Shown: piece by piece, positions 1 through 64,000 of the stretch
Position numbering within the stretch: position 1 is the first letter of the stretch
Layout: each line of letters opens with the position of its first letter
Assembly (NCBI GenBank): GCA_030390025.1
Contig: CM059432.1
Location: 71,302,001 to 71,366,000, forward strand
DNA from: Squalus acanthias
Lineage: Eukaryota
Direction of reading: 5' to 3'
DNA: 64,000 nt
Translations under genes and position numbers: made by a program
The notes under the pieces: model-generated
Database searches by the model: none
What the model was told of the DNA's origin: nothing
The model's input: the letters and a program-made list of their open reading frames with translations, nothing else

Positions 1-1800
1 CCAAATGTGAATATTCAGCTTTTAAAGCTGAATTCCCTTCTGAACCTCAAAAATGGGAAAGCTGCTTCAGCACTAACACAAATGGCTCAGCAAGCCAGGA
101 GGGTCTCACACACAGCACTCCAGCTTAGTGCAGGGGGTCAACACTGAAAGAGAGATCCTCTACCCACAGGAGCCAGGAAGCCCTCCAGAAAGAGGATGTG
201 GGACTACATCACCGAGGCCGTCACTGCCAGCAGTGTCGCCCCCACGACCTGGCTCCAGTGCCCAAAGAAGCTTCATGATGTCAGACCACTGGTCAAGGTC
301 AGTGAATGCATCTTTAAAAGCCATCTCCTACCAAATGCACCACTAACCTCACACACTGCTCAATGCATGACCCCCACCCCTAATCACTCACCTACCAACA
401 ATCTGCACCAATCACGAGGCACATCTTCCATTCCTAGCCTCATCTCACCCCCTTGGAGGAGACAGTGTTGGCAGGGGCATGGCTGACCTCTTGGCCAGCG
501 ATGGGGCTGAAAGGATACAAGATGCGGGTATCCTCATACGTTATCCTCCTTCTGGCCTGCACCTCTTGCTGTCCCATCCTCCTGTCACCACAACTCCTCC
601 CTTGTTCCTTCCTCATTTCACATACCCAAGAAATGCAGCCTGCCCAGCCAGTGGTTGACCAAGAAGAGGGTGCAGAGAGTAAGGAATAATAATAAGAAAC
701 AGCGTCACTTGATTTGACACTCCAGCCACCAGCTCCTCAAGGTCGATCGGCAAGACCATTTGCAGTGTCCCCCACTGAAAGTTAGCAGCCTTCCATCAGC
801 CATGCTGTAGCCACTGGGGTTGCACTGCATGACAGCAGTAGGATAGGCAAAGGCACACACAAGACAGTCACTAAGAGAATGCATAAGGGTGTTGAGTTGA
901 TTTCTTGATGTCATATTGGATGGATGTATAAAGTTGGATTGGAAGGTTTGCTTTGTGGTGGCTTTTATTTCAGCATTGTGTCCAAGAGGACGCTGTGATG
1001 GTCAGTAACAGAGGGAAGGTAAGGTGTGGGACAAATGTGGAAAGGGGAATTGGGGTTGTGGTCACTGGTATTGCAGGTGGATGATTCCAGCCCAGATATC
1101 CCGGCCAGAAAAGGGCTGTCTGTGTTGCATCCATCCTTCTGCTTCCTCCTCTTCAGCTTCTTCCTCCTTTGTGTCTTCCTCTTCCCTCTGCGGGCAGATG
1201 TTGTAAATCTGAAATGACAGCATAAAATGCTAGAAATACCTTGCTGGTCAGGCAGTATCTCGACCTGAGACATGAACTCTATTTCTCTCTCCATGGATGT
1301 TGCCTGACCTGCTGAGTACTTGCAGCATTTTTTGTCTTCTCAGAGGCCTTCCTTTACCATCTGAGGCCTTGCAAGCATCCAGCAGCACACCCTACATACT
1401 TAAAAAACTTTTAACATCTATTGCAGCAAGCTACTACTTCAATTAAAAAAAACAGTCCAAAAGCTTAAATCCAAACTTACCTGAAAGATGTGTGTGTCCC
1501 TTTAAGAGGTGCTGACATCACTACTGTCAGCCTGCTTCGCATGCTTAGGACCGAGCACTGAATTCAGCACTAGGGTCGAAGTTCGGATTGGTGACATCAA
1601 TTCAGCATTGCATGCCGATTGACGTCACCACGCTGCCATTTTTTTTCCAGGGCACTGCCAGTTACCGGCAGCGCAAAGAGAACCAGGAAAATGGTGGCCA
1701 CTGCGGGTCCCGCCACCAGCTGGTGAAAGAGCAGCGACCACCAATTTTTTGCCGTTTCATGGTGCTACGGAGTGGCGGTAAGTACATGAATTTCTAGCCC
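1..1800 (+). mobile_element. Decayed PIF/Harbinger element (Myb/SANT gene remnant, right TIR)
   Basis: 82-690 resembles the Myb-like gene at 59240-60117; ends GAATTTCTAGCCC; contains a short Penelope pLTR-like piece at about 1215-1340. Confidence 0.6.
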
Positions 1801-2650
1801 TAGATCTTTAAACATTAGACATACAGAGAAATAAAACATACAACCGCATGCTCTTTCCCTGGTAGAGAACTCGTTGTTGCTCCTTCCAATGCTAATTTTC
1901 TCTACAATGTCAGTAACAATCAATCATCAATGATAGATGTTATTGAACAAGACCCTAGAAAGGATATATTTCCTTGAAAATGACAGTCACTTGTTTGCAT
2001 CCTGTTAACCATTGTACCATACCATGGCTAACTCTTAAGTGGCCACTAAATAAGTCACAAATCTTACATTCTGTGTTTCAGCAAACAATTCAACAAGTCA
2101 ACTAAAACAGCTCCTTGACACATCAAACGCTAAAGCATCTTGGGAATGAACAACTTTCACCATTTCATTCAGTAAAAAGAAACCAAAAACTTTAATGATA
2201 TGAGATTAAACCAAATCCTAATCCTACGTATATAGGTATACACGACAAAGTTATCTTACACTCTGAAGTCGAAAATCCCAGATAAGGTGCCAGTGGGATT
2301 TTTGATATGTGTTGCGGGGCAGGGGGAGGGATGGTGGTGGTGGTGGTTACAGATCTCAGTCCATTCATGTTCTCACCCAATATCCACTGACAGCAAAGCT
2401 CACTAGATAGCTATCAGGACTGGGACGTCTAGTTAATTTTCCCCTTCCCTGCCAATTGTGCCCAAACTGTTGAGCTCAGCACAGACCAAGGATAAAGCCT
2501 GATACTTTCCTAGTCTACGTGGCTCGATACCCAAGTTAGGACTTGACTCATTAAAAACTGACAACCTCTTATATTTGGTGGAATTTCCCTGTATGCCTAG
2601 AATTTTGACAAAACATATTTTGGTGACTTGCCTGTTTTGGTAGGTATATA

Positions 2651-2975
2651 GGCCTAGAAATTCGAACCTTTAGCACTGGTCGTTAAGGCCAGTTTTGAAG
2701 AAAAAGTGGCGGCCACCTCGCTTCCGCACACTTCCGGCACGGAATGCAGGCAGCCGCCATATTGGGCAGGTCGGCAGCGTTGCCGTTGCCTGCGCTCGCC
2801 ACAAGTATTTTAATTACCAGGAGAGTGGCGTCAATCGGCGTGCAACCCTGAATTGATGCAAGCTCAGCGATTTTGGACATCGGCGCTCTACTTACTTATC
2901 GCCCTCTCCAAAGCACACCCGTGCGTGCAGCCATTGACAATGCGTAAAACCGGGAGAAATCGGCGGTGAGCTATC
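2651..2975. mobile_element. Harbinger-type terminal fragment
   Basis: Starts GGCCTAGAAATT, the TIR type seen throughout the window; GC-rich subterminal region. Confidence 0.45.
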
Positions 2976-3419
2976 AACCAAATAGTAAACATTCTGTACA
3001 CTTCACATTTACTATACTACTTTTAAATAAGTTACACCCAAATAACTGACTTCAATTGTCTTTCAGTTTATTGCAAAAATTCTTTAATATGATGCAGATC
3101 GAGCTGGCTTTTTTTTCTTTGTTGCTTAATTTAATTTATTTTTTTGATCTTTTCATCAAGATCCAGCTTATATCAAGAAAATGCTGATGAGCCTGCTAAA
3201 CACAGAAATATTAAGATATATAGAGGTTTTTTTAATTCTTATTGAAAATCTAAACTTCTCAACTAGCCCAATATCTCATAAAGATTGGAAATAGCAATTT
3301 GTATTGTCTGTGGAAGTGGGAGGAGGAGGGACGGGTTCTCCATTGTTTTGTATCATGAAACGTAATTGGTGGGCCAACTAAAAGTCTTGCAACTTGCAAA
3401 TAGTAAGAAGGGATGAAAA

Positions 3420-3561
3420 CTTTTTTTTATATTCGTTCCTGGGATGTGGGCTTCGCTGACAAGGCCAGCATTTATTGCCCATTTCTAATTGCCCTTGAGA
3501 ATGTGGTGGTGAGCCGCCTTCTTGAACCGCTGCAGTCCACATGGTGAAGGTACTCCCATAG
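3420..3561 (-). mobile_element. 3' end of a CR1/L2-group LINE
   Basis: Same 3' sequence as at about 52400-52545 and 57010-57150. Confidence 0.75.
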
Positions 3562-4371
3562 TGGGGATAGGCTACCGACAAACATCCACTACAAGCCCAC
3601 TGATTCCCACAGCTACCTGGACTACACTTCCTCCCACCCCGCTTCCTGTAAGGACTCTATTCCATTCTCCAAATTTCTCCGTCTCCGCCGCATCTGTTCT
3701 GACGATGCCACCTTCCATACCAGTGCTTCCGATATGTCTTCCTTTTACCTCAACAGAGGATTCCCCCCTACCGTGGTTGACATGGCCCTCGACTGTGTCC
3801 ATTCCACTTCCCGCACTTCTGCTCTCACCCCTTCTCCCTCCCAGAACCACGATAGGGTTCCCCTTGTCCTCAGCTTTCACCCCAACAGCCTCCACATTCA
3901 ATGGATCATCCTCCGCCATATCCTCCACCTCCAGCGTGATCCCACCACCAAACTCATCTTCCCCTCCCCTCCCCTTTCAGCATTCCGAAGGGACCGCTCC
4001 CATCCTCAACACCCTGGTCCACTCTTCAATCACCTGGAACAGCCCCTCCCCTCCCCACGGCACCTTCACGTGCAAGCGCAGGAGATGCAACACCTGCCCT
4101 TTTACCTCCTCCCTTCCCACTGTCCAGGGCCCCAAACACCCCTTCCAGGTGAAACAGCGATTTACTTGTACTTCTTGCAATTTAGTATACTGTATTCGCT
4201 GCTCACGATGCGGTCTCCTCTACATTGGGGAGACCAAACGCAGATTGGGCGGCCGCTTTGCGGAACACCTCCGTTCAGTCTGGAAGGGTGACCCCGAGCT
4301 TCCGGTCGCTTGTCACTTTAATTCTCCGCTCCACTCCCACTCTGACCTCTCGGTCCTCGGCCTCTTACACT
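3562..4371 (+). mobile_element. Penelope-like element, 5' part (RT C-terminus and GIY-YIG endonuclease, frameshifted), interrupted by the provirus
   Basis: NLVYCIRCSRCGLLYIGETKRRL..RFAEH GIY-YIG motif; the sequence continues after 17102. Confidence 0.88.
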
Positions 4372-6018
4372 TGTAAGGGATTCTGACCCTGCGTGTCTCG
4401 CAGCCTGTGAGATTTCACGCGGCTCTGTGCAGCCTGTATGTCAGTGCGGGTCTAGGCCTTGTTGCCTGTTCTGGTCTCCAGCCAGTCTGGGAACACTAGA
4501 CACACCTGTGAGTGGTTCGAATCACTCGCCCTTACGGTTCTAGACACTGGACTTAGATGCGAGAGCAGTAATGGAGATGAAACTCATGTAGACTCGGTTG
4601 AATGGTACGAAATGGAAAATCTTTATTGCATGATACTTAAGATTATGAAATACATGTCATAAGCACAGATTAATGACAGTACAATCTTACAAGCAGTTAT
4701 ATAGTCGATCTTAGGGAAACGAGGAACGAACGGCACACCGTAAATAGGGGCACACATTACAAATATCCTTAATCCTTAAACCCTCCCCTATCAATATCTA
4801 TCCTAACTAGATTCGTAGGATTTCGAGACTCATGCTCACCACTCGTGATAACTCGGAGAAATTCCGAATAGCTGATCGGATGTTTTTCACCGCAGCACCC
4901 ACGTGTCGGTCAGGAGATCTCCTGGTCCCACTTGTTTACTTGCTTCTGCTGCTCCGGCTAGCAGGCTGGACCGTCTGTTGTGATGAAGACCTGTGTTGGT
5001 TGGTTTAACAGGTACTTTTCCGAGCACAGTTCAGTCAATATCATCGATGTGATATGTTCTTTGCAAGTTCGAAGAAGTCTTCCTGGCAAGGAAAACTTGG
5101 CTGTTCGACCTACAGGCGCGGTCGGGATTTACTGACCGTGGCGATGAATATGGTCTTCCTCTCTTCTCATCTCATCTCATCTCGGGCCTTTGGTTCCGCT
5201 GCCAGTTACCAACATAGGTCTTCGTTACGCGACACGAGGTAGATCCGAACGGATCAGAAAGTTCAACAGTCCTTTTCAAAAAGTCAACAGGCAAGCAGGA
5301 GCCCGACTACGAGTACACAGGAGCAGCCACGAGGTTACGAATAAGAGCACAGGATAAGAGCACAGGAGCAGCCACGATGATAAGAGAAAGATGGACGGTT
5401 TGGAGCCTGCAATTATAGTGCAAAATCTTCCGTTTCCCGCCCAACTTTAATGTCCATTCTTTTGTTTAAGGTCTGGCGCTCAAATGTCTTGTATGGGTGA
5501 TCTCCGTTCTTAATGGGTTTCGGGGCTACTCGTAAATGTCTGAGTACCTGTTAATATTTCTCCCATTGTTAAATCGGTCGGTGTTCTCCCTGGAGGGGTT
5601 GTGGGGCTTCCAAGTGTTTTGTATAACTACCTGCTAACGGCTCTCTCATCGTAGAGTCGTTGGGATTTTACATATTAATGTCTTTTGGATGGGCCCTTGA
5701 TTACTCGGTACAATAGCTTTCATTTGTACCTGGGAGACCGATTTCAGTATTTATGTGTATACTGCAAACCCATAATGTCTCGTGTATTATCTTCACTGTG
5801 CTGAATCTTAATCGATCTTGCACAAATGTTTATTGGAACGCCATCTTGTCTGCCTGTCGAAAAGTCTAGAATGTTCTGTCACGAGGTGCGGCGGCCATTT
5901 TACAGGCTGCTTGTGTCCACTTTAAACCTGGCAGCATTCTGCTGAAATAAAAGCTGTTTGAACGAAACTCTGTGTTTTCTCCTTATTAATAAAATCGCGA
6001 TATATTGCGAATTCTACA
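4372..6018 (-). repeat. 3' LTR (1647 bp)
   Basis: Begins TGTAAGGG and ends ATTCTACA on +; preceded on the minus strand by a purine-rich tract. Confidence 0.97.
4622..4627 (-). terminator. Candidate polyadenylation signal in the 3' LTR
   Basis: Minus-strand AATAAA about 250 nt before the LTR end, in AT-rich context. Confidence 0.55.
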
Positions 6019-6030
6019 GTCCCTCCTGTT
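6019..6030 (-). promoter_or_regulatory. Polypurine tract
   Basis: Minus-strand AACAGGAGGGAC immediately before the TGTAG start of the 3' LTR. Confidence 0.75.
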
Positions 6031-6469
6031 GATGCGAATAACTCCGCTTATCGTATCAAAAATCATAGTGGTGAGCAATATTATCTCGATTTCTCTCCGA
6101 ATCCAGCAAATTAATCCCATAACTTTAACCTAGCTAGGGTCTCTGTGTCGTCCTCATTTCCCAAGAAAATTACATTTTATATCACCGTAGGCATTATTTG
6201 CCCTTAAACTTACACCACTTGTTTTCCTTCCCGGCGTAACCAGGCCGATGCCTCTCGTATCACCTGTATATTCATCTTTTATTCAGGGAAAGGAAAAACA
6301 AAACCCAAAACCAAACAATCATTTTTAACTGTAACACCATCACCAAAATAATCAACACCGACTCTTAAAACATGTCGAGTTCCCAAACGTATTTACAATC
6401 TCTGAAAATCATGATCGAGTACAAACTTCCGCGGCGCACGTGGCGAGCGGGAGTGACGCCATTTTCCGA

Positions 6470-8821
6470 TCACACGGTGCTTTCATCGTGCACACGCACG
6501 TAACGTTCTCGCCACTCTCCCGTGTTTTCATGCTTGGTGAGGCGCTTGTCTCTTTTACAATGTACGACCAATAGGTACACTACAATGAAAACTTGGCATA
6601 CGACTAAAATGTGGGAGGCTATTCTGATCCATGAAGGCACTTCAATATTAGTGAACAGATTCCACCACGGTGGAACTACTATATCCAAAATGTCTGTTCC
6701 TATTTCGACAGTTTTCTGCTCTAATGTGTAAAAATGTTTCTGTGACACCGCAACGGCTTTTAAAAGTTTGGTGAGGTGTTCAGGGAGAGGGGGAATGAGG
6801 TATCCAAAATGCGCGACGAATCGCTGCAAGTCGGTGAAATTCTCTTTTACTGTGAGATGAACAGTGGATGGTTCAGGGATTGGGATAATTCGCTGTTGTG
6901 CTACTTGAACTTCCGCCCTGGGTTTAAAACAGAAACTGCTGTCACTCACCGGACACCGGCTACGGTTTCCATGCTGGTAGTGTTGCGCTGCAGTGGTAAC
7001 ACAATATGTTCCACCCCCGATGTATGCTACCTGCGGAGGCACATGATCTTGTGCCATTGCCTCCATGGTGCAATTCATGGACTTGGCGCCAGTCGTTCTG
7101 AACCCACACTGTGGTGTTAAAAAGGCATTCAAGTGCTGGGGGCACAGTATTATGTGTGCTCCCCTGCCACGACAACCAGAGAGATCTGTACCTGTCATCG
7201 TTTGCTCCCAGCGGATGACGTAAGGTGGAACCGCTGCGTAACGAATGTGGGCTCCCCCCTGAATGACACCAATGTTCTCTACCCGATACACCGGGGCGGG
7301 CTTTGCTGTGTCGCCCAAAACTGGCATGCGTAATACTATTCCCATAATAGTATGGTTTGATCGTCCGCAGTCCACGGGGACTGGGTAAGCTTCTGAAGCT
7401 AGCCTGAGCTGGCACGGACTTAATGCGTTCTGAAAAGGGTGGAGCGCCCGCAGGTGTTTGTTACTTATCCAGGACGGGACCAAACCTTGTTTTAAATCCT
7501 CCAAATTACTGCGGCCCTCGCCCAGTAACCACGCCCCGTAAAGCACGCACACCTCGTTCTGCGCGGCTTGATCGGATGCATTCCGATCTTCCCTAATCAG
7601 GGCATTTACCGTCTTTGCATGTTTCTCCAACTCTGCTATAATTTCCTTTAAATGGAGAGTCATGGCTTGGTCCTCGTGTAAACCTGACCCTACCACTTTA
7701 TTCTCATCTGTTAGAATGTCTTTTAATTGTGTCTTTAAACCATTAATCTGGGTCTGCAGCTCCACACTGTCTAGAGCGTTGACCACAGATGTACCCGTGT
7801 TAAAAGCAGTGAACGCATCGTTCACCAAACCCCTTCTTTGCCTCCCTGCTTGATTCAAAACTTCCTGTGGTGCGGTGTACAAACTTGTTTTATCAATTTC
7901 CGCGAAATCGAATTCGTAAAATTGTCTGAACATCTTGGTCAACAGGACCTGATACAACTGTTCCGTCTTTTTGGGGCACCACTCTGGTAACCGCACCTCG
8001 GTGAGATTTAAAATCACCGAGGCCACCGCGTAATGTACTCCCTGAAATAGTATCTGGTCTGTGGGGACCAGTACCAAACCATTCCCGGGTCCCTTACTAG
8101 TTTTAGGGCACCCTTCTTCCTCAGCTAGAACCACCGGAATCGTGGGCGGGGCTTTGCGTGGGCGCGTAATGAGCTCAGTGGCATTTACTGGGATCGGGGA
8201 GAATGGGGCTCCGCACCCCCTGGTGCTCGCATCCCACCTCATCCCCTGTCCGTTATCCTGCCATTGATTAATGAAAAATATGGAGATGCCTTTGGGGCAA
8301 ACGTACTTTGACCCCCACATACATACATATATTCCCTCGTCCGGTTCCCACCATTTGTCCCAACAGACTTTCACTTGTCCGTTTGTCCCCGTAATTGTCC
8401 GATGGGTATTATTACCCAGTCGTTCCCACTCGACCGAAGAGTTCCTCATAGTTTTGCTCAGCTTTCGCAGCCACCACCATCGGCTCAGTGGGACATTCCC
8501 ACTACAAGTCAAACAAATCCGTTTGCCGACGGTGACGCTGATCCTGGGTGCGATGATCCTTACTTTGGGGCACAGTAAAGAAGTCTCTTTGTAGGCAAAC
8601 CCCGATGTGCTAGAATACTCCGTTGAGTTCGTTCCCAGCCATCCTGGCCACCTTCCCTTGTGGAAATAGGTGCTGGTCTCCTCTGCCTCCCGTCTTCCGG
8701 TCCCATCCACCGCGATGGGGGCCGTGTCCCCGGAACATCCAAACACCACGACATCCTTGGTGCGGCCTCGATAGGCCAATCCACATCCGATTGCCGCGAG
8801 CAATACTAGAATTCGTTCCAT
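6470..8821 (-). CDS. env: Env-like class I fusion glycoprotein (783 aa from the Met at 8821; ORF open from 8980)
   Basis: Signal peptide MERILVLLAAIGCGLA; Ig-like segment; furin site RQRR (7832-7843) followed by a fusion-peptide-like segment and heptad repeat; Cys-rich ectodomain; several N-x-S/T sequons; C-terminal TM and short tail. Confidence 0.9.
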   Translation of the reverse strand: MERILVLLAAIGCGLAYRGRTKDVVVFGCSGDTAPIAVDGTGRREAEETSTYFHKGRWPGWLGTNSTEYSSTSGFAYKETSLLCPKVRIIAPRISVTVGKRICLTCSGNVPLSRWWWLRKLSKTMRNSSVEWERLGNNTHRTITGTNGQVKVCWDKWWEPDEGIYVCMWGSKYVCPKGISIFFINQWQDNGQGMRWDASTRGCGAPFSPIPVNATELITRPRKAPPTIPVVLAEEEGCPKTSKGPGNGLVLVPTDQILFQGVHYAVASVILNLTEVRLPEWCPKKTEQLYQVLLTKMFRQFYEFDFAEIDKTSLYTAPQEVLNQAGRQRRGLVNDAFTAFNTGTSVVNALDSVELQTQINGLKTQLKDILTDENKVVGSGLHEDQAMTLHLKEIIAELEKHAKTVNALIREDRNASDQAAQNEVCVLYGAWLLGEGRSNLEDLKQGLVPSWISNKHLRALHPFQNALSPCQLRLASEAYPVPVDCGRSNHTIMGIVLRMPVLGDTAKPAPVYRVENIGVIQGGAHIRYAAVPPYVIRWEQTMTGTDLSGCRGRGAHIILCPQHLNAFLTPQCGFRTTGAKSMNCTMEAMAQDHVPPQVAYIGGGTYCVTTAAQHYQHGNRSRCPVSDSSFCFKPRAEVQVAQQRIIPIPEPSTVHLTVKENFTDLQRFVAHFGYLIPPLPEHLTKLLKAVAVSQKHFYTLEQKTVEIGTDILDIVVPPWWNLFTNIEVPSWIRIASHILVVCQVFIVVYLLVVHCKRDKRLTKHENTGEWRERYVRVHDESTV

Positions 8822-8834
8822 CCTTCCTTGGTTC

Positions 8835-8856
8835 CTGTGATCAGATAGAATGAGGT
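8835..8856 (-). promoter_or_regulatory. Candidate env splice acceptor
   Basis: CTCATTCTATCTGATCACAG|G, 13 nt upstream of the signal-peptide ATG (AGGATGG). Confidence 0.5.
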
Positions 8857-9111
8857 AGCCAGCCTCGCAAGAGTCTCTGGCTTCTGTGAAGGGTAAGCGG
8901 GTCCCCTGACCTCGCCTCACGTAAACTTCAACGTTCGCTGAATAAACTTTAACTAAACCTAACTTTAAAGCTCCCATCATTTTATCGTTTTCTGTTAAAA
9001 TTAAAACTGCAAACTTAACCTTATTAAAACTATAAACTTAACCTTGAACTATGAACTTAAAACTTAAAACTTATTACTATACAGTGCCGCCCGTTCTCAG
9101 GGCGGCCCCCT

Positions 9112-12100
9112 TTAAATTCTGAGAAGGCTGCTGCGAGCTCTTCCCGACGGTGGGAGGGCACTGACCCTTCCCTCTGATCTGCCGCAGCCTGTTGCTGCAC
9201 TGACCCTTCCCTCTGATCTGCCGCAGCCTGTTGCTGCCGCGATGTGGCCGGCCTGTATCTGGGTTATCTTAACCTTAACTCTACGCCTTGGGGCAGTCTG
9301 GGGACATGACCACATCCTCCTGGGCTGGGGTTCTCTACTTGACCTACGGGGAGTTGCTATGGGCGGGGGTTCCGTGACGGACGGACCGGGTTCCGAGACT
9401 TCCATCGGGATGACCTGGGGTTCCACCACAGTCGCTGGCTCCGCCTCCGCTGACTCCGCCTCCCTAACCTCGGGGCTTGCAGTTTGTGGCTCCGCCCTGC
9501 TCGGCCCAGCAGGCGGCCCTTCACTCGTGATCTCTGCCTCCCCCGAGGACGGGACGTTCAAAGCGGGCGGCCACATCTCTGGGAGCCACACCGGTACTCT
9601 CTGTGCTCCCATAGCGGCTGGCCCTGCCTCCCCTAGCTCCTCCCTCCTGTCTTCGGGACCTGTAGCTTGTGTGTCCACCCTGTGTGGATCTCTATCTGCA
9701 GCCCCCATTCCCTCCAGACCGTTCCTCAGAAACCACCCGTCGTCATCATTATCCTCATCTGCACTATCCTCATCTGACCCGAGTACCCTGAATTCTTCCT
9801 CATCTAACCCCCAATTCCAGAAAAACGCTGCATGATCGTCCGGGATGTCCCTTCCCCTGATGCAAGCTGCTATGCCTGCCTGTGTGCCTTGTGGTCCTAC
9901 CTGGGGCTGTGCTTTCCCACTGGCGGGATTTACCCCTGTAGTTTTCCCTTGCGCACCTGGCTGGTACAGTTTGCATTGGTTTATGTGGAACCACTTAGTG
10001 CGCCGAGGTACTTTTACGGCGTAAACCATGGGACTCGCCTTGTCTACAATGTTGTAGGGTCCCATATACAGTGGTTCCAGACTCCCTACTCTGGCGTAGT
10101 TTCTGACCATGACCTGGTCTCCTACTTCCCACTCCCGCGTTTTGCGGGGTTCCAGCAACAAGCGATTGCCCTGATGCTGCCTTCCCATGTTCCCAGCCGC
10201 CTGCTCATAAACCTGCTTCAGGCGCTCCAAGAGAGTCTGGGCGAACTTGTCCCTGCTTATCTCTTGGAGCTGACCCTCAGTGAGCACCGGCGCTAGCACA
10301 TGGGTGGGGGTTCGCATGAGCCTCCCAGTCATTACCTCGTGCGGGGAGTACCCCGTACTTTTTGACTGACTGGCCCGGACCCCCATGAGGACTAAAGGCA
10401 GAACTTCCGCCCATTTTTGGGGCGAGTTCCTAGTCTCTTTCCTCAATTTCTCCTTCAGGGTCCGGTTCATACGTTCAACAATCCCGGATGACTGGGGATT
10501 GTGTGCTACGTGCCACTTCCCTTCAATGCCCAAAAGCATGAGGGTGTTCTGCATCACCTGGCCGGTGAAATGACTCCCTTGGTCTGACTCCACAAAACGG
10601 GGAAGTCCCCACCGCGAGAACCCTTCCCGGACCAAGATTTTTGCTGTACCCAGTGCCGTAGCTGTTCGACAGGGGAAGGCTTCCACCCACTTGGAAAACA
10701 CATCCACCAAGACGAGGCAATACTTATAACCTCCCTGGGTGGTGGGCAGGGGTCCTATATAGTCGATCTGTATCGACTGCCATGGTCCCTCTACCCTTCT
10801 TACGTGTCCCATGGGCACCTTCCTTTTCTGGGGGTCTGGGTTGTTTGCAGCGCACACAAGACAGTTTGCACAGAACTCGCGGACTTGTTCCCTGAGCCCT
10901 GGCCACCATCCCGCTTGCTCTACCCGTTGCCAGGTAACCTCGGGCCCGGGGTGCCCTGCCCCTGGTCCCTCGTGAGCCAACTGGAGGAATTCCCTCCTGT
11001 GCTGCTGCGGCACAACCCACTGCTCCTCGCGGAACAGCATGCCTTCCTTAACTGAGAGGGTTGCCGTACTGTACGGACCTTCTACCTGTCTCCCCTCAGC
11101 AATGGTTTTTAGGACTGCTTTTAGGGCGGGATCCTGGGCTTGGACGGTCTTAAGGTCTAGGGGCAATGCTACCCTGGTGTTCCCGGGATTCCCGTCCCTG
11201 CCTCGAACCGCTGCTATGGGTCTGGTCCCATAGGGGTTCCAGAAAATGCCGTTGCGGGCACCTTCCCTGGCTAGCGCATCCGCCTGCTGGTTGCCCTCCC
11301 CACGGGGCTCTGTGGAGGAGTGAGCTTTCACCTTATGGATGAAAATCTCTCCTTCCTCCCCTACTGCTGCTGCTAAGATCTTTTCCAGCAAAGGCTTCAC
11401 CGTTAAAGGTCGCCCGTCCGCGGAGGTGTATCCACGGCGGGACCAAATGGCCAGGTATTCCGTGCACGAATTGCAGGTGAACATACTGTCCGAGCAAATC
11501 GTGTATGGGGTTGGGAAAATGTCTGGGTGGGTCACAACGTACACCACGGCAGACAGCTCAGCCTGCTGCGCGCTCATGGTGCTAGGGAGCTTGATCGCCA
11601 GGGCAAGGTCTGCCGCAGGGTCATAAACTCCACACCCTGTGAGTCGCTCGCCAGCAGATACTGTGCTAGACCCATCAACATAAATCTCGCGCCCAGTGGG
11701 ATGTATCCCGGCCCGTAAACCTATGTTGACGTCCCACACCCCTTCCACCGAACACCGGTGGGCTGTACCGGGGTATACCAAATTGGCCGCAAGCCTGGGC
11801 TCGCAAAGACCTTTTACTCTAAGATCCAACTGGGAGAGAAGAAGGGTCCAACGCGCAATGCGCGCGCTGCTTACGGTCCCGTCTTTAATCCTCCCATCCA
11901 GAAGCATCTTAGTTGGTGTGTGATGTGTGAGGAGAGTGATGGGAGAGAGCCCTGTGAAGATCGCTGATCTTTTCACAGCCCAATGCGTGGCTAAAAGGTG
12001 CCTTTCGCAATTGGAGAAACTTCTCTCCACATCCGTTAACACCCTGGATGAATAGACAACCGGCCTCAGCTTGCCGTGACGCTCTTGGAGCAGTACGGCG

Positions 12101-13635
12101 CTTAAGCTGTCTCCGCTGGCAGCTACCTCCAGGAAAAACTCCTTCCCCCCATCTATGGCCCCTAAGGCTGGCGCGGTCTGCAGATCCCTTTTTAACTTCT
12201 CGAAGGCTGCTTGGCAGCCCTCGTCCCAAGACCACTCCACCCCCTTATGGAGGAGTCGGAGGAGCGGCGCTGCTGTGGCCGCATAATCTTCGATAAAATC
12301 CCTGCAGTAACCGGTCAGTCCCAAGAAGGACCTCACACCCCTTACGTTGTTGGGAATCGGTAATTCTTGCACCGACTCCCTCCTTGCCTTGTCTATGGCT
12401 CTTTCCCCAGCGCGTATGGTCAGTCCCAGGAATTTTACTTCCCGCTGACCGATACGTGCTTTCTTAGGGTTTATTTTAAAACCCTTTCTCGCTAACAGCT
12501 CCAATAACTCGTCCAGCAGTGGTCCATGCTCCTCCCTTGAGTCCGTAAATAGGAGCAAATCATCCACATACTGCACTATCTGATTGGGCTGACTAAACTC
12601 CTTTAAACTTCCTGCCATACACTGATGAAAAATACTGGGGCTATTGTGGAAACCCTGTGGCAGACAGTTCCATGTGTACTGTTGTCCTTTAAAAGTAAAG
12701 GCAAACTTGTACTGGTCCTCTCGCCGCAGCGGGATGGACCAAAAACCGTTCGAGATATCCAGCACCGTGAACGTGGTCGCGGACGCTGGGATGCTCCCTA
12801 TTAGGTCAGCAACTGCTGCTACCGTGGGCGCGCAGGCGGGAATGTTACTGTTAAGGACTCTGTAGTCCACCGTGGCTCTCCACGAATTATCCGGCTTCCT
12901 AACCGGCCATAATGGGGAGTTCACGTGTGTGGCTATCGGCCTCAACACGCCCTGCTGCACCAAGGAAGACATTGCTGTCTCCATATCGGGTTCTGCTTCT
13001 TTGGGGAAGTTATACTGCTTTTGGGGTCGGGTCATGGGGTCCCCATCTACGCTGACCTCAAACCCGACCACTCTCCCACAATCGTGCTTGTGGGTTGCAA
13101 ACGCGTGCATATTATCTGACACGTACGTTTGCATGTCCGTTGGGACATCTGCGACCATAAGCCTGAGGTCGTAGCCTCCGGATGGCTGTACGGTACACAG
13201 GACCCCTGTTTCTTCCTCCCCCGGAATCACTATTACCTCGCCTTTTTCACCTTTAGCCCCCCAGAGACAGTGATTTCTGAGGTCCACGAGGATCCCGTGT
13301 CCCGATAGGAGATCAGACCCGAGAATACCTCTTCCACCCCCCTCCTGCCATGCCATCAGTATACACTTCCACTTAAGGCGAAGTGTTCCTAAACGAATGG
13401 ATAGCGGAAGGGAAAACGTGCCAGCCTGTTCTTTTCCTGTGAACCCCGCTAACGTGAATGGGACCTTGGTAGATAGCGGCGAGTCAAAAGGGTTATCTGT
13501 ATGGATTATGGTGCAAGAAGCTCCCGTGTCCAACAAATAACTACCCCTCTGTTTCTCTACCTCCATCTCCACCAAAGGTCGCTTCCACGCATCATAGCTA
13601 AGCGGACACAGGTAGACGGGCTGCGCCGGTTCTAG
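9112..13635 (-). CDS. pol: Pol (protease-RT-degenerate RNase H tether-RNase H-integrase-C-terminal extension), in frame with gag and probably made as Gag-Pol by stop readthrough
   Basis: PR LLDTGAS; RT LDISNGFW, LPQGFHNSP, YVDD; RNase H YVDGS/QAEL/SDS/NQQADALA; IN HHCC, D-D-E (IDYIGP, SDQGSHF, VERMNRTLK) and GPY. The frame is open from the codon after the gag TGA. Confidence 0.95.
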   Translation of the reverse strand, partial: LEPAQPVYLCPLSYDAWKRPLVEMEVEKQRGSYLLDTGASCTIIHTDNPFDSPLSTKVPFTLAGFTGKEQAGTFSLPLSIRLGTLRLKWKCILMAWQEGGGRGILGSDLLSGHGILVDLRNHCLWGAKGEKGEVIVIPGEEETGVLCTVQPSGGYDLRLMVADVPTDMQTYVSDNMHAFATHKHDCGRVVGFEVSVDGDPMTRPQKQYNFPKEAEPDMETAMSSLVQQGVLRPIATHVNSPLWPVRKPDNSWRATVDYRVLNSNIPACAPTVAAVADLIGSIPASATTFTVLDISNGFWSIPLRREDQYKFAFTFKGQQYTWNCLPQGFHNSPSIFHQCMAGSLKEFSQPNQIVQYVDDLLLFTDSREEHGPLLDELLELLARKGFKINPKKARIGQREVKFLGLTIRAGERAIDKARRESVQELPIPNNVRGVRSFLGLTGYCRDFIEDYAATAAPLLRLLHKGVEWSWDEGCQAAFEKLKRDLQTAPALGAIDGGKEFFLEVAASGDSLSAVLLQERHGKLRPVVYSSRVLTDVERSFSNCERHLLATHWAVKRSAIFTGLSPITLLTHHTPTKMLLDGRIKDGTVSSARIARWTLLLSQLDLRVKGLCEPRLAANLVYPGTAHRCSVEGVWDVNIGLRAGIHPTGREIYVDGSSTVSAGERLTGCGVYDPAADLALAIKLPSTMSAQQAELSAVVYVVTHPDIFPTPYTICSDSMFTCNSCTEYLAIWSRRGYTSADGRPLTVKPLLEKILAAAVGEEGEIFIHKVKAHSSTEPRGEGNQQADALAREGARNGIFWNPYGTRPIAAVRGRDGNPGNTRVALPLDLKTVQAQDPALKAVLKTIAEGRQVEGPYSTATLSVKEGMLFREEQWVVPQQHRREFLQLAHEGPGAGHPGPEVTWQRVEQAGWWPGLREQVREFCANCLVCAANNPDPQKRKVPMGHVRRVEGPWQSIQIDYIGPLPTTQGGYKYCLVLVDVFSKWVEAFPCRTATALGTAKILVREGFSRWGLPRFVESDQGSHFTGQVMQNTLMLLGIEGKWHVAHNPQSSGIVERMNRTLKEKLRKETRNSPQKWAEVLPLVLMGVRASQSKSTGYSPHEVMTGRLMRTPTHVLAPVLTEGQLQEISRDKFAQTLLERLKQVYEQAAGNMGRQHQGNRLLLEPRKTREWEVGDQVMVRNYARVGSLEPLYMGPYNIVDKASPMVYAVKVPRRTKWFHINQCKLYQPGAQGKTTGVNPASGKAQPQVGPQGTQAGIAACIRGRDIPDDHAAFFWNWGLDEEEFRVLGSDEDSADEDNDDDGWFLRNGLEGMGAADRDPHRVDTQATGPEDRREELGEAGPAAMGAQRVPVWLPEMWPPALNVPSSGEAEITSEGPPAGPSRAEPQTASPEVREAESAEAEPATVVEPQVIPMEVSEPGPSVTEPPPIATPRRSSREPQPRRMWSCPQTAPRRRVKVKITQIQAGHIAAATGCGRSEGRVSAATGCGRSEGRVSALPPSGRARSSLLRI
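9158..9237. repeat. 39-bp tandem duplication at the end of pol
   Basis: GCACTGACCCTTCCCTCTGATCTGCCGCAGCCTGTTGCT x2, frame-preserving (13 aa). Confidence 0.9.
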
Positions 13636-15447
13636 TCATGGGGTACTATTAGACGGTCCTGCGGCACCTACGGGGCCGGTTGCGACCGCCACCTGTCCAC
13701 GTGCACTCAAGATTAGATTGCGCATGGCTCCTAACACTACTTCGAGGTCATCGGGAGGGGTGGGTGCCTTAGCTTCCTTAGCCGGGACAGGCGCCTGGGC
13801 TCGGACCGCGGGATTTTTATCCTTGGAATCCTTCCAAGGGTTCCTGCAATGCTTGCGCCAGTGCCCTGTCTTCCCACACCCGTAACAAGCATTACCTGCC
13901 TGTGGGGCGCGATTACCCTCCTGATGCCACTCTCTTTGATACGGGGCTGCGGGTCGTACCTCATGTACTCTTCCCTTAAGGGGACGTGTTGCCATACCCC
14001 TTATATTGCGATATCCTAACGTGAGTCGATTCAAGACCGACTCTTCCGTAATGTTGGGGTCATTGGGATCAAACCATGCTTTTGCCTGCTCTCTGACGGC
14101 TGGTAAACTGTTGGCTATTATGCACCTAAGCCAATGAGTTAAAGCGGTGCCTTCCACATCTTCGCGCTCGGGCGCACCTAGGCAGCTGCGCTCATATACT
14201 GGCCACAGCCTGTCGGCAAAAACCTTCGGGGGTTCTCCCTCCATCTGCACTGTCTGTCCCACTCTAGCAAACGGACCTTCATCATTCGCCCCCAACACTT
14301 CCAGGACCTCATCCCTCAATTCCTCATAAGTCTTGGTTCCCCTCTTGCTCTCGCCTGAGAGACACTGAAGGACCGAGCTGTCTAATGAGAACAGCAGCAT
14401 TTTTGCTGTCTCCCCATCATCGCAGCCGTTAATGGCTGCGGCTTGCTCAACTTCTCTGAAATGTACGGAAGGGTCGTCTGACTCGGTCAGCTTCCGTACG
14501 TGATTTATCATAGCTCTCAGCTGATGTGAGCTGTGAGGCAACACCAGCTGTCCGAGGAGATCCCCCGGTTCTTCCCCACCGTTTCTGTTTGGGCCCCTTT
14601 TAATACCCGTTACTGGATACAACGGTCCCTTTCCTACTTCTTTTTCAATGGGCTCTTTTGTTTCTTCCATTGCTTCCTCCCTTACCCAGGTTTCCGAATA
14701 GCTGGGTGGCGCGGAGGGCGCAGTGGCTACTACTTCTTCTGCTTTACTTGGTGGGGATTTCTTAAACTTCTCACCTACTAACGGCTGGTGTGCTGACGGA
14801 CTGATCAGGCACACCATGCCGTTCGCTTTGTTTACGGCCTTCTTGAGGTGCTCTATCTCCCTTTGGCAGGCGCTATGGTCGGCTCCCTCAAACTTATCCT
14901 CAAGGGCCAACTTATATGCCGCCCTAACCCCCGTTAAGCTCTCTTCTTGAGTTCTTATCTGGGCAGCTTGGCGGTTACATCTTTCCTTTAACCTGCTCTC
15001 ATTTAACTTTGCTTCAGTGACCTGGCACTCGAGATAATCTATCCTGGTTTTAAGGTGACTGGAGATTTCCTGGCTTTCTTGGTGCAACTCATTTAAATTC
15101 TTAATGAGCACCTCCCCTCCAGAAACCTTCTCATCCATTTCTCCCTCTAAGTGACTGATTCGAGCTACTAGCGCTGTAATGGTCTGGTTTGAAATCTGAA
15201 CCTGCCTTTTGTAACACATAAGCCAGACTGCTTTCTCAAGTGTCTTTCTATGTTCTTTACTATCTGTCCACCTTTCGGCTGCCTCTAGCGGGCTTTTATC
15301 CGCTAACAATTCACTTATCCACTTCTTAGTTAGATTAACCTTTCCAAACACATAATCTGCTATCTTTTCCTGCATAACATTTCGTACAGTCATTCCAAAG
15401 TCTAACACACTACCCTCTCGCTGCCAGTGTCCTGCCGCGGTCGCCAT
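13636..15447 (-). CDS. gag: Gag polyprotein (603 aa from the first true ATG)
   Basis: ATG in AAAATGG context at 15447; N-terminal coiled-coil-like region; PSAPPSY late domain (14698-14718); CCHC knuckle CYGCGKTGHWRKHC (13846-13887); ends at TGA. Confidence 0.92.
   Translation of the reverse strand: MATAAGHWQREGSVLDFGMTVRNVMQEKIADYVFGKVNLTKKWISELLADKSPLEAAERWTDSKEHRKTLEKAVWLMCYKRQVQISNQTITALVARISHLEGEMDEKVSGGEVLIKNLNELHQESQEISSHLKTRIDYLECQVTEAKLNESRLKERCNRQAAQIRTQEESLTGVRAAYKLALEDKFEGADHSACQREIEHLKKAVNKANGMVCLISPSAHQPLVGEKFKKSPPSKAEEVVATAPSAPPSYSETWVREEAMEETKEPIEKEVGKGPLYPVTGIKRGPNRNGGEEPGDLLGQLVLPHSSHQLRAMINHVRKLTESDDPSVHFREVEQAAAINGCDDGETAKMLLFSLDSSVLQCLSGESKRGTKTYEELRDEVLEVLGANDEGPFARVGQTVQMEGEPPKVFADRLWPVYERSCLGAPEREDVEGTALTHWLRCIIANSLPAVREQAKAWFDPNDPNITEESVLNRLTLGYRNIRGMATRPLKGRVHEVRPAAPYQREWHQEGNRAPQAGNACYGCGKTGHWRKHCRNPWKDSKDKNPAVRAQAPVPAKEAKAPTPPDDLEVVLGAMRNLILSARGQVAVATGPVGAAGPSNSTP
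15429..15446 (-). promoter_or_regulatory. Primer-binding site, tRNA-Ser-like
   Basis: TGGCGACCGCGGCAGGAC starts 5 nt after the 5' LTR. It begins TGG and partly matches the complement of vertebrate tRNA-Ser 3' ends as I recall them (TGGCG....CGGCAGGA). The tRNA identity is uncertain. Confidence 0.65.
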
Positions 15448-15451
15448 TTTC

Positions 15452-17098
15452 TGTAAGGGATTCTGACCCTGCGTGTCTCGCAGCCTGTGAGATTTCACGC
15501 GGCTCTGTGCAGCCTGTATGTCAGTGCGGGTCTAGGCCTTGTTGCCTGTTCTGGTCTCCAGCCAGTCTGGGAACACTAGACACACCTGTGAGTGGTTCGA
15601 ATCACTCGCCCTTACGGTTCTAGACACTGGACTTAGATGCGAGAGCAGTAATGGAGATGAAACTCATGTAGACTCGGTTGAATGGTACGAAATGGAAAAT
15701 CTTTATTGCATGATACTTAAGATTATGAAATACATGTCATAAGCACAGATTAATGACAGTACAATCTTACAAGCAGTTATATAGTCGATCTTAGGGAAAC
15801 GAGGAACGAACGGCACACCGTAAATAGGGGCACACATTACAAATATCCTTAATCCTTAAACCCTCCCCTATCAATATCTATCCTAACTAGATTCGTAGGA
15901 TTTCGAGACTCATGCTCACCACTCGTGATAACTCGGAGAAATTCCGAATAGCTGATCGGATGTTTTTCACCGCAGCACCCACGTGTCGGTCAGGAGATCT
16001 CCTGGTCCCACTTGTTTACTTGCTTCTGCTGCTCCGGCTAGCAGGCTGGACCGTCTGTTGTGATGAAGACCTGTGTTGGTTGGTTTAACAGGTACTTTTC
16101 CGAGCACAGTTCAGTCAATATCATCGATGTGATATGTTCTTTGCAAGTTCGAAGAAGTCTTCCTGGCAAGGAAAACTTGGCTGTTCGACCTACAGGCGCG
16201 GTCGGGATTTACTGACCGTGGCGATGAATATGGTCTTCCTCTCTTCTCATCTCATCTCATCTCGGGCCTTTGGTTCCGCTGCCAGTTACCAACATAGGTC
16301 TTCGTTACGCGACACGAGGTAGATCCGAACGGATCAGAAAGTTCAACAGTCCTTTTCAAAAAGTCAACAGGCAAGCAGGAGCCCGACTACGAGTACACAG
16401 GAGCAGCCACGAGGTTACGAATAAGAGCACAGGATAAGAGCACAGGAGCAGCCACGATGATAAGAGAAAGATGGACGGTTTGGAGCCTGCAATTATAGTG
16501 CAAAATCTTCCGTTTCCCGCCCAACTTTAATGTCCATTCTTTTGTTTAAGGTCTGGCGCTCAAATGTCTTGTATGGGTGATCTCCGTTCTTAATGGGTTT
16601 CGGGGCTACTCGTAAATGTCTGAGTACCTGTTAATATTTCTCCCATTGTTAAATCGGTCGGTGTTCTCCCTGGAGGGGTTGTGGGGCTTCCAAGTGTTTT
16701 GTATAACTACCTGCTAACGGCTCTCTCATCGTAGAGTCGTTGGGATTTTACATATTAATGTCTTTTGGATGGGCCCTTGATTACTCGGTACAATAGCTTT
16801 CATTTGTACCTGGGAGACCGATTTCAGTATTTATGTGTATACTGCAAACCCATAATGTCTCGTGTATTATCTTCACTGTGCTGAATCTTAATCGATCTTG
16901 CACAAATGTTTATTGGAACGCCATCTTGTCTGCCTGTCGAAAAGTCTAGAATGTTCTGTCACGAGGTGCGGCGGCCATTTTACAGGCTGCTTGTGTCCAC
17001 TTTAAACCTGGCAGCATTCTGCTGAAATAAAAGCTGTTTGAACGAAACTCTGTGTTTTCTCCTTATTAATAAAATCGCGATATATTGCGAATTCTACA
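15452..17098 (-). repeat. 5' LTR (1647 bp)
   Basis: Direct repeat of 4372-6018 at offset 11080, with no difference found in a line-by-line visual comparison; adjacent to PBS and gag start. Confidence 0.97.
16488..16525 (-). promoter_or_regulatory. Candidate LTR core promoter (GC/E2F-like box, ETS-like CGGAAG, TATAAT); duplicate at 5408-5445
   Basis: Minus strand reads GGGCGGGAAACGGAAGATTTTGCACTATAATT; two YY1-like motifs lie upstream in U3. An alternative TATATAA lies near 15778-15784. Confidence 0.45.
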
Positions 17099-17102
17099 CA
17101 CT

Positions 17103-17520
17103 GTTCCAATGAAGCTCAATGTAAGCTTGCGGAACAGCACCTCATCTTTCGATTAGGCACTTTACAGCCTTCTGGACTCAACATTGAGTTCAACAATTTC
17201 AGACTATAACCCCTGCCCCTATAATATCACATGGGAGCTGTTGATGATTCTGCCATCCCCATTTGCAACATTTAATCTTTCCTGCCTTGCACCTTAGCAC
17301 AGACCGTCCCTTTTGTTCTTTCCTCCCCTCCCCCCTTTCCCTGCCTCTGCACCTGCTTAAAACCTGTTACATCTCTAACTTTTTCCAGTGCTGACGAAGG
17401 GTCACAGACCTGAAACATTAACACAGTTTCTCTCTCCATGGATGCTGCCTGGCCTGCTGAGTGTTTCCAGCATTTTCTGTTGTTATTTCAGATTTCCAGC
17501 ATCCGCAGTATTTTGCTATT
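17103..17520 (+). mobile_element. Penelope-like element, 3' part with pLTR region
   Basis: Continues the same peptide (EQHLIFRLGTLQPSGLNIEFNNFR), matching the uninterrupted copy at 30894-31601. Confidence 0.85.
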
Positions 17521-18590
17521 GTACTTCCATAGTGCTATTAGGGAGGGAGTTCCAGGATTTTGACCCAGTGACGCTGAAGGAACAACGATATATTTCTAAG
17601 TAAGGATGGTGTGTGACTTGGAAGGGAACTTGGAGGTGATGGTGTTGCCATGCGCCTGCTGCCCTTGTCCTTCTAGATGGTAGAGGTCGCGGGTTTGGGA
17701 GGTGCTGTCGAAGAAGCCTTGGCGAGTTGCTGCAGTGCATCTTGTAGATGGTACACACTGCAGCCACGGTGCACCGGTGGTGGAGGGAGTGAATGATTAA
17801 GGTGCTGGATGGGGTGCCAATCAAACGGGCTGCTTTATCCTGGATGGTGTTGAGATTCTTGAGTGTTTTTGGAGCTGCACTCATCCAGGCAAGTGGAGAG
17901 TATTCCATCACACTCCTGACTTTGTGCCTTGTAGATGGTGGAAAGGCTTGGAGAAGCAGGAGGTGAGACACTCGCCGCAGAATACCCAGCCTCTGACCTG
18001 CTCTTATAGCCACAGTGTTTATGTGGCTCGTCCAGTTAAGTTTCTGGTCAATGGTGACCACCAGGATGTTGATGGTGGGGAATTTGCTGATGGTAATATC
18101 TTTGAATGTCAAGGGGCGGTAGTTAGACTCTTTCTTGTTGGAGATAGTCATTGCCTGGCACAATTGTTACATGCCACTTATCAGCCCAAACCTGAATGTT
18201 GTCCAGGTCTTGCTGCATGTGGGCAGGGACTGCTTCATTATCTGAGGAGTTGCGAATGGAACTGAATACTGTGCAATCATCAGCGAACATCCCCATGCCT
18301 AATCTTATGATGGAGGGAAGGTCATTGATGAAGCAGCTGAAGATGGTTGGGCCTAGGACACTACCCTGAGGAACTCCTGCAGCGATGTCCTGGGGCTGTG
18401 GTGATTGACCTCCAACACCCACAACCATCTTCCTTTATTACTCCAGCCAGTGGAGAGTTTTCCCCCTGATTCCCATTGACTTCAGTTTTACTCGGGCTCC
18501 TTGATGCCACACTTGGTCAAATGCTGCCTTGATGTCAAGGGCAGTCACTCTCACCTCACCTCTGGAATTCAGCCCTTTTGTCCATGTTAG
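17521..18590 (-). mobile_element. CR1/L2-group LINE RT fragment (pseudogenised)
   Basis: ALDIKAAFD, GVPQGSVLGP and MFADD motifs spread over broken ORFs. Confidence 0.88.
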
Positions 18591-19195
18591 TTCAAACATG
18601 TTCTGCTCCATTTGACATCTATGCCTCAGTCTTTCACTTGGAAATGTACTGTTAATAAGGTGACTGCCCGAGAACGCCACACCGATTCTTTAGACCCGAC
18701 CTTCAGCCTCCTGCTGATGTTACCGCCGGAAAGAGCATGTTGCACAGGAGCTTCTACACTTATTTAAATCAACAGGCAACACCAAAATACCGTTTTTTGC
18801 GGACAGCCGTTTTTAGGCTTAATCGAATTTCTAGGCCTAAATCTTCAGTTTACTTGTTCATTAGGGATAATGCTGATGTGAACTCTTATTGGAAAAGAAC
18901 AGTGAAAGGTTGACCTTTGCAGGAAAACTTTAATTTTCATTCCATGGCAACCTTTTCTAAATAGACCCTTGTACACATATTGACATTTATGAAGATTAAC
19001 AGATTGGCAGCAACTCGGAATCTGTGTGAAATGTAGATCTATAAATAATTGTGCGGAACAGAAACCCATGTCAGAGGGGCAACAGTTGGTGAAGATGCTG
19101 ATAAGCTTTCAGTGGTTGAAGTTGTGTCAGTGCCTGGGATTGTGTGTTCTATTCCTGAGCTGCTTGATTTTCAGTGTTCACTCACAGACATAGTG

Positions 19196-19909
19196 GAGGG
19201 AATTTTTACCTGAAGAAACGGTGGTTTTGGAGTGTGGGGGTGGTTAAATTGTTAAAAATCGGAATCTGACCTCTACCCACCTCCAACCCGCCCACTTCCG
19301 GTTTTAATGGAGGCAGGATGGGGGGCGGAACGGGTGCAGGCAGCCAACCCACTGCCAGGAGGTGGGACACCAATTTAAATGTCATAATGAGGCTGGAAGC
19401 CTCTTCTTTAACCACCATTTTGTTTTTAACTCTATCTGTTCGGGTTTTACACACTTCGTAAAATCCAGCAGCTACAGCAAGACGAGGACTATGCATCCAG
19501 GAGGTAAGTGCTTTTATACCTACCTCCTGGATCCAGGGTCCCTGCCTAACCCACCCCCTGCGATCGTAGACCCCTTCATGAGGCCTCCGACTGCCTTCGC
19601 GGACACCCTCCCCCACGATCATCATGAGGCCAATCACGATCCTCTGGTGGTCGGCCTCAATTTGATCTTCCCCCCACCCATGCGATCCCTCCCTCCCTCC
19701 TCTGTGCAGCCTAGTGCTACAGGCCTACCCGCCCGCAGCCAGCCAGCCTCTCCATCTGGCTGGCTGCAGGCGGGAAATGGAGGCTTCAGACACAAATCAG
19801 GCCCCGCCGTTAAAGTAGGCAGGGCCTGCGGAAAACCCGTTCTCTCGGTTTTCCCACCCCCATCAGAGTCCCCCGCCCCCAACCCGCCTTCCCCATTAAA
19901 ATCCAGCCC
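19196..19909. mobile_element. Non-autonomous Harbinger-type element (MITE)
   Basis: Right end AAAATCCAGCCC matches the TIR of 43181-44024; left end is degenerate. Confidence 0.55.
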
Positions 19910-20465
19910 TCTCAATTGAAACCTTTTGTTGTAATATGTTTAGTGTCATAAAAGTCACTTCATGTTTCTCTCTGATTTCACCAACAATGGCTCTATCAGT
20001 GGCTTTTAGTTATAAACCTGATTACAAAATTCTCAGTAGTTTTCAACAATGACACTTTAGCTCAGATTTTAACCTAATCCACCCAATGGGAACAGGGTGG
20101 GTTTGAGTCCGATGCTTATTTTACACCTGGGTTGATTTTACGCTCCATTAAACTCAATGAGCCTTTTAATTCTGAGTCCAGTCAAAGTGAACTTCAGTTT
20201 CTAATTCAATCATTACAGTACACTTTCAAATTTAAAGTAATTTTATAGCATGCCCCATGCTTCATTTAAGGTTTCTGCATGAAGCTGCCACTTTATCTAT
20301 TTCAGTTTTAGAGCAATGTTTGGTTTGGACAGTGCATAATTTTTCAGTGTTTAGCCAGTGTTAAATAAATATTTGTTGGGCTTGTATAGGTGGCATTTCC
20401 TCCAGTGCAACTCCATAGGATATAGAAAATAACTTCTAAGCACAAGTACAGAACCCTTGAAAGAC

Positions 20466-20768
20466 AGAACTTGCATTTATATAGCACCTTTCACATCCTG
20501 AAGACATCCTGCAGCCAATAAATTACTTTTTGAAGTGTAGTCACTGTTATTCTGTAAGCAAATATGTACACAACCTATTTACGCATGACAAGATCCCACA
20601 AACGCAAATCAGATGATTGGCCAGTTAATCTGTTTTGCAGGTGTTGGTTTAGGGAAAAATGTTGGTCAGGACACTAGGATACCTCCCTACTCTTTGAATA
20701 GTGCCATGAGATCCTTAACGTCCACCTGAAGAGGCAGATGGGGCCTTGTTTTAATGCCTCATCCAAAA
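20466..20768 (-). mobile_element. SINE fragment (Deu-domain/SacSINE-like); smaller pieces at about 42594-42690 and 50325-50410
   Basis: Recurrent TTGCATTTATATAGCAC...TTTGAAGTGTAGTCACTGTT block found three times; family assignment is from memory. Confidence 0.6.
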
Positions 20769-21082
20769 TATGGATAATCCACTCTTTAACATCAAACTCA
20801 TAAGTGGATATATCTAAGATTTCCTGTGCAGCTGTTATGATAGCTAACTGCTGGTGGAATAATTCCCACATTCCCCACGGTCAACTGTTACAAATTTGTC
20901 AATGCCAATGAAAGTCTCCGCAAGCAGGAGCACTTGTAGAATTTTCAAATCAGTATGGAAGTAATCCCTACGGGTTGCTTATTTCCTTCCATTAACAGAG
21001 TGACTCCCGCCAACGATCGGAAGCTGCGCAGAAGCGTACTGTGCATTAATCTGGAACCAGAGGCTTCTTTTTTTTCCACAGT

Positions 21083-21291
21083 GCATTTTTCCTCACAGCC
21101 TGCTCTCTCCCAGCATTTTTCCTCACAGCTCGCTCTCTCCCGGCATTTTTCCTCACAGCCCGCTCTCTCCTGGCATTTTTCCTCACAGCCCGCTCTCTCC
21201 CGGCATTTTTCCTCACAGCCCGCTCTCTCCCGGCATTTTTCCTCACAGCCCGCTCTCTCCCGGCATTTTTCCTCACAGCCCGCTCTCTCCC
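21083..21291. repeat. Minisatellite, 7 x 30 bp
   Basis: Unit GCATTTTTCCTCACAGCCCGCTCTCTCCCG with few substitutions. Confidence 0.95.
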
Positions 21292-21970
21292 TGTGAACAG
21301 TGAGCCTGCTGGAAGATTCAGTTAAAAATAAGCAATTGCTATGGCATGACACCAAACCTTCAGCAGGCTTTTTATCTTGCTCAACAGTTTTCAAGGCCAC
21401 TTTCATCACATAAAATGTATTCCTCAGTGCATTTTGCTGGTAGTATCTGGCTTTACACATTTATGTACTGACATGCTATCTTTCCTCAAAATGAACTGTG
21501 ACATCTTTTGAGATGGACAATTATTTGATTTTATTAAAAGATTTCAACATGATGGATGAGAAGGATTTATAAGTAATCAGAACCTTGATATTCTATTACC
21601 ACTTTCATTTCACAAGTTTGTACCTAATTCCATGTGTTTTGGAGATAATACATCATCACATATATGGAATTCTATGAAATTCTTGGCAACTCAAAGGTAT
21701 ACTGGAATATCGGGCATACAGTAAAACTTAAGTTATAATTTTGTGCAGAATTATCAATTCAATTTTTAAATGTAATCTTTCTTCATTATTCTAATAGTTA
21801 TTTACCTCCCCATTTTTAGTTTCCTTTGTACCAGTCTAAGAATGGGCAGGTAGCTAGGAATCCACCAATACTGCTTTGGCCAGCAAGTAAGTAAATCGGC
21901 CCTATTTGGAGCCAGTAAACCATGTCAAACTTGCATTCTGTCTTTCCCTCGAATGCTTGGGAAACCCTTT

Positions 21971-22167
21971 GGGGCGATTTTCTCAGCCCTGAGGAGGCGG
22001 GTATGGAGGCGGGACTGCTGGGAAAGTGGCAGAATTTGCCAGGTGGGCTTAACAAGGTCAATCAGGGGAAAATCCGGCTGGTTGGCCAGAAGCTGATGGA
22101 GGCGGGACTGAAACCCGACAAGTGGGAGTCCAGCCTCCAAAAGCTTCCCATTCAGAAAATCACCCCC
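21971..22167. mobile_element. Short MITE (internally deleted relative of 43181-44024)
   Basis: TIR GGGGCGATTTTCT/AGAAAATCACCCC, TTT on both flanks, shared internal sequence. Confidence 0.7.
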
Positions 22168-22719
22168 TTTGTATCTCAGTGGGGTAGAGTGTGTATGTAG
22201 GCTGCAGTTCAACAGAACATCTAGCCTGTGTCAGTTCCTGGAACTAGAGCTGGAGCCAAGGAGCACTCTCAGTGGAAGTGAAGGTCACCACTACACTAAC
22301 TTTGTACTCCAATGGGTCCTTCCATGTACCATTAGGAAAAATTGGTAGATTCTGGATTTGCTCTGTATCATAAGTTAAAGATGTCTTTTGCCATGTGTCT
22401 GCATACATGGGGTGAACTTTGGTATGGAGCATCTCTGGATAGAAGCATGGATCTCAGAATCACCTTTACAGTGAACCAGCCATCTCCCTGACCTGCACTC
22501 CTGTCAAGCATTGTTCCTCTATGCGCTCTGCTGAGGTGATTATTTAAGCCCAAGCACAAAATAGGAAAATCTGCCCCAGTGTATTTTAAAGTAAAAATGT
22601 GTAATGTACAGTTGAGTGTCATCCAATAGTGTATGTTTATTGAAGCATAAAAGTGCACTGTAACAATCGGAGGATGCAAAGGTAACTGTGGATTGGGACA
22701 AAAAATAAGAGCTGTCATT

Positions 22720-23520
22720 TAATGTAGCAAAAGGCAAAATGATGAAGCTGTAGAAGCGGAACAAACAGTCTGAATATAAATTACATAGGAACAATCTACA
22801 GGAAATCATACAGAGGTATCTGGGGGATTATATTGAAAAACACCCTCAATCCATCAGTCCCATATGCAGTGGTGGTGAAAAAGGCAAACAGGATCTTAGG
22901 ATTTATAGCTTGAAGGATGAACATAAGTCCCAGGGAGTTATCATACCTTGTACAAAGCATTGCTCTGCCCCCACCTGCACTATTGTGTACAGTTCTGAGC
23001 TGAGCACCATACCACAGGAGGACATCTTGGCCTTGGAAGGGCAACTAAGTTGGTAAATGTAATTAGACGTGAGCTGTGAGGAAAGTCTAAGGGTACTCGA
23101 GATTTATTGCAAAATAGTCAGCTTAGAGGTGATTTGTTTAAGATAGTTAAGATCGTCAAGGGAATGAATAAACTGAATCATGGAATACTGTTCAATATTA
23201 ATACAAGTTCTAGCACATGGGGATATGAACTCAGGCTTAGACGTGAAAAGGTATATACGCAGTTAAGACGTAGGCTGGGATTTTCCTCGCCGCTGCTTCT
23301 GCTCCGTCACCGTAACTTTGCTGAAAGTGGCAGAAACCCTGTTTATACGTGTAAACCGGGTTTCTGGTACACTTCCCAGCCATAATTTCTTTATGCAGAG
23401 GATTGCAAACATGTGATCAGTCTACCCAGGGATGCAATGGAAGCAGAGAATGTTATTAAATTTAAGAGGATGGTGGGTATATTTTTGGCAAACAGGACTA
23501 TTGCATGCTATTAGAGGTAA
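22720..23520 (+). mobile_element. Old degenerate CR1 LINE 3' fragment
   Basis: Degenerate KANR.LG.I, LRGDL and RGH.LRL-type CR1 ORF2 C-terminal motifs. Confidence 0.6.
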
Positions 23521-24504
23521 AGTGGTGTAAGAAAGCTGTTAACTTTGGGACTAATAGATGGAGGTAGCTGTTTCTAGTTGTGTACAGTCCTCTGTTCCTA
23601 AGGAAATTGGGACCTGTGGGGGGTTAGTTTATGTATGTATAGTGGTGTGTCATGGTTTCCTAGAAGTATTGAAATAAAATAGTTGCTCGTGATGTATTCA
23701 AATGTGTCCTATTAGTCCTTGATATCTCTGAGATGAGTTAATATCAATTAATATTGTGCTTCATTCCAGTTGATGGGTGAACTGAGACTGGATCTTTTTA
23801 ATTTGTTTTGGTTCATATATGGCAGCTCAGGAGCCACATTAATAATACTAAAATCCTAGATAATAAAATGAATCTCAATCCATTTTTCCTACAACTTGAA
23901 GAACGCCTTGATCATAGACATCAGGTAGTTGATTTTATGAGCTAGTGGGCGTGAAGGTTGAGATACCGAAATGTGGTGCTCCAGATTTTGGAATTATAAA
24001 TTTTAATGACCAGAATATTGGGAGAGCGGTGACTTGGCTTTGGCAACCTCTGCACTCAGTTACTTTTTCTGCCCTCTGGTCTAGCAAGGCTCTGCACAGG
24101 GAGTGCTGACTTGTAATATTTGCCCACAATGTTATGATTTTAATTCTTATGCTATTACCGCCATCCACATTCTGAAAACCTATGAACTGCTGTATATTTG
24201 ACTACTGTGTTTTGAAATAATATTTGCTTGTCACAAAAGAAGCTATGTACTCACACATTGTTCAAGGGACTGGATGTGCTGGGAATTTAAAATCTGTGAA
24301 ATATTTAATGTGATGGAATGAATTAAAAATTAATGAATAAGCATATTGGCCATAAATTTCCTTGGTCCAGTGAAAAGATTCGAACAATGGTGGGGTGGAA
24401 CTTCCACCAGGGAGTGACACGCAGGGTCAGATTATTAGCATATTCTGTGAGTGCAACCTTTTATTGGTTAATTTCCAGGATTGATGGCTGGTGCCATCAC
24501 CAAT

Positions 24505-25270
24505 AAAAAAAGGTAGCAAGTGCCCCCTTTTGAAGGGGCACAACCAATAAACTGTAAAATAGTTCAAATTTAAAATAAACTTAAACAGATTAAATAAAAA
24601 TTTTGTTTCGGGGGTGATGAAGCACATCAGTCCCTCCGGTGCCCACCGATCGCGGAAGGCCTCAAGCATGCATGTGGACACCACATGCTCCATTTCCAGG
24701 GACATGCGGGCGCGAATATAGCCCCAGAAGAGAGGCAGGCAGTCAGACCGAATAAACTCCCCCCCCCCACCGCCCCCCCCCACCGACTGCGTGCTGCCTG
24801 GACCTGTTAATGGCCAACTTGGCCAGGCCCAGAAGCAGTCCTATGAGGAGGTTCTCTGACCTGCCCGCTCCCCTCTGCACCGGGTGACCAAAGATCAGGA
24901 GTGTGGGAGTGAAGTGCAGCCAAAAATTGAGGAGAAGCCCCTTCAAATAGTGGAAGAGGGGCTGCAATCTCTCACACTCAACGTATACATGGAACTCGGA
25001 CTTCTCCAGGCTGCAGAAATTGCAGACGGCCTGGGAGTCTGTGAACCTACTTAAAACCTTATTGCAAGGGACTGCCCTATGTAACACTCTCCACGCCAAA
25101 TCCCCAATCAATAAAGGGAAGACTCCTGCATAGAGAGCCCACCATTGGGGGCCCCGCCTCCTCTGGACAGCAAGATGGTACACCAGGGTGTGTCCGGACG
25201 ACAGTCAAGGATGATAAAGTGGAGAGTGTGCAACAGCAGCCCATACAGGTCTATGAGTGCAACTTCCAAG
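24505..25270 (-). mobile_element. L1/Tx1-clade LINE 3' fragment
   Basis: LAWRVLH...CNFC...EFHVYVEC zinc-finger (zf-RVT-like) C-terminus of ORF2. Confidence 0.75.
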
Positions 25271-25289
25271 TAAAACAGGAGATCAGACT

Positions 25290-26080
25290 CGGGCGTAAGG
25301 TGCAGCATTATAAAGTTTGCAAATGATACGAAACCTGGTGAAGTAATAGATAGTGATAAGGATAGTTAGAGGCTTCAGGATGACATGGACAGGATGGTGA
25401 AATTGGGAGAAACATGGCAGATGGAATTCAATGTGGAGAAGTGTGAAGTGATGCATTTTGGGAGGACTAATATGGAAAGACAGTATACTATAAATGGCAC
25501 GATTTTGAAAAGTGTAGATGAGCAGAGAGACCTTGGTATCCATATACACAAATCCTTAAAGGTGGCATAGCAAGTTGATAGGTGGTTAAAAAAGCATATG
25601 GGTTACTTGGGATTATAAATAGAGGAATAGAATATTAAAGCAAAGAGATCATACTGGAACTTTATAAATCACTAGTTAGGCCTTGGCTGGAGTATTGTGG
25701 ACAATTCTGGACACCACAATTCAGGAAATATGTAAAGGCCTTAGAAAGGGTACAGTGGAGGTTTACCAGGATGTTACCAAGGATGAGGGACTTCAGTTAT
25801 GAGGAGAGGTTGGAAAGGTTAGGACTGTTCTCCTTGGAACAGAGGTTAAGAGGTGACCTAATAGAGGTTTTCAAGATGATGAGAGGTTTTGATAGAGTAA
25901 ATAGGGAAAAAATATTCCCTCTGGCAAGAGGGTCAATAACGAGAGGTCATAGGGGAGATGAGGAGCATTTTTTTCACTGAGTTGTCGGGATAGGAACGCT
26001 GTACCTGAAAAGGTGGTGGAAGCTGATTCCATAAATAATTTTAAAAGGGAGTTGGACAGGTACTTGAGGATGAGGAACTA
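25290..26080 (+). mobile_element. CR1 LINE 3' fragment
   Basis: WQMEFNVEKCEVMHFG, RDLG and SYEERL.RLGLFSLE motifs, with stops. Confidence 0.88.
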
Positions 26081-26099
26081 AATATTTCAGGATACTTAA

Positions 26100-27117
26100 C
26101 TTTTAGAAGAGATAGGCAAAATGGAAAAGGAGGAGGGGGAGCCCTGATAATAAAGGATGGGATAAGACAATAGAAAAGATCTTAGCTCCGAAAATCAAGA
26201 AGTAGAATCAGTTTGGGTGGAGCTAAGAAACAGGAAGCAGAAAACATTGGTGGGAGTTGTTTATAGGCCCCCAAACAGTAGTTGTAATGTAGGGCAGAGT
26301 ATAAATCAGGAAATTAGAGGCACATGTAACAAGGGTAATACAGTAATCATGGGGGACTTTAATCTACATATAGACTGTGCAAACTAAATTTGCAGCAATA
26401 GTGTGGAGGACAAATTCATGGAATGTATACAAGATAGTTTTCTAGATCAGTATGTTGAGGAACCAACTAGGGAACAGGCTGTTTTAGATCTAGTATTCTG
26501 CAATGAGAAAGAGTTAATTAATAACCTTGTAGTAAAGTGGCCTTTAGGGAAGAGTGGCCATAATATGATAGAATTTTATATTAAGTTTGAAAGTGATTTA
26601 GTTAAACCCAAAACTAGCGTCACAAATCTAAACAAAGCAAACTATGTAGGTATGAGGGGCAAGTTGGCTAAGGTAGGTTGGGAAACTACATTAAAAGGTA
26701 TGACAGTAGACAAGCAATGGCTAGCATTTAAAGAATTAATACATAATTTACAACAAATATACATTCCTTTAAGGCGCAAAAACCCCACAGGAAAAGTGGT
26801 CCAACCGTGGCCAACAAGAGAAGTTAAAGATAGTTTTAGATCAAAGGAAGAGGCTTGTAATGTTGCCAAAAAGAGTAGTAAGCCTGAGGATTGGGAGGAT
26901 TTTAGAATTCAGCAAAGGAGGACCAAGAAATTGATAAAGAAAGGGAAAATAGAATGAGAGTAAACTAGCAAGAAACATAAAAACAGACTGTATAAGCTTC
27001 TATAGGTATGTAAAAAGGAAAAGATTAGCAAAAGTAAATGTGGGTCCCTTTCAGGCTGAGACAGGAGAAATTATAATGGGGAATAAGGAAATGGCAGAGA
27101 AATTAAACAAATACTTT
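26100..27117 (+). mobile_element. CR1 LINE ORF2 endonuclease-region fragment
   Basis: GVVYRPP, MGDFN and PTREQAVLDLVF APE-endonuclease motifs; ends at a Harbinger TIR. Confidence 0.85.
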
Positions 27118-27396
27118 GGCCGCAATTTTGCCATAGGAGGCGGGTTGGAGTTGGGTTAGAGTCGGGTTGGCTGGTCGGCGGGTTCCGGTCCCGCTGCCAG
27201 TTTCAGCTGCTCCGAAATAACAATTTTCACTTAGCTGAGCTTATTAAGCCCAGCGTGCGCGCTACCCGGCCCAATCAGTGGGTGCGGGTGTGCTGCTCGC
27301 CTCTGCTGACGTCTTCCATTCAGGAGCTTTTAAGGGGCCCATGTAGCCTTTGGATTTCATTTCTTACTGCTGCTTCTGAAAACGTTTCTTTGGAAC

Positions 27397-29309
27397 ATGA
27401 CTGCTGCAAGATCTAAGGCTGCTCCTCGATTTGATGATGACTCCCACCATGTTCTTGTGGAGGGAGTAAGAGGGCGCAGGGAGGTTCTGTTCCCTCTCGA
27501 TGGCCGGAGGAGGCCTCCTCAGCAAACCAAGGCAGCCTGGCTGCAAATTGCTGAGGAGGTAAGCACAAGGTCTTTGTGCTCACGCACCTGGGTGCAGAGC
27601 CGAAAAAGGTTCAATGATCTGCTACGCTCAGCAAAAGTAAGTATCACATCACACTTACCTTCAATCTGCTTCCCTTCTCTTCTCATCACCAGCACTCTGC
27701 ATTGTCAACCTACTCCTCCACATCCCAACTTACCCTTACTTCCCTTGCACCCTTACCTCTCTATCTCTCTCTCTGTACTGAATCACTTCACCATCCTACT
27801 ATGAACCCCTCACACTCGCTTTCACTGTTATGCAATGACAACAACTAACAACGCACAGGGAGGCACCTTGGTTTTGGCACTTCACTCCATCTTTGTCTCC
27901 CTCTAAGCTTCTATGTTATGGATTCTTTACACTCACTCCATCAATCTCGCTGAAGCTCCACTTGTGTCCCTCATTGCAGGAAAAGAGAGCCCACAATAAG
28001 AGGGAGAGAGGGAGGACAGGAGGAGGCCCCACCATCCCTGACGACTTTAACAAACACTGAGGAGGCTGTTCTCGGCATCGTGGGAGCTGCAGAGGAGCTG
28101 GAAGTGGGGGACGGAGAGACGGACGTAGTCGAACAAGCTGGTGACAGAGTAGATTTGCAACCCTCTCATTTTGATTTCATGAGTGACTGATATGGCATCT
28201 GAGGTTCATACAGATTGAGTTCTGATCATCTGCACAAGTCGATGTGCATGCTACGTTAATATCACATGTCTAACTCATGCCTTTACTCCCCCACAGGACC
28301 ATCGAGAGCCCCCTCCCCACTGTCCATGAGGAAAAGCTGGACGACTCCTCAGAGGAAGCTGCAGCCTCTGAGGGAGCAGCGTCAGCAGAATTCAGCGCAC
28401 CCAGCACCAGTGCAGAGACGCACACCTCGGTGGGTCCTTCGCGACATAGAGTAGTGTTGTCACCTGGTGTTTCACAGCTCACAAGTGAACATCAGCAGAT
28501 GGTGGAGACAGCGACAGCGCTGGAGAGTCCTTGACGGAGGTCACAGGACGTTCCTAGCTCTGCTCAGCTGCATGTAGACATTGTGCCTCTGGGGCCATCC
28601 AGAAAGAGAGCGGTGCTGGAACTTCAGGAAGAAGTGCAAGAGGCTCTGACAAGGTTTGCATCCACAGTAACTGCGAGTGCGCAGGGAATGGAGGAGTCCA
28701 TGTCAAATATGAGCAATGCGGTGGTGCACGCAATGGCGAATGTAGGTGCCGCCATGGAAAGGATGGCAACCTCCATGGAGGACATAAATCGCCAGACTCA
28801 AATGAACATGGTGACTCTTCTAAATAGATGTTCTGCGATGGAGGTTAGATGGGCATCTATTGAGGAGAGGAACCAGAGGTACATGGATGTCCCCATTATG
28901 AGGACTGTCAGTACAGAGACGGGTCCTCATGGCCCCACTGATGTGCAGCAAGGTGCTCTCCAGCCACTTGTTAGCAGTGAAGTGCGGGTGACCCATGAGA
29001 GGGATGTTGGTGGTCGACAACCAGGAAGTGTGGGCTCCTCTCCAAGCGCTCACACTCCCATGCCACAGCGGAGCCCTCGGTCACAGCCCTCGATTCCTCA
29101 CCCAACTGAGATGGCCATCTCAGCCCCTGCACAGCCGCAGGAGGAGTAGACTATTGCAGAGCCCTCCAGCTCCCAAACCCAGAGGACACCCGCCAAAGGC
29201 ATCTAAGCAGGTGCAGCATAGAAGTGAGCAAGGTGCCTCTACATCTGCAGAAGCCACAGGGGAAGCACTACGTAGAAGCACGCGTAAGAGAAATTTAAGA
29301 CACAAATAA
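27397..29309 (+). pseudogene. Harbinger Myb/SANT DNA-binding protein gene; exons about 27397-27636, 27980-28140, 28297-29309
   Basis: APRF..., W..IA..V, RTW.Q.RKRFNDL motif; GT-AG introns; premature stops near 28532 and 29147. Confidence 0.8.
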
Positions 29310-29588
29310 TCACAAGGGTAGTCACTTGGGTGTTTTAATCTGATACAAATGTTTGTCATCGTCATTAGAAATGTATTAAAGAAAAGCGATGGCAAAGATT
29401 CAAAGAGTTGGCCTATGTGTACTCAGAAATGGAAGTTGCACAGTGAGGGTCAGGACGCCGTTCATCTGTAATGATGGTGGTAAGTGTGATAGGAAACCAA
29501 TTTATTGTACAGATGCTGTATGGCGTGTTAAGAAGGTCGGCCAGGCATTAATTTCCATGTGGTGGCCATATGTCGTTGATACGTAAAA

Positions 29589-30490
29589 TTATGCGAATCT
29601 GGCATGGATGAGTGCATCCCTTGCCTCACAGCCAGCAATGTGCTCGTGTACTGGTGGAATTGGCACATCCGCCCCCGCAAGGTGTCCCTCATCTGCCGCC
29701 TCCTCCTCCTCCTCCTCTTCCTCCTCTTCCTCCACTCCCTCCTCTTCCGAGGAGGCTTTGCACTGAGCCACTTGTTCCTCAGGCAACGCTAAGCCATGAT
29801 GCTGTGCGATGTTATGCAGGGCACAGCAGATCACGATGATTCTGGAGTCGCTGACTGGTGCATACGGTAGGGCTCCACCAGATCTGTCGAGGCATCTGAA
29901 TTGCATTTTGAGCAAGCCGATGGTTTGCTCTAATGCTTCTGGTGGAAATGTGGTTCAGATTGTACCGCTTCTCAGCTTCATTTGATGGTCTCCTCATCGG
30001 TGTCATTAGCCACTTTTTCAGGGGGTAGCCCTTGTCTCCAAGTAGCCATCCAGAAAGTTGGGTTGGTAGATTGAAGAGCTGAGGCACAGTAGACTGCTGC
30101 AGGATGCAAGATTCATGGCGACTGCCAGGGAACTTGGCGCAAACATGCATGATGTTCTTCCTGTGGTTACACACCAGCTGGACATTAAGGGAGTGGAAGC
30201 CCTTGCGGTTGACAAATACAGCTGGGATGTGATGGGGTGCCCTAATGGCAACATGTGTGCAGTCTACGACACCCTGCACCCTTGGCAAGCTTGCCATATT
30301 TGCAAAGCCAACCGCACGCGTGGTTACACTTGCTTCATCTGTGGAGAAGTGGATGTAATTGTGCGACTTTGCAAAGAGGGCATCGGTAACCTGCGTGATG
30401 CAAGTGTGTGCAGCCGACTGGGAAATGCTGCTGATGTTTGCTGATGATCCCTGGAAGGACCCTGAAGCAAAGAAGTTGAGTGCGGTGGTG
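29589..30490 (-). pseudogene. Harbinger (HARBI1-like) DDE transposase, 5'-truncated and frameshifted
   Basis: [19 protein letters not shown] and LLGDKGYPL motifs; acidic tail. Confidence 0.9.
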
Positions 30491-31648
30491 AAATAAAAAC
30501 AGAAAATGCTGGAGATACTCAGCAGGTCAGGCAGCATCTGTGAAGAGAGAAACAGAGTTAACGTTTCAGGTCGATGACCTTTTGTCAGAACTGGAAAAAA
30601 GCAGGAAATGGAACAGATTTTTAAGCAAGTGACAGGGCTGGGAAAGGGGGAGGGGATGAAAGAACAAAAGGGAAGGTCTGTGATAGGATAGAAGGCAGGA
30701 GAGGTTAAGAGACATTAAGAGATATTCAAGGCAAAAGGAGATGGTAATGAGACAGGTTAAGAAACAAAGGATGGCTCTAGATGAAGTGTAAATTGCCCTG
30801 GCAGAATGAAAGACAGCTGCCAAGTGGGAGAGAAGAACAGAAGGCACAAACAAAAAGTGTGGATAAAAAAAATATATATGATAGGGACCGAGGTTATGAT
30901 CTGAAATTGTTGAACTCTATGTTGAGTCCAGAAGGCTGTAAAGTGCCTAATCGAAAGATGAGATGCTGCTGCTCGAGCTTACGCTGAGCTTCAGTGGAAT
31001 AATGCAAGAGGCCGAGGACGGTGAGGTCTGAGTGGGAGTGGAGCGGAGAATTAAAGTGACAGGCGACCAGAAGCTCGGGGTCCCCCTTACGGACTGAATG
31101 GAGGTGTTCCGCAAAGCGGTCACCCAATCTGCGTTTGGTCTCCCCAATGTAGAGGAGACCACATCGTGAGCAGCAAATACAGTATACTAAATTGCAAGAA
31201 GTACAAGTAAATCGCTGTTTCACCTGGAAGGGGTGTTTGGGGCCCTGGACAGTGGGAAGGGGGGAGGTATAAGGGCATGTGTTGCATCTCCTGCGCTTGC
31301 ACGGGAAGGTGCCGGGTGAAGGGGAAGGGGTGCTGGGGGTGATAGAGGAGTGGACCAGGGTGTCGCGGAGGGAGCGGTCCCTTTGGAATGCTGAAAGGGG
31401 AGGTGAAGGGAAGATGTGTTTGGTGGTGGGATCACGCTGGAGGTGGCAGAAATAGCGGAGGATGATCCGTTGAATGTGGTGGCTAGTGGGGTGAAAGGTG
31501 AGGACAAGGGGAACTCTATCGTGGTTCCGGGAGGGAGGGGCCGGGGTGAGGACAGAAGTGCGGGAGATAGAACGGACACAGTCAAGGGCCGTGTGAACCA
31601 CAGTAGAGGGGAATCCTCAGTTGAGGAAAAAGGAAGACATGTCAAAGG
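30491..31648 (-). mobile_element. Penelope-like element fragment (GIY-YIG endonuclease plus pLTR)
   Basis: ORF 30894-31601 has a GIY-YIG motif and closely matches 3562-4371; it sits at the break in a Harbinger transposase. Confidence 0.88.
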
Positions 31649-33115
31649 GATATAGACAGGCTATGTTAGTGGGCAAGAACATGGCAAATGGAGCATAACG
31701 TGGAGAAATGTGAAGTTATGCACTTTGCTAGGAAAAATAGAAAAGAAGTGTATTTTTAAAATGGTGAGAGATTGGGAAATGTTGGTGTTCAGAGGGACCT
31801 GGGTGTCCTTGTACACGAATCACTGAAGGTTAACATGCAGGTACAGCAAGCAATTAAGAAAGCAAATGGTATGATGGCCTTTATTACAAGAGGATTTGAG
31901 TATAAGAGTAAAGATGTCTGACTGCAATTATATAGGGCTCTGGTACAGCAGGCACCTCAAAGCACTGGATAGGTACCACCAACGCTGCCTCCGCAAGATC
32001 CTGCAAATCGATTGGCAGGATAGGCACACCAACGTGAGTGTTCTCGCTCAGGCCAACATCCCCAGCATCGAAGCTTTGACCACGCTCGATCAGCTCTGAT
32101 GGACGGGCCACATTGTCCGCATGCCCGATACGAGACTCCCAAAACAAGCGCTCTACTCGGAGCTCCAACACGGCAGGAGAGCCCCAGGTGGGCAGAGGAA
32201 ACGCTTCAAGGACACCCTCAAAGCCTCCTTGAAAAAGTGCAACATCCCCTCCAACACCTGGGAATCCCTGGCCCAAGACCGCTCAAAGTGGAGGAGAAGC
32301 ATCCAGGAAGACGCCGAACACCTCGAGTCTCTTCGCCAGGAGCAATCGGAAGCCAAGCGCAAATAGTGGAAGGAGCGCACGTCAACCCAAGCACCCCACC
32401 CACCCACCCCTTCAACCACCGTCTGCCCCACCTGTGACAGAGACTGTAGGTCCCGCATTGGACTCATCAGTCACCTGAGGACTCATCTTCAGTGTGGAAG
32501 CAAGTCATCCTCGGTTCCGAGGGTCTGCCTAAGAAGAAGAAGAAGAGGGCCCTAGTGAGACCACACCTGGAGTATTGTGTACAGTTTTGGTCTCCTTACC
32601 TAAGGAAGGATATACTTGCCATAGAGGGAGTGCAACAGAGGTTCACCAGAGTGATTCCCAGGATGGGGGGATTGTCCTATGAGGAGAGAATGAGTGGACT
32701 AGGCCTATATTCTCTGGAGTTTTAGAAGAATGAGAGTTGATCTCATTGAAACATCAAAATTCTTACAGGGCTTGAGAGGGTAGATGCAGGGAGGATGTTT
32801 CTCCTGGCTGGGGAGTCTAGAACCAGGGGTCACAGTCTCAGAATAAGAGGTCGGCCATTTTGGACTGAGATGAGGAGAAATTTCTTCACTCAGAGGGTGG
32901 TGAATCTTTGGAATTCTCTACTCCAGAGGGCTGTGGAGGCTCAGTCGTTGAGTATATTCAAGAGAGAGATCGGTAGATTTTTGGATATTAAGGGAATCAA
33001 GGCATATGAGAATAGTGTAGGAAAGTGGAGTTGAGGTAGAAGATCAGCCATGATCTTATTGAATGGCGGAGCAGGCTTGAGGGGCCGAATGGCCTACTCC
33101 TGCTCCTATTTCTTA
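31649..33115 (+). mobile_element. CR1 LINE 3' fragment split by an RTE insertion
   Basis: RPHLEYCVQFWSP and RGHSLRI..RPF.TEMRRNFFTQRVV motifs; CR1-type 3' tail. Confidence 0.88.
31945..32545 (+). mobile_element. RTE-clade LINE 3' fragment with (AAG)n tail
   Basis: HQRCLRKIL.I.WQD, MPD.RLPK..LY.EL and GGQRKRFKD.LK motifs; imperfect TSD AGGGCTCTGGT/AGGGCCCTAGT. Confidence 0.85.
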
Positions 33116-33779
33116 TGTTTAACTTATGCTTATGTTATCTTACAGATTACGGACAAAAAGCAGGGATGTGGGATTAAGCACAACTGCTCTTTCAAAAGCC
33201 AGCACAGGCACGACAGGCCGAATGGCATCCTTCTGTGCTGTAATTTTCTATGATTCTATGATTCTATCGTACACTGGAGGGAGGGAAGCAAAACAACAAA
33301 TGACCACAACGTGAGAGAACTGTTGGGGAGCATATCACTGTGCGCCTCCTGATCTATAAAGGCACTGGAATCTTCCCTTTAGTACCCCAATAGTCCTCTG
33401 AATGGTCACTGTGGTGTCTGAATGTGCTTCATTGTAACAATGTTCAGCTGCTGAGGCAGGCAATCAGTGTAGTCATCAGCCAAGGAAGCAATGGCTTAGT
33501 TGCTTTCAGCAGCTCCTTTATAAAGGGAGCCATTTTAAAAATTGCAAAAAAATTCAGTGTCCATTTTTTGGGGCTGATGGTGTACCTGGGCTAACTACAC
33601 AGCAGGTCCCAAAAAAGACCAGGGGTTGGGACTCTGATGTTTGGATTCCCCAGTCAGCCCTGTCCCCTTATGACGATGGCCTTGCAAGGGCCAGGAGAGG
33701 TCCCTCCCACATAAAGCCATTCCGGAAACTTGAAACAAGTTGGAACCCGGAATATTTCGGCACTGATCTGGTTTCCGGC

Positions 33780-34200
33780 ATATGTTTCAAAAGTTATGGC
33801 GGGATCTGCTGGAATGGCCATAGATTTTCGCTGCCAATATCCAACACCTGGTGAATGCAGCATGGATTGCAGCCTGAGAAATACTACACAGGTCCACAGT
33901 AGTAACCTGGAAGGAGCCAATGGCATAAAATCTGAGAGCAGTAGTCACTTTGACTGTCACTGGCAGAGTAGTTGGGTCACTGGATCCAGACTGAGAGTTT
34001 GGGCTCAGAAGCTGGCACAGCCATGTTGAGTTGAAGCCTATGAGGTGTAACTTGTCACTCATGCCTTTGTATGAGGTCCGGAGCCAGTAAACATGTAGGG
34101 TTGAATACTTACATGTTTGTTTCAGCTTAGCCCAGTTTTGCCTTTGCTTCCTTGAGCACACTTCGTCCTCTTCCACAAACATGGCATAAGGAGAGAACTC
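33780..34200 (-). pseudogene. Old Harbinger transposase relic
   Basis: LPVTVKVTTALRFYAIGSFQ...ISQ matches the HARBI1-like N-terminal region seen at 53241-53489. Confidence 0.6.
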
Positions 34201-35161
34201 CATGGTTCCAATTTGTATACTTTATTGGGAGTGGGTGGGGGAAGGAAACAAAATTTGTCGGTCACATGCTAGCAGTATGAAGTAGTTCCCCAAGGAAAAT
34301 CAGTCCACAAATAGCTGAGATATCAGCCAACATTGTCCACACTAAAAGCTCTTTGAAATAAAGCTCTCTTGCCAGGATCAACTATTCCTGGCAACCCAGA
34401 AGGCCTCATTTATACAGGTGTTTCTTACATGGAGTCCAACGGAGGTGGTAATGATGGGAATTTGAAGGCATGACATCATCCCGCCACTGCCATGTAATTT
34501 CCTTACATTTGCCAAAAAGGGGGTGGGCGTTTCCTGCATCCACCGCTACAGACACTCTAAATTTCATCAAGTCCAAAATAGGACATAAACCTAGCAAGAA
34601 CAGGTACTGTCCCAAAAGCTGCTCTACCTTAAGCTCCCCCAGCTGCCAATACACTCCATTCCCAAGAATACAAAAGGAAAAAAATGCATTGTGTAGCCAT
34701 TGTTCTTCTAAGCTCCTGTGAAGTGCCTTGGGACGTTTTACTACATTAAGGTGTTGTATAAATGCAAGTTATTGTTGTTGTTCATCTTATTAAAAGAAGT
34801 AGCTCCAGCAATTTTCTCTGAGGTTCTTCCAGTTGGCCACTGTAACTTTGCCGGAAACCTAGTTAACCTAGTTTCTCCGTGGTTTTTGCCCATATTTCAC
34901 CGAAGTTACAGCGGCCAATTAGGAGAACCCCTAATGAAATTCTCAGTGTAGCTGTGAGTGAAAAGTGCTATAATTGCAGTAGAAAGCACTAATGATAATG
35001 CCTTTGTGTTTAGTGTTGACATGAACATTCATACCCCTCCAAATAGTTGGATTCTTACTTGATAAGGCCGTGTTAAAGGTTAGCAATATTGAAGTCATAC
35101 AGAGTTGCAAAACTGCATAGCCAAGTTGAAAAATGAGCGTTATACACCAGTCCAGGACTGG

Positions 35162-37483
35162 GGAGCTCGATTTTTATAGAGGAGGCCGGTTGGAGTCGGG
35201 TTGCGTGGTGGGCGGGTTCCGGAGCCGCTTCCGGCGGGATCAGCTGCTGATGTCCGATTTTGATTTAATGAGCTTGTTGATTTCAATGGGATGTGCTGGC
35301 CGGTCCAATGAGTGCGATCGGGTCGGCTGGCCACCTCTGATGACCTCATCATAGCTGCTGCTTTTAAAGCTTCCATTCAGCCTAAGCCTTTCTCTTCTGG
35401 ATTCTGATACTCAGTGAGATTGATCGATACGCAATGACTTCTTCCAGAGGCAAGGCAGCTCCTCGATTTAATGATGAGTCCCTCCATGCTCTTGTCGATT
35501 CTGTCAGAGGACGCAAGGAGATTCTCTACCCTCCTGATGGCCGGAGGAAGCCTCCTCAGCAGACCAAGGCAGCCTGGCCGCGCATTGCTGAGGAGGTCAG
35601 CGCAAGGTCCATATGTTCATGCTCATGGATCCAGTGCTGAAAAAGGTTTAATGATCTTGTGTGAACATCAAAAGTGTGTATCACATCACACTTACCTTCA
35701 ATCTGCTTCCCTTCTCTTCTCATCACAAGCACTCTGCATTGTAAGCCTCCTCCTTCACATCCCACCTTACCCTTACTTCCCTTGCACTCTTACCTATCCA
35801 TCTCTGTCTCTGCACTGAATCACTTCAGCATCCTGCCTATGCACCCCTTAGACTCGCTCTCACTGTCATGCAGTGACAACAACTAACAACGTACAGGGAG
35901 CTAGCTTCCTCTTGGCACCTTACCCCATCTTCGTCTCCCTCAAAGCTTCTATGGTCGGGATTAATCACACTCACTCCATCACTGTGGTTGAAACACCACT
36001 TGTGTCCCTCCTTGCAGGAAAAGATAGCCCACAATAAGAGGGAGAGAGCACCGACTGGAGGAGGAACACCTACCCTAGCAACATTGACAAGTGCTGAGGA
36101 GGCTGCATACGATATTGTTGGAGGTGGCGAGGACCTGGAAGTGGGCGATGGAGAGACAGGCACACTAGAGGAAGTTGGTGACATAATAGAGTTTCATCCC
36201 TCACAGACTGCAATGGCATATGATGTTCATAGAGAATCGCATTGTATCATCTGCTCAAAAGGATGTGTCTGCTACATCAATATCAGATGTCTAAATCATG
36301 CCTTAACTCTCCCACAGGACCATCAAGCGACCCCCTCCCAGAATCCAGGACGAAGAGCCGGACAACTCCTCAGAGGAACCTGAAGCCTCTGAGGGAACAG
36401 CGTCACCAGGACTCAGCGCACCCAGCACCAGTGCAGCAACGCACACCTCGGTGGGGCTCTCGTAAGTTAGAGTAGTGTTGCCACCTGGTCTATCACAGCG
36501 CACAAGTGAGCATCAGCAGATGGTGGAGACAGCGACAGCAGTGGAGAGTCCTCGGCGGAGGTCGCAGGACTCTCCTAGCTCTGTTGAGCTGCATGCAGAC
36601 GCTGTGCCTCTGGGGCCATCCAGAAAAAGAGCGTCTCGGGAAATACAGGAACAAGTGCAGGAGTCTCTGGAAGGGTATGCCTCCAGGGTTAGTGCGAGTG
36701 TGGAGAGAATGGAGGAGTCCATCTCTAACATCAGCACTGCCGTGGTGGAGGCAATGGCGCATGAACGCACCACCATGGATAGGATGGCTACCTCCATGGA
36801 TAGGATGGCAACCTCCGTGGAAAGGTTGGCTACCTCCATTGAAAGGATGGCTACTGCCATGGAGGAAATAAGTCGCCAGAGTCAGGAAAACATGGTGACT
36901 GTTCAAAATAGAATGTCATCTCTGGAGGAGAGATGGGCAGCTATTAAGCAGAGAGATCAGAGCTTCATGGACGTCCTTGTGATGAGGACTGCCAGTGCAG
37001 ATATGGGTCCTCATGGTTCCCCTGATGAGCAGCAAGGTGCTCTCCAGCTTGAATAGTCACAAGGTCAGTAGATGTGCAAAATCTTATCCCATACCTACAA
37101 CAGCAAAGTTGTTGCATTTGAATGTCAGCCATGTTTCAGGGTCGTTTTTAAAGTGCTCCACCAATGAATACAAATCATGTCCTCCAGCAACACGTCTCCT
37201 TGAACCTGGCCTGTTTCTGACTAGTCGGGAAACAGGAGCCAGAAGCACGAAAATGGGAAACCACTATCAAAATAGGATTAGCAAGGCAGTAAACAGGCTG
37301 TTAACTGCCTTAACTACCTGTCCCACCGGTTCCAGGCGGGTCAGTTTGGGAGCGGCTAAACAGACACTCACAAAATTCGGGTGGGGGCGGGATGGAGGCA
37401 GATTGGGTATCTGAAGCCATTTTTTCCGATTTTCGCTATAGACCCGCCTCCAAACCCTCCTCAGGGCTATTAGAATCGAGCCC
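35162..37483 (+). mobile_element. PIF/Harbinger element B, internally deleted (Myb/SANT pseudogene 35434-37056, no transposase)
   Basis: Close paralogue of 27397-29309 with the same intron positions; termini GGAGCTCGATTTT / AGAATCGAGCCC. Confidence 0.78.
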
Positions 37484-38354
37484 TGGGGTTAAGTTGGGGG
37501 GATGGGGTGGGGGAAGGGGGGGAGAATTTCTGCAGGAGTTCCCCCATCTCCCACCATAACTCCAGCAGATGATCGGCTGCAACCCCCGCCATAAACAGCA
37601 TTCGTGCCATTTCTCCAGAGTTTCTGCCGGTCTTGCACTGAAGTTTTTTATTACATGCTTTCATGTACATATCTGTCCTGTGTTGACATTTTACAGTAAT
37701 ATTCATGCCTTATTTTTATGCTCTTTAAATCAGTCAAGCCTGGCATGGCATTGCGATGGAGTCCACTCTGCCACAGATATGTTGCCACATTTGCCAACAC
37801 TTTTACCAATTTTTTTTGGGGGGGGGTGGAGTGGCTGTTCTCTCTCACCAAACCAGGTCAATCCACACAGAATTTATCAGCACTTGTAGGGTTTTGTTGG
37901 GTCACTCTCCCTCGCCAATCAGTAAATTTAAACAGAAATTATGCATCCCACAGCAGACATTCATTTTACCATTTTGAGTTGCTTGTTCGCTGCTGGAGAA
38001 ATGTTCAGGGGTTATTGCTGTAAGTGTGTCGTGATTGGTTGCAAATCTTTCATGCTGCTAACAAAATGGCTCACGATTGAAAGCCATGCATGCCCACAAG
38101 TTTGTTAGCAGTTTGTTAATTATACTGAAAAGTAGACAGTTCTCCCATTGTTTTTTCATGAAAGAGGAATGTCAGTCCTTATTTCACAGAACAATGTTAA
38201 CACATTTCTGGAGCAAATCCAAAAAGAATTTCTTGTATAAAAACATCAGTCAAATATGATTGAATACTAATTAAGTCATTCCAGTGTAAAGAATTTTTTG
38301 ATATTTACATATAGAGTGGGCGTATTTTTTTTATCAGGAGTATTACTTGATCAT

Positions 38355-39108
38355 GGCCCAGAAATTGATCCGGCTGCGCGAGAGTACGCACAGTGTACAC
38401 TCGCGCAGCCAGACTTCAATTGCCGGTTTTCAGCATGCACTGCGCATGCACTGAAAACCGGCAATTGATGGAAGTGAAAGGGGGCGGGTCCTCAGTGCAC
38501 CGCGTGCGCGCTACAGGCTGCGCGCACGCTGTGCACTTCATCGCTTGCGCACGCAGGTAAGTATTGAAGATTCTGGAAAAGTAAAAAGCAGGCGCAGGAG
38601 CCTCTTTTAACCAGGTAAGTACATAATTAAGTAGTATTTAGAATTTTTTTTTACAGGTAAATCTTTAGTAGCGACTTTAAAGACAGGTAAGTTTATTTTT
38701 ATAACATTTTAAAAGATTTAAAATTTTTTCAAAAATTTATTTTTTTGTTTAAAAAGGTTAATTTATTTAATTACACTTATTTTAATAATGTGATGGGTTT
38801 TTTTTTTAATTTAATGGAGGTTTAGCTCTTCTTTTGGGGGCTTGTTGTATTCCTAGTTTTCACAGCAGTTCAATGGCCGCTGTGAATTCTATGAATGAGA
38901 GCTTGGTGTGCTGCCATTGGCTGTAACTCAGTCACGTGATCCCACAGTGCACTCGAACTAACTCCGCACTGTGGAATCACGATGCACTCGCAGCTGATGG
39001 CTGGGACATGAAGTTCCAGCGAGCTGGGACTGAAAAAGCCAAGGCGCAGTGAGACATCGCGGGAAGGGCTTACCCTCGCACGAACCCTCACACTGCAATT
39101 TCTGGGCC
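38355..39108. mobile_element. Harbinger-type MITE (hairpin family)
   Basis: TIR GGCCCAGAAATTG/CAATTTCTGGGCC; GC-rich arms and AT-rich centre. Confidence 0.82.
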
Positions 39109-39852
39109 AATTTTAAATGACATGCACAATGATTATAAATGACGGCTGTATTATGCATGTCATTTTTCTACTAATATGTTTACTCTCCATTTTAACGTCT
39201 TTATATTTTCATCACAAAGAATCAAGAATTATGGGAATTTGTTAAAGCTCAGTAAGAAAAGAAAATATTTCTCTCTGTATAATTTAATTAAAGTAGGAGA
39301 TTCTAATTGAGTTATACTTTTGGATATTCTGGAAATTTTTACTGATAGAAAATGTTTGCTACACAACACTAATTTTATGTCTCTAGAATAGTGTGAAAAT
39401 GCTAATTGCTGTGTAACGCCATTTATTAAAAGATTTGGCTACATATACCACAGGTAACGCAAGGAAAGGTGCAAACTTCCCCCACCAGCCCAAGCGATTC
39501 TTACCTTTTAATAGCAAGGATTTGTGTGGCTAAAATGTGGTAATGAGGATTCTTTTCACATCAGAAACTTATTTTTCCCTTATTCTTTTATTGTGCTTTT
39601 TTGGGGAAATAGGTTAGGTGTAATGTAGTGGTTATGAAGCACTGACACTGTAATGTGAACAGTACAACCCTTCTGAAGATCTTGCTCTAGCTTTTTAATA
39701 CAAGTTTAAAAAAACACGCAGATTGAAAGTATAATTATGGAATTTATTAAACAAAAAAAATACATCTGGGTAACTGCATGATGCCGTACTGAGCCACACA
39801 ATCCAGGAAGGCTCCAGGTTTAATCTTTGGTCTGCACTAAGTTAGATAATTT

Positions 39853-40768
39853 GGCCAGAATTTTCCGGGGTGGTAGCGGGCACGATTGGTGGCGGGTCGG
39901 GTGGGAAAGTTGTTATTTTTGACAGCGGGTCGGGAACCCACTGTCATCTCGCTCCCACGCGCCTTTTCCCCAGGCGCGTCTGTCATCGCAGAGCCGACCC
40001 GACCGGCAGTGGCGGGCGACCCATTTGAGATGATTAATAGGTAGCTTACAGGCCCTTAAGAGCCTTTTTTCACTTACTTTTTAAATTTCCCTGCATGGCC
40101 ATGGGATTCACGCAGCTCGGGAACCATGTCTGTCAATCTGAGGCGGGAGTTGAATGGCCATTGCTCCAGCTGATTACTTGACAGCTTGAAATGTACAGTA
40201 AAAGCTCCCACCTAACAGATGATCACTTTCCTCAGGCAGAAGCTGTTGCTCAGTCCATTTCCAGCACAGATTCTACAGGCTGCAAGCGTTTCTAGCAAAG
40301 TCTCCAACCAGTGTCACCTCATTGGAAGAACTCTCTCATCATTGACAGAATGGCCGCGATTTTATCGGCACTGAGTGGGCGGGTTTGGAAGCGGGTCAAG
40401 GGTCAAAATAATTTTGATTGACGGTGGGTTTCGATCCCGCCATCAACCCGCCCCCAAACAATTTTCCCAAATGATTGTCAGTGTTTGTAGCACTCCAATG
40501 CTGGAGTGCACTGACAGCACTATGTTAGATTAAACTTCAAATCTAATGTGTCCATGGTCCCTTTAAAGATCCTGGCTAAAAATGTGTCATGAATGACGTC
40601 ACCAGATCCGCTCCATCTCATTGGGCCGGGTAACGCGCTGGGCGGGGCTTAATAGGCCCCATTAAGGTAAGTTCATTTTCAACAGCGGGATGGAGCCAGC
40701 AGCGGGGTCACAACCCGCCACGGACACCGGCCGCACCGGACCTGCCAAGGTAAAGGAAATTCTGGTCT
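39853..40768. mobile_element. Non-autonomous Harbinger-type element
   Basis: Termini GGCCAGAATTTTCC / GGAAATTCTGGTC; GCGGGT subterminal motifs like element A. Confidence 0.65.
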
Positions 40769-40902
40769 TTGAGTCAGGGTGACAATAAGTCTGCTACAAT
40801 TGACTTCAGGCTTTGTAGTTTAAATCAAGAATAATTCTTGTCTTGGAGAAAAAAACCTGTATAATAAAATGTTTTGTGTCTGTTGTGAACGTTGTAACTA
40901 TA

Positions 40903-41632
40903 GGCCGAGAAACTCGAGTGCACCCAAAAACAGGCACGCCAGGGGGCTCAGGGAATAATCAAATTGCCTGAATAGATAGGCACAAGGCGCATGTAATATT
41001 GGGTCTTGGGCCTTATTATCATCAAAGCGGCCAGCTGCGGACACCCAATGGGCATCCCCAGGCAGCTCGCCGGAGAAGAGGACACGACACAACGACCCTC
41101 AGGTAAGTCATTAAAGGAAACTAAGAGAGTGGAGGGGGGTGACTGGGAGAGGGGGGTGACCGGGAGAGGGGCATTGGCAGGGATCTGGAGAGTGGTAGCG
41201 ACGGTGATCACAAGCACTCCTGCTCCTCCTGGCTCTACATTCAGGTAAGTATATTTTAAAACCTTACCTTTTTGGTGGCAGCCTGCCGTAGTCCCTTTAA
41301 GGGCCACCTGTTAGGCCGCATATCGAGCACGTTTTCCTGAAGGCAGCCGCCACAGTGCTGGCTGCCTCAGGGTAAAACAATACGGCAGAGGGGGCCTCAA
41401 ACAGGCGTTAGACTACTTATTTGCATATGCAAAGCATCTAACACCTGTTTCAGGTGTTGGTCCTGGATGCCTGCCCTTTTTTTCTATACCAATATGGCGG
41501 GTGGCGCATTTCCAGCTCATAATGAGCATGTGGTTCCTGCCTGCCATGTTGGAGGCTTAGGAGGGTGTTTAACTTCCACAAATCTGCTATTACCTGTTTT
41601 TCACCTGGCGATACAAGTTAAAATTACCCCCG
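40903..41632. mobile_element. Harbinger-type MITE, related internally to 49011-50210
   Basis: Starts GGCCGAGAAACT and ends AAAATTACCCCC; shares GCACT.CTGCTCCTCCTGGC...CTTACCT with 49850-49900. Confidence 0.5.
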
Positions 41633-41835
41633 TTAAATGCTCATCCGCTAATATCACAAGCAGTAATGTCTAACCTTTAACTTCTATTAACTTCTGTGTA
41701 CTTGGCAGTGATGCGCATCAGACTTGTACTTTTCACCCATCTCCTATAGAAGTGCTGTACTCACCTCCTCTTACATGGCCATTAGATTCAATATTTACAA
41801 ATAAGTGTGAGCTGCGAGCAACAGAAAAAAATAAA

Positions 41836-42553
41836 GGCCCGTAATTTCCGACAGGAGGCTTCCTGCGTGCGGATGCTTCCTATCGGGAAAAAATCTACGC
41901 CCTTACCTGAGGGCTCCCGAGGTCCGGACACTTCCGATCCTGGGCCTCTCCACAGTCGAAATGCGCAGGGCCCACGTATCCCAGGGGCGCATGCGGTTCA
42001 CAAGCGTCCCTGGGATCATGTGGACCAGGCGAGCCAATGAAAGAAGGGAATCCCCCTTCATACTTTTGACAGATAGACCTGTCAAAAGTATGAATGGGGA
42101 TCACTGAAAAAAGACACTAAAGCATTCAATACATTTTTAAAAAACCATCACGTTTTTAAAATGAGTTAAAATTACATTAAATTAAATATTTTAAACAAAA
42201 ATTTTATTTTTTGAAAAAAGTAATTAAAGTTTTTTACGGGGCTAAAAATAAACTTACCTTTTTTAAAAGTATTTTTAAATTATAAATGAGTGAAAAAAAA
42301 TTATTTTAAAAAACTTTTTTAAACTCTTATGCTGGTAAAAGCAGGCCTTATGCCTGCTTTTACCAGGCGTAAGATTTTTAAGTGATTTCAGCGGGCAGAG
42401 GTTCTGCAGAAAGCGGAACTCTCCACCCGCAGAGGCCCTTCTCCAGGGCAGGCGTCCGCTCTGTCAAGAGCGTGCCTGAAACCGGCATTTCCGATGTCTC
42501 TATGGGTGTGTACACAGCGCGTACACACCTGTAGGCATCGGAAAATACGGGCC
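41836..42553. mobile_element. Harbinger-type MITE (hairpin family, opposite orientation)
   Basis: TIR GGCCCGTAATTT/AAAATACGGGCC; similar to the reverse complement of 61367-62107. Confidence 0.82.
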
Positions 42554-43180
42554 ATAATATTTTTTAAATGATACAATTTAAGAAGAAAGAAAAAACTTGC
42601 ATTTATACAGCACTTTCACAACCTCAGAACGCCCCAAAGCACTTTACAATCAATGAAGTACCCTTGAAGTGTAGTCACTGTTTTGGTATAGTTTATGTTG
42701 ATAAATAAAAATGATGACCTAATGATGTTGTTTAAGATGAGGCTTTTTTGTATCACTGAGGGGGCCCGCTGTTTGTGATGCTTATGAGGAGCTCTGTGGG
42801 GCACTGAGGCTGGAGTGAGTTAGCCAGGCTCAACCATGGTGCATGACAACCTGTTTAAGGCTGATTATTAGAGACTTGAAAGTGGCAAAATCCTGATACA
42901 GTGCTACACTGCTTCAGCAAAAACTACTAATCTACTGTGGGGTGTAAAGGGGGAAACAAAATGTTATAATGGTGTAAGTAACTGAGGAAAAGGTTTTGGG
43001 GATGGAGAAAAAATGAGATAAAAGAAAGAAATAATAGTTCTTCCACCTGTTTCCTTTCTTTTCTGTAGGTCTCCCTGTCTCACTAACATTTGCTCCTCTA
43101 TTGAGGTACCTTTATCTTTGACTGGCTCCACTTTCTCCCTCCCAGGGAATGAAAGACTTACAGAAAGAGGTAGCGAGAAA

Positions 43181-44024
43181 GGGCTGGATTTTCCAATCCC
43201 CGAGGAGGCGGGCATGGAGGCGGGACAGTCGGTAAACTCGGAGAAAGTGGGGGCGGAAGCAAAGCCGCCCCCATCCCGCCTCCATGCCCTTTTGCCAGGA
43301 GGCGGGAGGATGTGAAGCTTCGGGTCCCGTCTCCTGGAGGCGGGAAAGGCATTTAATCCTTTTAACTGCCTGTTAACAGCTGGTTAACAGGCAGAAAAAA
43401 GGATTAGTGCCATTTTACCTTCACAGGTGAAGGCTTCCCGACCTCGGAGAACCCCGCTGGGTTGGAGGAGACGTGGAGGAGGTCTACGCTGGTCGGAGGC
43501 ACCTGGAAGTAAGATGTAGAGGTGAGTGATGGGTGCAAGTGTGGAGTGGTAAGTATGCAAGGTGAGTGATAAGTTTAAAAAAGTGTTCACTTACCTTGTT
43601 TTCCTTCCATAGCCTTTAGCCGCGGAGGATCGGGAGAGCCGACATCCTGCTTGTCAATTTCAGGTAATGGCTGATGGACCCTCCGATCCATCAGACATCT
43701 GAAATTTACAAATTTGCAATGTTTGATGAGTCCTCATCTCAAAGACTCATCAAACTAAAGAGAATGTCAGTGTTTGACAGCTTCACAGGGCTGTCAAATG
43801 CTGACATTTCTTCTTTCAAGAACTCTTGACAGATAGCACGTCTGACGTTGACGTGATCTGTCAGTGACTTCTTCCCTAATTGGCCTGCTGAGCCCGCAGG
43901 GCGGGCTTAACAAGCTCAATCAGGGGAAAATCCCTCTGAATGGTCAGGCGAGGATGAGGCGGGACATTGACACGACAAGCAGCAGTCCCGCCTCCAACTC
44001 GCCTCCATTCACAAAATCCAGCCC
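43181..44024. mobile_element. Harbinger-type MITE with several internal inverted repeats
   Basis: TIR GGGCTGGATTTT/AAAATCCAGCCC, 3-bp TSD AAA. Confidence 0.85.
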
Positions 44025-45205
44025 AAAGAGTGAGAAAAGTCCAAGAGGCATACAGAAACTTCAAACGAATTCTGAAACAGATATGTATTTAGCTTTTTGT
44101 AAAGGAGTTAATTAATATCATATTAATTGATTATCACATATATCCATTGGTCTGTACAAAAAGAAATTATCTTTTAATCTCTACTCTCACTTGAGGTTTT
44201 TGTTAATTTTGTATTTCTATGACTACGGTCTCCTCATGTCATGCATGCCAGTTGTATAAGTTTGTGCAAATCCTGTACTGAGGAACAGTTCATCAGTGAA
44301 GCAGCTACTTCAAACCTGGATGAACCTACATAAATATACTGTGAGAATCCCCAGTCCTATATAGGAAATCACCCTTTGGAACCAGACCACTCCAGAGCAT
44401 TCAGTTTTAGCATTCAAATGAACTTTAAGAGCATTGGAGGAAGAAATTGCAAACTGAGTCATCAAATACAAAGAAATGAAGGACTAAATATGGTTAATAA
44501 GGGGGCAACCTTTGTGTTCCAGCCACCCTGCTTGGATCTAAAACTGGGGTGTTAGAGGAAGCAAAATAGGTTGGTTGGAATATCAACTTACTTCTTGGTT
44601 CCCACACATTCCAATTTTCAGGCAGACCTCAATCTAGGCGTCCGGACCCCTTGGAAGCAGGAGGAAGGCTCAGGGATATATGTCATTCGGGGTCAGATAA
44701 TATAGGCATGAACCTCAACACCTTATCTCTGTCCATCAGATGGCCACCAGTTACTGCCCCCGCCTATCAAACATGTGTGGTAGAAGTCTGAAGGTGGCCA
44801 TTTTGAGTGCATGTTAAAGGGATCCTCAGCTGCAGTCAGGTTTGGCACATCTTTATTTTGTAGTTCCTTGTAGGTTTTGAGGCTTAAAAATTCCACAATT
44901 AATGTCCTTGCTGCTCTAGGTGCTCCAAAAATTTTGCCTGCTCCAGAAAACTGGTGCCTCTTCTCATTCCTGATCCTTCCACCCCTTCCCTTTAAGGTGC
45001 TGCTGAAGGCCCTTCAAACTTGGCCCTCCCATCAGATGTCCTGCCCCCAGATTGCAAGCTGCCTATCGCGAACATGTTTAACACTGCCAGCTCACCAAAT
45101 TAATGTAAATGAGGCCAGGCCATAAAAATGGCACCAGCTGCCATTGGGCTGCTGATGCTCACTATGTGTTCCACACTAAAATCACCCACCAACATTAAGT
45201 ATATT

Positions 45206-45967
45206 GGGCCAGAAATTCGGCTCTTGTTGGGTGAGTACGCACTGTGTACTCACCCATAAGGCCACCTGAAGTGCCGGTTTCCTGCATGCACTGCGCATGT
45301 GTGGGAAACCGGAACTTCTGTTCCCCTGAAGGCAGGGGTTCAGAAGTCGAACGCGTGCGCGGGAGAGGCTGCGTGCACGCAGCGAACTTTGTTTTTTTTT
45401 TCAGGTTTCTCCGGGAGGGTAAGTATGGAGAAGCTGCACTTTTAAAAAGGAGGCGCAAGGCCTGTTTTTAACAAGGTAAGTGGTTAATTAATTACAATTT
45501 AAACATTTTTTCAACAGGTTTATCTTTTTTAGATACTTTAAAGAAAGGTAAGTTTATTTTTAGCACTGTTAAAAAGTATAATTAATTTTTTCAAAAATGT
45601 AATTTTTTGTTTAAAGTAGTTAATTTATGTAACTTAGTTATTTTAAAAATGTGATTTAAAAAAATAATGTATTTGAAGTTTAAGTGTGGTTTTGGGGCCG
45701 ATCTCTATTCATAGATTTGACAGGTCTTCCTGTCAAATCTATGAATGAGAATGCCCTGTTAGGATTGGCTCTCCATGGCCCACGTGATCCCAGGGGACGC
45801 TTCGAACTAACTGTGCCCCTGGGATACGCAAACACTGCGCGCCGGCAGCTGGAGGAGGCCCAGGAGCCGAAGTCCTCGTGGGCCCAAAGCACAACAGCAG
45901 GTGCGGTAGGCAAGTACGGCGCGCATGCTTGCACCCGCAGGAAGCCGGAAAGCCGAATTTCTGGCCC
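45206..45967. mobile_element. Harbinger-type MITE (hairpin family)
   Basis: 17-bp TIR GGGCCAGAAATTCGGCT/AGCCGAATTTCTGGCCC. Confidence 0.88.
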
Positions 45968-46975
45968 AATTTTAAATACAAACTAATATTTCTGATTATT
46001 ACACATTTGATTTCTGTCTCTACATTTGATTTGCTCAACTATTTTTGCCATTACAGTTGTTTACTTTGTCGATCATGACTGTCATATTATTTATATAAAT
46101 GACAATCATGTATATATTTATGTTTCTCCATGTCTGTCCCTGTGCATCTCTGAAAAGTGGATTCCTCTGTTGGATGAATAATAGCCATTGAAACACAGGG
46201 AGGCATTATGGATCTAAAGTCAATTTTGTAGAATAATTACTAAGATCAAGCAGGAGCTGGACATGCAATGCTCCACAATGTGTGACAATACTATATGACA
46301 AGCTGAAATGAGCCCATGATAGGAAGACAAACAGATTAAATAAAATAGCTTCACTTCATCTGAACAGAATTGGCAGTCATTCAGCTGTTTTTCTACTTTT
46401 TGTATGAACTCTTCCCTCTGGCTCCCAGCAGCCGTAATTAGTCGTATCTGCTATTTCTGTTCTTTGCAATGATTTTTTCCCCCTTTTGTTTCGCAAAATG
46501 GGGTTCCATTTAAAAAGAAAATAAATTGCTAGTCACAGCTCAAAAAATACCCAACTGCACTACTGAATTTGTGTAAGTACCAGGACCACTGTAGTTTTTT
46601 CAATTGACAGCTTCTTATTCTCTTTGGCCTCATCTGGAATGAGCAATGTGCTCTGCAGGTGTGAGATAAAGAAGACTGCCTACAGCTTTACATTGTGTGA
46701 CCAAGTTCAATTTTTCTGAGCTGATAGCACTTATTTAAAAATGGAGTGAAAAAAAATTCAATACAATATAATGGCCTCATGTCTGATAACAGGAGCACTG
46801 GTTTTTGGAAAATTCCAATCAGAAAATAGGGAAATATTGCATGCATATTTAAAGGGGCATTGCTTGCTTGAGAGTTTTTGGCAAACCTTTTTTCATTTGC
46901 TTATGAACATATAATACAATGATGTAAATTGTGATGTTATGTATCATTTTGTCATCTGTAAATGATATCATGATT

Positions 46976-47703
46976 GGGCCAAAAATTCGGCCCTTGCCGG
47001 GTGAGTACGCACTGTGTACTCACCCGTAAGGCGTCCTGAAGTGCCGGTTTCCTGCATGCACTGTGCATGTGCGGGAAACCGGAACTTCCGGTCTGGTGAA
47101 GGGGGCGGTTCATAGGTGAACCGCGTGCGCAGTAGAGGCTGCGCGCACGCAGCAAACTTAGGTTTTTTTTCAGGTTTCTACGGGAGGGTAAGTATTGAAG
47201 AACCTACGCTTTTAAAAAGGAGGCGCAGGACCCGTTTTCAACAAGGTAAGTGGTTAATTAATTACAATTTAAAACATTTTTCAACAGGTTTATCTTTTTT
47301 AGATACTTTAAAGAAAGGTAAGTTTATTTTTAGCACTCTTAAAAAGTATTTTAATTTTTTCAAAAATTTAAATTTTTGTTTAAAGTAGTTAATTTATTTA
47401 ACTTATAGTTATTTTATAAATGTGATGGTTTTTTAAAAATTTATTTTAAGTTTAGCTGTTCTTTTGGGGCCGATTTCAATTCATAGATTTGACAGGTCTT
47501 CCTGTCAAATCTATGAATGAAAGATGGTCTGCTGCCATTGGCTCTCCATGGCCCACGTGATCCCAGGGGACGCATCGCACTAACTACGCCCCTGGGACAC
47601 GCAAGCACTGCGCGCCGGCACTTGGAGCAGGCCCAGGAGCTGTAGGTAAGTGCGCGCACGATCCTTACCCCCGCGGCAAGCCGGAGAGGCGAATTTCAGG
47701 GCC
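46976..47703. mobile_element. Harbinger-type MITE (hairpin family, close copy of 45206-45967)
   Basis: High similarity along its length; TSD ATT. Confidence 0.88.
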
Positions 47704-48136
47704 ATTGTAATCTTATATTATATTACAAGATGGAATGAGTGTGATAAACAGTACTCTTCTTCCCATAGCTAGCAAATAAACAAATTAAAGTTTTCCAAGT
47801 ACTTTCTCCTAAAGACAGTGCCCCTTTAATTAATCTGAGACATCATAATTCCTTGTTACATCTGTAAGATAAAACACATGCCAGTGACGCTGGATTTGGA
47901 TCCAATTTACTACCAATCCACCTTCTTATGCAAATTGTTAATATTTGCCTTTTTTTCCTTCAATTTTCTGCTCTTCTGTCTGAAGGCACTGACTTATGCT
48001 GAAACATAATTACATAGGCGCCAGTCACCCTCCAGTAGCTCACTGATGTGACCATTTTTTATGTATAAGTAATCTCAACAGGCTATTCAATCAAAGTGGT
48101 GGAGAGGATCATCACCAAACCAAATGCTGCCATTAC

Positions 48137-48945
48137 ATAGAAACATAGAAACATAGAAAATAGGTGCAGGAGTAGACCATTCGGTCCTTCGAGCCTGCAC
48201 CGCCATTCAATGCGTTCATGGCTGAACATGCTACCTCAGTACCCCATTCCTGCTTTCTCGCCATACCCCTTGATCCCCCTAGTTGAGAGTATTATATCTA
48301 ACTCCCTTTTGAATATATTTAGCGAACTGGCCTCAACAACCTTCTGTGGTGGAGAATTCCACAGATTCACCACACTCTGGGTGAAGAAGTTCCTCCTCAT
48401 CTCAGTCTTAAATGGCTTCCCCTTTATCCTTAGACTGTGACCCCTGGTTTTAGTTTTCCCTAACATTGGAAACATTCTGCCCGCATCTAATTTGTCTAAA
48501 CCAGTCAGGATTTTAAACGTCTCTATAAGATCCCCCCTCATTCTTCTGAACTCCAGAGGATACAAGTTCAGTTGATCCAGTCTTTCTTGATATGTCAGTC
48601 TGGCCATCCCAGGAATCAATCTAGTGAACCTTCGTTGCACTCCCTCAATAGCAAGAATGTCCTTCCTCAAGTTAGGAGACCAAAACTGCACACAATACTC
48701 CAGGTGTGGCCCCACCAAGGCCCTGTACAACTGCAGCATCACCTCCCTACTCCTGTACTCAAATCCCCTTGCTATGAAGGCCATCATGCCATTTGCTTTC
48801 TTGACTGCCTGCTGCACTTGCCTTCCCACCTTCAGTGACTGATGTACCATGACGCCCAGGTCTCGTTGCACCTCCCCTTTCCCTAATCTGCCACCATTCA
48901 GGTAATAGTCTGCCTCCCTATTTTTACCACCAAAGTGGATAACCT
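48137..48945 (-). mobile_element. CR1 LINE 3' fragment with (CATAGAAA)n tail
   Basis: ORF 48236-48871 is a CR1 ORF2 C-terminus; octamer tail at 48136-48159. Confidence 0.9.
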
Positions 48946-49058
48946 TATGTTTATACGCACAGCTTCCATCAGCAGTCCACCACTGGAAAGCAAGCAGGAA
49001 TGTTAAAAGCCCAGGCTGAGTTTTGCCCTCTTAAATACAGGAATCCTGTGGTTAATTG

Positions 49059-49795
49059 AGGGTGGAGGGATGGTGAGGGTGGAGGGGTTGGTGGGGTGGG
49101 GAGGGAGAGGATGGAGGGGGTGGGGGGGTTGGAGGGGTGGGGATGGAGGGGATGGGGGGGTGGAGGGGGTGGGAGTGGGGGGTCAGGGGGTGGGAGTGGG
49201 GGGGAGGGGCTGGAGGGGGTGGGAGTGGGGGGAGGGGGTGGGAGTGGGGGGGAGGGGGTGGAGGGGGGGTGGGGGAGGGGGTGGGGGTCGGGATGGGTGG
49301 AGCGGGGGGGGTGGAGGGGTTGGAGGGGGGGGTGAGGGAGGGGATGGAGGGGTGGGGGGGTTGGAGGGGTGGGGAGGGAGGGGGTGGGGGATGGAGGGGG
49401 TGGGAGTGGGGGGGGCAGGGGGTGGAGGGGATGGGGGGGTGGAGGGGGTGGGAGTGGGGGTGGGGGGGTGGAGGAGGTGGGAGTAGGGGGGGCAGGGGGT
49501 GGAGGGGATGGGGGGGTTGGGGTCGGGGTGGAGGGGGTGGGGGGTGGAGGGGGTGGGAGTGGGGTGGAGGGGGTGGGAGTTGGGGGGAGGGGGGGGTGGA
49601 GGCGGTGGGGGGAGGGGTGGGTGGGGGTGGTGGGGGGATGGAGCGGGGGGGGTGGAGAGGTTGGAGGGGTGAGGAGGGAGGGGGTGGAGAGGGTGGGAGC
49701 GGGGGGGGGAGGGGGTGGAGGGGGAGGGGCTGCAGAGGGTGGGGGTGGTGGAGGGGGTGGGGGTCGGGGTGGGTGGGGTGGGTGGGGGTGATGGT
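49059..49795. repeat. G-rich low-complexity tract inside a MITE-like element (about 49011-50210)
   Basis: About 735 bp of GGAGGGGGT/GGGAGT variants, with almost no C on the + strand. Confidence 0.92.
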
Positions 49796-52165
49796 GCTGT
49801 TTTAGTGTCCAAGGTAGGGGAGCTTTAAACTTTTCTTGTGGGGCCCAGAGGAGCACTTCTGCTCCTCCTGGCCCCACAAGGAAATTAAAATAACTTACCT
49901 TTAATGGCCTCTTCTGGTCCTGGATTCTCTTCCTACTGTCTTCATTTGATGGCAAAGCCGCAGTGGCTTCCCTGCTCAGGCCAGAGTTAAAATTGTGTTT
50001 GGGGCCCAATGACGTCGTCAGACTCTGATCTACACATTTAAAGAACGACCCCGCTGGCTTCAGGCAGGTGCTTTTGCCATTTGCACAGAAGAGCGGGTTA
50101 AAATCAGGATCACCACAAAACAGCTGGGAATTCAGTGGGTAAGTCATCCAGGACCTTTTAACTGCCCACCTGCTGGGTTCTTCCAGGCAAGTAGGGTTAA
50201 AATCGCCCCCATAGATACCAAACACATCAGCGTGTTTTAAAGGAAAAGGATATTCTGTTATGAAAGGAGCACCATCTGCATGGAAATGTATTGAGCAAAT
50301 CTATTCAGTTATTTAATAAACAATTTGCACTTATATAATGCCTCATCACATCTATCAGAGACGTTTGAAACCACTTTACATGCAAAGAATTATTTTGAAG
50401 TACAGTGGAGTAGATTCTGACTTCGAGTGATAGTGTAAAATGGGTGATAGTGAATCAGCAGCCCGTTTTACATCTCTCCAGATTTTTATTTCCATTGACT
50501 TCACTGTGTGCTCCTCCTGGCTCCACAGCAGTTGTGAAGAACGTTGCCGTCCCCAGCTCATCCACCCTCCTGAACGCCCCTTCTCGATTGCCCCCCACCC
50601 TCTCGATCACCACCCCTTCCCTTCCAATTGTCTCCCTGAGGGCTGCTGCCGGGGAGGCAGCCGGGCCAGCCTCTTCCTCATGGGACTGCCGAGCTACCTC
50701 TGGACACCTGATTAGTGCCCCTAGCTCGCTGACAGTATGCTGATAAGGCCAGAGGGCAAATTTCAGGTGAGCCTCAGGCCTCCAGCTTCTGGCATGGGCT
50801 CCCAACGCGCAGCCTATTTCAGGCCTGAAAATGAGCCAAAACAAATTCGCACCCCATGATATTAATGACATAAATTGAACAGAATTGCCTCAGAATTGTA
50901 TGAAGTCATCATGATGGTAATGATTGAATGCTATTCTCTTTCATGAAGACTGTGTCTCTTTAAGCTTGATAAACATTCTCAGTTTCTGTCTCTATCAAGT
51001 CACAGCTGTATTCAATCCGAAATGTAGCAAGTTACAATCTTTCATCTCCCTGTTTTATGAATACTAACAGTAATCCTTTGAGCTTTTTTCTATTGTTCTT
51101 TCTAAACCCAAATGCACCAAACTACATAGCCCTCCTCCTGCCTGCATTCCCACTGGATTCAAATCAAAACTCATTGCAGGCTCCTACTCTAATTCAGTTA
51201 TGACTAAGGTCACTCAGAACGAAGAAATTCCTTACCTCCCTCAGTTTTTTTCTTTCTCTTACACTCTTCAGGCTTTTGAAACCTAAGGTTGGCATCACCT
51301 ACATCACAATTTACCTTGTAAAATTATATTATCAATTTAGTAGTACATTTTTATTATTTTCACCCTTGGTGGTGTCCTGCACAATAAACTCTAAGGTCTG
51401 TATAACTGAAACCCTTGCAGCGGGATTAGCAGCAACTGGAATACTGCTCAAGTGATTGGCTAAGCACTAATTAATTTTTTTGGAACTGACTAAAGTACAA
51501 ATGATAACAATGTAACTTGGATTATGTAAATCATGTTTAGAATTAATGGAATTAACTTTTTAAATTGCAATCTAATTAAAATGTAAATTGACGTGAATTA
51601 ATTATATTAATGATATCATTTACATATCACATTTTAAACAAATTAGGATTATTTCAGTGAGGCTCGATGTAGACCATGTTTTCCTGAATGCAGCCAGCCC
51701 AGTGTCGGCAGCATTAATGAAGACCAATTTTGGGAAGGACACCTGATTACTTGTGTATGTAAAGGGGCTAATAACTGTTTCAGGCACAGGCCCTGACTTC
51801 TCTTTTTCTGCCTTCACCAATAAGGTGGGCAGCGCACTCCCAGCATGAAATGTGTGCACGCCGCCACCTGAAATATTGGATGTTTAGTTGCTCATTTTAC
51901 ACCAAATCATCCAATTTCTAAGCATTTCTCTGTTACCCAGCTTCAAGTAATTAACATCATCTTAGATCTTAAGAAATACAGCACAGAGTTTACACTAAAC
52001 AGAAGTACATAGAAGTTACAACATGGAAACAGACAACTCAGGCAAACTAGTTTGTGCTGGCATTTATTCACGTTGGTGAAAATAACATAAGTCTGAAGAT
52101 AAAAGAAAAAGGAGATGAGAGTAAAGGTCAGACCAATGTAAGGAACAAGGGTAACTCAAACGGTC

Positions 52166-52400
52166 AGGGAACAAATTCAGGCTCGTATTTTCCGCTGCCT
52201 ACGGGTATGTACGTGGTGCATACGCACTCGTAAGGGCCCCGCAAGTTCCAGGTTTTCGTGCGCTGATGCGCATGCACAAAAACCCGGAACTTGCGATCTG
52301 TCAAGAATCGTAGCGATCCCCGGGAAAAGGGCATTCGCGGGCAGAGAGTTGGGCTATTTGCCCAACTACTGCCCAGAGAATGCCCGTGAAATGCCTGGCA
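52166..52400. mobile_element. Truncated left arm of the hairpin MITE family
   Basis: Same order of GTAC hairpin, GCATGC hairpin and GATCTGTCAAG as 61367-61500. Confidence 0.55.
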
Positions 52401-53010
52401 TTTTTTTCTTTTATTCATTTATGGGATGTGGGCGTCGCTGGCAAGGCCAGCATTTATTACCCATCCCTAATTACTCTTGAGAAGGTGGTGGTGAGCCGCC
52501 TTTTTGAACCGCTGCAGTCCGTGTGGTGAAGGTACTCCCACAGTGCTGTTAGGGAGGGAGTTCCAGGATTTTGATCCAGTGACGATGAAGGAACGGCGAT
52601 ATACTTCTAAGTAAGGATGGTGTGTGACTTGGAGGGGAACTTGGAGGTGGTGATGTTCCCATGCGCCTGCTGCCCTTGTCCTTCTAGATGGGAGAGGTTG
52701 CGGGTTTGGGAGGTGCTGCCGAAGAAGCCTTGGCGAGTTGGTACACACTGCAGCCACGGTACGCCGGTGGTGGAGGGAGTGAATGTTTAAGGTGGTGGAT
52801 GGGGTGCCAATCAAGCGGGCTGCTTTGTCCTGGATGATGTCGAGCTTCTTGAGTGTTGTTGGAGCTGCAATCATCCAGGCAAGTGGAGAGTATTCCATCA
52901 CACTCCTTACTTGTGCCTTGTAGATGGTGGAAAAGCTTAGGGGAGTCAGGAGGTGAGACACTCGCCGGAGAATACCCAGCCTTTGACCTGCTCTTATTGC
53001 CACAGTAGTT
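52400..53010 (-). mobile_element. CR1/L2-group LINE 3' fragment
   Basis: YKAQVRSVMEYSPLAW...Q.KAARLI motif; A-rich tail. Confidence 0.88.
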
Positions 53011-56000
53011 ATGGTATCTATCAGATCAGCATGGCTGCCACTTATGCTGTCAAACCTTGAACCTCAGAATCGGACCAAGATGAGCTCCAGCACCAACAAC
53101 ATCAGCCACACCAGCAGCAGCCGCAACCACAACAGCAGCCTTCTCCTCCATGACCTGATGCTCCACAGGAGAGAGGGGATCAGCACAAGGCTGCACCACG
53201 GTGGAGGCGATACCCCCAACACAGGGTATACAGGCAGAGGATGAGCTTCCTGGACATGACTGAACAACAGTTTTTCAGGATACTCAGGCTATTGCGCCAG
53301 CTCATCACTGACATTTGCAGCTTGCTGGAACAAGACCTGCTGCCCAGAGGACCTGGTGGACACTCCTTACCGGTGGCTGTCAAAATCACCGCCGCCCTCA
53401 ACTTCTTCACCTCAGGCTCCTTCCAGGGATCTGCCCAGACATTTGCAGCATCTCGCAGTCGGCCGCCCACAGATGCATCACCCAGGTGACACAAGTCTGC
53501 CACTTATGTGCAGCTTGCCACTGATGAGCCAGTGTTACTGAGCAGGCGCTCGGCTTTGTGGCTCTGGCTGACTTTCCACAGGTGCAGGGCATCATTGACT
53601 GCACACATGTGGCCATCAAGGCACCCCATCATCACCCAGGAGTGTTTGTGAACCGCAAGGGCTTCCACTCTCAATGTGCAGCTCATCTGCAACCATAAAA
53701 AGATCATCATGCACGTGTGCGTCAGTTTCCCTGGCAGCTGTCATGACTCTTTCGTGCTGCGCCAGTCCACCCTCCCTCAACTCTTCGCCCCTCCAAATAG
53801 ACTTACCGGCTGGCTGCTTGGAGACATGGCTGATGAAATGCTTGAGGAGGCCAAGTAATGAGGCCAAGGAGTGCTATAATGATAGCCACATGTCCACCAA
53901 ATGTGTCATACAGCAAGCAATCAGCATGATGAAGATGCGCTTCAGATGCCTTGACAGATCTGGAGCTGCCCTTCAGTACGTACCAGACAGAGTCTACAGA
54001 ATCATCGTTGCTGCTGTGCATTGTCCAATATAGCGCAGCAGCAAGGATTGGAGCTGCAGGAGGAGCAAGGCGCAGAGTGCACAGCCTCTTCGGAGGAGCA
54101 GGAGGAGGAGGAGGAGGAACAGGTGGAACATAAGGAGGGGGAGGAACAGGTAGAACATGAGCAGGAGGAGGAAGAGGAACCTGGGATGGAGATGGCACCA
54201 GCAGCAGTGCACATTGCTCTCCGGGAGGCCCGGGATGGCCTCATAATGGCCAGATTTACTTAACTTGCACCAGTCCACCCATATGGCTGCCAGACGCTGT
54301 ACCAACTTCCCCCACCCCCAACAACATCACAAAGCAGTCCTACAATGACCAAACCATTCCTGTCACCCAAAACCCCATTGCTCGAGGTTAAGTCATGTCT
54401 CACCATTCACTCCGAGTGACAAAGCCACTTCCCAGGTAACAGACAAAAATGGAAAAGACAGGAAAGTTGTGCAAAGAAATAAATTTATGTACTTCATAAA
54501 TAGAACTGAAACTTAACATTAACATTTTTTCATACACCCATGTGCATACCCTTGTGCATCTAGGATTGTGTCTTTTTTCTTTTCTGAGTGCTTCTACGAG
54601 GTGCAACCCCTATAGCTTCAGCAGATGTAGAGGCAGGTTGCTCACTTCCCTGCTGCGACTGCTTAGACACTTTTGGCGGATGTTGGGTTTTGGAGCCTGT
54701 GAGGGCCCCGCCAAAGACTGCTCCTTCTGCAACTGTGCAGGGGCAGACTCAGTCATCAGGATCCGAGGCAGCATGTGGGGCTCTGAATGAAGGGAAGGAA
54801 ACGAGACAGAAGTGGGAGCGCTTTGAGAAGAGCCCCCACTTACATGTCCCCTCTCAACATCATCCCTCTCATGGGTCACCTGTACTTCCCTGTAAGGAGC
54901 TGGAGAGCACCTTGCTGCACAGCAGTGGGGCGATGGATGCCCAAGTCTAGGTTAATATCCCTCCTCGAGTTGAGGTCAATGAGTGTCTGCAATCTGTTGT
55001 TCAGAGCAAGCATATTCTTGTTGGACTAGCACATTTGCTGCTCCATGCCGGTGGTCATCCTTTCCATGGAACAGCACATCGGCGCCATCACCTGTGAGAT
55101 GGTGGTGCTCATGTTGGAGATGGACTCCTCCATTCCCTGCACATTTGCAGACATCGCAGCTACAAAAGCTACCAGCGCCTCATGCAATTGTTGCTGCCCC
55201 TCCAAGATCACCCTCTTTCCCGATGGCCCCCGAGGTTCAGTATCTGCAAGCAGCTCACAGACCCACCAGGGGTGGCGCCACAGTGGTATACAGTCGGGAA
55301 GGAGTGGCCCTGGGAGTCCAACATTGACTCCAGATGGCTTCAGGTCAAGCATAGGCAAGGAAAGGTCCTTTTGATTACCACCTACCGCTCTCCCTCAGCT
55401 GATGAATCAGTATTCCTCCATGTTGAACACCACTTGGAAGAAGCACTGAGAGTAGCAAGGGCACAGAATGTACTCTGGGTGAGGGACTTCAATGTTTGCA
55501 ACCATCTTCAGCCAGAAGTGCCGAGTGGATGATCCATATCGGCCTACTCCTGAGGTCCCCACCATCACAGAAGCCAGTCTTCAGCCAATTCGATTCACTC
55601 CATGTGATATCAAGAAACAGCTGAGCGCACTGGATACAGCAAAGGCTGTGGGCCCCGACAACATCCCGGCTGTCGTGCTGAATACTTGTGCTCCAGAACT
55701 AGCCGTGCCTCTAGCCAAGCTGTTCCAGTATAGCTACAACACTGGCATCTATCCGACAATGTGGAAAACTGCACAGGTACGTCCTGTCCACAAAAAGCAG
55801 GACAAATCCAACCCGGCCAATTACCGCCCCATCAGTCTACTCTCAATCATCAGCAAAGTGATGGAAGGTGTCATCGAAAGTTCTATCAAGCGGCACTTAC
55901 TCATCAATAACCTGCTCACGGATGAGCAATTTGGGTTCCGCCAAGACCACTCGGCTCCTGACCTCATTACAGCCTTGGTCCAAACATGGACAAAGGAGTT

Positions 56001-57823
56001 GAATTCCAGAGGTGAGGTGAGAGTGACTGCCCTTGACATCAAGGCAGCATTTGACCGAGTCTGGCATCAAGGAGCCCTTGTAAAACTGAAGTCAATGGGA
56101 ATTGGGGGGAAAACGCTCCGCTGGCTGGAGTCATACCTAGCACAAAGGAAGATGGTTGTGATGGTTGAAGGTCAATCATCACAGCCTCAGGACATCGCTG
56201 CAGGAGTTCCTCAGGGCAGTGTCCTAGGTCCAACCATCTTCAGCTGCTTCATCAATGACCTTCTCTCCAACATAAGGTCAGAAATGGGGATGTTCACTGA
56301 TAACTGCACAGTGTTCAGTGCCATTCACAACTCCTCAGATAATGAAGCAGTCCATGCCCACATGCAACAAGACCTAGACGACATTCAGGCTTGGGCTGAT
56401 AAGTGGCAGGTAACATTCGCGCCACAGAAGTGCTACGCAATGATTATCTCCAACAAGCGAGAGTCTAACCACTGCCCCTTGACATTCAACAGTATTGCCA
56501 AATCCCCTACCATCAACATCCTGGGGGTCACCATTGACCAGAAATTTAACTGGACCAGCCACATAAATACTGTGGCAACAAGAGCAGGTCAGAGGCTAGG
56601 TATTCTGTGGCGAATGTCTCACCTCCTGACTCCCTAAAGCCTTTCCACCATCTACAAGGCACAAGTAAGGAGTGTGATGGAATACTCTCCACTTGCCTGG
56701 ATGAGTGCAGCTCCAACAACACTCAAGAAGTGACAAAGCAGCCTACTTGATTGGCACTCCCTCCACCACCAGCGTACCGTGGCTGCAGTGTGTACCATTT
56801 ACAAATGCGCTGCAGCAACTCGCCAAGGTTTCTTCGGCAGCACCTCCCAAACCCGTGACCTCTTCCACCTAGAAGGACAAGGGCAGCAGGCGCATGGGAA
56901 CACCACCACCTCCAAGTTCCCCTCCAAGTCACACACCATCCTGACTTGGTAGTATATCGTCGATCCTTCATTGTTGCTGGGTCAAAATCCTGGAACTCCC
57001 TACCCAACAGCACAGTGGGAGTACCTTCACCACACGGACTGCAGCGGTTCAAGAAGGCGGCTCACCACCACCTTCTCAAGGGCAATTAGGGATGGGCAAT
57101 AAATACTGGCCTTGCCAGCGACGCCCACATCCCATAAATGAATTAAAAAAAGATAGGGATGGGTGGACCTGCAAGGTAGGTTGGTGTGAGGAGTGATATG
57201 CAGGAGTAGGCTTGGGAAGGCACAGTGATGGGGTTGGGGTGACAGGCACATCAGGATGTGGGTGAGTGTGGCATTGCACTCACCTTTCCTGACCTCATGA
57301 GGTCATTGAATCTCTTGCGGCACTGGATCCACGTTCTCCTCACCAAATCCCTGCTAATGATCTCCTCTGCGATGTCTAGCCATGCCCTCTGTCTCTTTTT
57401 CTCGTCTTTTTCTGCCATCCGCAGGGAAGAGGACCTCCCTGCGTGCTCTTGCTCCCTGGATCAGCACTTCCAGGGAGGCATCTGGGAATCTTGGGGCTCC
57501 CCTCTGTCTTTGTGTCTCCATGTCCCACAGAATTGTCAATGTTATTCAGCAATTTAGAGCTCTTGAAATCACCTTGAACACTCCTACAGCAACCTTCAAA
57601 TTAATGTGTGTAAGGCTGCTTTAAATATCCATGCTGAAAACGAGTCATTGGTGACTTGATCCGACTCGCTCCATTTAATTGGGCCGGAAACGCGCATGAC
57701 TGTTTTAATTTGTGCCATTGAGTTAAACGCGCAGTGCAGAACGCACTGTTCAAATCTTCGGGTACCTGTCCCGCTATGCAGACTGCACGCACCCGACCCG
57801 ACTCCAAGGTAAAGATTCTGGCT
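53011..57823. mobile_element. PIF/Harbinger element C: transposase pseudogene (+, about 53030-54263) and Myb/SANT pseudogene (-, about 54590-57520), interrupted by a LINE
   Basis: [14 protein letters not shown] and RFRCLDRSG transposase motifs; APRFPDASLEVL Myb start; terminus AAAGATTCTGGC. Confidence 0.82.
55290..57150 (+). mobile_element. CR1/L2-group LINE, internally deleted, RT largely open (55492-56637)
   Basis: KAVGPDNI, NYRPISLLS, QFGFR, LDIKAAFDRVWH and GVPQGSVLGP motifs; catalytic FADD decayed to FTDN. Confidence 0.9.
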
Positions 57824-57829
57824 GATGTT

Positions 57830-58150
57830 TCCACTTGCAGGTGAAAGCAGAACTAGGGGTCATAAATATAAGATAGTCACTAATAAATCCAATAGGGAAT
57901 TCAGGAGGAATATCTTTACCTAGAGAGTGGTTAGAATGTGGAACTTGCTACCACAAGGAATAGCTGAGGCGAATAGCACAGATGCATTGAAGGGGAAGCT
58001 AGATAAGAACATGAGGCAGAAAGGAATAGAAGGATATGTTGATTGGGTTAGATGAAGAAGGGTGGGAGGAGGCTCATGTGGAGCGTAAACATCGGCATGG
58101 ATCTGTTGGGCCGAATGACCTGGTTCTGTGCAGTAAATACTTTGTAATAT
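57830..58150 (+). mobile_element. CR1-derived 3' fragment; related copy at about 61080-61366 (-)
   Basis: RRNIF..RVVRMWN.LP motif and shared 3' tail. Confidence 0.7.
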
Positions 58151-58368
58151 TTTGTAATACTCTCCATGTGAGTAAAAGGTGCAAATCGCATTTAGCTGCC
58201 AGTTCCCATATCCCTTTATCCCTTTTGCCTTCATCCACCTATCCAATCTAGTCCTGAATGTTGACATATTTTCTTTCTCATCCGCTAACCCTGGAAATGA
58301 ATTCCACAGCTGCACAACTCTGTGTAAAAAAGTTTCTCTTGCTCTCTGATCTAAATTTCTTACATGTT

Positions 58369-60400
58369 GGCCGTGAAATTCATCCCCGCAGCGCTGTTGT
58401 CTTGGCATTTTTTAAAATGACATCTGCCTCGCTTTCACCCACTTCTGGCGCAGCCCGCCCCGTTCGCCCCCTTGCTGAGGGCGATAGTGTGGGCAGTACG
58501 TGCGTGCGCCAGTAGTAGGCAGAGTAGGCAGATTGTGACGTCAGTCAGCGTGTGACACTGACTTGAAGCACGAACCACCATTGTCAACCTCGCCGCTCCA
58601 CTGAGCACCCTCTCCTAAACATGCAAAGCTGAATGACGTTGGTTGCTACTGGAAAGTCTCTGAGTACACCACTTGCTCCCAGTCATGGGGGCTCTAGTTG
58701 CAGTTCCCCTTGCGCTGCAGCATGACAGGGAGATTGAGCTGAGGCAGCAAAGAAGATAAGCTACTCGCAGAGGGAGGAGGGCTCTCAGCAGGAGGCCTTA
58801 CCCACCTAGGGTCTTCAGGGAGTACTTCTCTTACCTGCACCTAAGCCAGAAGCAGTGCGTTCAGCGGCTCCACTTCACCAAGGAGGTGGTCACAGAACAG
58901 TGCCACCTCTTGGAACCAGACTTGCAGCCTCAGAGCAGGGCGACAACAGCGCTGTCAGAGGCCCTCAACGTGACTGTGGCCCTAAATTTTTTTCACCAGT
59001 GGATCCTTCCAGGCTGGAACAGGTGACATAGCAAACATCTCGCAGTTCGCCATCCATCGCTGCATCCAGGAGGTCACAAAGGCTCTGTACGCTCGGAGGT
59101 GGCTTTCATTGTCTTCTCTCTAAACAGAGAGAAGCAGGAGGAACGTGCACGTGGCTTTGACAGGATAGTGGGCTTCCCCATGGTGCAGAGAGTGTGAGAT
59201 CAAGTGACAGTGTATCTTGTTCTGCAAAACTCTCCTCTCGCTATTCCTGCACTGACTGGCCAGGTTGGAGTTCTTGGGTGTCTGAAAGGAGAAAGGCACA
59301 AGGGTAGGGTTGTGGTGAGGGGAGGGGGGAAAGCAAGATGTACATGTTTACACCATGAGCAGCTTGTAAGTGAAAAGAGATTGTGGGATGAGGGGGAAGT
59401 GGGATATGAGAAGAAGGATTAGGTATGAGCATACGGTCATCTTCAATGGTTTCAGCCTTGCCGATCGCCACGGCCTCAGTGACGGCCCCTCCAATAATGT
59501 CGAGCACAGTCTCCTCCAGCTGGGTCAGGATATGCAGGCTTGCCCGTCTCCCGCCGGTTAGCTGCTGCTGTCTGCGGTTATGAGCCACCTTTCCCTGCAA
59601 GAGAAAGGAAAGTGTGTCAGTGAGTGTGGTGCAATGTGTTTGGGTGATGTGCCTGTCATGGTTGAGTAGCTGGCAGTGTGTGCAAGGTGTAAGATGTGGG
59701 TGTGAGGCTTGCAGCAGTGGTAAGTGTGTGAGGGTGAGGTGAAGCTATGATTGAGGTATGAGTTGTGATTGATAGAGATTGTTGGTAGGTGAGTGATGGG
59801 GGTGTGGTGCATTGAGCAGTGTTTGAGGTTAGTGGTGCAGTTGGTGGGAGACGGCTTTTGAAGATGCATTCACTGATCTTGACCACTCATGTGAGGTCAT
59901 TGAACTTCTTTTGGCACTGGATCCAGGCCCTCGGGGCAAGACTGCTGGCAGTGACCGATTTGACTATCTGCTCCCACTGCCTTCTCACTGTGTGCCTGGA
60001 GGGCCTCCTGGCCCCCTGTGGGTAGAAGACCTGTCTCCTCCTTTCTACCCCCTGTACTAAGGCCTCCAGTGCTGCGTCCGAGAACCTTGGTGCCCTTTCT
60101 CTGCCCTGTTGAGCCATTACTGAGTCACAGTTGCTTTCCAGCAGCGGCTGAATGCAGAATCACCTCACCTTTAAGAGGTGCAGACTGCCTTTAAAAAGTG
60201 GAGGCTAGCTTTAAATAGAGCTAACCTCGCACAAACTTTGGTCCCCTGCTGAGCGCTCAGCGCTGGGCTGCACGCATGAATCATGGCAATTAGTAGGCAG
60301 CACGAAGGTCACGTGCTGCCTACATTAATTTCAACGGGCGCGGGCTGATCACGCATCGTGATCCACGTGCCCGTTTTCATGCCTAATTGAAATTTTAGCC
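58369..60400. mobile_element. PIF/Harbinger element D, internally deleted (transposase N-terminal remnant +, Myb/SANT remnant -), inserted in an old CR1 (about 58190-58368 and 60401-60850)
   Basis: Termini GGCCGTGAAATT / AATTTTAGCC, TSD GTT; MAQQGRERAPRF...QCQKKFNDL at 59887-60117; the CR1 rejoins across the insertion. Confidence 0.82.
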
Positions 60401-61366
60401 GTTAATCTTATATCTATGGCATTTGCTTTAGACCCCTCAACTACTAGAACCAGTCTGATTCGATTTACTCCCTCATATCCTTTCATAATTTTAAACAGTT
60501 CTATCATTTCGCCCCACAATCTGTTATTCTACTGAAAAGAGCACAATTTTTTAGGTCTTTCTTCGTATTTGTGATTCTTCATACCAGGCAGCATCCTAAT
60601 GAATCTACTTTGTAACTTTTCTAAAGCCTCAAAAACCTTCCTATAGTGTGGAGCCCAATACTGCGCGCAATACTCTAACTGAGGTCTTATTAAGGTTTTA
60701 TATAGGCTCACCATTACCTTTTGGCTTTTACATTCTATACCTATTGTGATAAAACATAGAATTCCTTTAGGTTTTTTTAACAGCCCTATTAACCTGGGGT
60801 GCTGCCTTTAATGTCCTGTGAGCCTGTACCCCCAAACTCCCTCTGCCCAGAATCATAGAATAGAATCATAGAATGGTTACAGCATGAAGAAGGCCATTTG
60901 GCCCGTTGAGTCCGTGCCAGCTCTCTGCAACAGCACTTCAGCTAGTCCCACTTCCCCGCCCTTTCCCCGTAGCCCTGCAAATTTCTTTCCTTCAGATACT
61001 TATCCAACTCCCTTTTGAAAGCCGTGATTGAATCTGCCTCCACCACCCTTTCAGGCAGTGAAAATACACATCAGGCTATTACATAGAATTACATAGAACT
61101 TACAGCACAGAAACAGGCCATTCAGCCCAACAGGTCCATGCTGATGTTTGTGCTCTACACAAGCCTCCTCTCACCCTTCTTCATCTAACCCCATCAGTAT
61201 ATTCTTCTATTCCTTTCTCCCTCATGTGTTTATCTAGCTTCCCCTTCAATGCATCTATGCTATCCTCTTCAACTACTCCCTGTAGTAGCGAGTTCCACAT
61301 TCTAACCACTCTCTGGGTAAAGATGTTCCTCCTGAATTCCCTGTTGGATTTATTGATAACTATCAT

Positions 61367-62107
61367 GGGCCGGATATTCCGATCCCTACGGGTGGGTACG
61401 CGCTGTGTACCCACCAGTAGGGACATTGGAAATGCCGGTTTCAGGCATGCACTGCGCATGCGCTGGAAACCAGCATTTCCGATCTGTCAAGAAAGCTCTT
61501 GACAGATCCTCCGGCTGCCCGGGAGAAGGGCCTCTTCGGGCGGATAGTTCTGCTTTTTGGAGACCCTCCGCCTGCAGAAAACACTTACAATTCTTGCGCC
61601 TGGTAAAAGCAGGCGTAAGAGTTGAAAAAAAGTTTTTAAAAATTTTTTTTCCACTGATTTATCATTTAAAAATACTTTAAAGAAAGGTAAGTTTATTTTT
61701 AGCCCCGTTAAAAACTTTAATTATTTTTTTCAAAAATTTTAATTTTTGTTTAAATTAGTTAATTTATGTAATTTCAAGTCTTTTTAAAAATGTGACTTTT
61801 TTAAAAAAAAATTATTTGAAGTTTTACTATGTTTTGGGAGTGATCTCCATTCATATATTTGACAGGTCTTCCTGTCAAATGTATGAAGGGAGATTCCCTT
61901 CTCTGATTGGCTCCCCATGGCCCACGTGATCCCAGGGACGCTGCGAATGACCTGTGCCTCTGGGATATGTGGGCCCTACACACCGGCAGTTTGGAGAGGC
62001 CCAGAAGTGGAACTCTGCACCTCCCGGGAGCCCTCAGGTCTTGGCGCAGATTTTTCCAGATTGCAGCCCTCCGCCCGCGGGAGGCCTGCGATCGGAATAT
62101 CTGGGCC
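61367..62107. mobile_element. Harbinger-type MITE (hairpin family) inserted in a CR1-derived fragment
   Basis: TIR GGGCCGGATATTCC/GGAATATCTGGGCC, TSD CAT. Confidence 0.85.
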
Positions 62108-62469
62108 CATATATGTAAGGCTTCTAGTTTTGGACTCCCACACATTTTTTCTACGTCTACCCTATCAAACCATTTCATAATCTTAAAGACCTCTCGGTCT
62201 TCTCTTTTCTAAAGTAAAGAGCCGCAGCATGTTCAGTCTTTCCTGAGGTATAACCTCTCAGTTCTGGTATCATCCTTGTACATCATTTTTGCACCTTCTC
62301 CAGTTCCTCTGTATACTTTTATAATATGGAGACCAGAACTGTATATAGGGTACATTTTTGTCTTCACCACTTGGGCAGTTGTTGCAATGGAATGAAAATT
62401 GAGGGAGATCTATAAAGTGTGGGCACTGGCTCCACTAGATTACCACCCTGTGATATCTTAGTTATCAAG

Positions 62470-63055
62470 ATAGGCTAAAAGAGTTGGGACTCTCATCTTA
62501 GAGAAGTGTAAACTTAGTGGGGATCTGATTGAGGTTTATAGGATAATGAAGGGAATAGATTGTGTTCCAGCTGACAGTTTATTTCAATTAAATAGGTTAG
62601 GCAGGACCAGGGGTCACAAATTTAAGTTGTGTAAGGTTAGATCTAGGTTAGATGTCAGGAGATGGTTCTTTTCCCAGAGAACAGTGGACCTCTGGAACAG
62701 GCTGCTGTCTCGTGTGGTGGATGTTGATTCACTGAATTCCTTCAAGCGAGAGGTGGGCCAGTTTCTGGCTGGGGCAGAGATCACCTCTTACAGAAGGTAG
62801 GTACTGCAGGGAATTCAGGGCCAGAGTGATCTCCTGGACTAGTTTCGATTGCCTAGATGGGTCGGAGAGGAATTTTCCAGATTTTTTTTTCCCAAATTGA
62901 CCTGGGTTTTCTATTTTTTTTTGCCCTTCCTAGGACATCACACGGTTTTGGGTGGGGTGGAGTGTATATATCGTGATACACAAGGTATCGCAATTGTGTG
63001 GGACAGGCTCGATGGACCAGATGGTCTTTACCTGTCCGTCATTGTTCGTATGTTT
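62470..63055 (+). mobile_element. CR1 LINE 3' fragment
   Basis: RTRGHKFKL...RRWFFSQR.V.LWN.L motif. Confidence 0.78.
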
Positions 63056-64000
63056 GTAAATAATGGTGATAATCTACCCCAGCAATTTTCATCCCTTTTC
63101 TGCCCATTATAATATTCTGCATTAAAGCACTTGTACTAAAGTCTGCTGGACCTGAACTCTAACTTTTTCATGTTATATTGTACACTATGGTACAGAACAT
63201 TCATTGCAGATACCTCTAATTAGTGCAGACGTGCAGACTGCAGCACTACTGAGGACTGTGTTCTAATGATGGTGGAGTGTATATAATTGCATATTATGTA
63301 GAACAATAGTATGAATTCCAGCTACATCTATCTCAGGTTATAATTTCATAACAAAATAAATGTGGTCTAAGAACAAAATGTTATTCATCCTTCAGTGAAT
63401 GACTGTACAGAAAGAATGAAACAGAAAAGAAAACATCTAATCTCCACCAGACTACCGAAGTAGAAATGTGATTTTGAATTAAAGATTATGGTGTTCTGCA
63501 CATATATAAATGCTATACTCATCAATGCACTGACACCTACATGGTGAATCAGTTGGACAAAGGCATTGTAATGAATTGATGGATTAGAGGTAAAGTTAAG
63601 TTCAGATTTACCATAATTACTGGAAGGTGTTCTGCTTGAAAGCCAAAAATGAAATAGACCCTATTCATGAATATAAAAAGCTAGGAAAAGATTATTAAAA
63701 TTTATTTTCTAGATTTAATGAAAAAGCACAATCAGGGTGCACTTACACTGCAGCTAGTGGTCTGAGACTAGAAGCTGCAGTATCAGTACCTCAGTTATAC
63801 TGCCTGGCACTAATTGAAATCCTCCCGCCAAGGAGAGCTTTCTGAGAAGGTGTTCTTACCAGCGTGTGTACAGTTTCCCTCCCAGCTGCTACATGTTAAA
63901 TATTTTGAATATGCGGTGGGCGTGTCGGTACTTCTAATCATTTAAATCAACTCTGGGCAGGTTTATACAATGCTCAGGAGATGCAATCGACCTTGGCGTA

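Follow-up and report, generated by a model that had tools for sequence, protein, structure and literature searches.

What kind of retrovirus left a complete provirus in the genome of Squalus acanthias, and how has its family multiplied there? The element occupies positions 4372–17098, on the minus strand, of the window, the 64,000-nucleotide stretch of contig CM059432.1 (assembly GCA_030390025.1) analysed here. A preliminary description had taken it for an intact, very young, enveloped provirus of a lokiretrovirus-like (Loki-like) lineage. Its boundaries are marked by the following features:

15452–17098, minus strand: 5′ LTR, 1,647 nt
4372–6018, minus strand: 3′ LTR, same sequence as the 5′ LTR, AATAAA at 4622–4627
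6019–6030, minus strand: polypurine tract upstream of the 3′ LTR, identified from sequence
4368–4371, no strand: left target-site duplication CACT, from sequence
17099–17102, no strand: right target-site duplication CACT, from sequence
3421–4371, plus strand: host repeat split by the provirus, resuming at 17099–17227

Alignment confirmed that the two LTRs, with termini TGT...ACA, are exactly identical over 1,647 nt, and the four-base duplication is perfect on both sides, both as previously described; 4-bp duplications also flank 10 of 11 solo-type LTR loci and five of six LTR pairs of the family. The provirus is flanked by the two halves of one host repeat, an unbroken copy of which lies on the other strand at 30876–31537; this repeat, which by its motif we take to be GIY-YIG/Penelope-like, gave no match in a Pfam search. 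The other open reading frames of at least 200 aa in the window resemble repeat fragments, in agreement with the earlier reading. Because other LTRs and LTR pairs in the genome are resolved with substitutions of their own, the identity is unlikely to represent a collapsed consensus: the nearest other LTR is three substitutions plus gaps away, four of five other pairs carry 1–4 resolved substitutions, and the window pair is distinct from all 38 other LTR loci scored. As LTR identity, target-site duplication and open frames attest, the provirus is a very young, complete copy from a recent integration, with an estimated age of under 0.4–4 My.

Reading frames, Pfam matches and motifs also bear out the earlier statement that gag, pol and env are open with their catalytic motifs intact. 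Gag and pol comprise:

13636–15447, minus strand: gag, 603 aa, ATG at 15447, with N-terminal coiled coil, PSAP motif and capsid region
13846–13887, minus strand: single gag CCHC knuckle; zf-CCHC (Pfam) detected on the skate homologue
13632–13638, minus strand: gag stop in a TGA-CTAG context with pol in the same frame, a putative readthrough signal
9918–13635, minus strand: pol core (PR, RT with YVDD at 12570, tether, RNase H, integrase), from Pfam and motifs
9112–9915, minus strand: pol-frame tail, 267 codons, open in the window copy, neutral in its evolution across the family

Pol, a frame of 1,507 codons, begins immediately after the gag TGA. Pfam recognised RVP, RVT_1, RT_RNaseH/RT_RNaseH_2 (tether, 470–602), RNase_H (650–793), Integrase_H2C2 and rve, so that the previously noted dual RNase H, a tether plus a second RNase H, is present; the motifs found intact are DTGA, YVDD, RNase H D-E-D-D, HHCC, D-D(35)-E and one CCHC. 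A UGA-CUAG context favours readthrough. TGA stands at the gag–pol junction in 100 of the 100 family junctions listed (of 483), and the identical TGA-CTAG 7-mer occurs in Loki copy L085, whereas SnRV has TAG-GGC. Among nine copies picked by LTR likeness, gag has a pN/pS of 0.12 (53 synonymous vs 22 other changes) and so is under purifying selection, like env; in the pol tail pN/pS is 1.23, 9 of 19 copies carry frameshifts, and none of the six frames is clearly constrained.

The env frame, open from 9037 to 6470 on the minus strand, contains:

6470–8821, minus strand: env, 783 aa, ATG at 8821, with predicted signal peptide, Ig-like head, F-type core, fusion peptide, heptads and short tail
7832–7843, minus strand: Env RQRR site, from sequence
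about 6547–6634, minus strand: Env TM, from sequence
8305–8563, minus strand: N-terminal part of Env, probably an Ig-like domain, whose two Cys lie at 8512 and 8326

The preliminary description had likened Env to the F proteins of Mononegavirales, and structure prediction agrees. Foldseek returned hPIV3 F and RSV F as top matches (E 4e-11), and each of the best 15 rows of a VIA comparison was either a paramyxo/pneumovirus F or a foamy Env (Z 9.0–5.6; measles F Z 9.0, 8rm0 Z 8.4). The model itself is of moderate quality (pLDDT 57.6; at VIA Z 9 the rmsd is 7.5). Searches of Pfam and PDB with the sequences of Env and 25 homologues did not detect F (no direct Fusion_gly match), and gave one weak Baculo_F match. 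Judged by this model, Env resembles a measles-like virus fusion protein and would be an F-type (class Ib) fusogen, cleaved by furin; its signal peptide is predicted by eye to be cleavable. For the N-terminal head, weak but concordant indications point to an Ig-like fold, which probably binds the receptor: Pfam Ig_3 matched at E=0.032 (E=0.0085 for a homologue), the listed Foldseek matches of a low-confidence head model (pLDDT 50) were all Ig-domain chains (best E=0.008, none at E≤0.001), and UniRef names a bamboo-shark homologue ‘Ig-like domain-containing’. Named Env and Gag relatives come from sharks, a skate and frogs.

The signals for expression and priming are located as follows:

16491–16497, minus strand: candidate TATA box (LTR position 602) with a GC-rich box upstream, giving a putative start site
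15914–15925, minus strand: probable env splice donor within the 5′ LTR, exon end 15920, LTR position 1179, GTG/GTGAGC
8829–8860, minus strand: probable env splice acceptor CACAG/GA, exon start 8834, 13 nt upstream of the env ATG
15429–15446, minus strand: tRNA-Arg(TCG) primer-binding site (PBS), 5 nt past the LTR, overlapping the gag ATG

The env splice donor thus seems to lie inside the LTR. Its 15-mer is preserved in 27 of 28 other LTR loci and the acceptor 22-mer in 18 of 19 env loci, and the 15920–8834 joint, with GT..AG ends, was present in a single contig from one of four runs (X1, presumed to be RNA), with 21 nt on its short side. LTR position 1316 holds another TATA-like word, which was considered as the main promoter and demoted to a fallback because the splice donor sits upstream of it. 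Host tRNA-Arg(TCG) genes are complementary to the PBS at all four loci scanned. We found no upstream ATG reaching the splice joint, no ATG-initiated ORF of more than 45 codons in the 3′ UTR or LTR, and no accessory ORF in the pol tail, 3′ UTR or LTR. This layout, with the gag AUG on the primer site and the leader and donor shifted into a long LTR, is unusual for a vertebrate retrovirus. The LTR would supply the entire leader; unspliced RNA would be translated into Gag from the AUG on the tRNA-Arg primer site, readthrough at UGA-CUAG would yield Gag-Pol, and the LTR-internal splice to 13 nt before the env AUG would give the env mRNA. Since the gag AUG overlaps the PBS, primer loading is predicted to compete with translation.

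To which lineage does this provirus belong? In three RT trees, built without ERV-L, CmiERV-I, class II, fish foamy-like or Odin references and with two Loki rows matched by eye to published Loki RTs, the element falls inside the classical retroviruses (support 100/98, 99/98 and 100/99), beside frog and coelacanth ERVs and, weakly, SnRV. A grouping of this clade with SnRV reached 79/80 in the best RT+tether tree, where it was not starred, and its placement shifts between trees; trees of RT alone did not resolve it. RT identity is 44% to SnRV and 34% to Loki; the element does not carry the RT signature of Loki, and the pattern for this signature has 0 matches in the genome. The AU test on RT+tether rejected a grouping of the clade with Loki (p=0.001); on RT alone, applied to the window element and its nearest relative, it did not reject one (p=0.188). 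The RNase H tree, in which long branches meet, places the element with Loki and foamy viruses (group I), not with SnRV (95/95). In the integrase tree, which did not include CGIN1, Loki groups with the relatives from frog and coelacanth (98/95), and the window integrase takes no firm position; its relatives are named NYNRIN-like, and it shares 42% identity with Loki and 36% with SnRV. An unrooted Env tree of 11 rows, with no resolved base, does not join the window Env to Loki, and Gag has no similarity to Loki Gag (E=0.08).

Two further assignments were rejected. The RT lies outside the Ty3/Gypsy clade (Metaviridae, errantiviruses), and the element has two RNase H domains rather than a single one. 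It also lies outside the foamy clade (Spumaretrovirinae); foamy viruses generally have a Gag without CCHC and accessory bel genes, whereas here a Gag CCHC is present and no accessory ORF was found. With its RT in the ortho- plus spumaretroviral crown, and with LTRs, PBS, PPT and gag-pol-env, the element has the hallmarks of classical Retroviridae. The best reading is an SnRV-like/class III ERV, and sharks are already known to carry ERVs of this kind. The preliminary description had taken a dual RNase H Pol together with an F-like Env as defining Loki, and had named an RT nested inside a classical retrovirus clade as evidence against its own assignment. Such nesting is what the trees show (99/98, 100/99); dual RNase H is found in all retroviruses, and an F-like Env is not exclusive to Loki. 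Because the RT nests in classical retroviruses and these two traits are non-diagnostic, the suggested extension of the Loki host range to cartilaginous fish falls away. The likeness to Loki survives in the readthrough signal, the RNase H group and Env, not in the RT lineage.

The window copy belongs to a large family. Genome searches for 26-mers and junctions (≤1 mismatch) counted 3,028 env, 2,931 LTR–PBS, 1,562 RT and 4,930 LTR-start matches, figures that may include haplotig duplicates (L018 and L019 lie at one shared site); reversed-sequence controls gave 0. The genome thus holds about 3,000 env-bearing copies, about half of them without RT, and a recurrent deletion in the family removes pol and keeps env. 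Copies are 97–100% identical, and 54 of 54 env matches scored (best hits only) are 99–100% identical without stops. Across 349 codons of seven close copies picked by LTR likeness, env has a pN/pS of 0.16 (19 changes synonymous, 10 of other kinds; p=1e-4 even when transitions are given tenfold weight), with 11 synonymous and one non-synonymous change among those shared between copies, and private changes nearer neutral (pN/pS 0.34). Because some 3,000 copies carry env, half of them lack RT and env is under purifying selection, the spread of the family probably needed Env. New copies would arise mainly through Env-dependent particles, by germ-cell reinfection or cell-to-cell passage, with pol-less copies carried in trans.

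We consider it likely, with good confidence, that the window holds an intact, recent provirus whose lineage is a deep branch of the classical retroviruses (class III, SnRV-like/clade Huo grade, with shark, skate, frog and coelacanth ERVs nearest) and has flooded its cartilaginous-fish host's germ line by Env-dependent spread. That it is instead a genuine lokiretrovirus, which would make it the first from cartilaginous fish, is very improbable. Loki Env scores highest with the window Env profile, the gag stop matches that of L085, RNase H falls in the Loki/foamy group and the integrase is closer to Loki than to SnRV; such a find would be new, Loki being recorded in 0/6 chondrichthyan genomes in the portion of Wang and Han (PMC7947760) available to us. 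But Loki is defined by RT, and against membership stand the position of the window RT outside Loki in all three trees, the AU result on RT+tether, the missing signature, and the Env and Gag comparisons. The disagreement of the RT, RNase H and integrase trees, and the union of the Loki integrase with frog and coelacanth relatives, leave more room for a mosaic history, in which the shark/frog/coelacanth clade and Loki exchanged their 3′ half (RNase H, integrase, env) or Loki is the same clade with a swapped RT. Repeated replacement of RNase H and integrase in retroviruses is described in the accessible text of PMC7947760. We regard such exchange as unlikely, though the most plausible of the alternatives: shared ancestral states would give the same pattern without it, because foamy viruses also share the RNase H group and an F-type Env, and the domains are short, the window integrase has no firm place and the RNase H tree brings long branches together.

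A different challenge to the SnRV-like, Env-dependent reading is that the family is an intracellular retrotransposon, or the product of a few master copies, whose env has stayed intact only because too little time has passed since the burst for it to decay. The high identity of copies and the near-neutral private env changes fit this, the many copies without RT imply that complementation in trans occurs, and large ERV families usually replicate within the cell, as far as the text seen of PMC4102558 goes. Yet the shared env changes are overwhelmingly synonymous next to a neutral pol tail, the recurrent deletion drops pol and keeps env, and env is about as numerous as the LTR–PBS junction, so that we judge this account quite improbable. 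A family of about 3,000 copies with env under selection is an exception to the view of megafamilies as env-less. Least credible of all, and close to negligible, is that LTR identity and intactness are assembly-consensus artefacts; thousands of near-identical copies could invite them, but individual copies and LTR pairs can be told apart by differences of their own, the window pair is unlike the 38 other loci, and the perfect duplication gives a clean empty-site model.

By RT, the nearest named exogenous virus is SnRV, which, by its original description, reportedly has an arginine tRNA primer and a coiled-coil Gag. The window element shares both traits, the Gag N-termini matching weakly by BLASTP (E=0.001), as well as gag and pol in one frame and a homologous Env core. 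It differs from SnRV in its gag stop, its RNase H group, its much longer LTR and the lack of any counterpart found to the SnRV 3′ accessory ORFs; between PBS and gag SnRV also has a leader, about 250 nt long, that includes a leader peptide and a splice donor, where the window element has none. SnRV-like ERVs are reported from a chimaera, as elephant-shark CmiERV lineage I (clade Huo, class III), in the consulted parts of PMC12193657, PMC6001957, PMC4422223 and PMC4977317, with CmiERV-I dated to about 75 My, in contrast to under 0.4–4 My for the window copy. With Loki, to judge from the text at hand of PMC7947760, the element shares an F-like Env with an RxKR-type furin site, a tether in addition to RNase H, membership of its RNase H in group I, a similar integrase and an in-frame TGA-CTA gag stop, and some Loki copies likewise have identical LTRs. 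Unlike Loki, its RT lies outside the Loki clade, its Env has about 230 extra N-terminal residues with an Ig-like domain, and its Gag carries a CCHC knuckle and does not detectably resemble Loki Gag; it also has no separate smc ORF. Foamy Env and paramyxo/pneumovirus F (‘class Ib’ in the available text of PMC11468914) have the same predicted core, an F scaffold bearing an added module, which in the window Env is Ig-like and sits at the N-terminus, as it does in coronavirus spike, and in foamy Env lies between the subunits; the window RT is not foamy, and its Env signal peptide, unlike the foamy one, appears cleavable. Identical LTRs with gag, pro, pol and env intact recall ERVi (Wang and Han 2023, PMC10435555), whose screen, in the text seen, lists 37 host orders and no cartilaginous fish despite 13 such genomes; the family would be a recent invasion in that host class.

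What does this Env say about the origin of retroviral envelopes, for which the accessible text of PMC7947760 leaves four scenarios open? The literature, within the text available to us, yielded no account of the present family, of sharks with Loki, or of SnRV or WDSV as bearers of an F-type Env; Chen et al. 2022 (anamniote envelopes), Wang et al. 2023 (cartilaginous-fish foamy ERV), Calcraft et al. 2024 and Magiorkinis et al. 2012 may cover part of this, and supplements of PMC9967133, PMC13524379, PMC12583693, PMC11521997, PMC11089739 and PMC10435555 could list related elements. A profile of the window Env family detects Loki (highest, 63–67 bits), WDSV, SnRV and 13 of 13 foamy Envs, and 0 of 11 gammaretroviral Envs; therefore, a single ancestral F-type fusogen is favoured. 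SnRV Env and Loki Env, compared as single sequences, gave no match; hhalign of the window Env against Loki Env gave 98%. These sequence comparisons hint that the F-type is the ancestral retroviral envelope. We advance tentatively, at somewhat less than an even chance, the fuller scenario in which it was kept in Loki, foamy viruses, SnRV, the walleye epsilonretrovirus and the shark–frog clade and gave way to the gamma-type only later. The present family would then be a sequence bridge: Env-dependent, equipped with an Ig-like receptor-binding head, and still invading the elasmobranch germ line in about 3,000 copies that shed pol, not env. The Env-family profile itself offers a means to test F-type ancestry across vertebrate genomes.

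The provirus is real, young and intact, and is organised as follows:

4372-17098, minus strand: provirus, an LTR pair with a 4-bp CACT duplication on either side
gag: 603 aa, open frame
pol: 1,507 codons, open, in the frame of gag with one TGA between them
env: 783 aa, open frame, ATG at 8821

Exact comparison of the two LTRs (termini TGT...ACA) revealed 0 differences over 1,647 nt, and CACT was found at both flanks, confirming the identical LTRs and perfect target-site duplication (TSD) of the preliminary description; the provirus splits a host repeat, an unbroken copy of which lies at 30876-31537. The open gag, pol and env frames and intact catalytic motifs, found as a complete set, were upheld, as was the dual RNase H Pol: Pfam matched protease, RT, tether (RT_RNaseH/RT_RNaseH_2), RNase H and integrase. 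The insertion is also very young, as proposed: the 95% upper limit on LTR age is 0.4 My if the mammalian rate applied by Wang and Han (PMC7947760) holds, versus 4.1 My at the shark rate, an assumption of Han 2015.

The element had been assigned to a lokiretrovirus-like lineage. Our reference set comprised snakehead retrovirus (SnRV), walleye epsilonretrovirus (WDSV), 13 foamy and 11 gammaretroviral records and two lokiretroviral loci, from which three trees were built (58 RT rows, 33 RT rows and 27 RT+tether rows), the smaller ones computed without the Gypsy rows on long branches and without redundant rows of foamy viruses and gammaretroviruses. In all three, lokiretroviruses branch as the sister group of the remaining retroviruses, and the element nests inside the classical retroviruses (100/98, 99/98 and 100/99, respectively), grouping with frog and coelacanth ERVs (bootstrap 85-93), so that the trees do not support the original assignment. 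Constraining the element clade to the lokiretroviruses was rejected on RT+tether (AU test, p=0.001); on RT alone, the constraint of the element plus its nearest relative withstood the test (p=0.188). The signature common to published lokiretroviral RTs, around the RT motifs, is absent from the element, which has an SnRV-like reading there, and its RT is 44% identical to that of SnRV versus 34% to lokiretroviruses. The lokiretroviral motif pattern gave 0 matches across this genome. Lokiretrovirus identity is largely refuted by the RT trees, the RT+tether test and the missing signature; this is therefore not a first shark lokiretrovirus, and the suggested extension of that host range to cartilaginous fish falls away because the RT lies outside the group. 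Wang and Han report 0 lokiretroviruses among 6 chondrichthyan genomes.

Judged from its sequence, the element is best read as an SnRV-like/class III retrovirus, its clade joining SnRV with weak support (79/80) in trees whose references lacked ERV-L, class II and Odin sequences. Elephant shark already carries SnRV-like ERVs (PMC4422223), and clade Huo has members across all vertebrate groups (PMC6001957). Several traits count against a plain SnRV reading: in the RNase H tree it groups (95/95) with lokiretroviruses and foamy viruses, integrases from its frog and coelacanth relatives join lokiretroviruses (98/95; the element's own integrase takes no supported position), and the gag stop context is TGA-CTAG in both the element and lokiretroviral locus L085, whereas SnRV has TAG-GGC. 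All of this is compatible with ancestral states that were kept or with an exchange of domains long ago. Since TGA occurs at 100/100 family gag-pol junctions listed, of 483 matches, the gag stop is a genuine feature, and its readthrough would be the likely route to Pol. In both lokiretroviral loci (L084, L085), pol continues the frame of gag after a TGA-CTA, which suggests readthrough there; we found no mention of this in the accessible text of Wang and Han. Separately, a clade of dual-RNase-H Pol proteins (P0013-P0017) falls loosely with foamy viruses in the RT trees (bootstrap 92-98).

The resemblance of Env to Mononegavirales F proteins was borne out. Its AlphaFold model (pLDDT 57.6) matched hPIV3 F and RSV F in Foldseek (E 4e-11), and the best 15 VIA rows consisted exclusively of paramyxo/pneumovirus F and foamy Env (top match Z 9.0, rmsd 7.5, 289 aligned); among ESM Atlas neighbours, a minority of members carry Baculo_F or Fusion_gly. 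A profile of 30 family members scored lokiretroviral Envs at 63-67 bits, WDSV at 33, SnRV at 21 and 13/13 foamy Envs at 3.6-19.5, against a highest control of 5.7 (20 shuffles plus one reversal per protein), and 11/11 gammaretroviral Envs fell below 0. An F-like Env, originally taken together with the dual RNase H Pol to define lokiretroviruses, is thus shared more widely. With a profile of the beta-rich core, foamy Envs scored 10.6-22.6 (their shuffles <=2.7), and SnRV and WDSV dropped to 7.6 and 5.5. The alignment is colinear from a CP-x-P-x-G motif through a furin site to a Cys-rich core, as also seen in the SnRV (L051) and WDSV (L053) Envs.

Both of these viruses belong taxonomically to Orthoretrovirinae, whose Env Fernandez et al. 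class structurally as Ia, with foamy Env as Ib and sequence conservation absent between them. An F-type core in SnRV, WDSV and the element clade favours those origin scenarios, among the ones set out by Wang and Han, in which the common ancestor of retroviruses already had an F-type Env. In the literature searched, of partial coverage and missing key papers, we found no statement of such a core in SnRV or WDSV Env. About 230 residues lie N-terminal to the F core, where weak lines of evidence agree on an Ig-like domain; such a head might act as a receptor-binding module. The SnRV Env N-terminus looks Ig-like by eye.

Host tRNA-Arg(TCG) can base-pair with the primer site, which begins 5 nt past the LTR and shares nucleotides with the gag ATG, so the leader between primer site and gag is absent; this ATG has a strong context, and the first residues are nearly shared with skate Gag. 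One contig of X1, among the four sequencing runs compared and presumed by guess to be RNA, connects LTR position 1179 with a point 13 nt ahead of the env ATG; the joint has GT..AG ends and 21 nt on its short side, and was not seen in the other 3 runs. Both splice sites are canonical and conserved (donor 27/28 loci, acceptor 18/19). If the joint is real, transcription would start upstream of 1179, probably behind a TATA box at 602, and R-U5 would form a 1-kb leader. Exact matches to the primer tRNA gene, taken at its 3' end, number 422 in the genome, and long tandem arrays of a 1.62-kb unit with tRNA-Arg(TCG) and tRNA-Ser(GCT) genes occupy loci L087-L089 (G000:C26, 39.0-42.2 Mb).

Across 3.71 Gb in 3,882 contigs, patterns allowing <=1 mismatch matched env 3,028 times, the LTR-PBS (primer-binding site) junction 2,931 times, RT 1,562 times and the LTR start 4,930 times (reversed-pattern controls, 0), counts that haplotig duplicates may inflate. 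One solo LTR with identical flanks occurs on both a chromosome-scale and a small contig (L018, L019) and is a haplotig or segmental duplicate. LTR identity is 97-100% in 39/40 loci scored, six LTR pairs differ internally by 0, 4, 4, 1, 0 and 3 substitutions, and 4-bp TSDs flank 5/6 pairs and 10/11 solo-type LTRs. In small samples chosen by LTR likeness, synonymous versus other changes number 19 versus 10 in env (7 copies, one with a stop and a frameshift) and 53 versus 22 in gag (9 copies). Megafamilies are said to be without env in PMC4102558; contrary to this rule, the present one appears to keep it. Three points are of specialist interest: the Env bridge, the env-retaining megafamily and the gag start overlapping the primer site.

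Eight of 19 env-picked loci break near 9983, and 7 of these 8 (L035, L040, L041, L044-L047) join 13604 through one common insert of 245 nt with similarity to the coiled coil in the Gag of a related retrovirus family (35% to protein P0097, E=1e-4); the deletion joint is also present in X1. This recurrent pol-deleted derivative keeps gag and env. It was probably born by template switch, and the common insert at the same joint in 7 loci argues that it was itself then amplified in trans. The pol tail (9112-9915, last 267 codons) is open here and evolves fast and neutrally in the family (154 distinct substitutions/kb; 22 synonymous versus 86 other changes in 19 env-picked copies). A tandem duplication of 39 nt lies within it near 9158-9237; the tail is probably a spacer and not a selected protein.

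Sequence near-identical to the element occurs in 14 sequencing runs (5 organism codes, 6 studies), and the four runs compared cover 30/30 bins. Among named Env relatives, the nearest come from skate (76%) and sawshark, and the closest named Gag relative is from skate (52%); another 20 Env relatives include 16 with names, of which 13 belong to sharks or skate and 3 to frogs. On these viral relatives, as opposed to host genes, a cartilaginous fish is the likely host. One frog genome (Mantella) contains many Env homologues of full length (677 aa; P0100-P0113), which suggests that this Env type also went through a recent, parallel burst in amphibians.

Elsewhere in the window, an older repeat has two copies about 80% alike (27397-29300 and 35434-37048) and an inverted copy near 53500-55300; near it, an ORF at 29812-30714 is, by its look, what we take to be a Harbinger-type transposase fragment. 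There is also a tandem array of a 30-nt unit at 21053-21322 and an extremely G-rich, low-complexity repeat of ~800 nt at 49031-49830 (GC skew 0.78).

Follow-up and report, generated by a model that had tools for sequence, protein, structure and literature searches.

The provirus and its surroundings

The window, the whole 64-kb stretch of DNA analysed here, contains a complete provirus of 12,727 bp on the minus strand, arranged LTR-gag-pro-pol-env-LTR, with TG..CA ends and a target-site duplication (Table 1). The provirus is very young, and its two LTRs are identical at all 1647 positions. The LTRs are long; read on the sense strand, they have a TATATA at position 1316 and two AATAAA, at 185 and 1392. 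The leader is nearly absent, since gag's first ATG (15447) comes four bases past the 5' LTR and overlaps the candidate primer-binding site, which presumably matches tRNA-Arg. ARAGORN found no tRNA within the window.

Table 1. Features of the provirus, in window coordinates
Feature	Position	Strand	Description
pol ORF	9112..13635	-	1507 aa: protease, RT, tether, RNase H, integrase, then tail; gag frame
RT core (RVT_1, YVDD)	12415..12903	-	Pfam E 5e-36
Tether/connection (degenerate Gypsy-type RNase H)	11800..12147	-	pol residues 497-612, next to the RT thumb
Second RNase H, RNase H1 type	11257..11688	-	pol residues 650-793
Integrase	10495-11013	-	within pol ORF
gag	13636..15447	-	603 aa from first Met, one CCHC knuckle; whole ORF 13636-15531
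env	6470..8821	-	783 aa from signal-peptide Met; whole ORF 6470-9037
5' LTR	15452..17098	-	1647 bp, TG..CA
3' LTR	4372..6018	-	same as 5' LTR at 1647/1647 bases
Target-site duplication, left copy	4368..4371	.	4 bp
Target-site duplication, right copy	17099..17102	.	4 bp
Candidate primer-binding site	15429..15446	-	begins TGG; overlaps first gag ATG

The gag and pol genes share a frame and are separated by the gag stop TGA followed by CTAG (13632-13638, minus strand), a readthrough context of the alphavirus and cellular type. Pol would likely be made by readthrough of this stop, because TGA-CTAG lies in the pol frame and the context, UGA-CUAG, is listed as readthrough-prone in PMC13517186, where the retroviral contexts include UAGGGA, UAGGGC, UGAAGA, UGACGA, and UGAAGU. 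Past the integrase, pol continues for ~280 residues (9112-9950, minus strand), which include an acidic stretch as well as a tail rich in proline and glutamate; a 39-bp tandem duplication (9158-9237) lies at the end of the gene.

At least half of the sampled words are present in 20 of the 24 sequencing runs listed (8 studies, five coded organisms), and four runs span all 30 bins with many variant contigs. This coverage fits a multi-copy family, and one run may be the source of the window itself. Reads joining across the provirus site were considered as an empty allele and set aside, as intact copies of the flanking repeat may have given rise to them. That repeat (3513-4371 and 17099-17490), which we take to be probably Penelope-like, is split by the provirus and bears a GIY-YIG ORF (PF01541, E 4e-4); an intact paralogue lies at 30876-31640 in the window. 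The window also holds two copies of a ~1.6-kb repeat (27397-28964 and 35434-37048) that are 72-84% identical and contain coding-like internal repeats of 21 bp, a G-rich minisatellite at 49031-49800 whose GC skew is 0.78, and, at 21053-21322, a 30-bp tandem array.

The envelope

The env product has a furin site at residue 327, a C-terminal membrane anchor, a short cytoplasmic tail of about 30 aa (by hydropathy), and no CX6CC motif. It is F-like by weak matches: it resembles the paramyxovirus and baculovirus F proteins in the Atlas Fusion_gly/Baculo_F clusters (0.92), and a sub-piece matches PF00523 at E 0.035, under the cut-off. The subunit after the furin site is long and rich in cysteines, and the RT is nonetheless canonical-retroviral. 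The N-terminal subunit (8240-8590, minus strand) has a weak immunoglobulin-domain match (Ig_3, E 0.018), and comparison of env with PDB sequences gave two non-significant Ig-type matches, to JAM and an antibody V domain (E 0.7-0.9). A single-sequence structure model of env has a pLDDT of 32.7.

The only env homologues found were in gene models of skate and sawshark, so the host is probably a cartilaginous fish; a search of viral_contigs with env returned no relative. In sawshark, env pieces with 54-70% identity occur in P0084, P0085, and P0248 (Niban 1-like, ZFP2-like, and cadherin-related 5-like, respectively), and are probably bits of provirus that gene prediction has spliced in. Beyond env, the sense strand has no ORF of at least 50 aa. 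F-like envelopes are described for lokiretroviruses (PMC7947760) and foamy viruses (PMC11468914). The F-like env is more unusual than the two RNase H (RH) domains.

Two RNase H domains in pol

The preliminary description had read the interval 11260-12150 (minus strand; pol residues 496-792) as an inactive Gypsy-type RH followed by an active retroviral-type one, and at the level of sequence both halves of that reading hold. In domain 1, all of the scaffold motifs quoted are present and the Gypsy RH profiles of Pfam match: RT_RNaseH on pol residues 497-602 (E 4.8e-18; 65.7 bits against a cut-off of 24.8) and RT_RNaseH_2 on residues 470-558 (E 2e-21). The reported replacements D>A, E>H, and D>H correspond to A505, H546, and H571 at the first three catalytic positions of Ty3 RT, as read from a pairwise alignment to Ty3 RT (4OL8) that is itself a weak match (E 0.016). 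In an alignment of 146 single-RH retrotransposons, the first of these columns is D in 137 rows, the second E in 132, and the third D in 129. The fourth catalytic acid of domain 1 is not alignable, the window's sequence having a gap at that column.

Domain 2 (Pfam RNase_H on pol residues 650-793, E 1.2e-19) retains all four acids, D654, E693, D716, and D786, together with H772 and the KVKAH motif. It has an RNase H1-type fold, with a mean pLDDT of 81.5 over the 393-residue fragment modelled, and superposes over 159 residues on XMRV RNase H, at Z 19.5 and rmsd 2.9, and over 146 residues on human RNase H1, at Z 18.7 and rmsd 2.5. The acids of domain 1 are not intact and domain 2 is an RNase H, as the preliminary description required.

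The pair of domains resembles the corresponding part of known retroviral RTs. Foldseek matches the two-domain model to MLV chains ending at the connection (E 7e-14 to 1e-12), as well as to foamy virus, CaMV, and Ty3 (E 1.7e-9 for Ty3); the structural superposition (VIA) list for this model is taken up by matches to the second RNase H (RH2). MLV RT is colinear with the window's pol over both domains (E 4.1e-17), and the isolated domain 1 region, the tether, matches the MLV connection at E 4.2e-8 versus E 0.016 for Ty3 RH. The MLV connection covers the entire span of domain 1 and retains the first Asp. This dual layout is found in 52 of the 206 RT-bearing sequences examined. It is described as general for retroviruses (PMC4408406, PMC7947760, PMC9040795) and is reported in a class III frog ERV (PMC8278194), and the Gypsy likeness of such tethers, those of lokiretroviruses included, is published (PMC7947760, PMC9040795, PMC4408406). 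The two domains are very likely an ordinary retroviral RT tether followed by an acquired RNase H, in a young endogenous retrovirus (ERV) that is likely of the snakehead retrovirus (SnRV)-like group. On this reading, domain 1 is a predicted structural spacer without catalytic activity, and domain 2 would do all of the RNA cleavage.

Family placement

The provirus likely belongs to an SnRV-like group within the canonical retroviruses, judging from its protein sequences. The careful RT tree has 56 rows, comprising 40 canonical, 4 Loki-type, and 12 Gypsy sequences, and none of the trees has foamy, ERV-L, or class II rows. The window's RT falls inside the 40-row canonical group (100/99), apart from the Loki-type rows (100/99) and Gypsy. 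The SnRV-like rows form a grade rather than a clade in this tree (3 changes), and their monophyly is unrejected (p 0.349); in the RH2 tree, the SnRV-like grouping takes 2 changes. In the RT core, the provirus is 53% identical to SnRV-like relatives, 50% to the SnRV-type protein P0106, 36% to class I, and 35% to Loki-type sequences. Of the relatives that carry a name, 'NYNRIN-like' proteins of frog and coelacanth come closest (40-45% identity). Among 229 proteins, P0106 has both SnRV motifs tried, and is called SnRV-type from motifs only; the Loki RH motif occurs in four, and one protein, P0181, bears the name WEHV-1. SnRV-related ERVs are reported in all major vertebrate groups as clade Huo (PMC6001957) and in elephant shark as CmiERV lineage I (PMC4422223).

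An earlier RT tree of 80 rows was made by a quick fallback method, without P0079, P0072, and P0082, which have a short RT match. P0017, P0096, P0155, and P0224, near-duplicate or degraded, were left out of a separate quick tree used to set group labels, of the profile scoring, and of the comparisons of tether, RT, and RH2. P0014 and P0148 were also left out of the tether, RT, and RH2 trees, and P0010 and P0228, with partial RT, out of the RT tree. A Ty3/Gypsy retrotransposon was rejected as a candidate identity, as a single active D-E-D-D RH would be expected and the provirus has a degenerate RH plus a second one.

How Gypsy-like is the tether

Erosion of the tether was measured as a bit score, using a profile built from 56 Gypsy RH domains that had been dereplicated and whose acids are intact. 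Held-out active Gypsy RH domains have a median of 118 bits (38-153), Loki-type tethers 70.7 bits (5 rows, 67-78), SnRV-like tethers 61.4 bits (15 rows, 37-78), and class I-type (gamma/epsilon-type) tethers 20 bits (28 rows, 10-42), with group labels that come from motifs plus the separate quick tree and are hence partly post hoc. The window's tether scores 61 bits and ranks 9th of the 15 in the SnRV-like group. Masking the three catalytic columns leaves the order unchanged (medians 111, 80, 69, and 26; window 71). Alongside the 61 versus 20 bits, the mean identity is 26% for the window's tether versus 18% for class I tethers. As a cross-check, PF17917 was scored on 26 proteins picked from a set of 82: the window's tether has 65.7 bits, ten SnRV-like proteins 56-80 (P0014 being omitted from the range, as its score sums two stretches), one Loki-type 73.5, three class I-type 37-42, and eleven single-RH proteins 88-126.

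The tether had been described as little eroded. It is indeed far more Gypsy-like than gamma/epsilon tethers, but it sits at the median of its group and below the Loki-type tethers. Gypsy likeness is a trait of the whole SnRV-like group, and lokiretroviruses show at least as much. No study measuring how eroded the tethers of SnRV-like ERVs are turned up in a literature search that reached few subscription papers.

Origin of the tether and alternative readings

The loss of catalytic acids is common to all 48 tethers compared: none of the three acids is kept in 42, one is kept in 6, and more than one in none. Cys543 is present in 45 of 46 tethers versus 7 of 146 single RHs. Since this residue is nearly tether-wide and rare in single RHs, the alignments point to one shared origin of the inactive tether. 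The separate tether tree that had been proposed as a check groups the window's tether with tethers and not with Gypsy RH (46 versus 25 rows, 97/98), and unites the 15 SnRV-like tethers (97/89). Identity to relatives within the group is 47% for the tether, 40% for the thumb, and 33% for the active RH. Because it is better conserved than the active RH at the level of protein identity, the tether looks like a stable structural domain held by selection rather than a decaying one.

These comparisons bear on the preliminary description's view that the provirus is a little-eroded intermediate, taken here as a recent or arrested one whose Gypsy RH had only just lost its activity following the gain of a second RH. 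The window's tether does score about three times as high as class I tethers on the Gypsy-RH profile, and an AU test on the tether tree (115 columns) leaves a position among Gypsy RH unrejected (p 0.435). However, that score is typical of the SnRV-like group and under that of the Loki-type, both the inactive state and Cys543 recur in tethers of frog, coelacanth, Loki-type, and class I sequences, at most one acid survives in any tether, and the window's RT is nested within retroviruses. The intermediate is therefore unsupported and already largely refuted, and we consider it highly improbable. It is about as improbable that the dead pocket has taken on a second job in the SnRV-like group, such as metal or nucleic acid binding through C543, H546, and H571/H572. 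The near invariance of Cys543, the high conservation of the tether, and the His at the Glu position (546) in 10 of 15 SnRV-like tethers versus 0 of 33 others would suit such a role, whereas His571 occurs in only 2 of the 15 and position 546 is mostly Ala in class I and Loki-type tethers.

A different doubt concerns the family alone: the provirus could be a lokiretrovirus, or a Loki-related lineage in cartilaginous fish, in which case the two-RH mechanism would be unchanged. A lokiretrovirus was the first guess from env and was dropped on the RT and RH motifs and the trees. An env that is F-like by weak matches would suit Loki, the dual RH with a Gypsy-like tether is as in Loki, the tether is 36% identical to Loki-type tethers versus 25% to that of P0106, and in the unrooted RH2 tree the SnRV-like and Loki-type rows fall together on one side (95/92). 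Forcing the window with the Loki-type RTs lowers the log-likelihood by 25.4 and is not rejected by the AU test (p 0.104). Against this, the two groups are separate in the RT tree, the RT motif is LPQG as in SnRV and not the CPFG of the four Loki rows seen in published alignments, and RH2 ends in KVKAH as in SnRV and not in the WKK.KGHS of 5 Loki rows. In a hand count over 113 RT positions, 65 match SnRV and 48 match Loki-Lch. Membership of the Loki lineage thus seems very unlikely, and an ordinary tether and RNase H in an SnRV-like ERV is preferred.

Proposed mechanism and significance

In an SnRV-like ERV of this kind, the tether would orient the RNA/DNA hybrid together with the second RNase H, as retroviral biology suggests. 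The second RNase H would then remove the template and primers and generate the plus-strand primer. Roles of the tether and RNase H in template degradation, primer removal, and plus-strand priming are described for HIV-1 (PMC4408406). The activity of the tether was probably lost a single time, in the ancestor that retroviruses share with lokiretroviruses, with the tether retained since, and the Gypsy-like look would reflect SnRV-like and Loki tethers having drifted less than the gamma/epsilon ones.

A broader, rather doubtful proposal is that the SnRV-like family keeps a near-ancestral package within the canonical retroviruses, namely a Gypsy-alignable tether, an RH2 on the Loki branch, and an F-type env. 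It joins three signs of weak-to-moderate force, the Gypsy-like tether, an RH2 that falls with Loki in an unrooted tree, and the F-like env. If the proposal were true, the F-type env and the window's type of RH would be ancestral, the gamma-type env and heavily eroded tether would be derived, and SnRV-like tethers would be a usable marker for rooting retroviruses among the Ty3/Gypsy lineages.

The combination of tether and RNase H is itself of little import, since retroviruses and their sister lineages are defined by it and it is already published. The added value is modest and lies in the measured erosion gradient, from active Gypsy RH (118 bits) through Loki-type (71) and SnRV-like (61) to class I tethers (20). 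Canonical retroviral tethers are held in PMC9040795 to be too divergent for phylogenetic use; the SnRV-like ones are not, and could help both to date and to root the one loss of activity. Clean sequence for tether comparisons also comes from a young family such as this, whose reading frames are open.

Comparison with known systems

The closest likeness is to SnRV and SnRV-like ERVs, which share with the provirus the RT and RH2 motifs and the in-frame gag-pol readthrough layout, and the tether of the SnRV-type P0106 falls in one group with that of the window (97/89). The provirus is similar to SnRV in size (about 12.7 kb versus 11.2 kb) but differs in LTR length (1647 bp versus 518 bp; PMC12193657), gag stop context (UGA-CUAG versus UAG-GGC; PMC13517186), env cytoplasmic tail (about 30 aa versus 136 aa), and the lack of a further sense-strand ORF past env. 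Its tether is also more Gypsy-like than that of P0106 (61 versus 37 bits), to which it is 25% identical.

The RTs of MLV/XMRV and foamy virus (PDB 5DMQ, 4MH8, 4HKQ, 7O0G) have the same domain order and folds as the provirus and align colinearly with it over both domains. Against the Gypsy-RH profile, however, class I tethers reach a median of 20 bits, far under that of the window's tether, and the first Asp is kept in the MLV connection and replaced in the window's tether. Lokiretroviruses and Odin retrotransposons resemble the provirus in having a dual RH with a tether near Ty3 RH, and Loki probably also in its F-like env, but they differ in the RT and RH2 motifs and form a separate RT group. 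Tether identity to Ty3 RH is given as 32% for lokiretroviruses (PMC7947760) and 27% for Odin (PMC9040795), and is ~25% for the window by a hand count whose boundaries differ from those of the published comparisons.

Ty3/Gypsy RNase H (PDB 4OL8; PF17917/PF17919) shares the scaffold motifs of domain 1, whereas the provirus has three acids replaced and the fourth unalignable, a second RH, and an env. In plant Tat LTR retrotransposons (gRNH-aRNH), a degenerate Gypsy RH is likewise followed by an added RH (PMC4408406). That arrangement is of independent origin, and its added RH is of the archaeal type with Arg, in contrast to His772 of the window (PMC4408406).

Follow-up and report, generated by a model that had tools for sequence, protein, structure and literature searches.

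Organization of the provirus

The window, meaning the whole 64-kb stretch of Squalus acanthias DNA that was analyzed and whose numbering is used throughout, contains a complete provirus on the minus strand, belonging to a young, many-copy endogenous retrovirus family. The following features were assigned, in the order of transcription:

15452..17098, minus strand: 5' LTR, 1,647 bp with TG...CA ends, 100% identical to 4372-6018
15429..15446, minus strand: primer-binding site, starting with TGG, 5 nt inward of the LTR, and overlapping the first gag ATG (from sequence)
13639..15447, minus strand: gag, 603 codons (from translation and homologue alignment)
13632..13638, minus strand: in-frame UGA stop with CUAG, candidate readthrough site (from sequence and translation)
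13413..13633, minus strand: extended stem-loop without branches, as predicted by folding, with a firm core at 13623-13422
13598..13619, minus strand: pyrimidine-rich tract with YAG, possible splice acceptor, pyrimidine content 74% over 19 nt, lying within the predicted stem
9112..13635, minus strand: pol, 1,507 codons, its first ATG (codon 24) falling within the protease
6470..9037, minus strand: env-like open reading frame, 855 codons, first ATG at 8980
6019..6030, minus strand: short polypurine tract adjoining the 3' LTR (from sequence)
4372..6018, minus strand: 3' LTR, 1,647 bp, identical to the 5' LTR

The outer flanks carry a 4-bp target-site duplication, and pol, env and both LTRs are unbroken in this copy. 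The gag product comprises a coiled-coil-like N-terminal region, a capsid-like middle and one CX2CX4HX4C knuckle, while pol encodes, in order, protease, reverse transcriptase (RT; YVDD), tether, RNase H, integrase and a long low-complexity tail. Pfam matched the protease, RT, degenerate RNase H (tether), RNase H and integrase but named neither gag nor env, and an Rfam search of the element gave no meaningful match. The product of the env-like frame has a furin-like RQRR site and is predicted to fold like paramyxovirus F, and a T-rich candidate env splice acceptor is located at 8993-8992.

The gag-pol junction

The minus-strand junction reads CCA TGA CTA GAA, with the TGA at 13638-13636 and CTAG at 13635-13632. 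Translation of the frame 15447-9112 (2,112 steps) encountered exactly two stops, one being the TGA that follows residue 603 and the other ending the frame, in agreement with the claim of an earlier note on this DNA that the gag-pol frame of 2,111 codons has TGA-CTAG as its only internal stop. The corresponding stop-to-stop frames span 15531-13636 (631 aa) and 13635-9112 (1,507 aa). The same note had described the frame as open into the protease, and indeed the LLDTGAS motif follows about 35 codons downstream of the TGA, with the Pfam protease, RT, RNase H and integrase matches in the same frame. Residues 16–48 after the stop align with residues 5–37 of HIV-1 protease, and since the first pol ATG is codon 24, internal initiation would truncate the first strand of the protease.

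An in-frame stop 25–39 codons before the protease active-site motif was found in all eight reference retrovirus loci listed, and a UAG-G context at L001-L003, L008, L010, L012, L014 and L016. The UGA-CUA-G of the window differs from this type III gammaretroviral context in having UGA-C, and instead agrees with type II, defined by UGA followed by CUA or CGG, as do the long open frame past the stop and the retention of the stop in relatives. Within the gag-pol frame, CTAG accounts for 12 of 6,333 4-mers (0.19%), and 8 of the 2,112 codons are a CTA with G next to it, giving a chance of about 0.2–0.4% that a CUAG context would follow the one stop. TGACTAG occurs three times in the window when both strands are counted.

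Retention of the stop in copies and relatives

Copies were compared using contigs from runs X1, X7, X14 and X17 (four species labels), which as assembled contigs omit rare variants. Among the 40 best-supported of the 164 variable places in the four runs, which include positions where the window copy differs from most of the depth (13600, 13750 and 13896), none fell at 13632-13638. Three listed contigs span the stop and carry one, four and six other letters. Among the alignment ends listed, beyond which there are 46 further loose contig ends, gag-side alignments ended at 13638-13640 in five contigs from two runs and pol-side alignments at 13604 in four contigs from three runs, indicating that diverged copies retain the stretch starting at the stop. 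The pol-side ends may stem from pol-less derivatives rather than from full diverged families.

At the protein level, the Gag homologues P0187 (47% identity) and P0188 (from skate, 53%) align end to end with C-termini within one residue, and Gag ends at the same place in two further skate proteins. Judged from these contigs and homologues, the stop is family-wide and not a private nonsense mutation, a case that the earlier note had named as refuting its reading. Related DNA was found neither by a viral-contig search with a single protein nor by the alignment A1 search of metagenome contigs (97 pattern matches, 0 relatives), and the 20-nt junction motif had no matches in metagenome contigs. The synonymous excess in the pol part was weak (7 of 15 changes, p 0.05–0.15).

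A predicted hairpin downstream of the stop

Folding predicted an unbranched hairpin of about 200 nt (190–220) with 70–82 pairs, its base 5–22 nt past the stop, its firm pairs beginning 12 nt past the stop and its far end at 13429-13413; in its basal stem, 13623-13607 faces 13441-13422. The predicted energy was -92.4 kcal/mol (z -4.74), and none of 200 shuffled sequences was as stable. The hairpin ranks second among 22 local structures longer than 120 nt with z below -3, and, by criteria chosen after it had been seen, is the sole unbranched structure with at least 50 pairs and z below -4 in the 9.1-kb coding sequence of the element. A rod of this kind is found 4–30 nt downstream of 18 of the 2,914 codon positions. 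Stable folding is a general property of the element: z averaged -1.46 across 81 windows of 220 nt, and 5 of these, each compared to only 12 shuffles, scored -4.7 or lower.

Folding of short windows past the stop (50–150 nt) gave no signal, with z near 0 up to 130 nt. Folding the downstream 100 nt, as had been suggested, therefore misses the hairpin; similarly, the box originally drawn around the signal (13576-13645) holds the stop but covers just the first quarter of the predicted structure. Of the five hairpin variants seen in at least three runs, four are unpaired in the model and one keeps its pair, compared to 75% of positions being paired. Three of eight variants break model pairs, each of them confined to a single contig in a single run, and the contig variants examined included no two-sided compensatory change. 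Extended stems beginning 8–12 nt past the stop are described for type II readthrough contexts in the accessible text of two sources (PMC3159437; PMC13517186).

Phylogenetic placement

RT trees were constructed with FastTree (69 rows) and IQ-TREE (47 rows), the latter lacking L014, L016, L017 and L018, for which no pol frame was called, and any beta- or lentivirus row. In the IQ-TREE tree the window RT was found inside a 36-row retrovirus clade together with gamma-like, foamy-like and L001 rows (support 100/97), set apart from gypsy and Loki-like rows. The pol Pfam domains, primer-binding site, LTRs and polypurine tract likewise fit an endogenous member of Retroviridae. Within the clade, the window RT and L001 fall in a basal polytomy. 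L001, which we take to be the snakehead retrovirus SnRV from its UAGGGC context (PMC13517186) and its genome length, has the same layout and nearly the same frame sizes (625/1,398 aa), and the env profile comparison gave a match at 70% probability (E 3.9e-5).

The top Foldseek matches of the env model (mean pLDDT 67) were paramyxo- and pneumovirus F proteins (E 1.4e-10), so that the modeled envelope would fit the kinship to Mononegavirales F proteins that characterizes lokiretrovirus Env. Membership in the lokiretroviruses was rejected on the RT tree, where P0038, the sole Loki-like row, labelled by motif comparison with published proteins, sits on a branch that does not include the window RT. 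The class I-like (gamma/epsilon) clade of 10 rows (support 99/99) does not include the window RT, which speaks against a gamma- or epsilonretrovirus. The foamy-like rows form a separate clade, and the window pol departs from the spumavirus pattern of a separate pol frame with its own AUG: it shares the gag frame, and its first AUG is inside the protease. The element is probably a retrovirus of basal position that resembles snakehead retrovirus and carries an F-like envelope, and it is not a lokiretrovirus.

Expression of Pol

The gag and pol genes are split by one UGA-CUAG followed by a predicted hairpin, and readthrough of a few percent probably yields Pol in the form of a Gag-Pol fusion, a reading to which we assign a probability of roughly 80%. 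Directly observed are how the junction is laid out, with one stop in a CUAG context that is kept throughout the family, and a protease starting upstream of the first AUG of pol; the 200-nt hairpin is predicted. As it is UGA-CUAG and a predicted hairpin that separate the two genes, the junction is likely to be a leaky stop in the style of alphaviruses and not a UAG with a pseudoknot. By analogy with alphaviruses and mammalian genes, CUAG would weaken release-factor recognition to give a basal leak of 1.3–1.5% in human cells, and the base of the stem, positioned near the mRNA entry channel of the ribosome, could raise readthrough several-fold, as extrapolated from alphaviruses and mammalian UGA-CUAG genes. 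A near-cognate tRNA would then insert a residue at the UGA, such tRNAs inserting Trp, Cys or Arg, and the outcome would be Gag-Pol in the small proportion relative to Gag that retroviruses require. UGA-CUA by itself is given as supporting 1.5% readthrough in the available text of PMC4132726. A leaky UGA, as originally proposed, stands as the best reading, but its description as cellular-type was too narrow: UGACUA is also a type II viral context, and here, in resemblance to alphaviruses, an extended 3' stem-loop is predicted to follow it.

The main rival, which we consider unlikely, is a spliced pol RNA as in foamy viruses, with TGAC as branch point, the tract at 13619-13600, the AG at 13599-13598 as acceptor and an upstream exon joined to the protease start. 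Its YAG, with 74% pyrimidines, is the better of two such sites in 13800-13450, lies 38 nt downstream of the candidate TGAC and near the predicted protease start, and is retained as a YAG by the common variant at 13600; furthermore, the element sits in a basal polytomy that includes foamy viruses. However, no AUG is present between this acceptor and the first strand of the protease, a further AG intervenes between branch point and acceptor, and the tract is C-rich, interrupted by G and inside the predicted stem, whereas the env acceptor at 8993 is T-rich. Splicing also does not need the shared gag/pol frame. No joint was found at this place in the four runs, in which contigs show presence and not absence, and one X17 contig, from a run that is RNA by guess only, reads through unspliced.

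Less probable still is an ordinary UGA stop with Pol obtained by reinitiation, from an internal promoter at the junction or from a non-AUG start, and with the hairpin serving packaging or splicing control. Such a case has a precedent in Tca2, whose gag-UGA-pol junction directed no readthrough in a reporter and for which an internal promoter was found, according to the accessible part of PMC2194720, and the many other stable local structures in the element agree with a hairpin of other purpose. The first AUG of pol nevertheless falls inside the protease, and both the CUAG context, at its chance of about 0.2–0.4%, and its recurrence in lokiretroviruses would be left unexplained.

A nonsense mutation that arose in a once-fused gag-pol and was propagated by a defective lineage dependent on the Pol of a helper is largely refuted and in our view highly improbable. 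Fused gag-pol is annotated in 10 of 24 lokiretrovirus consensus entries, so fused forms do exist in related groups, and rare copies with a sense codon would not show in contigs. Against this, the stop occupies the same position in Gag proteins of 47–53% identity, the window copy has intact pol, env and LTRs, and no fused Gag-Pol of the family occurs among the 120 matches listed (828–2,638 aa). That the UGA, which is a codon for selenocysteine, is read as such or bypassed by frameshifting is scarcely credible, as a search of 4000-17500 up to E 1 gave no SECIS-family match, 13800-13500 contains no slippery heptamer of the form looked for, and stops crowd both other frames while pol sits in the gag frame.

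Significance

Fish and frog retroviruses with a UGA separating gag from pol have been described before. The contrast with gammaretroviruses drawn in the earlier note overstated the novelty, since UGA at this junction has been reported in SSSV, ZFERV, RMEV and XtERV-S. The combination of UGA-CUAG context and stem in a retrovirus was not found in literature searches, which covered neither subscription papers nor figures, notes in Repbase or supplements on bioRxiv, and translational readthrough was not found by term search in PMC9040795, PMC12440569, PMC10435555, PMC12193657 or bioRxiv 2023.10.26.564294. Tests of UGA-CUA readthrough with an extended stem-loop have so far been confined to RNA viruses and cellular genes, and for epsilonretroviruses and unclassified aquatic retroviruses the available text of a 2026 review describes readthrough as unverified and its cis-signals as unidentified (PMC13517186).

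The shark family offers a concrete, high-copy and testable candidate readthrough signal consisting of stop, context and stem, and connects the recoding of Gag-Pol in retroviruses with the UGA-CUAG class known from alphaviruses and cellular genes. The UGA-CUA context in published lokiretrovirus sequences, unremarked in the searched main text, bears on how the Gag-Pol switch evolved. Very tentatively, UGA-CUA with an extended stem-loop might be a widespread and possibly ancestral Gag-Pol route in deep-branching vertebrate retroviruses, common to the shark and skate lineage and the lokiretroviruses, with flips to a sense codon as at the alphavirus opal codon and the gammaretroviral UAG-pseudoknot as a later specialization. 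Pipelines that reject endogenous retroviruses with an in-frame TGA, or that start pol at its first AUG, would misjudge this family.

Comparison with known systems

UGACUA is listed as the type II viral context of Sindbis virus, chikungunya virus and PSIV in the accessible text of PMC13517186. The window resembles the alphavirus nsP3-nsP4 junction (UGA-CUA/CGG), as described in the available parts of PMC3159437 and PMC13517186, in its UGA-CUA, a predicted long stem-loop just past the stop and a polymerase downstream, as well as in having a related lineage (here Loki-Pfl) with a sense codon at the same place. Unlike in alphaviruses, the signal is located at a retroviral gag-pol junction and is known from sequence and prediction, and the predicted unbranched rod of 190–220 nt and 70–82 pairs differs from the 10–12-bp basal stem closing a long loop reported there.

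With gamma- and epsilonretroviruses and the snakehead retrovirus the element shares one gag/pol frame and one stop 25–39 codons before the protease active site, going by the available text of PMC13517186, whereas theirs is the type III UAG-G and the window has UGA-CUAG with a predicted long hairpin. The gammaretroviral stop is described there as followed by a compact pseudoknot after an 8-nt spacer. At the junction of the element, windows of up to 130 nt, folded by methods limited to nested pairs, are no more stable than shuffles. A UGA junction stop with presumed readthrough is shared with SSSV (UGAAGA), ZFERV (UGACGA) and RMEV (UGAAGU; PMC13517186) and with XtERV-S (PMC8278194), all from fish or amphibian hosts. 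UGA-CUA is none of the three listed contexts, the four viruses belong to different pol lineages or env classes, and the accessible text of the same two sources describes no downstream structure for them.

The lokiretroviruses resemble the element in tether plus RNase H, an F-like Env and the junction itself: a motif search of the supplement of PMC7947760 found an in-frame UGA-CUA(G/A) between gag and pol in six published consensus sequences, and a sense codon followed by CUA in one (Loki-Pfl). Their reported hosts, as given in the available text, include no cartilaginous fish, and a term search of the main text found no mention of readthrough or stop codons (PMC7947760). In the RT tree the window falls among Retroviridae and not with the Loki-like P0038.

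Among cellular genes, MDH1 and LDHB carry UGA-CUAG. The identical heptamer is described for the readthrough genes OPRL1, OPRK1, AQP4 and MAPK10 in the accessible text of PMC4132726, where it adds short C-terminal extensions, whereas in the shark element 1,507 enzyme codons depend on the heptamer, which is accompanied by a predicted long stem.

Layout and classification of the element

On the minus strand, a single frame (15447-9112) joins gag to pol of an endogenous retrovirus, and its only stops are a TGA at the gag-pol junction (13638-13636) and the terminal one, bearing out the earlier note, which had described a lone UGA with the frame open into the protease. Gag ends CCA TGA, followed by CTA GAA, and downstream lie protease, reverse transcriptase (RT), a degenerate RNase H tether, RNase H and integrase, with an env-like ORF of 855 codons (6470-9037, minus strand) after the pol enzymes. 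A primer-binding site, a short polypurine tract and a 4-bp target-site duplication at the outer LTR flanks are present, and the full identity of the LTRs indicates a very recent insertion.

4372-6018 and 15452-17098, minus strand: two LTRs, 1,647 bp each (unusually long), 100% identical, TG...CA ends

The primer-binding site overlaps the first gag ATG (15429-15447), where the annotation of a skate Gag begins as well. The Pol tail past integrase (9112-9900) comprises about 280 acidic, proline-rich, low-complexity residues, with a direct repeat of 15 residues near its end. Elsewhere, the window holds a GC-rich short-period repeat region (49031-50300) and a 30-bp tandem array (21053-21322).

In an RT tree of 47 rows, with which a second tree broadly agreed, the shark element fell inside the retrovirus clade (support 100/97), in a basal polytomy that also includes ERVs of frog and coelacanth (50-52% identity) and a reference locus (L001) taken as snakehead retrovirus (SnRV). 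It branched apart from the gypsy rows and from the tree's one Loki-like row, and outside both the class I and the foamy-like clades. The Env model (6470-9037, mean pLDDT 67) matched paramyxo- and pneumovirus F proteins (E 1.4e-10), a paramyxovirus-F-like predicted fold alongside a retroviral RT; Env also matched that of L001 weakly.

Conservation of the junction stop

The gag-pol junction stretch was contained in 20 of 24 listed sequencing runs, covering five species labels and eight studies. Contigs from four runs, one per species label, were aligned to 13150-14250. A private nonsense mutation, raised in the earlier note as an alternative, is contradicted on two counts: none of the 40 best-supported of 164 variable places lay within 13632-13638 in these contigs, and both Gag homologues that the search recovered, an unnamed protein (47% identical) and a protein of the skate Rhinoraja longicauda (53% identical), have C-terminal ends within one residue of the stop. 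The skate homologue is the basis for taking the host as a cartilaginous fish. Two of three further members of the skate Gag cluster end identically, the third being truncated early. Among the places listed, the window copy differs from most of the depth at 13600, 13750 and 13896, and three of the listed contigs cross the stop, carrying 1, 4 and 6 other letters. Of 65 loose alignment ends, 19 were listed; among these, gag-side ends fell at 13638-13640 (five contigs, two runs) and pol-side ends at 13604 (four contigs, three runs); diverged copies therefore appear to vary up to the stop while keeping it and the next bases, although the ends at 13604 may alternatively come from pol-less derivatives. 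No fused Gag-Pol of this family occurred among 120 Pol matches listed, and of the seven closest, six start inside the protease or immediately beyond it, while the seventh, a gene model, carries upstream sequence. Among the variants listed, a synonymous lean was clear in gag (12/25, p 0.007-0.045) and weak in pol (7/15, p 0.05-0.15). The junction UGA-CUAG is a real, conserved feature.

Two contigs of one run (X1) lack 342 bases across the junction (13484-13827) and are deleted copies without the stop and protease start. Summed contig depth in this run, a measure of depth and not of copy number, was about 100,000, which fits a high-copy family.

The CTAG context is unlikely to have arisen by chance (about 0.2-0.4%), since CTAG makes up 12 of the 6,333 4-mers of the gag-pol frame, and CTA followed by G 8 of its 2,112 codons.

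Routes to Pol

Residues 16-48 past the stop align to HIV-1 protease residues 5-37, and the first ATG of pol is codon 24; as the protease begins before this ATG, translation must enter the frame upstream, through the stop or by splicing. The stop lies about 35 codons before the protease motif, in keeping with eight reference retrovirus loci, where an in-frame gag stop precedes it by 25-39 codons. Expression of pol from a spliced RNA, the main rival, could draw on a YAG at 13599-13598 with a 74% pyrimidine tract and on the TGAC at the stop as a possible branch point, but gag and pol share one frame, no AUG lies between the acceptor and the first strand of the protease, the tract is buried in a predicted stem, and contigs of the four runs, where RNA evidence is weak, contained no joint; we regard this route as improbable. 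Slippery heptamers of the tested form were absent from 13800-13500, both other frames are closed around the junction, and no SECIS was matched with Rfam at 4000-17500.

Predicted structure downstream of the stop

Folding the downstream 100 nt, as the earlier note had proposed, would miss the structure: windows of up to 130 nt past the stop were no better than shuffles, whereas those of 170-220 nt were stable (z -2.8 to -6.4). A 241-nt stretch (-92.4 kcal/mol, z -4.74, 0/200 shuffles as stable) was predicted to form a single unbranched rod, with weak pairs from the third base past the stop and two firm helices:

13623-13619 with 13426-13422, minus strand: helix 1, pair probability near 1
13612-13607 with 13441-13436, minus strand: helix 2, pair probability near 1

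The element is structured overall: z averaged -1.46 across 81 control windows, five of which reached -4.7 or below. When 9.1 kb were scanned for local folds, the rod ranked second of 22 structures and was the only unbranched one with at least 50 pairs and z < -4; by these criteria, set after the fact, such a rod lies 4-30 nt downstream of 18 of 2,914 codon positions (0.6%), and any structure with z < -5 of 122 (4.2%). Eight of the 40 best-supported variants (of 164) fall inside the rod: of five seen in at least three runs, four are unpaired and one keeps its pair, and the three seen in one contig each all break pairs. None of the eight forms a compensatory change on both sides. Another reference locus, L014 (a 10,207-nt viral contig), has UAG-GGA before the protease and, 10 nt later, a stem of 38 pairs predicted to be unbranched (z -5.3); extended stems may occur in other aquatic retroviruses.

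Readthrough and comparison with known systems

Readthrough at gag-pol is textbook knowledge. Sindbis, chikungunya and PSIV share the type II viral context, UGACUA (PMC13517186), UGACUAG in human genes gives readthrough of at least about 1.3%, and in alphaviruses readthrough rises 3- to 9.5-fold with downstream stems of 126-177 nt (PMC13517186; PMC4132726; PMC3159437). From these three parallels, readthrough is the most likely working route, although the retroelement Tca2 shows that a gag-UGA-pol junction need not by itself direct it (PMC2194720). Given the observed layout and conservation and the predicted stem, we infer that Gag-Pol is made by UGA readthrough (probability about 0.8): most ribosomes would terminate at the UGA and release Gag, while, with the aid of CUAG and the stem, a few percent would insert a residue and yield Gag-Pol. 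The leaky UGA-CUAG of the earlier note is thereby favoured, but not its label "cellular-type", UGACUA being also a viral context. Its contrast with gammaretroviral UAG holds for UGA-CUAG here, but UGA at this junction was already reported for SSSV, ZFERV and RMEV (PMC13517186) and XtERV-S (PMC8278194). A retrovirus combining UGA-CUAG with an extended stem was not found in the literature searched, which left out most subscription papers.

A motif search of the lokiretrovirus supplement of PMC7947760, with frames counted by eye, returned TGACTAG in at least 17 places (line breaks can hide matches, making counts lower bounds), of which four mark the boundary of gag and pol, in frame and ahead of the protease motif (Loki-Ofa, -Cne, -Pyo and -Sau), and 13 lie elsewhere. 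Among 10 of the 12 places with a second motif, two further gag-pol junctions had an in-frame UGA-CUA-A (Loki-Dcl and -Lro). Among 14 entries whose pol is a separate gene, at least six thus have an in-frame UGA-CUA(G/A) junction; Loki-Pfl, annotated with a fused gag-pol, has a sense codon and CUA at the same position. Neither readthrough nor stop codons are mentioned in the available main text of that paper or of a follow-up (PMC9040795). It seems doubtful that deep-branching vertebrate retroviruses share type II readthrough as a widespread or ancestral trait. The elephant shark carries SnRV-like ERVs (PMC4422223), and L001 shares the ORF layout of the present element but differs at the junction, with UAG-GGC, the context given for snakehead retrovirus (PMC13517186), in place of UGA-CUAG.
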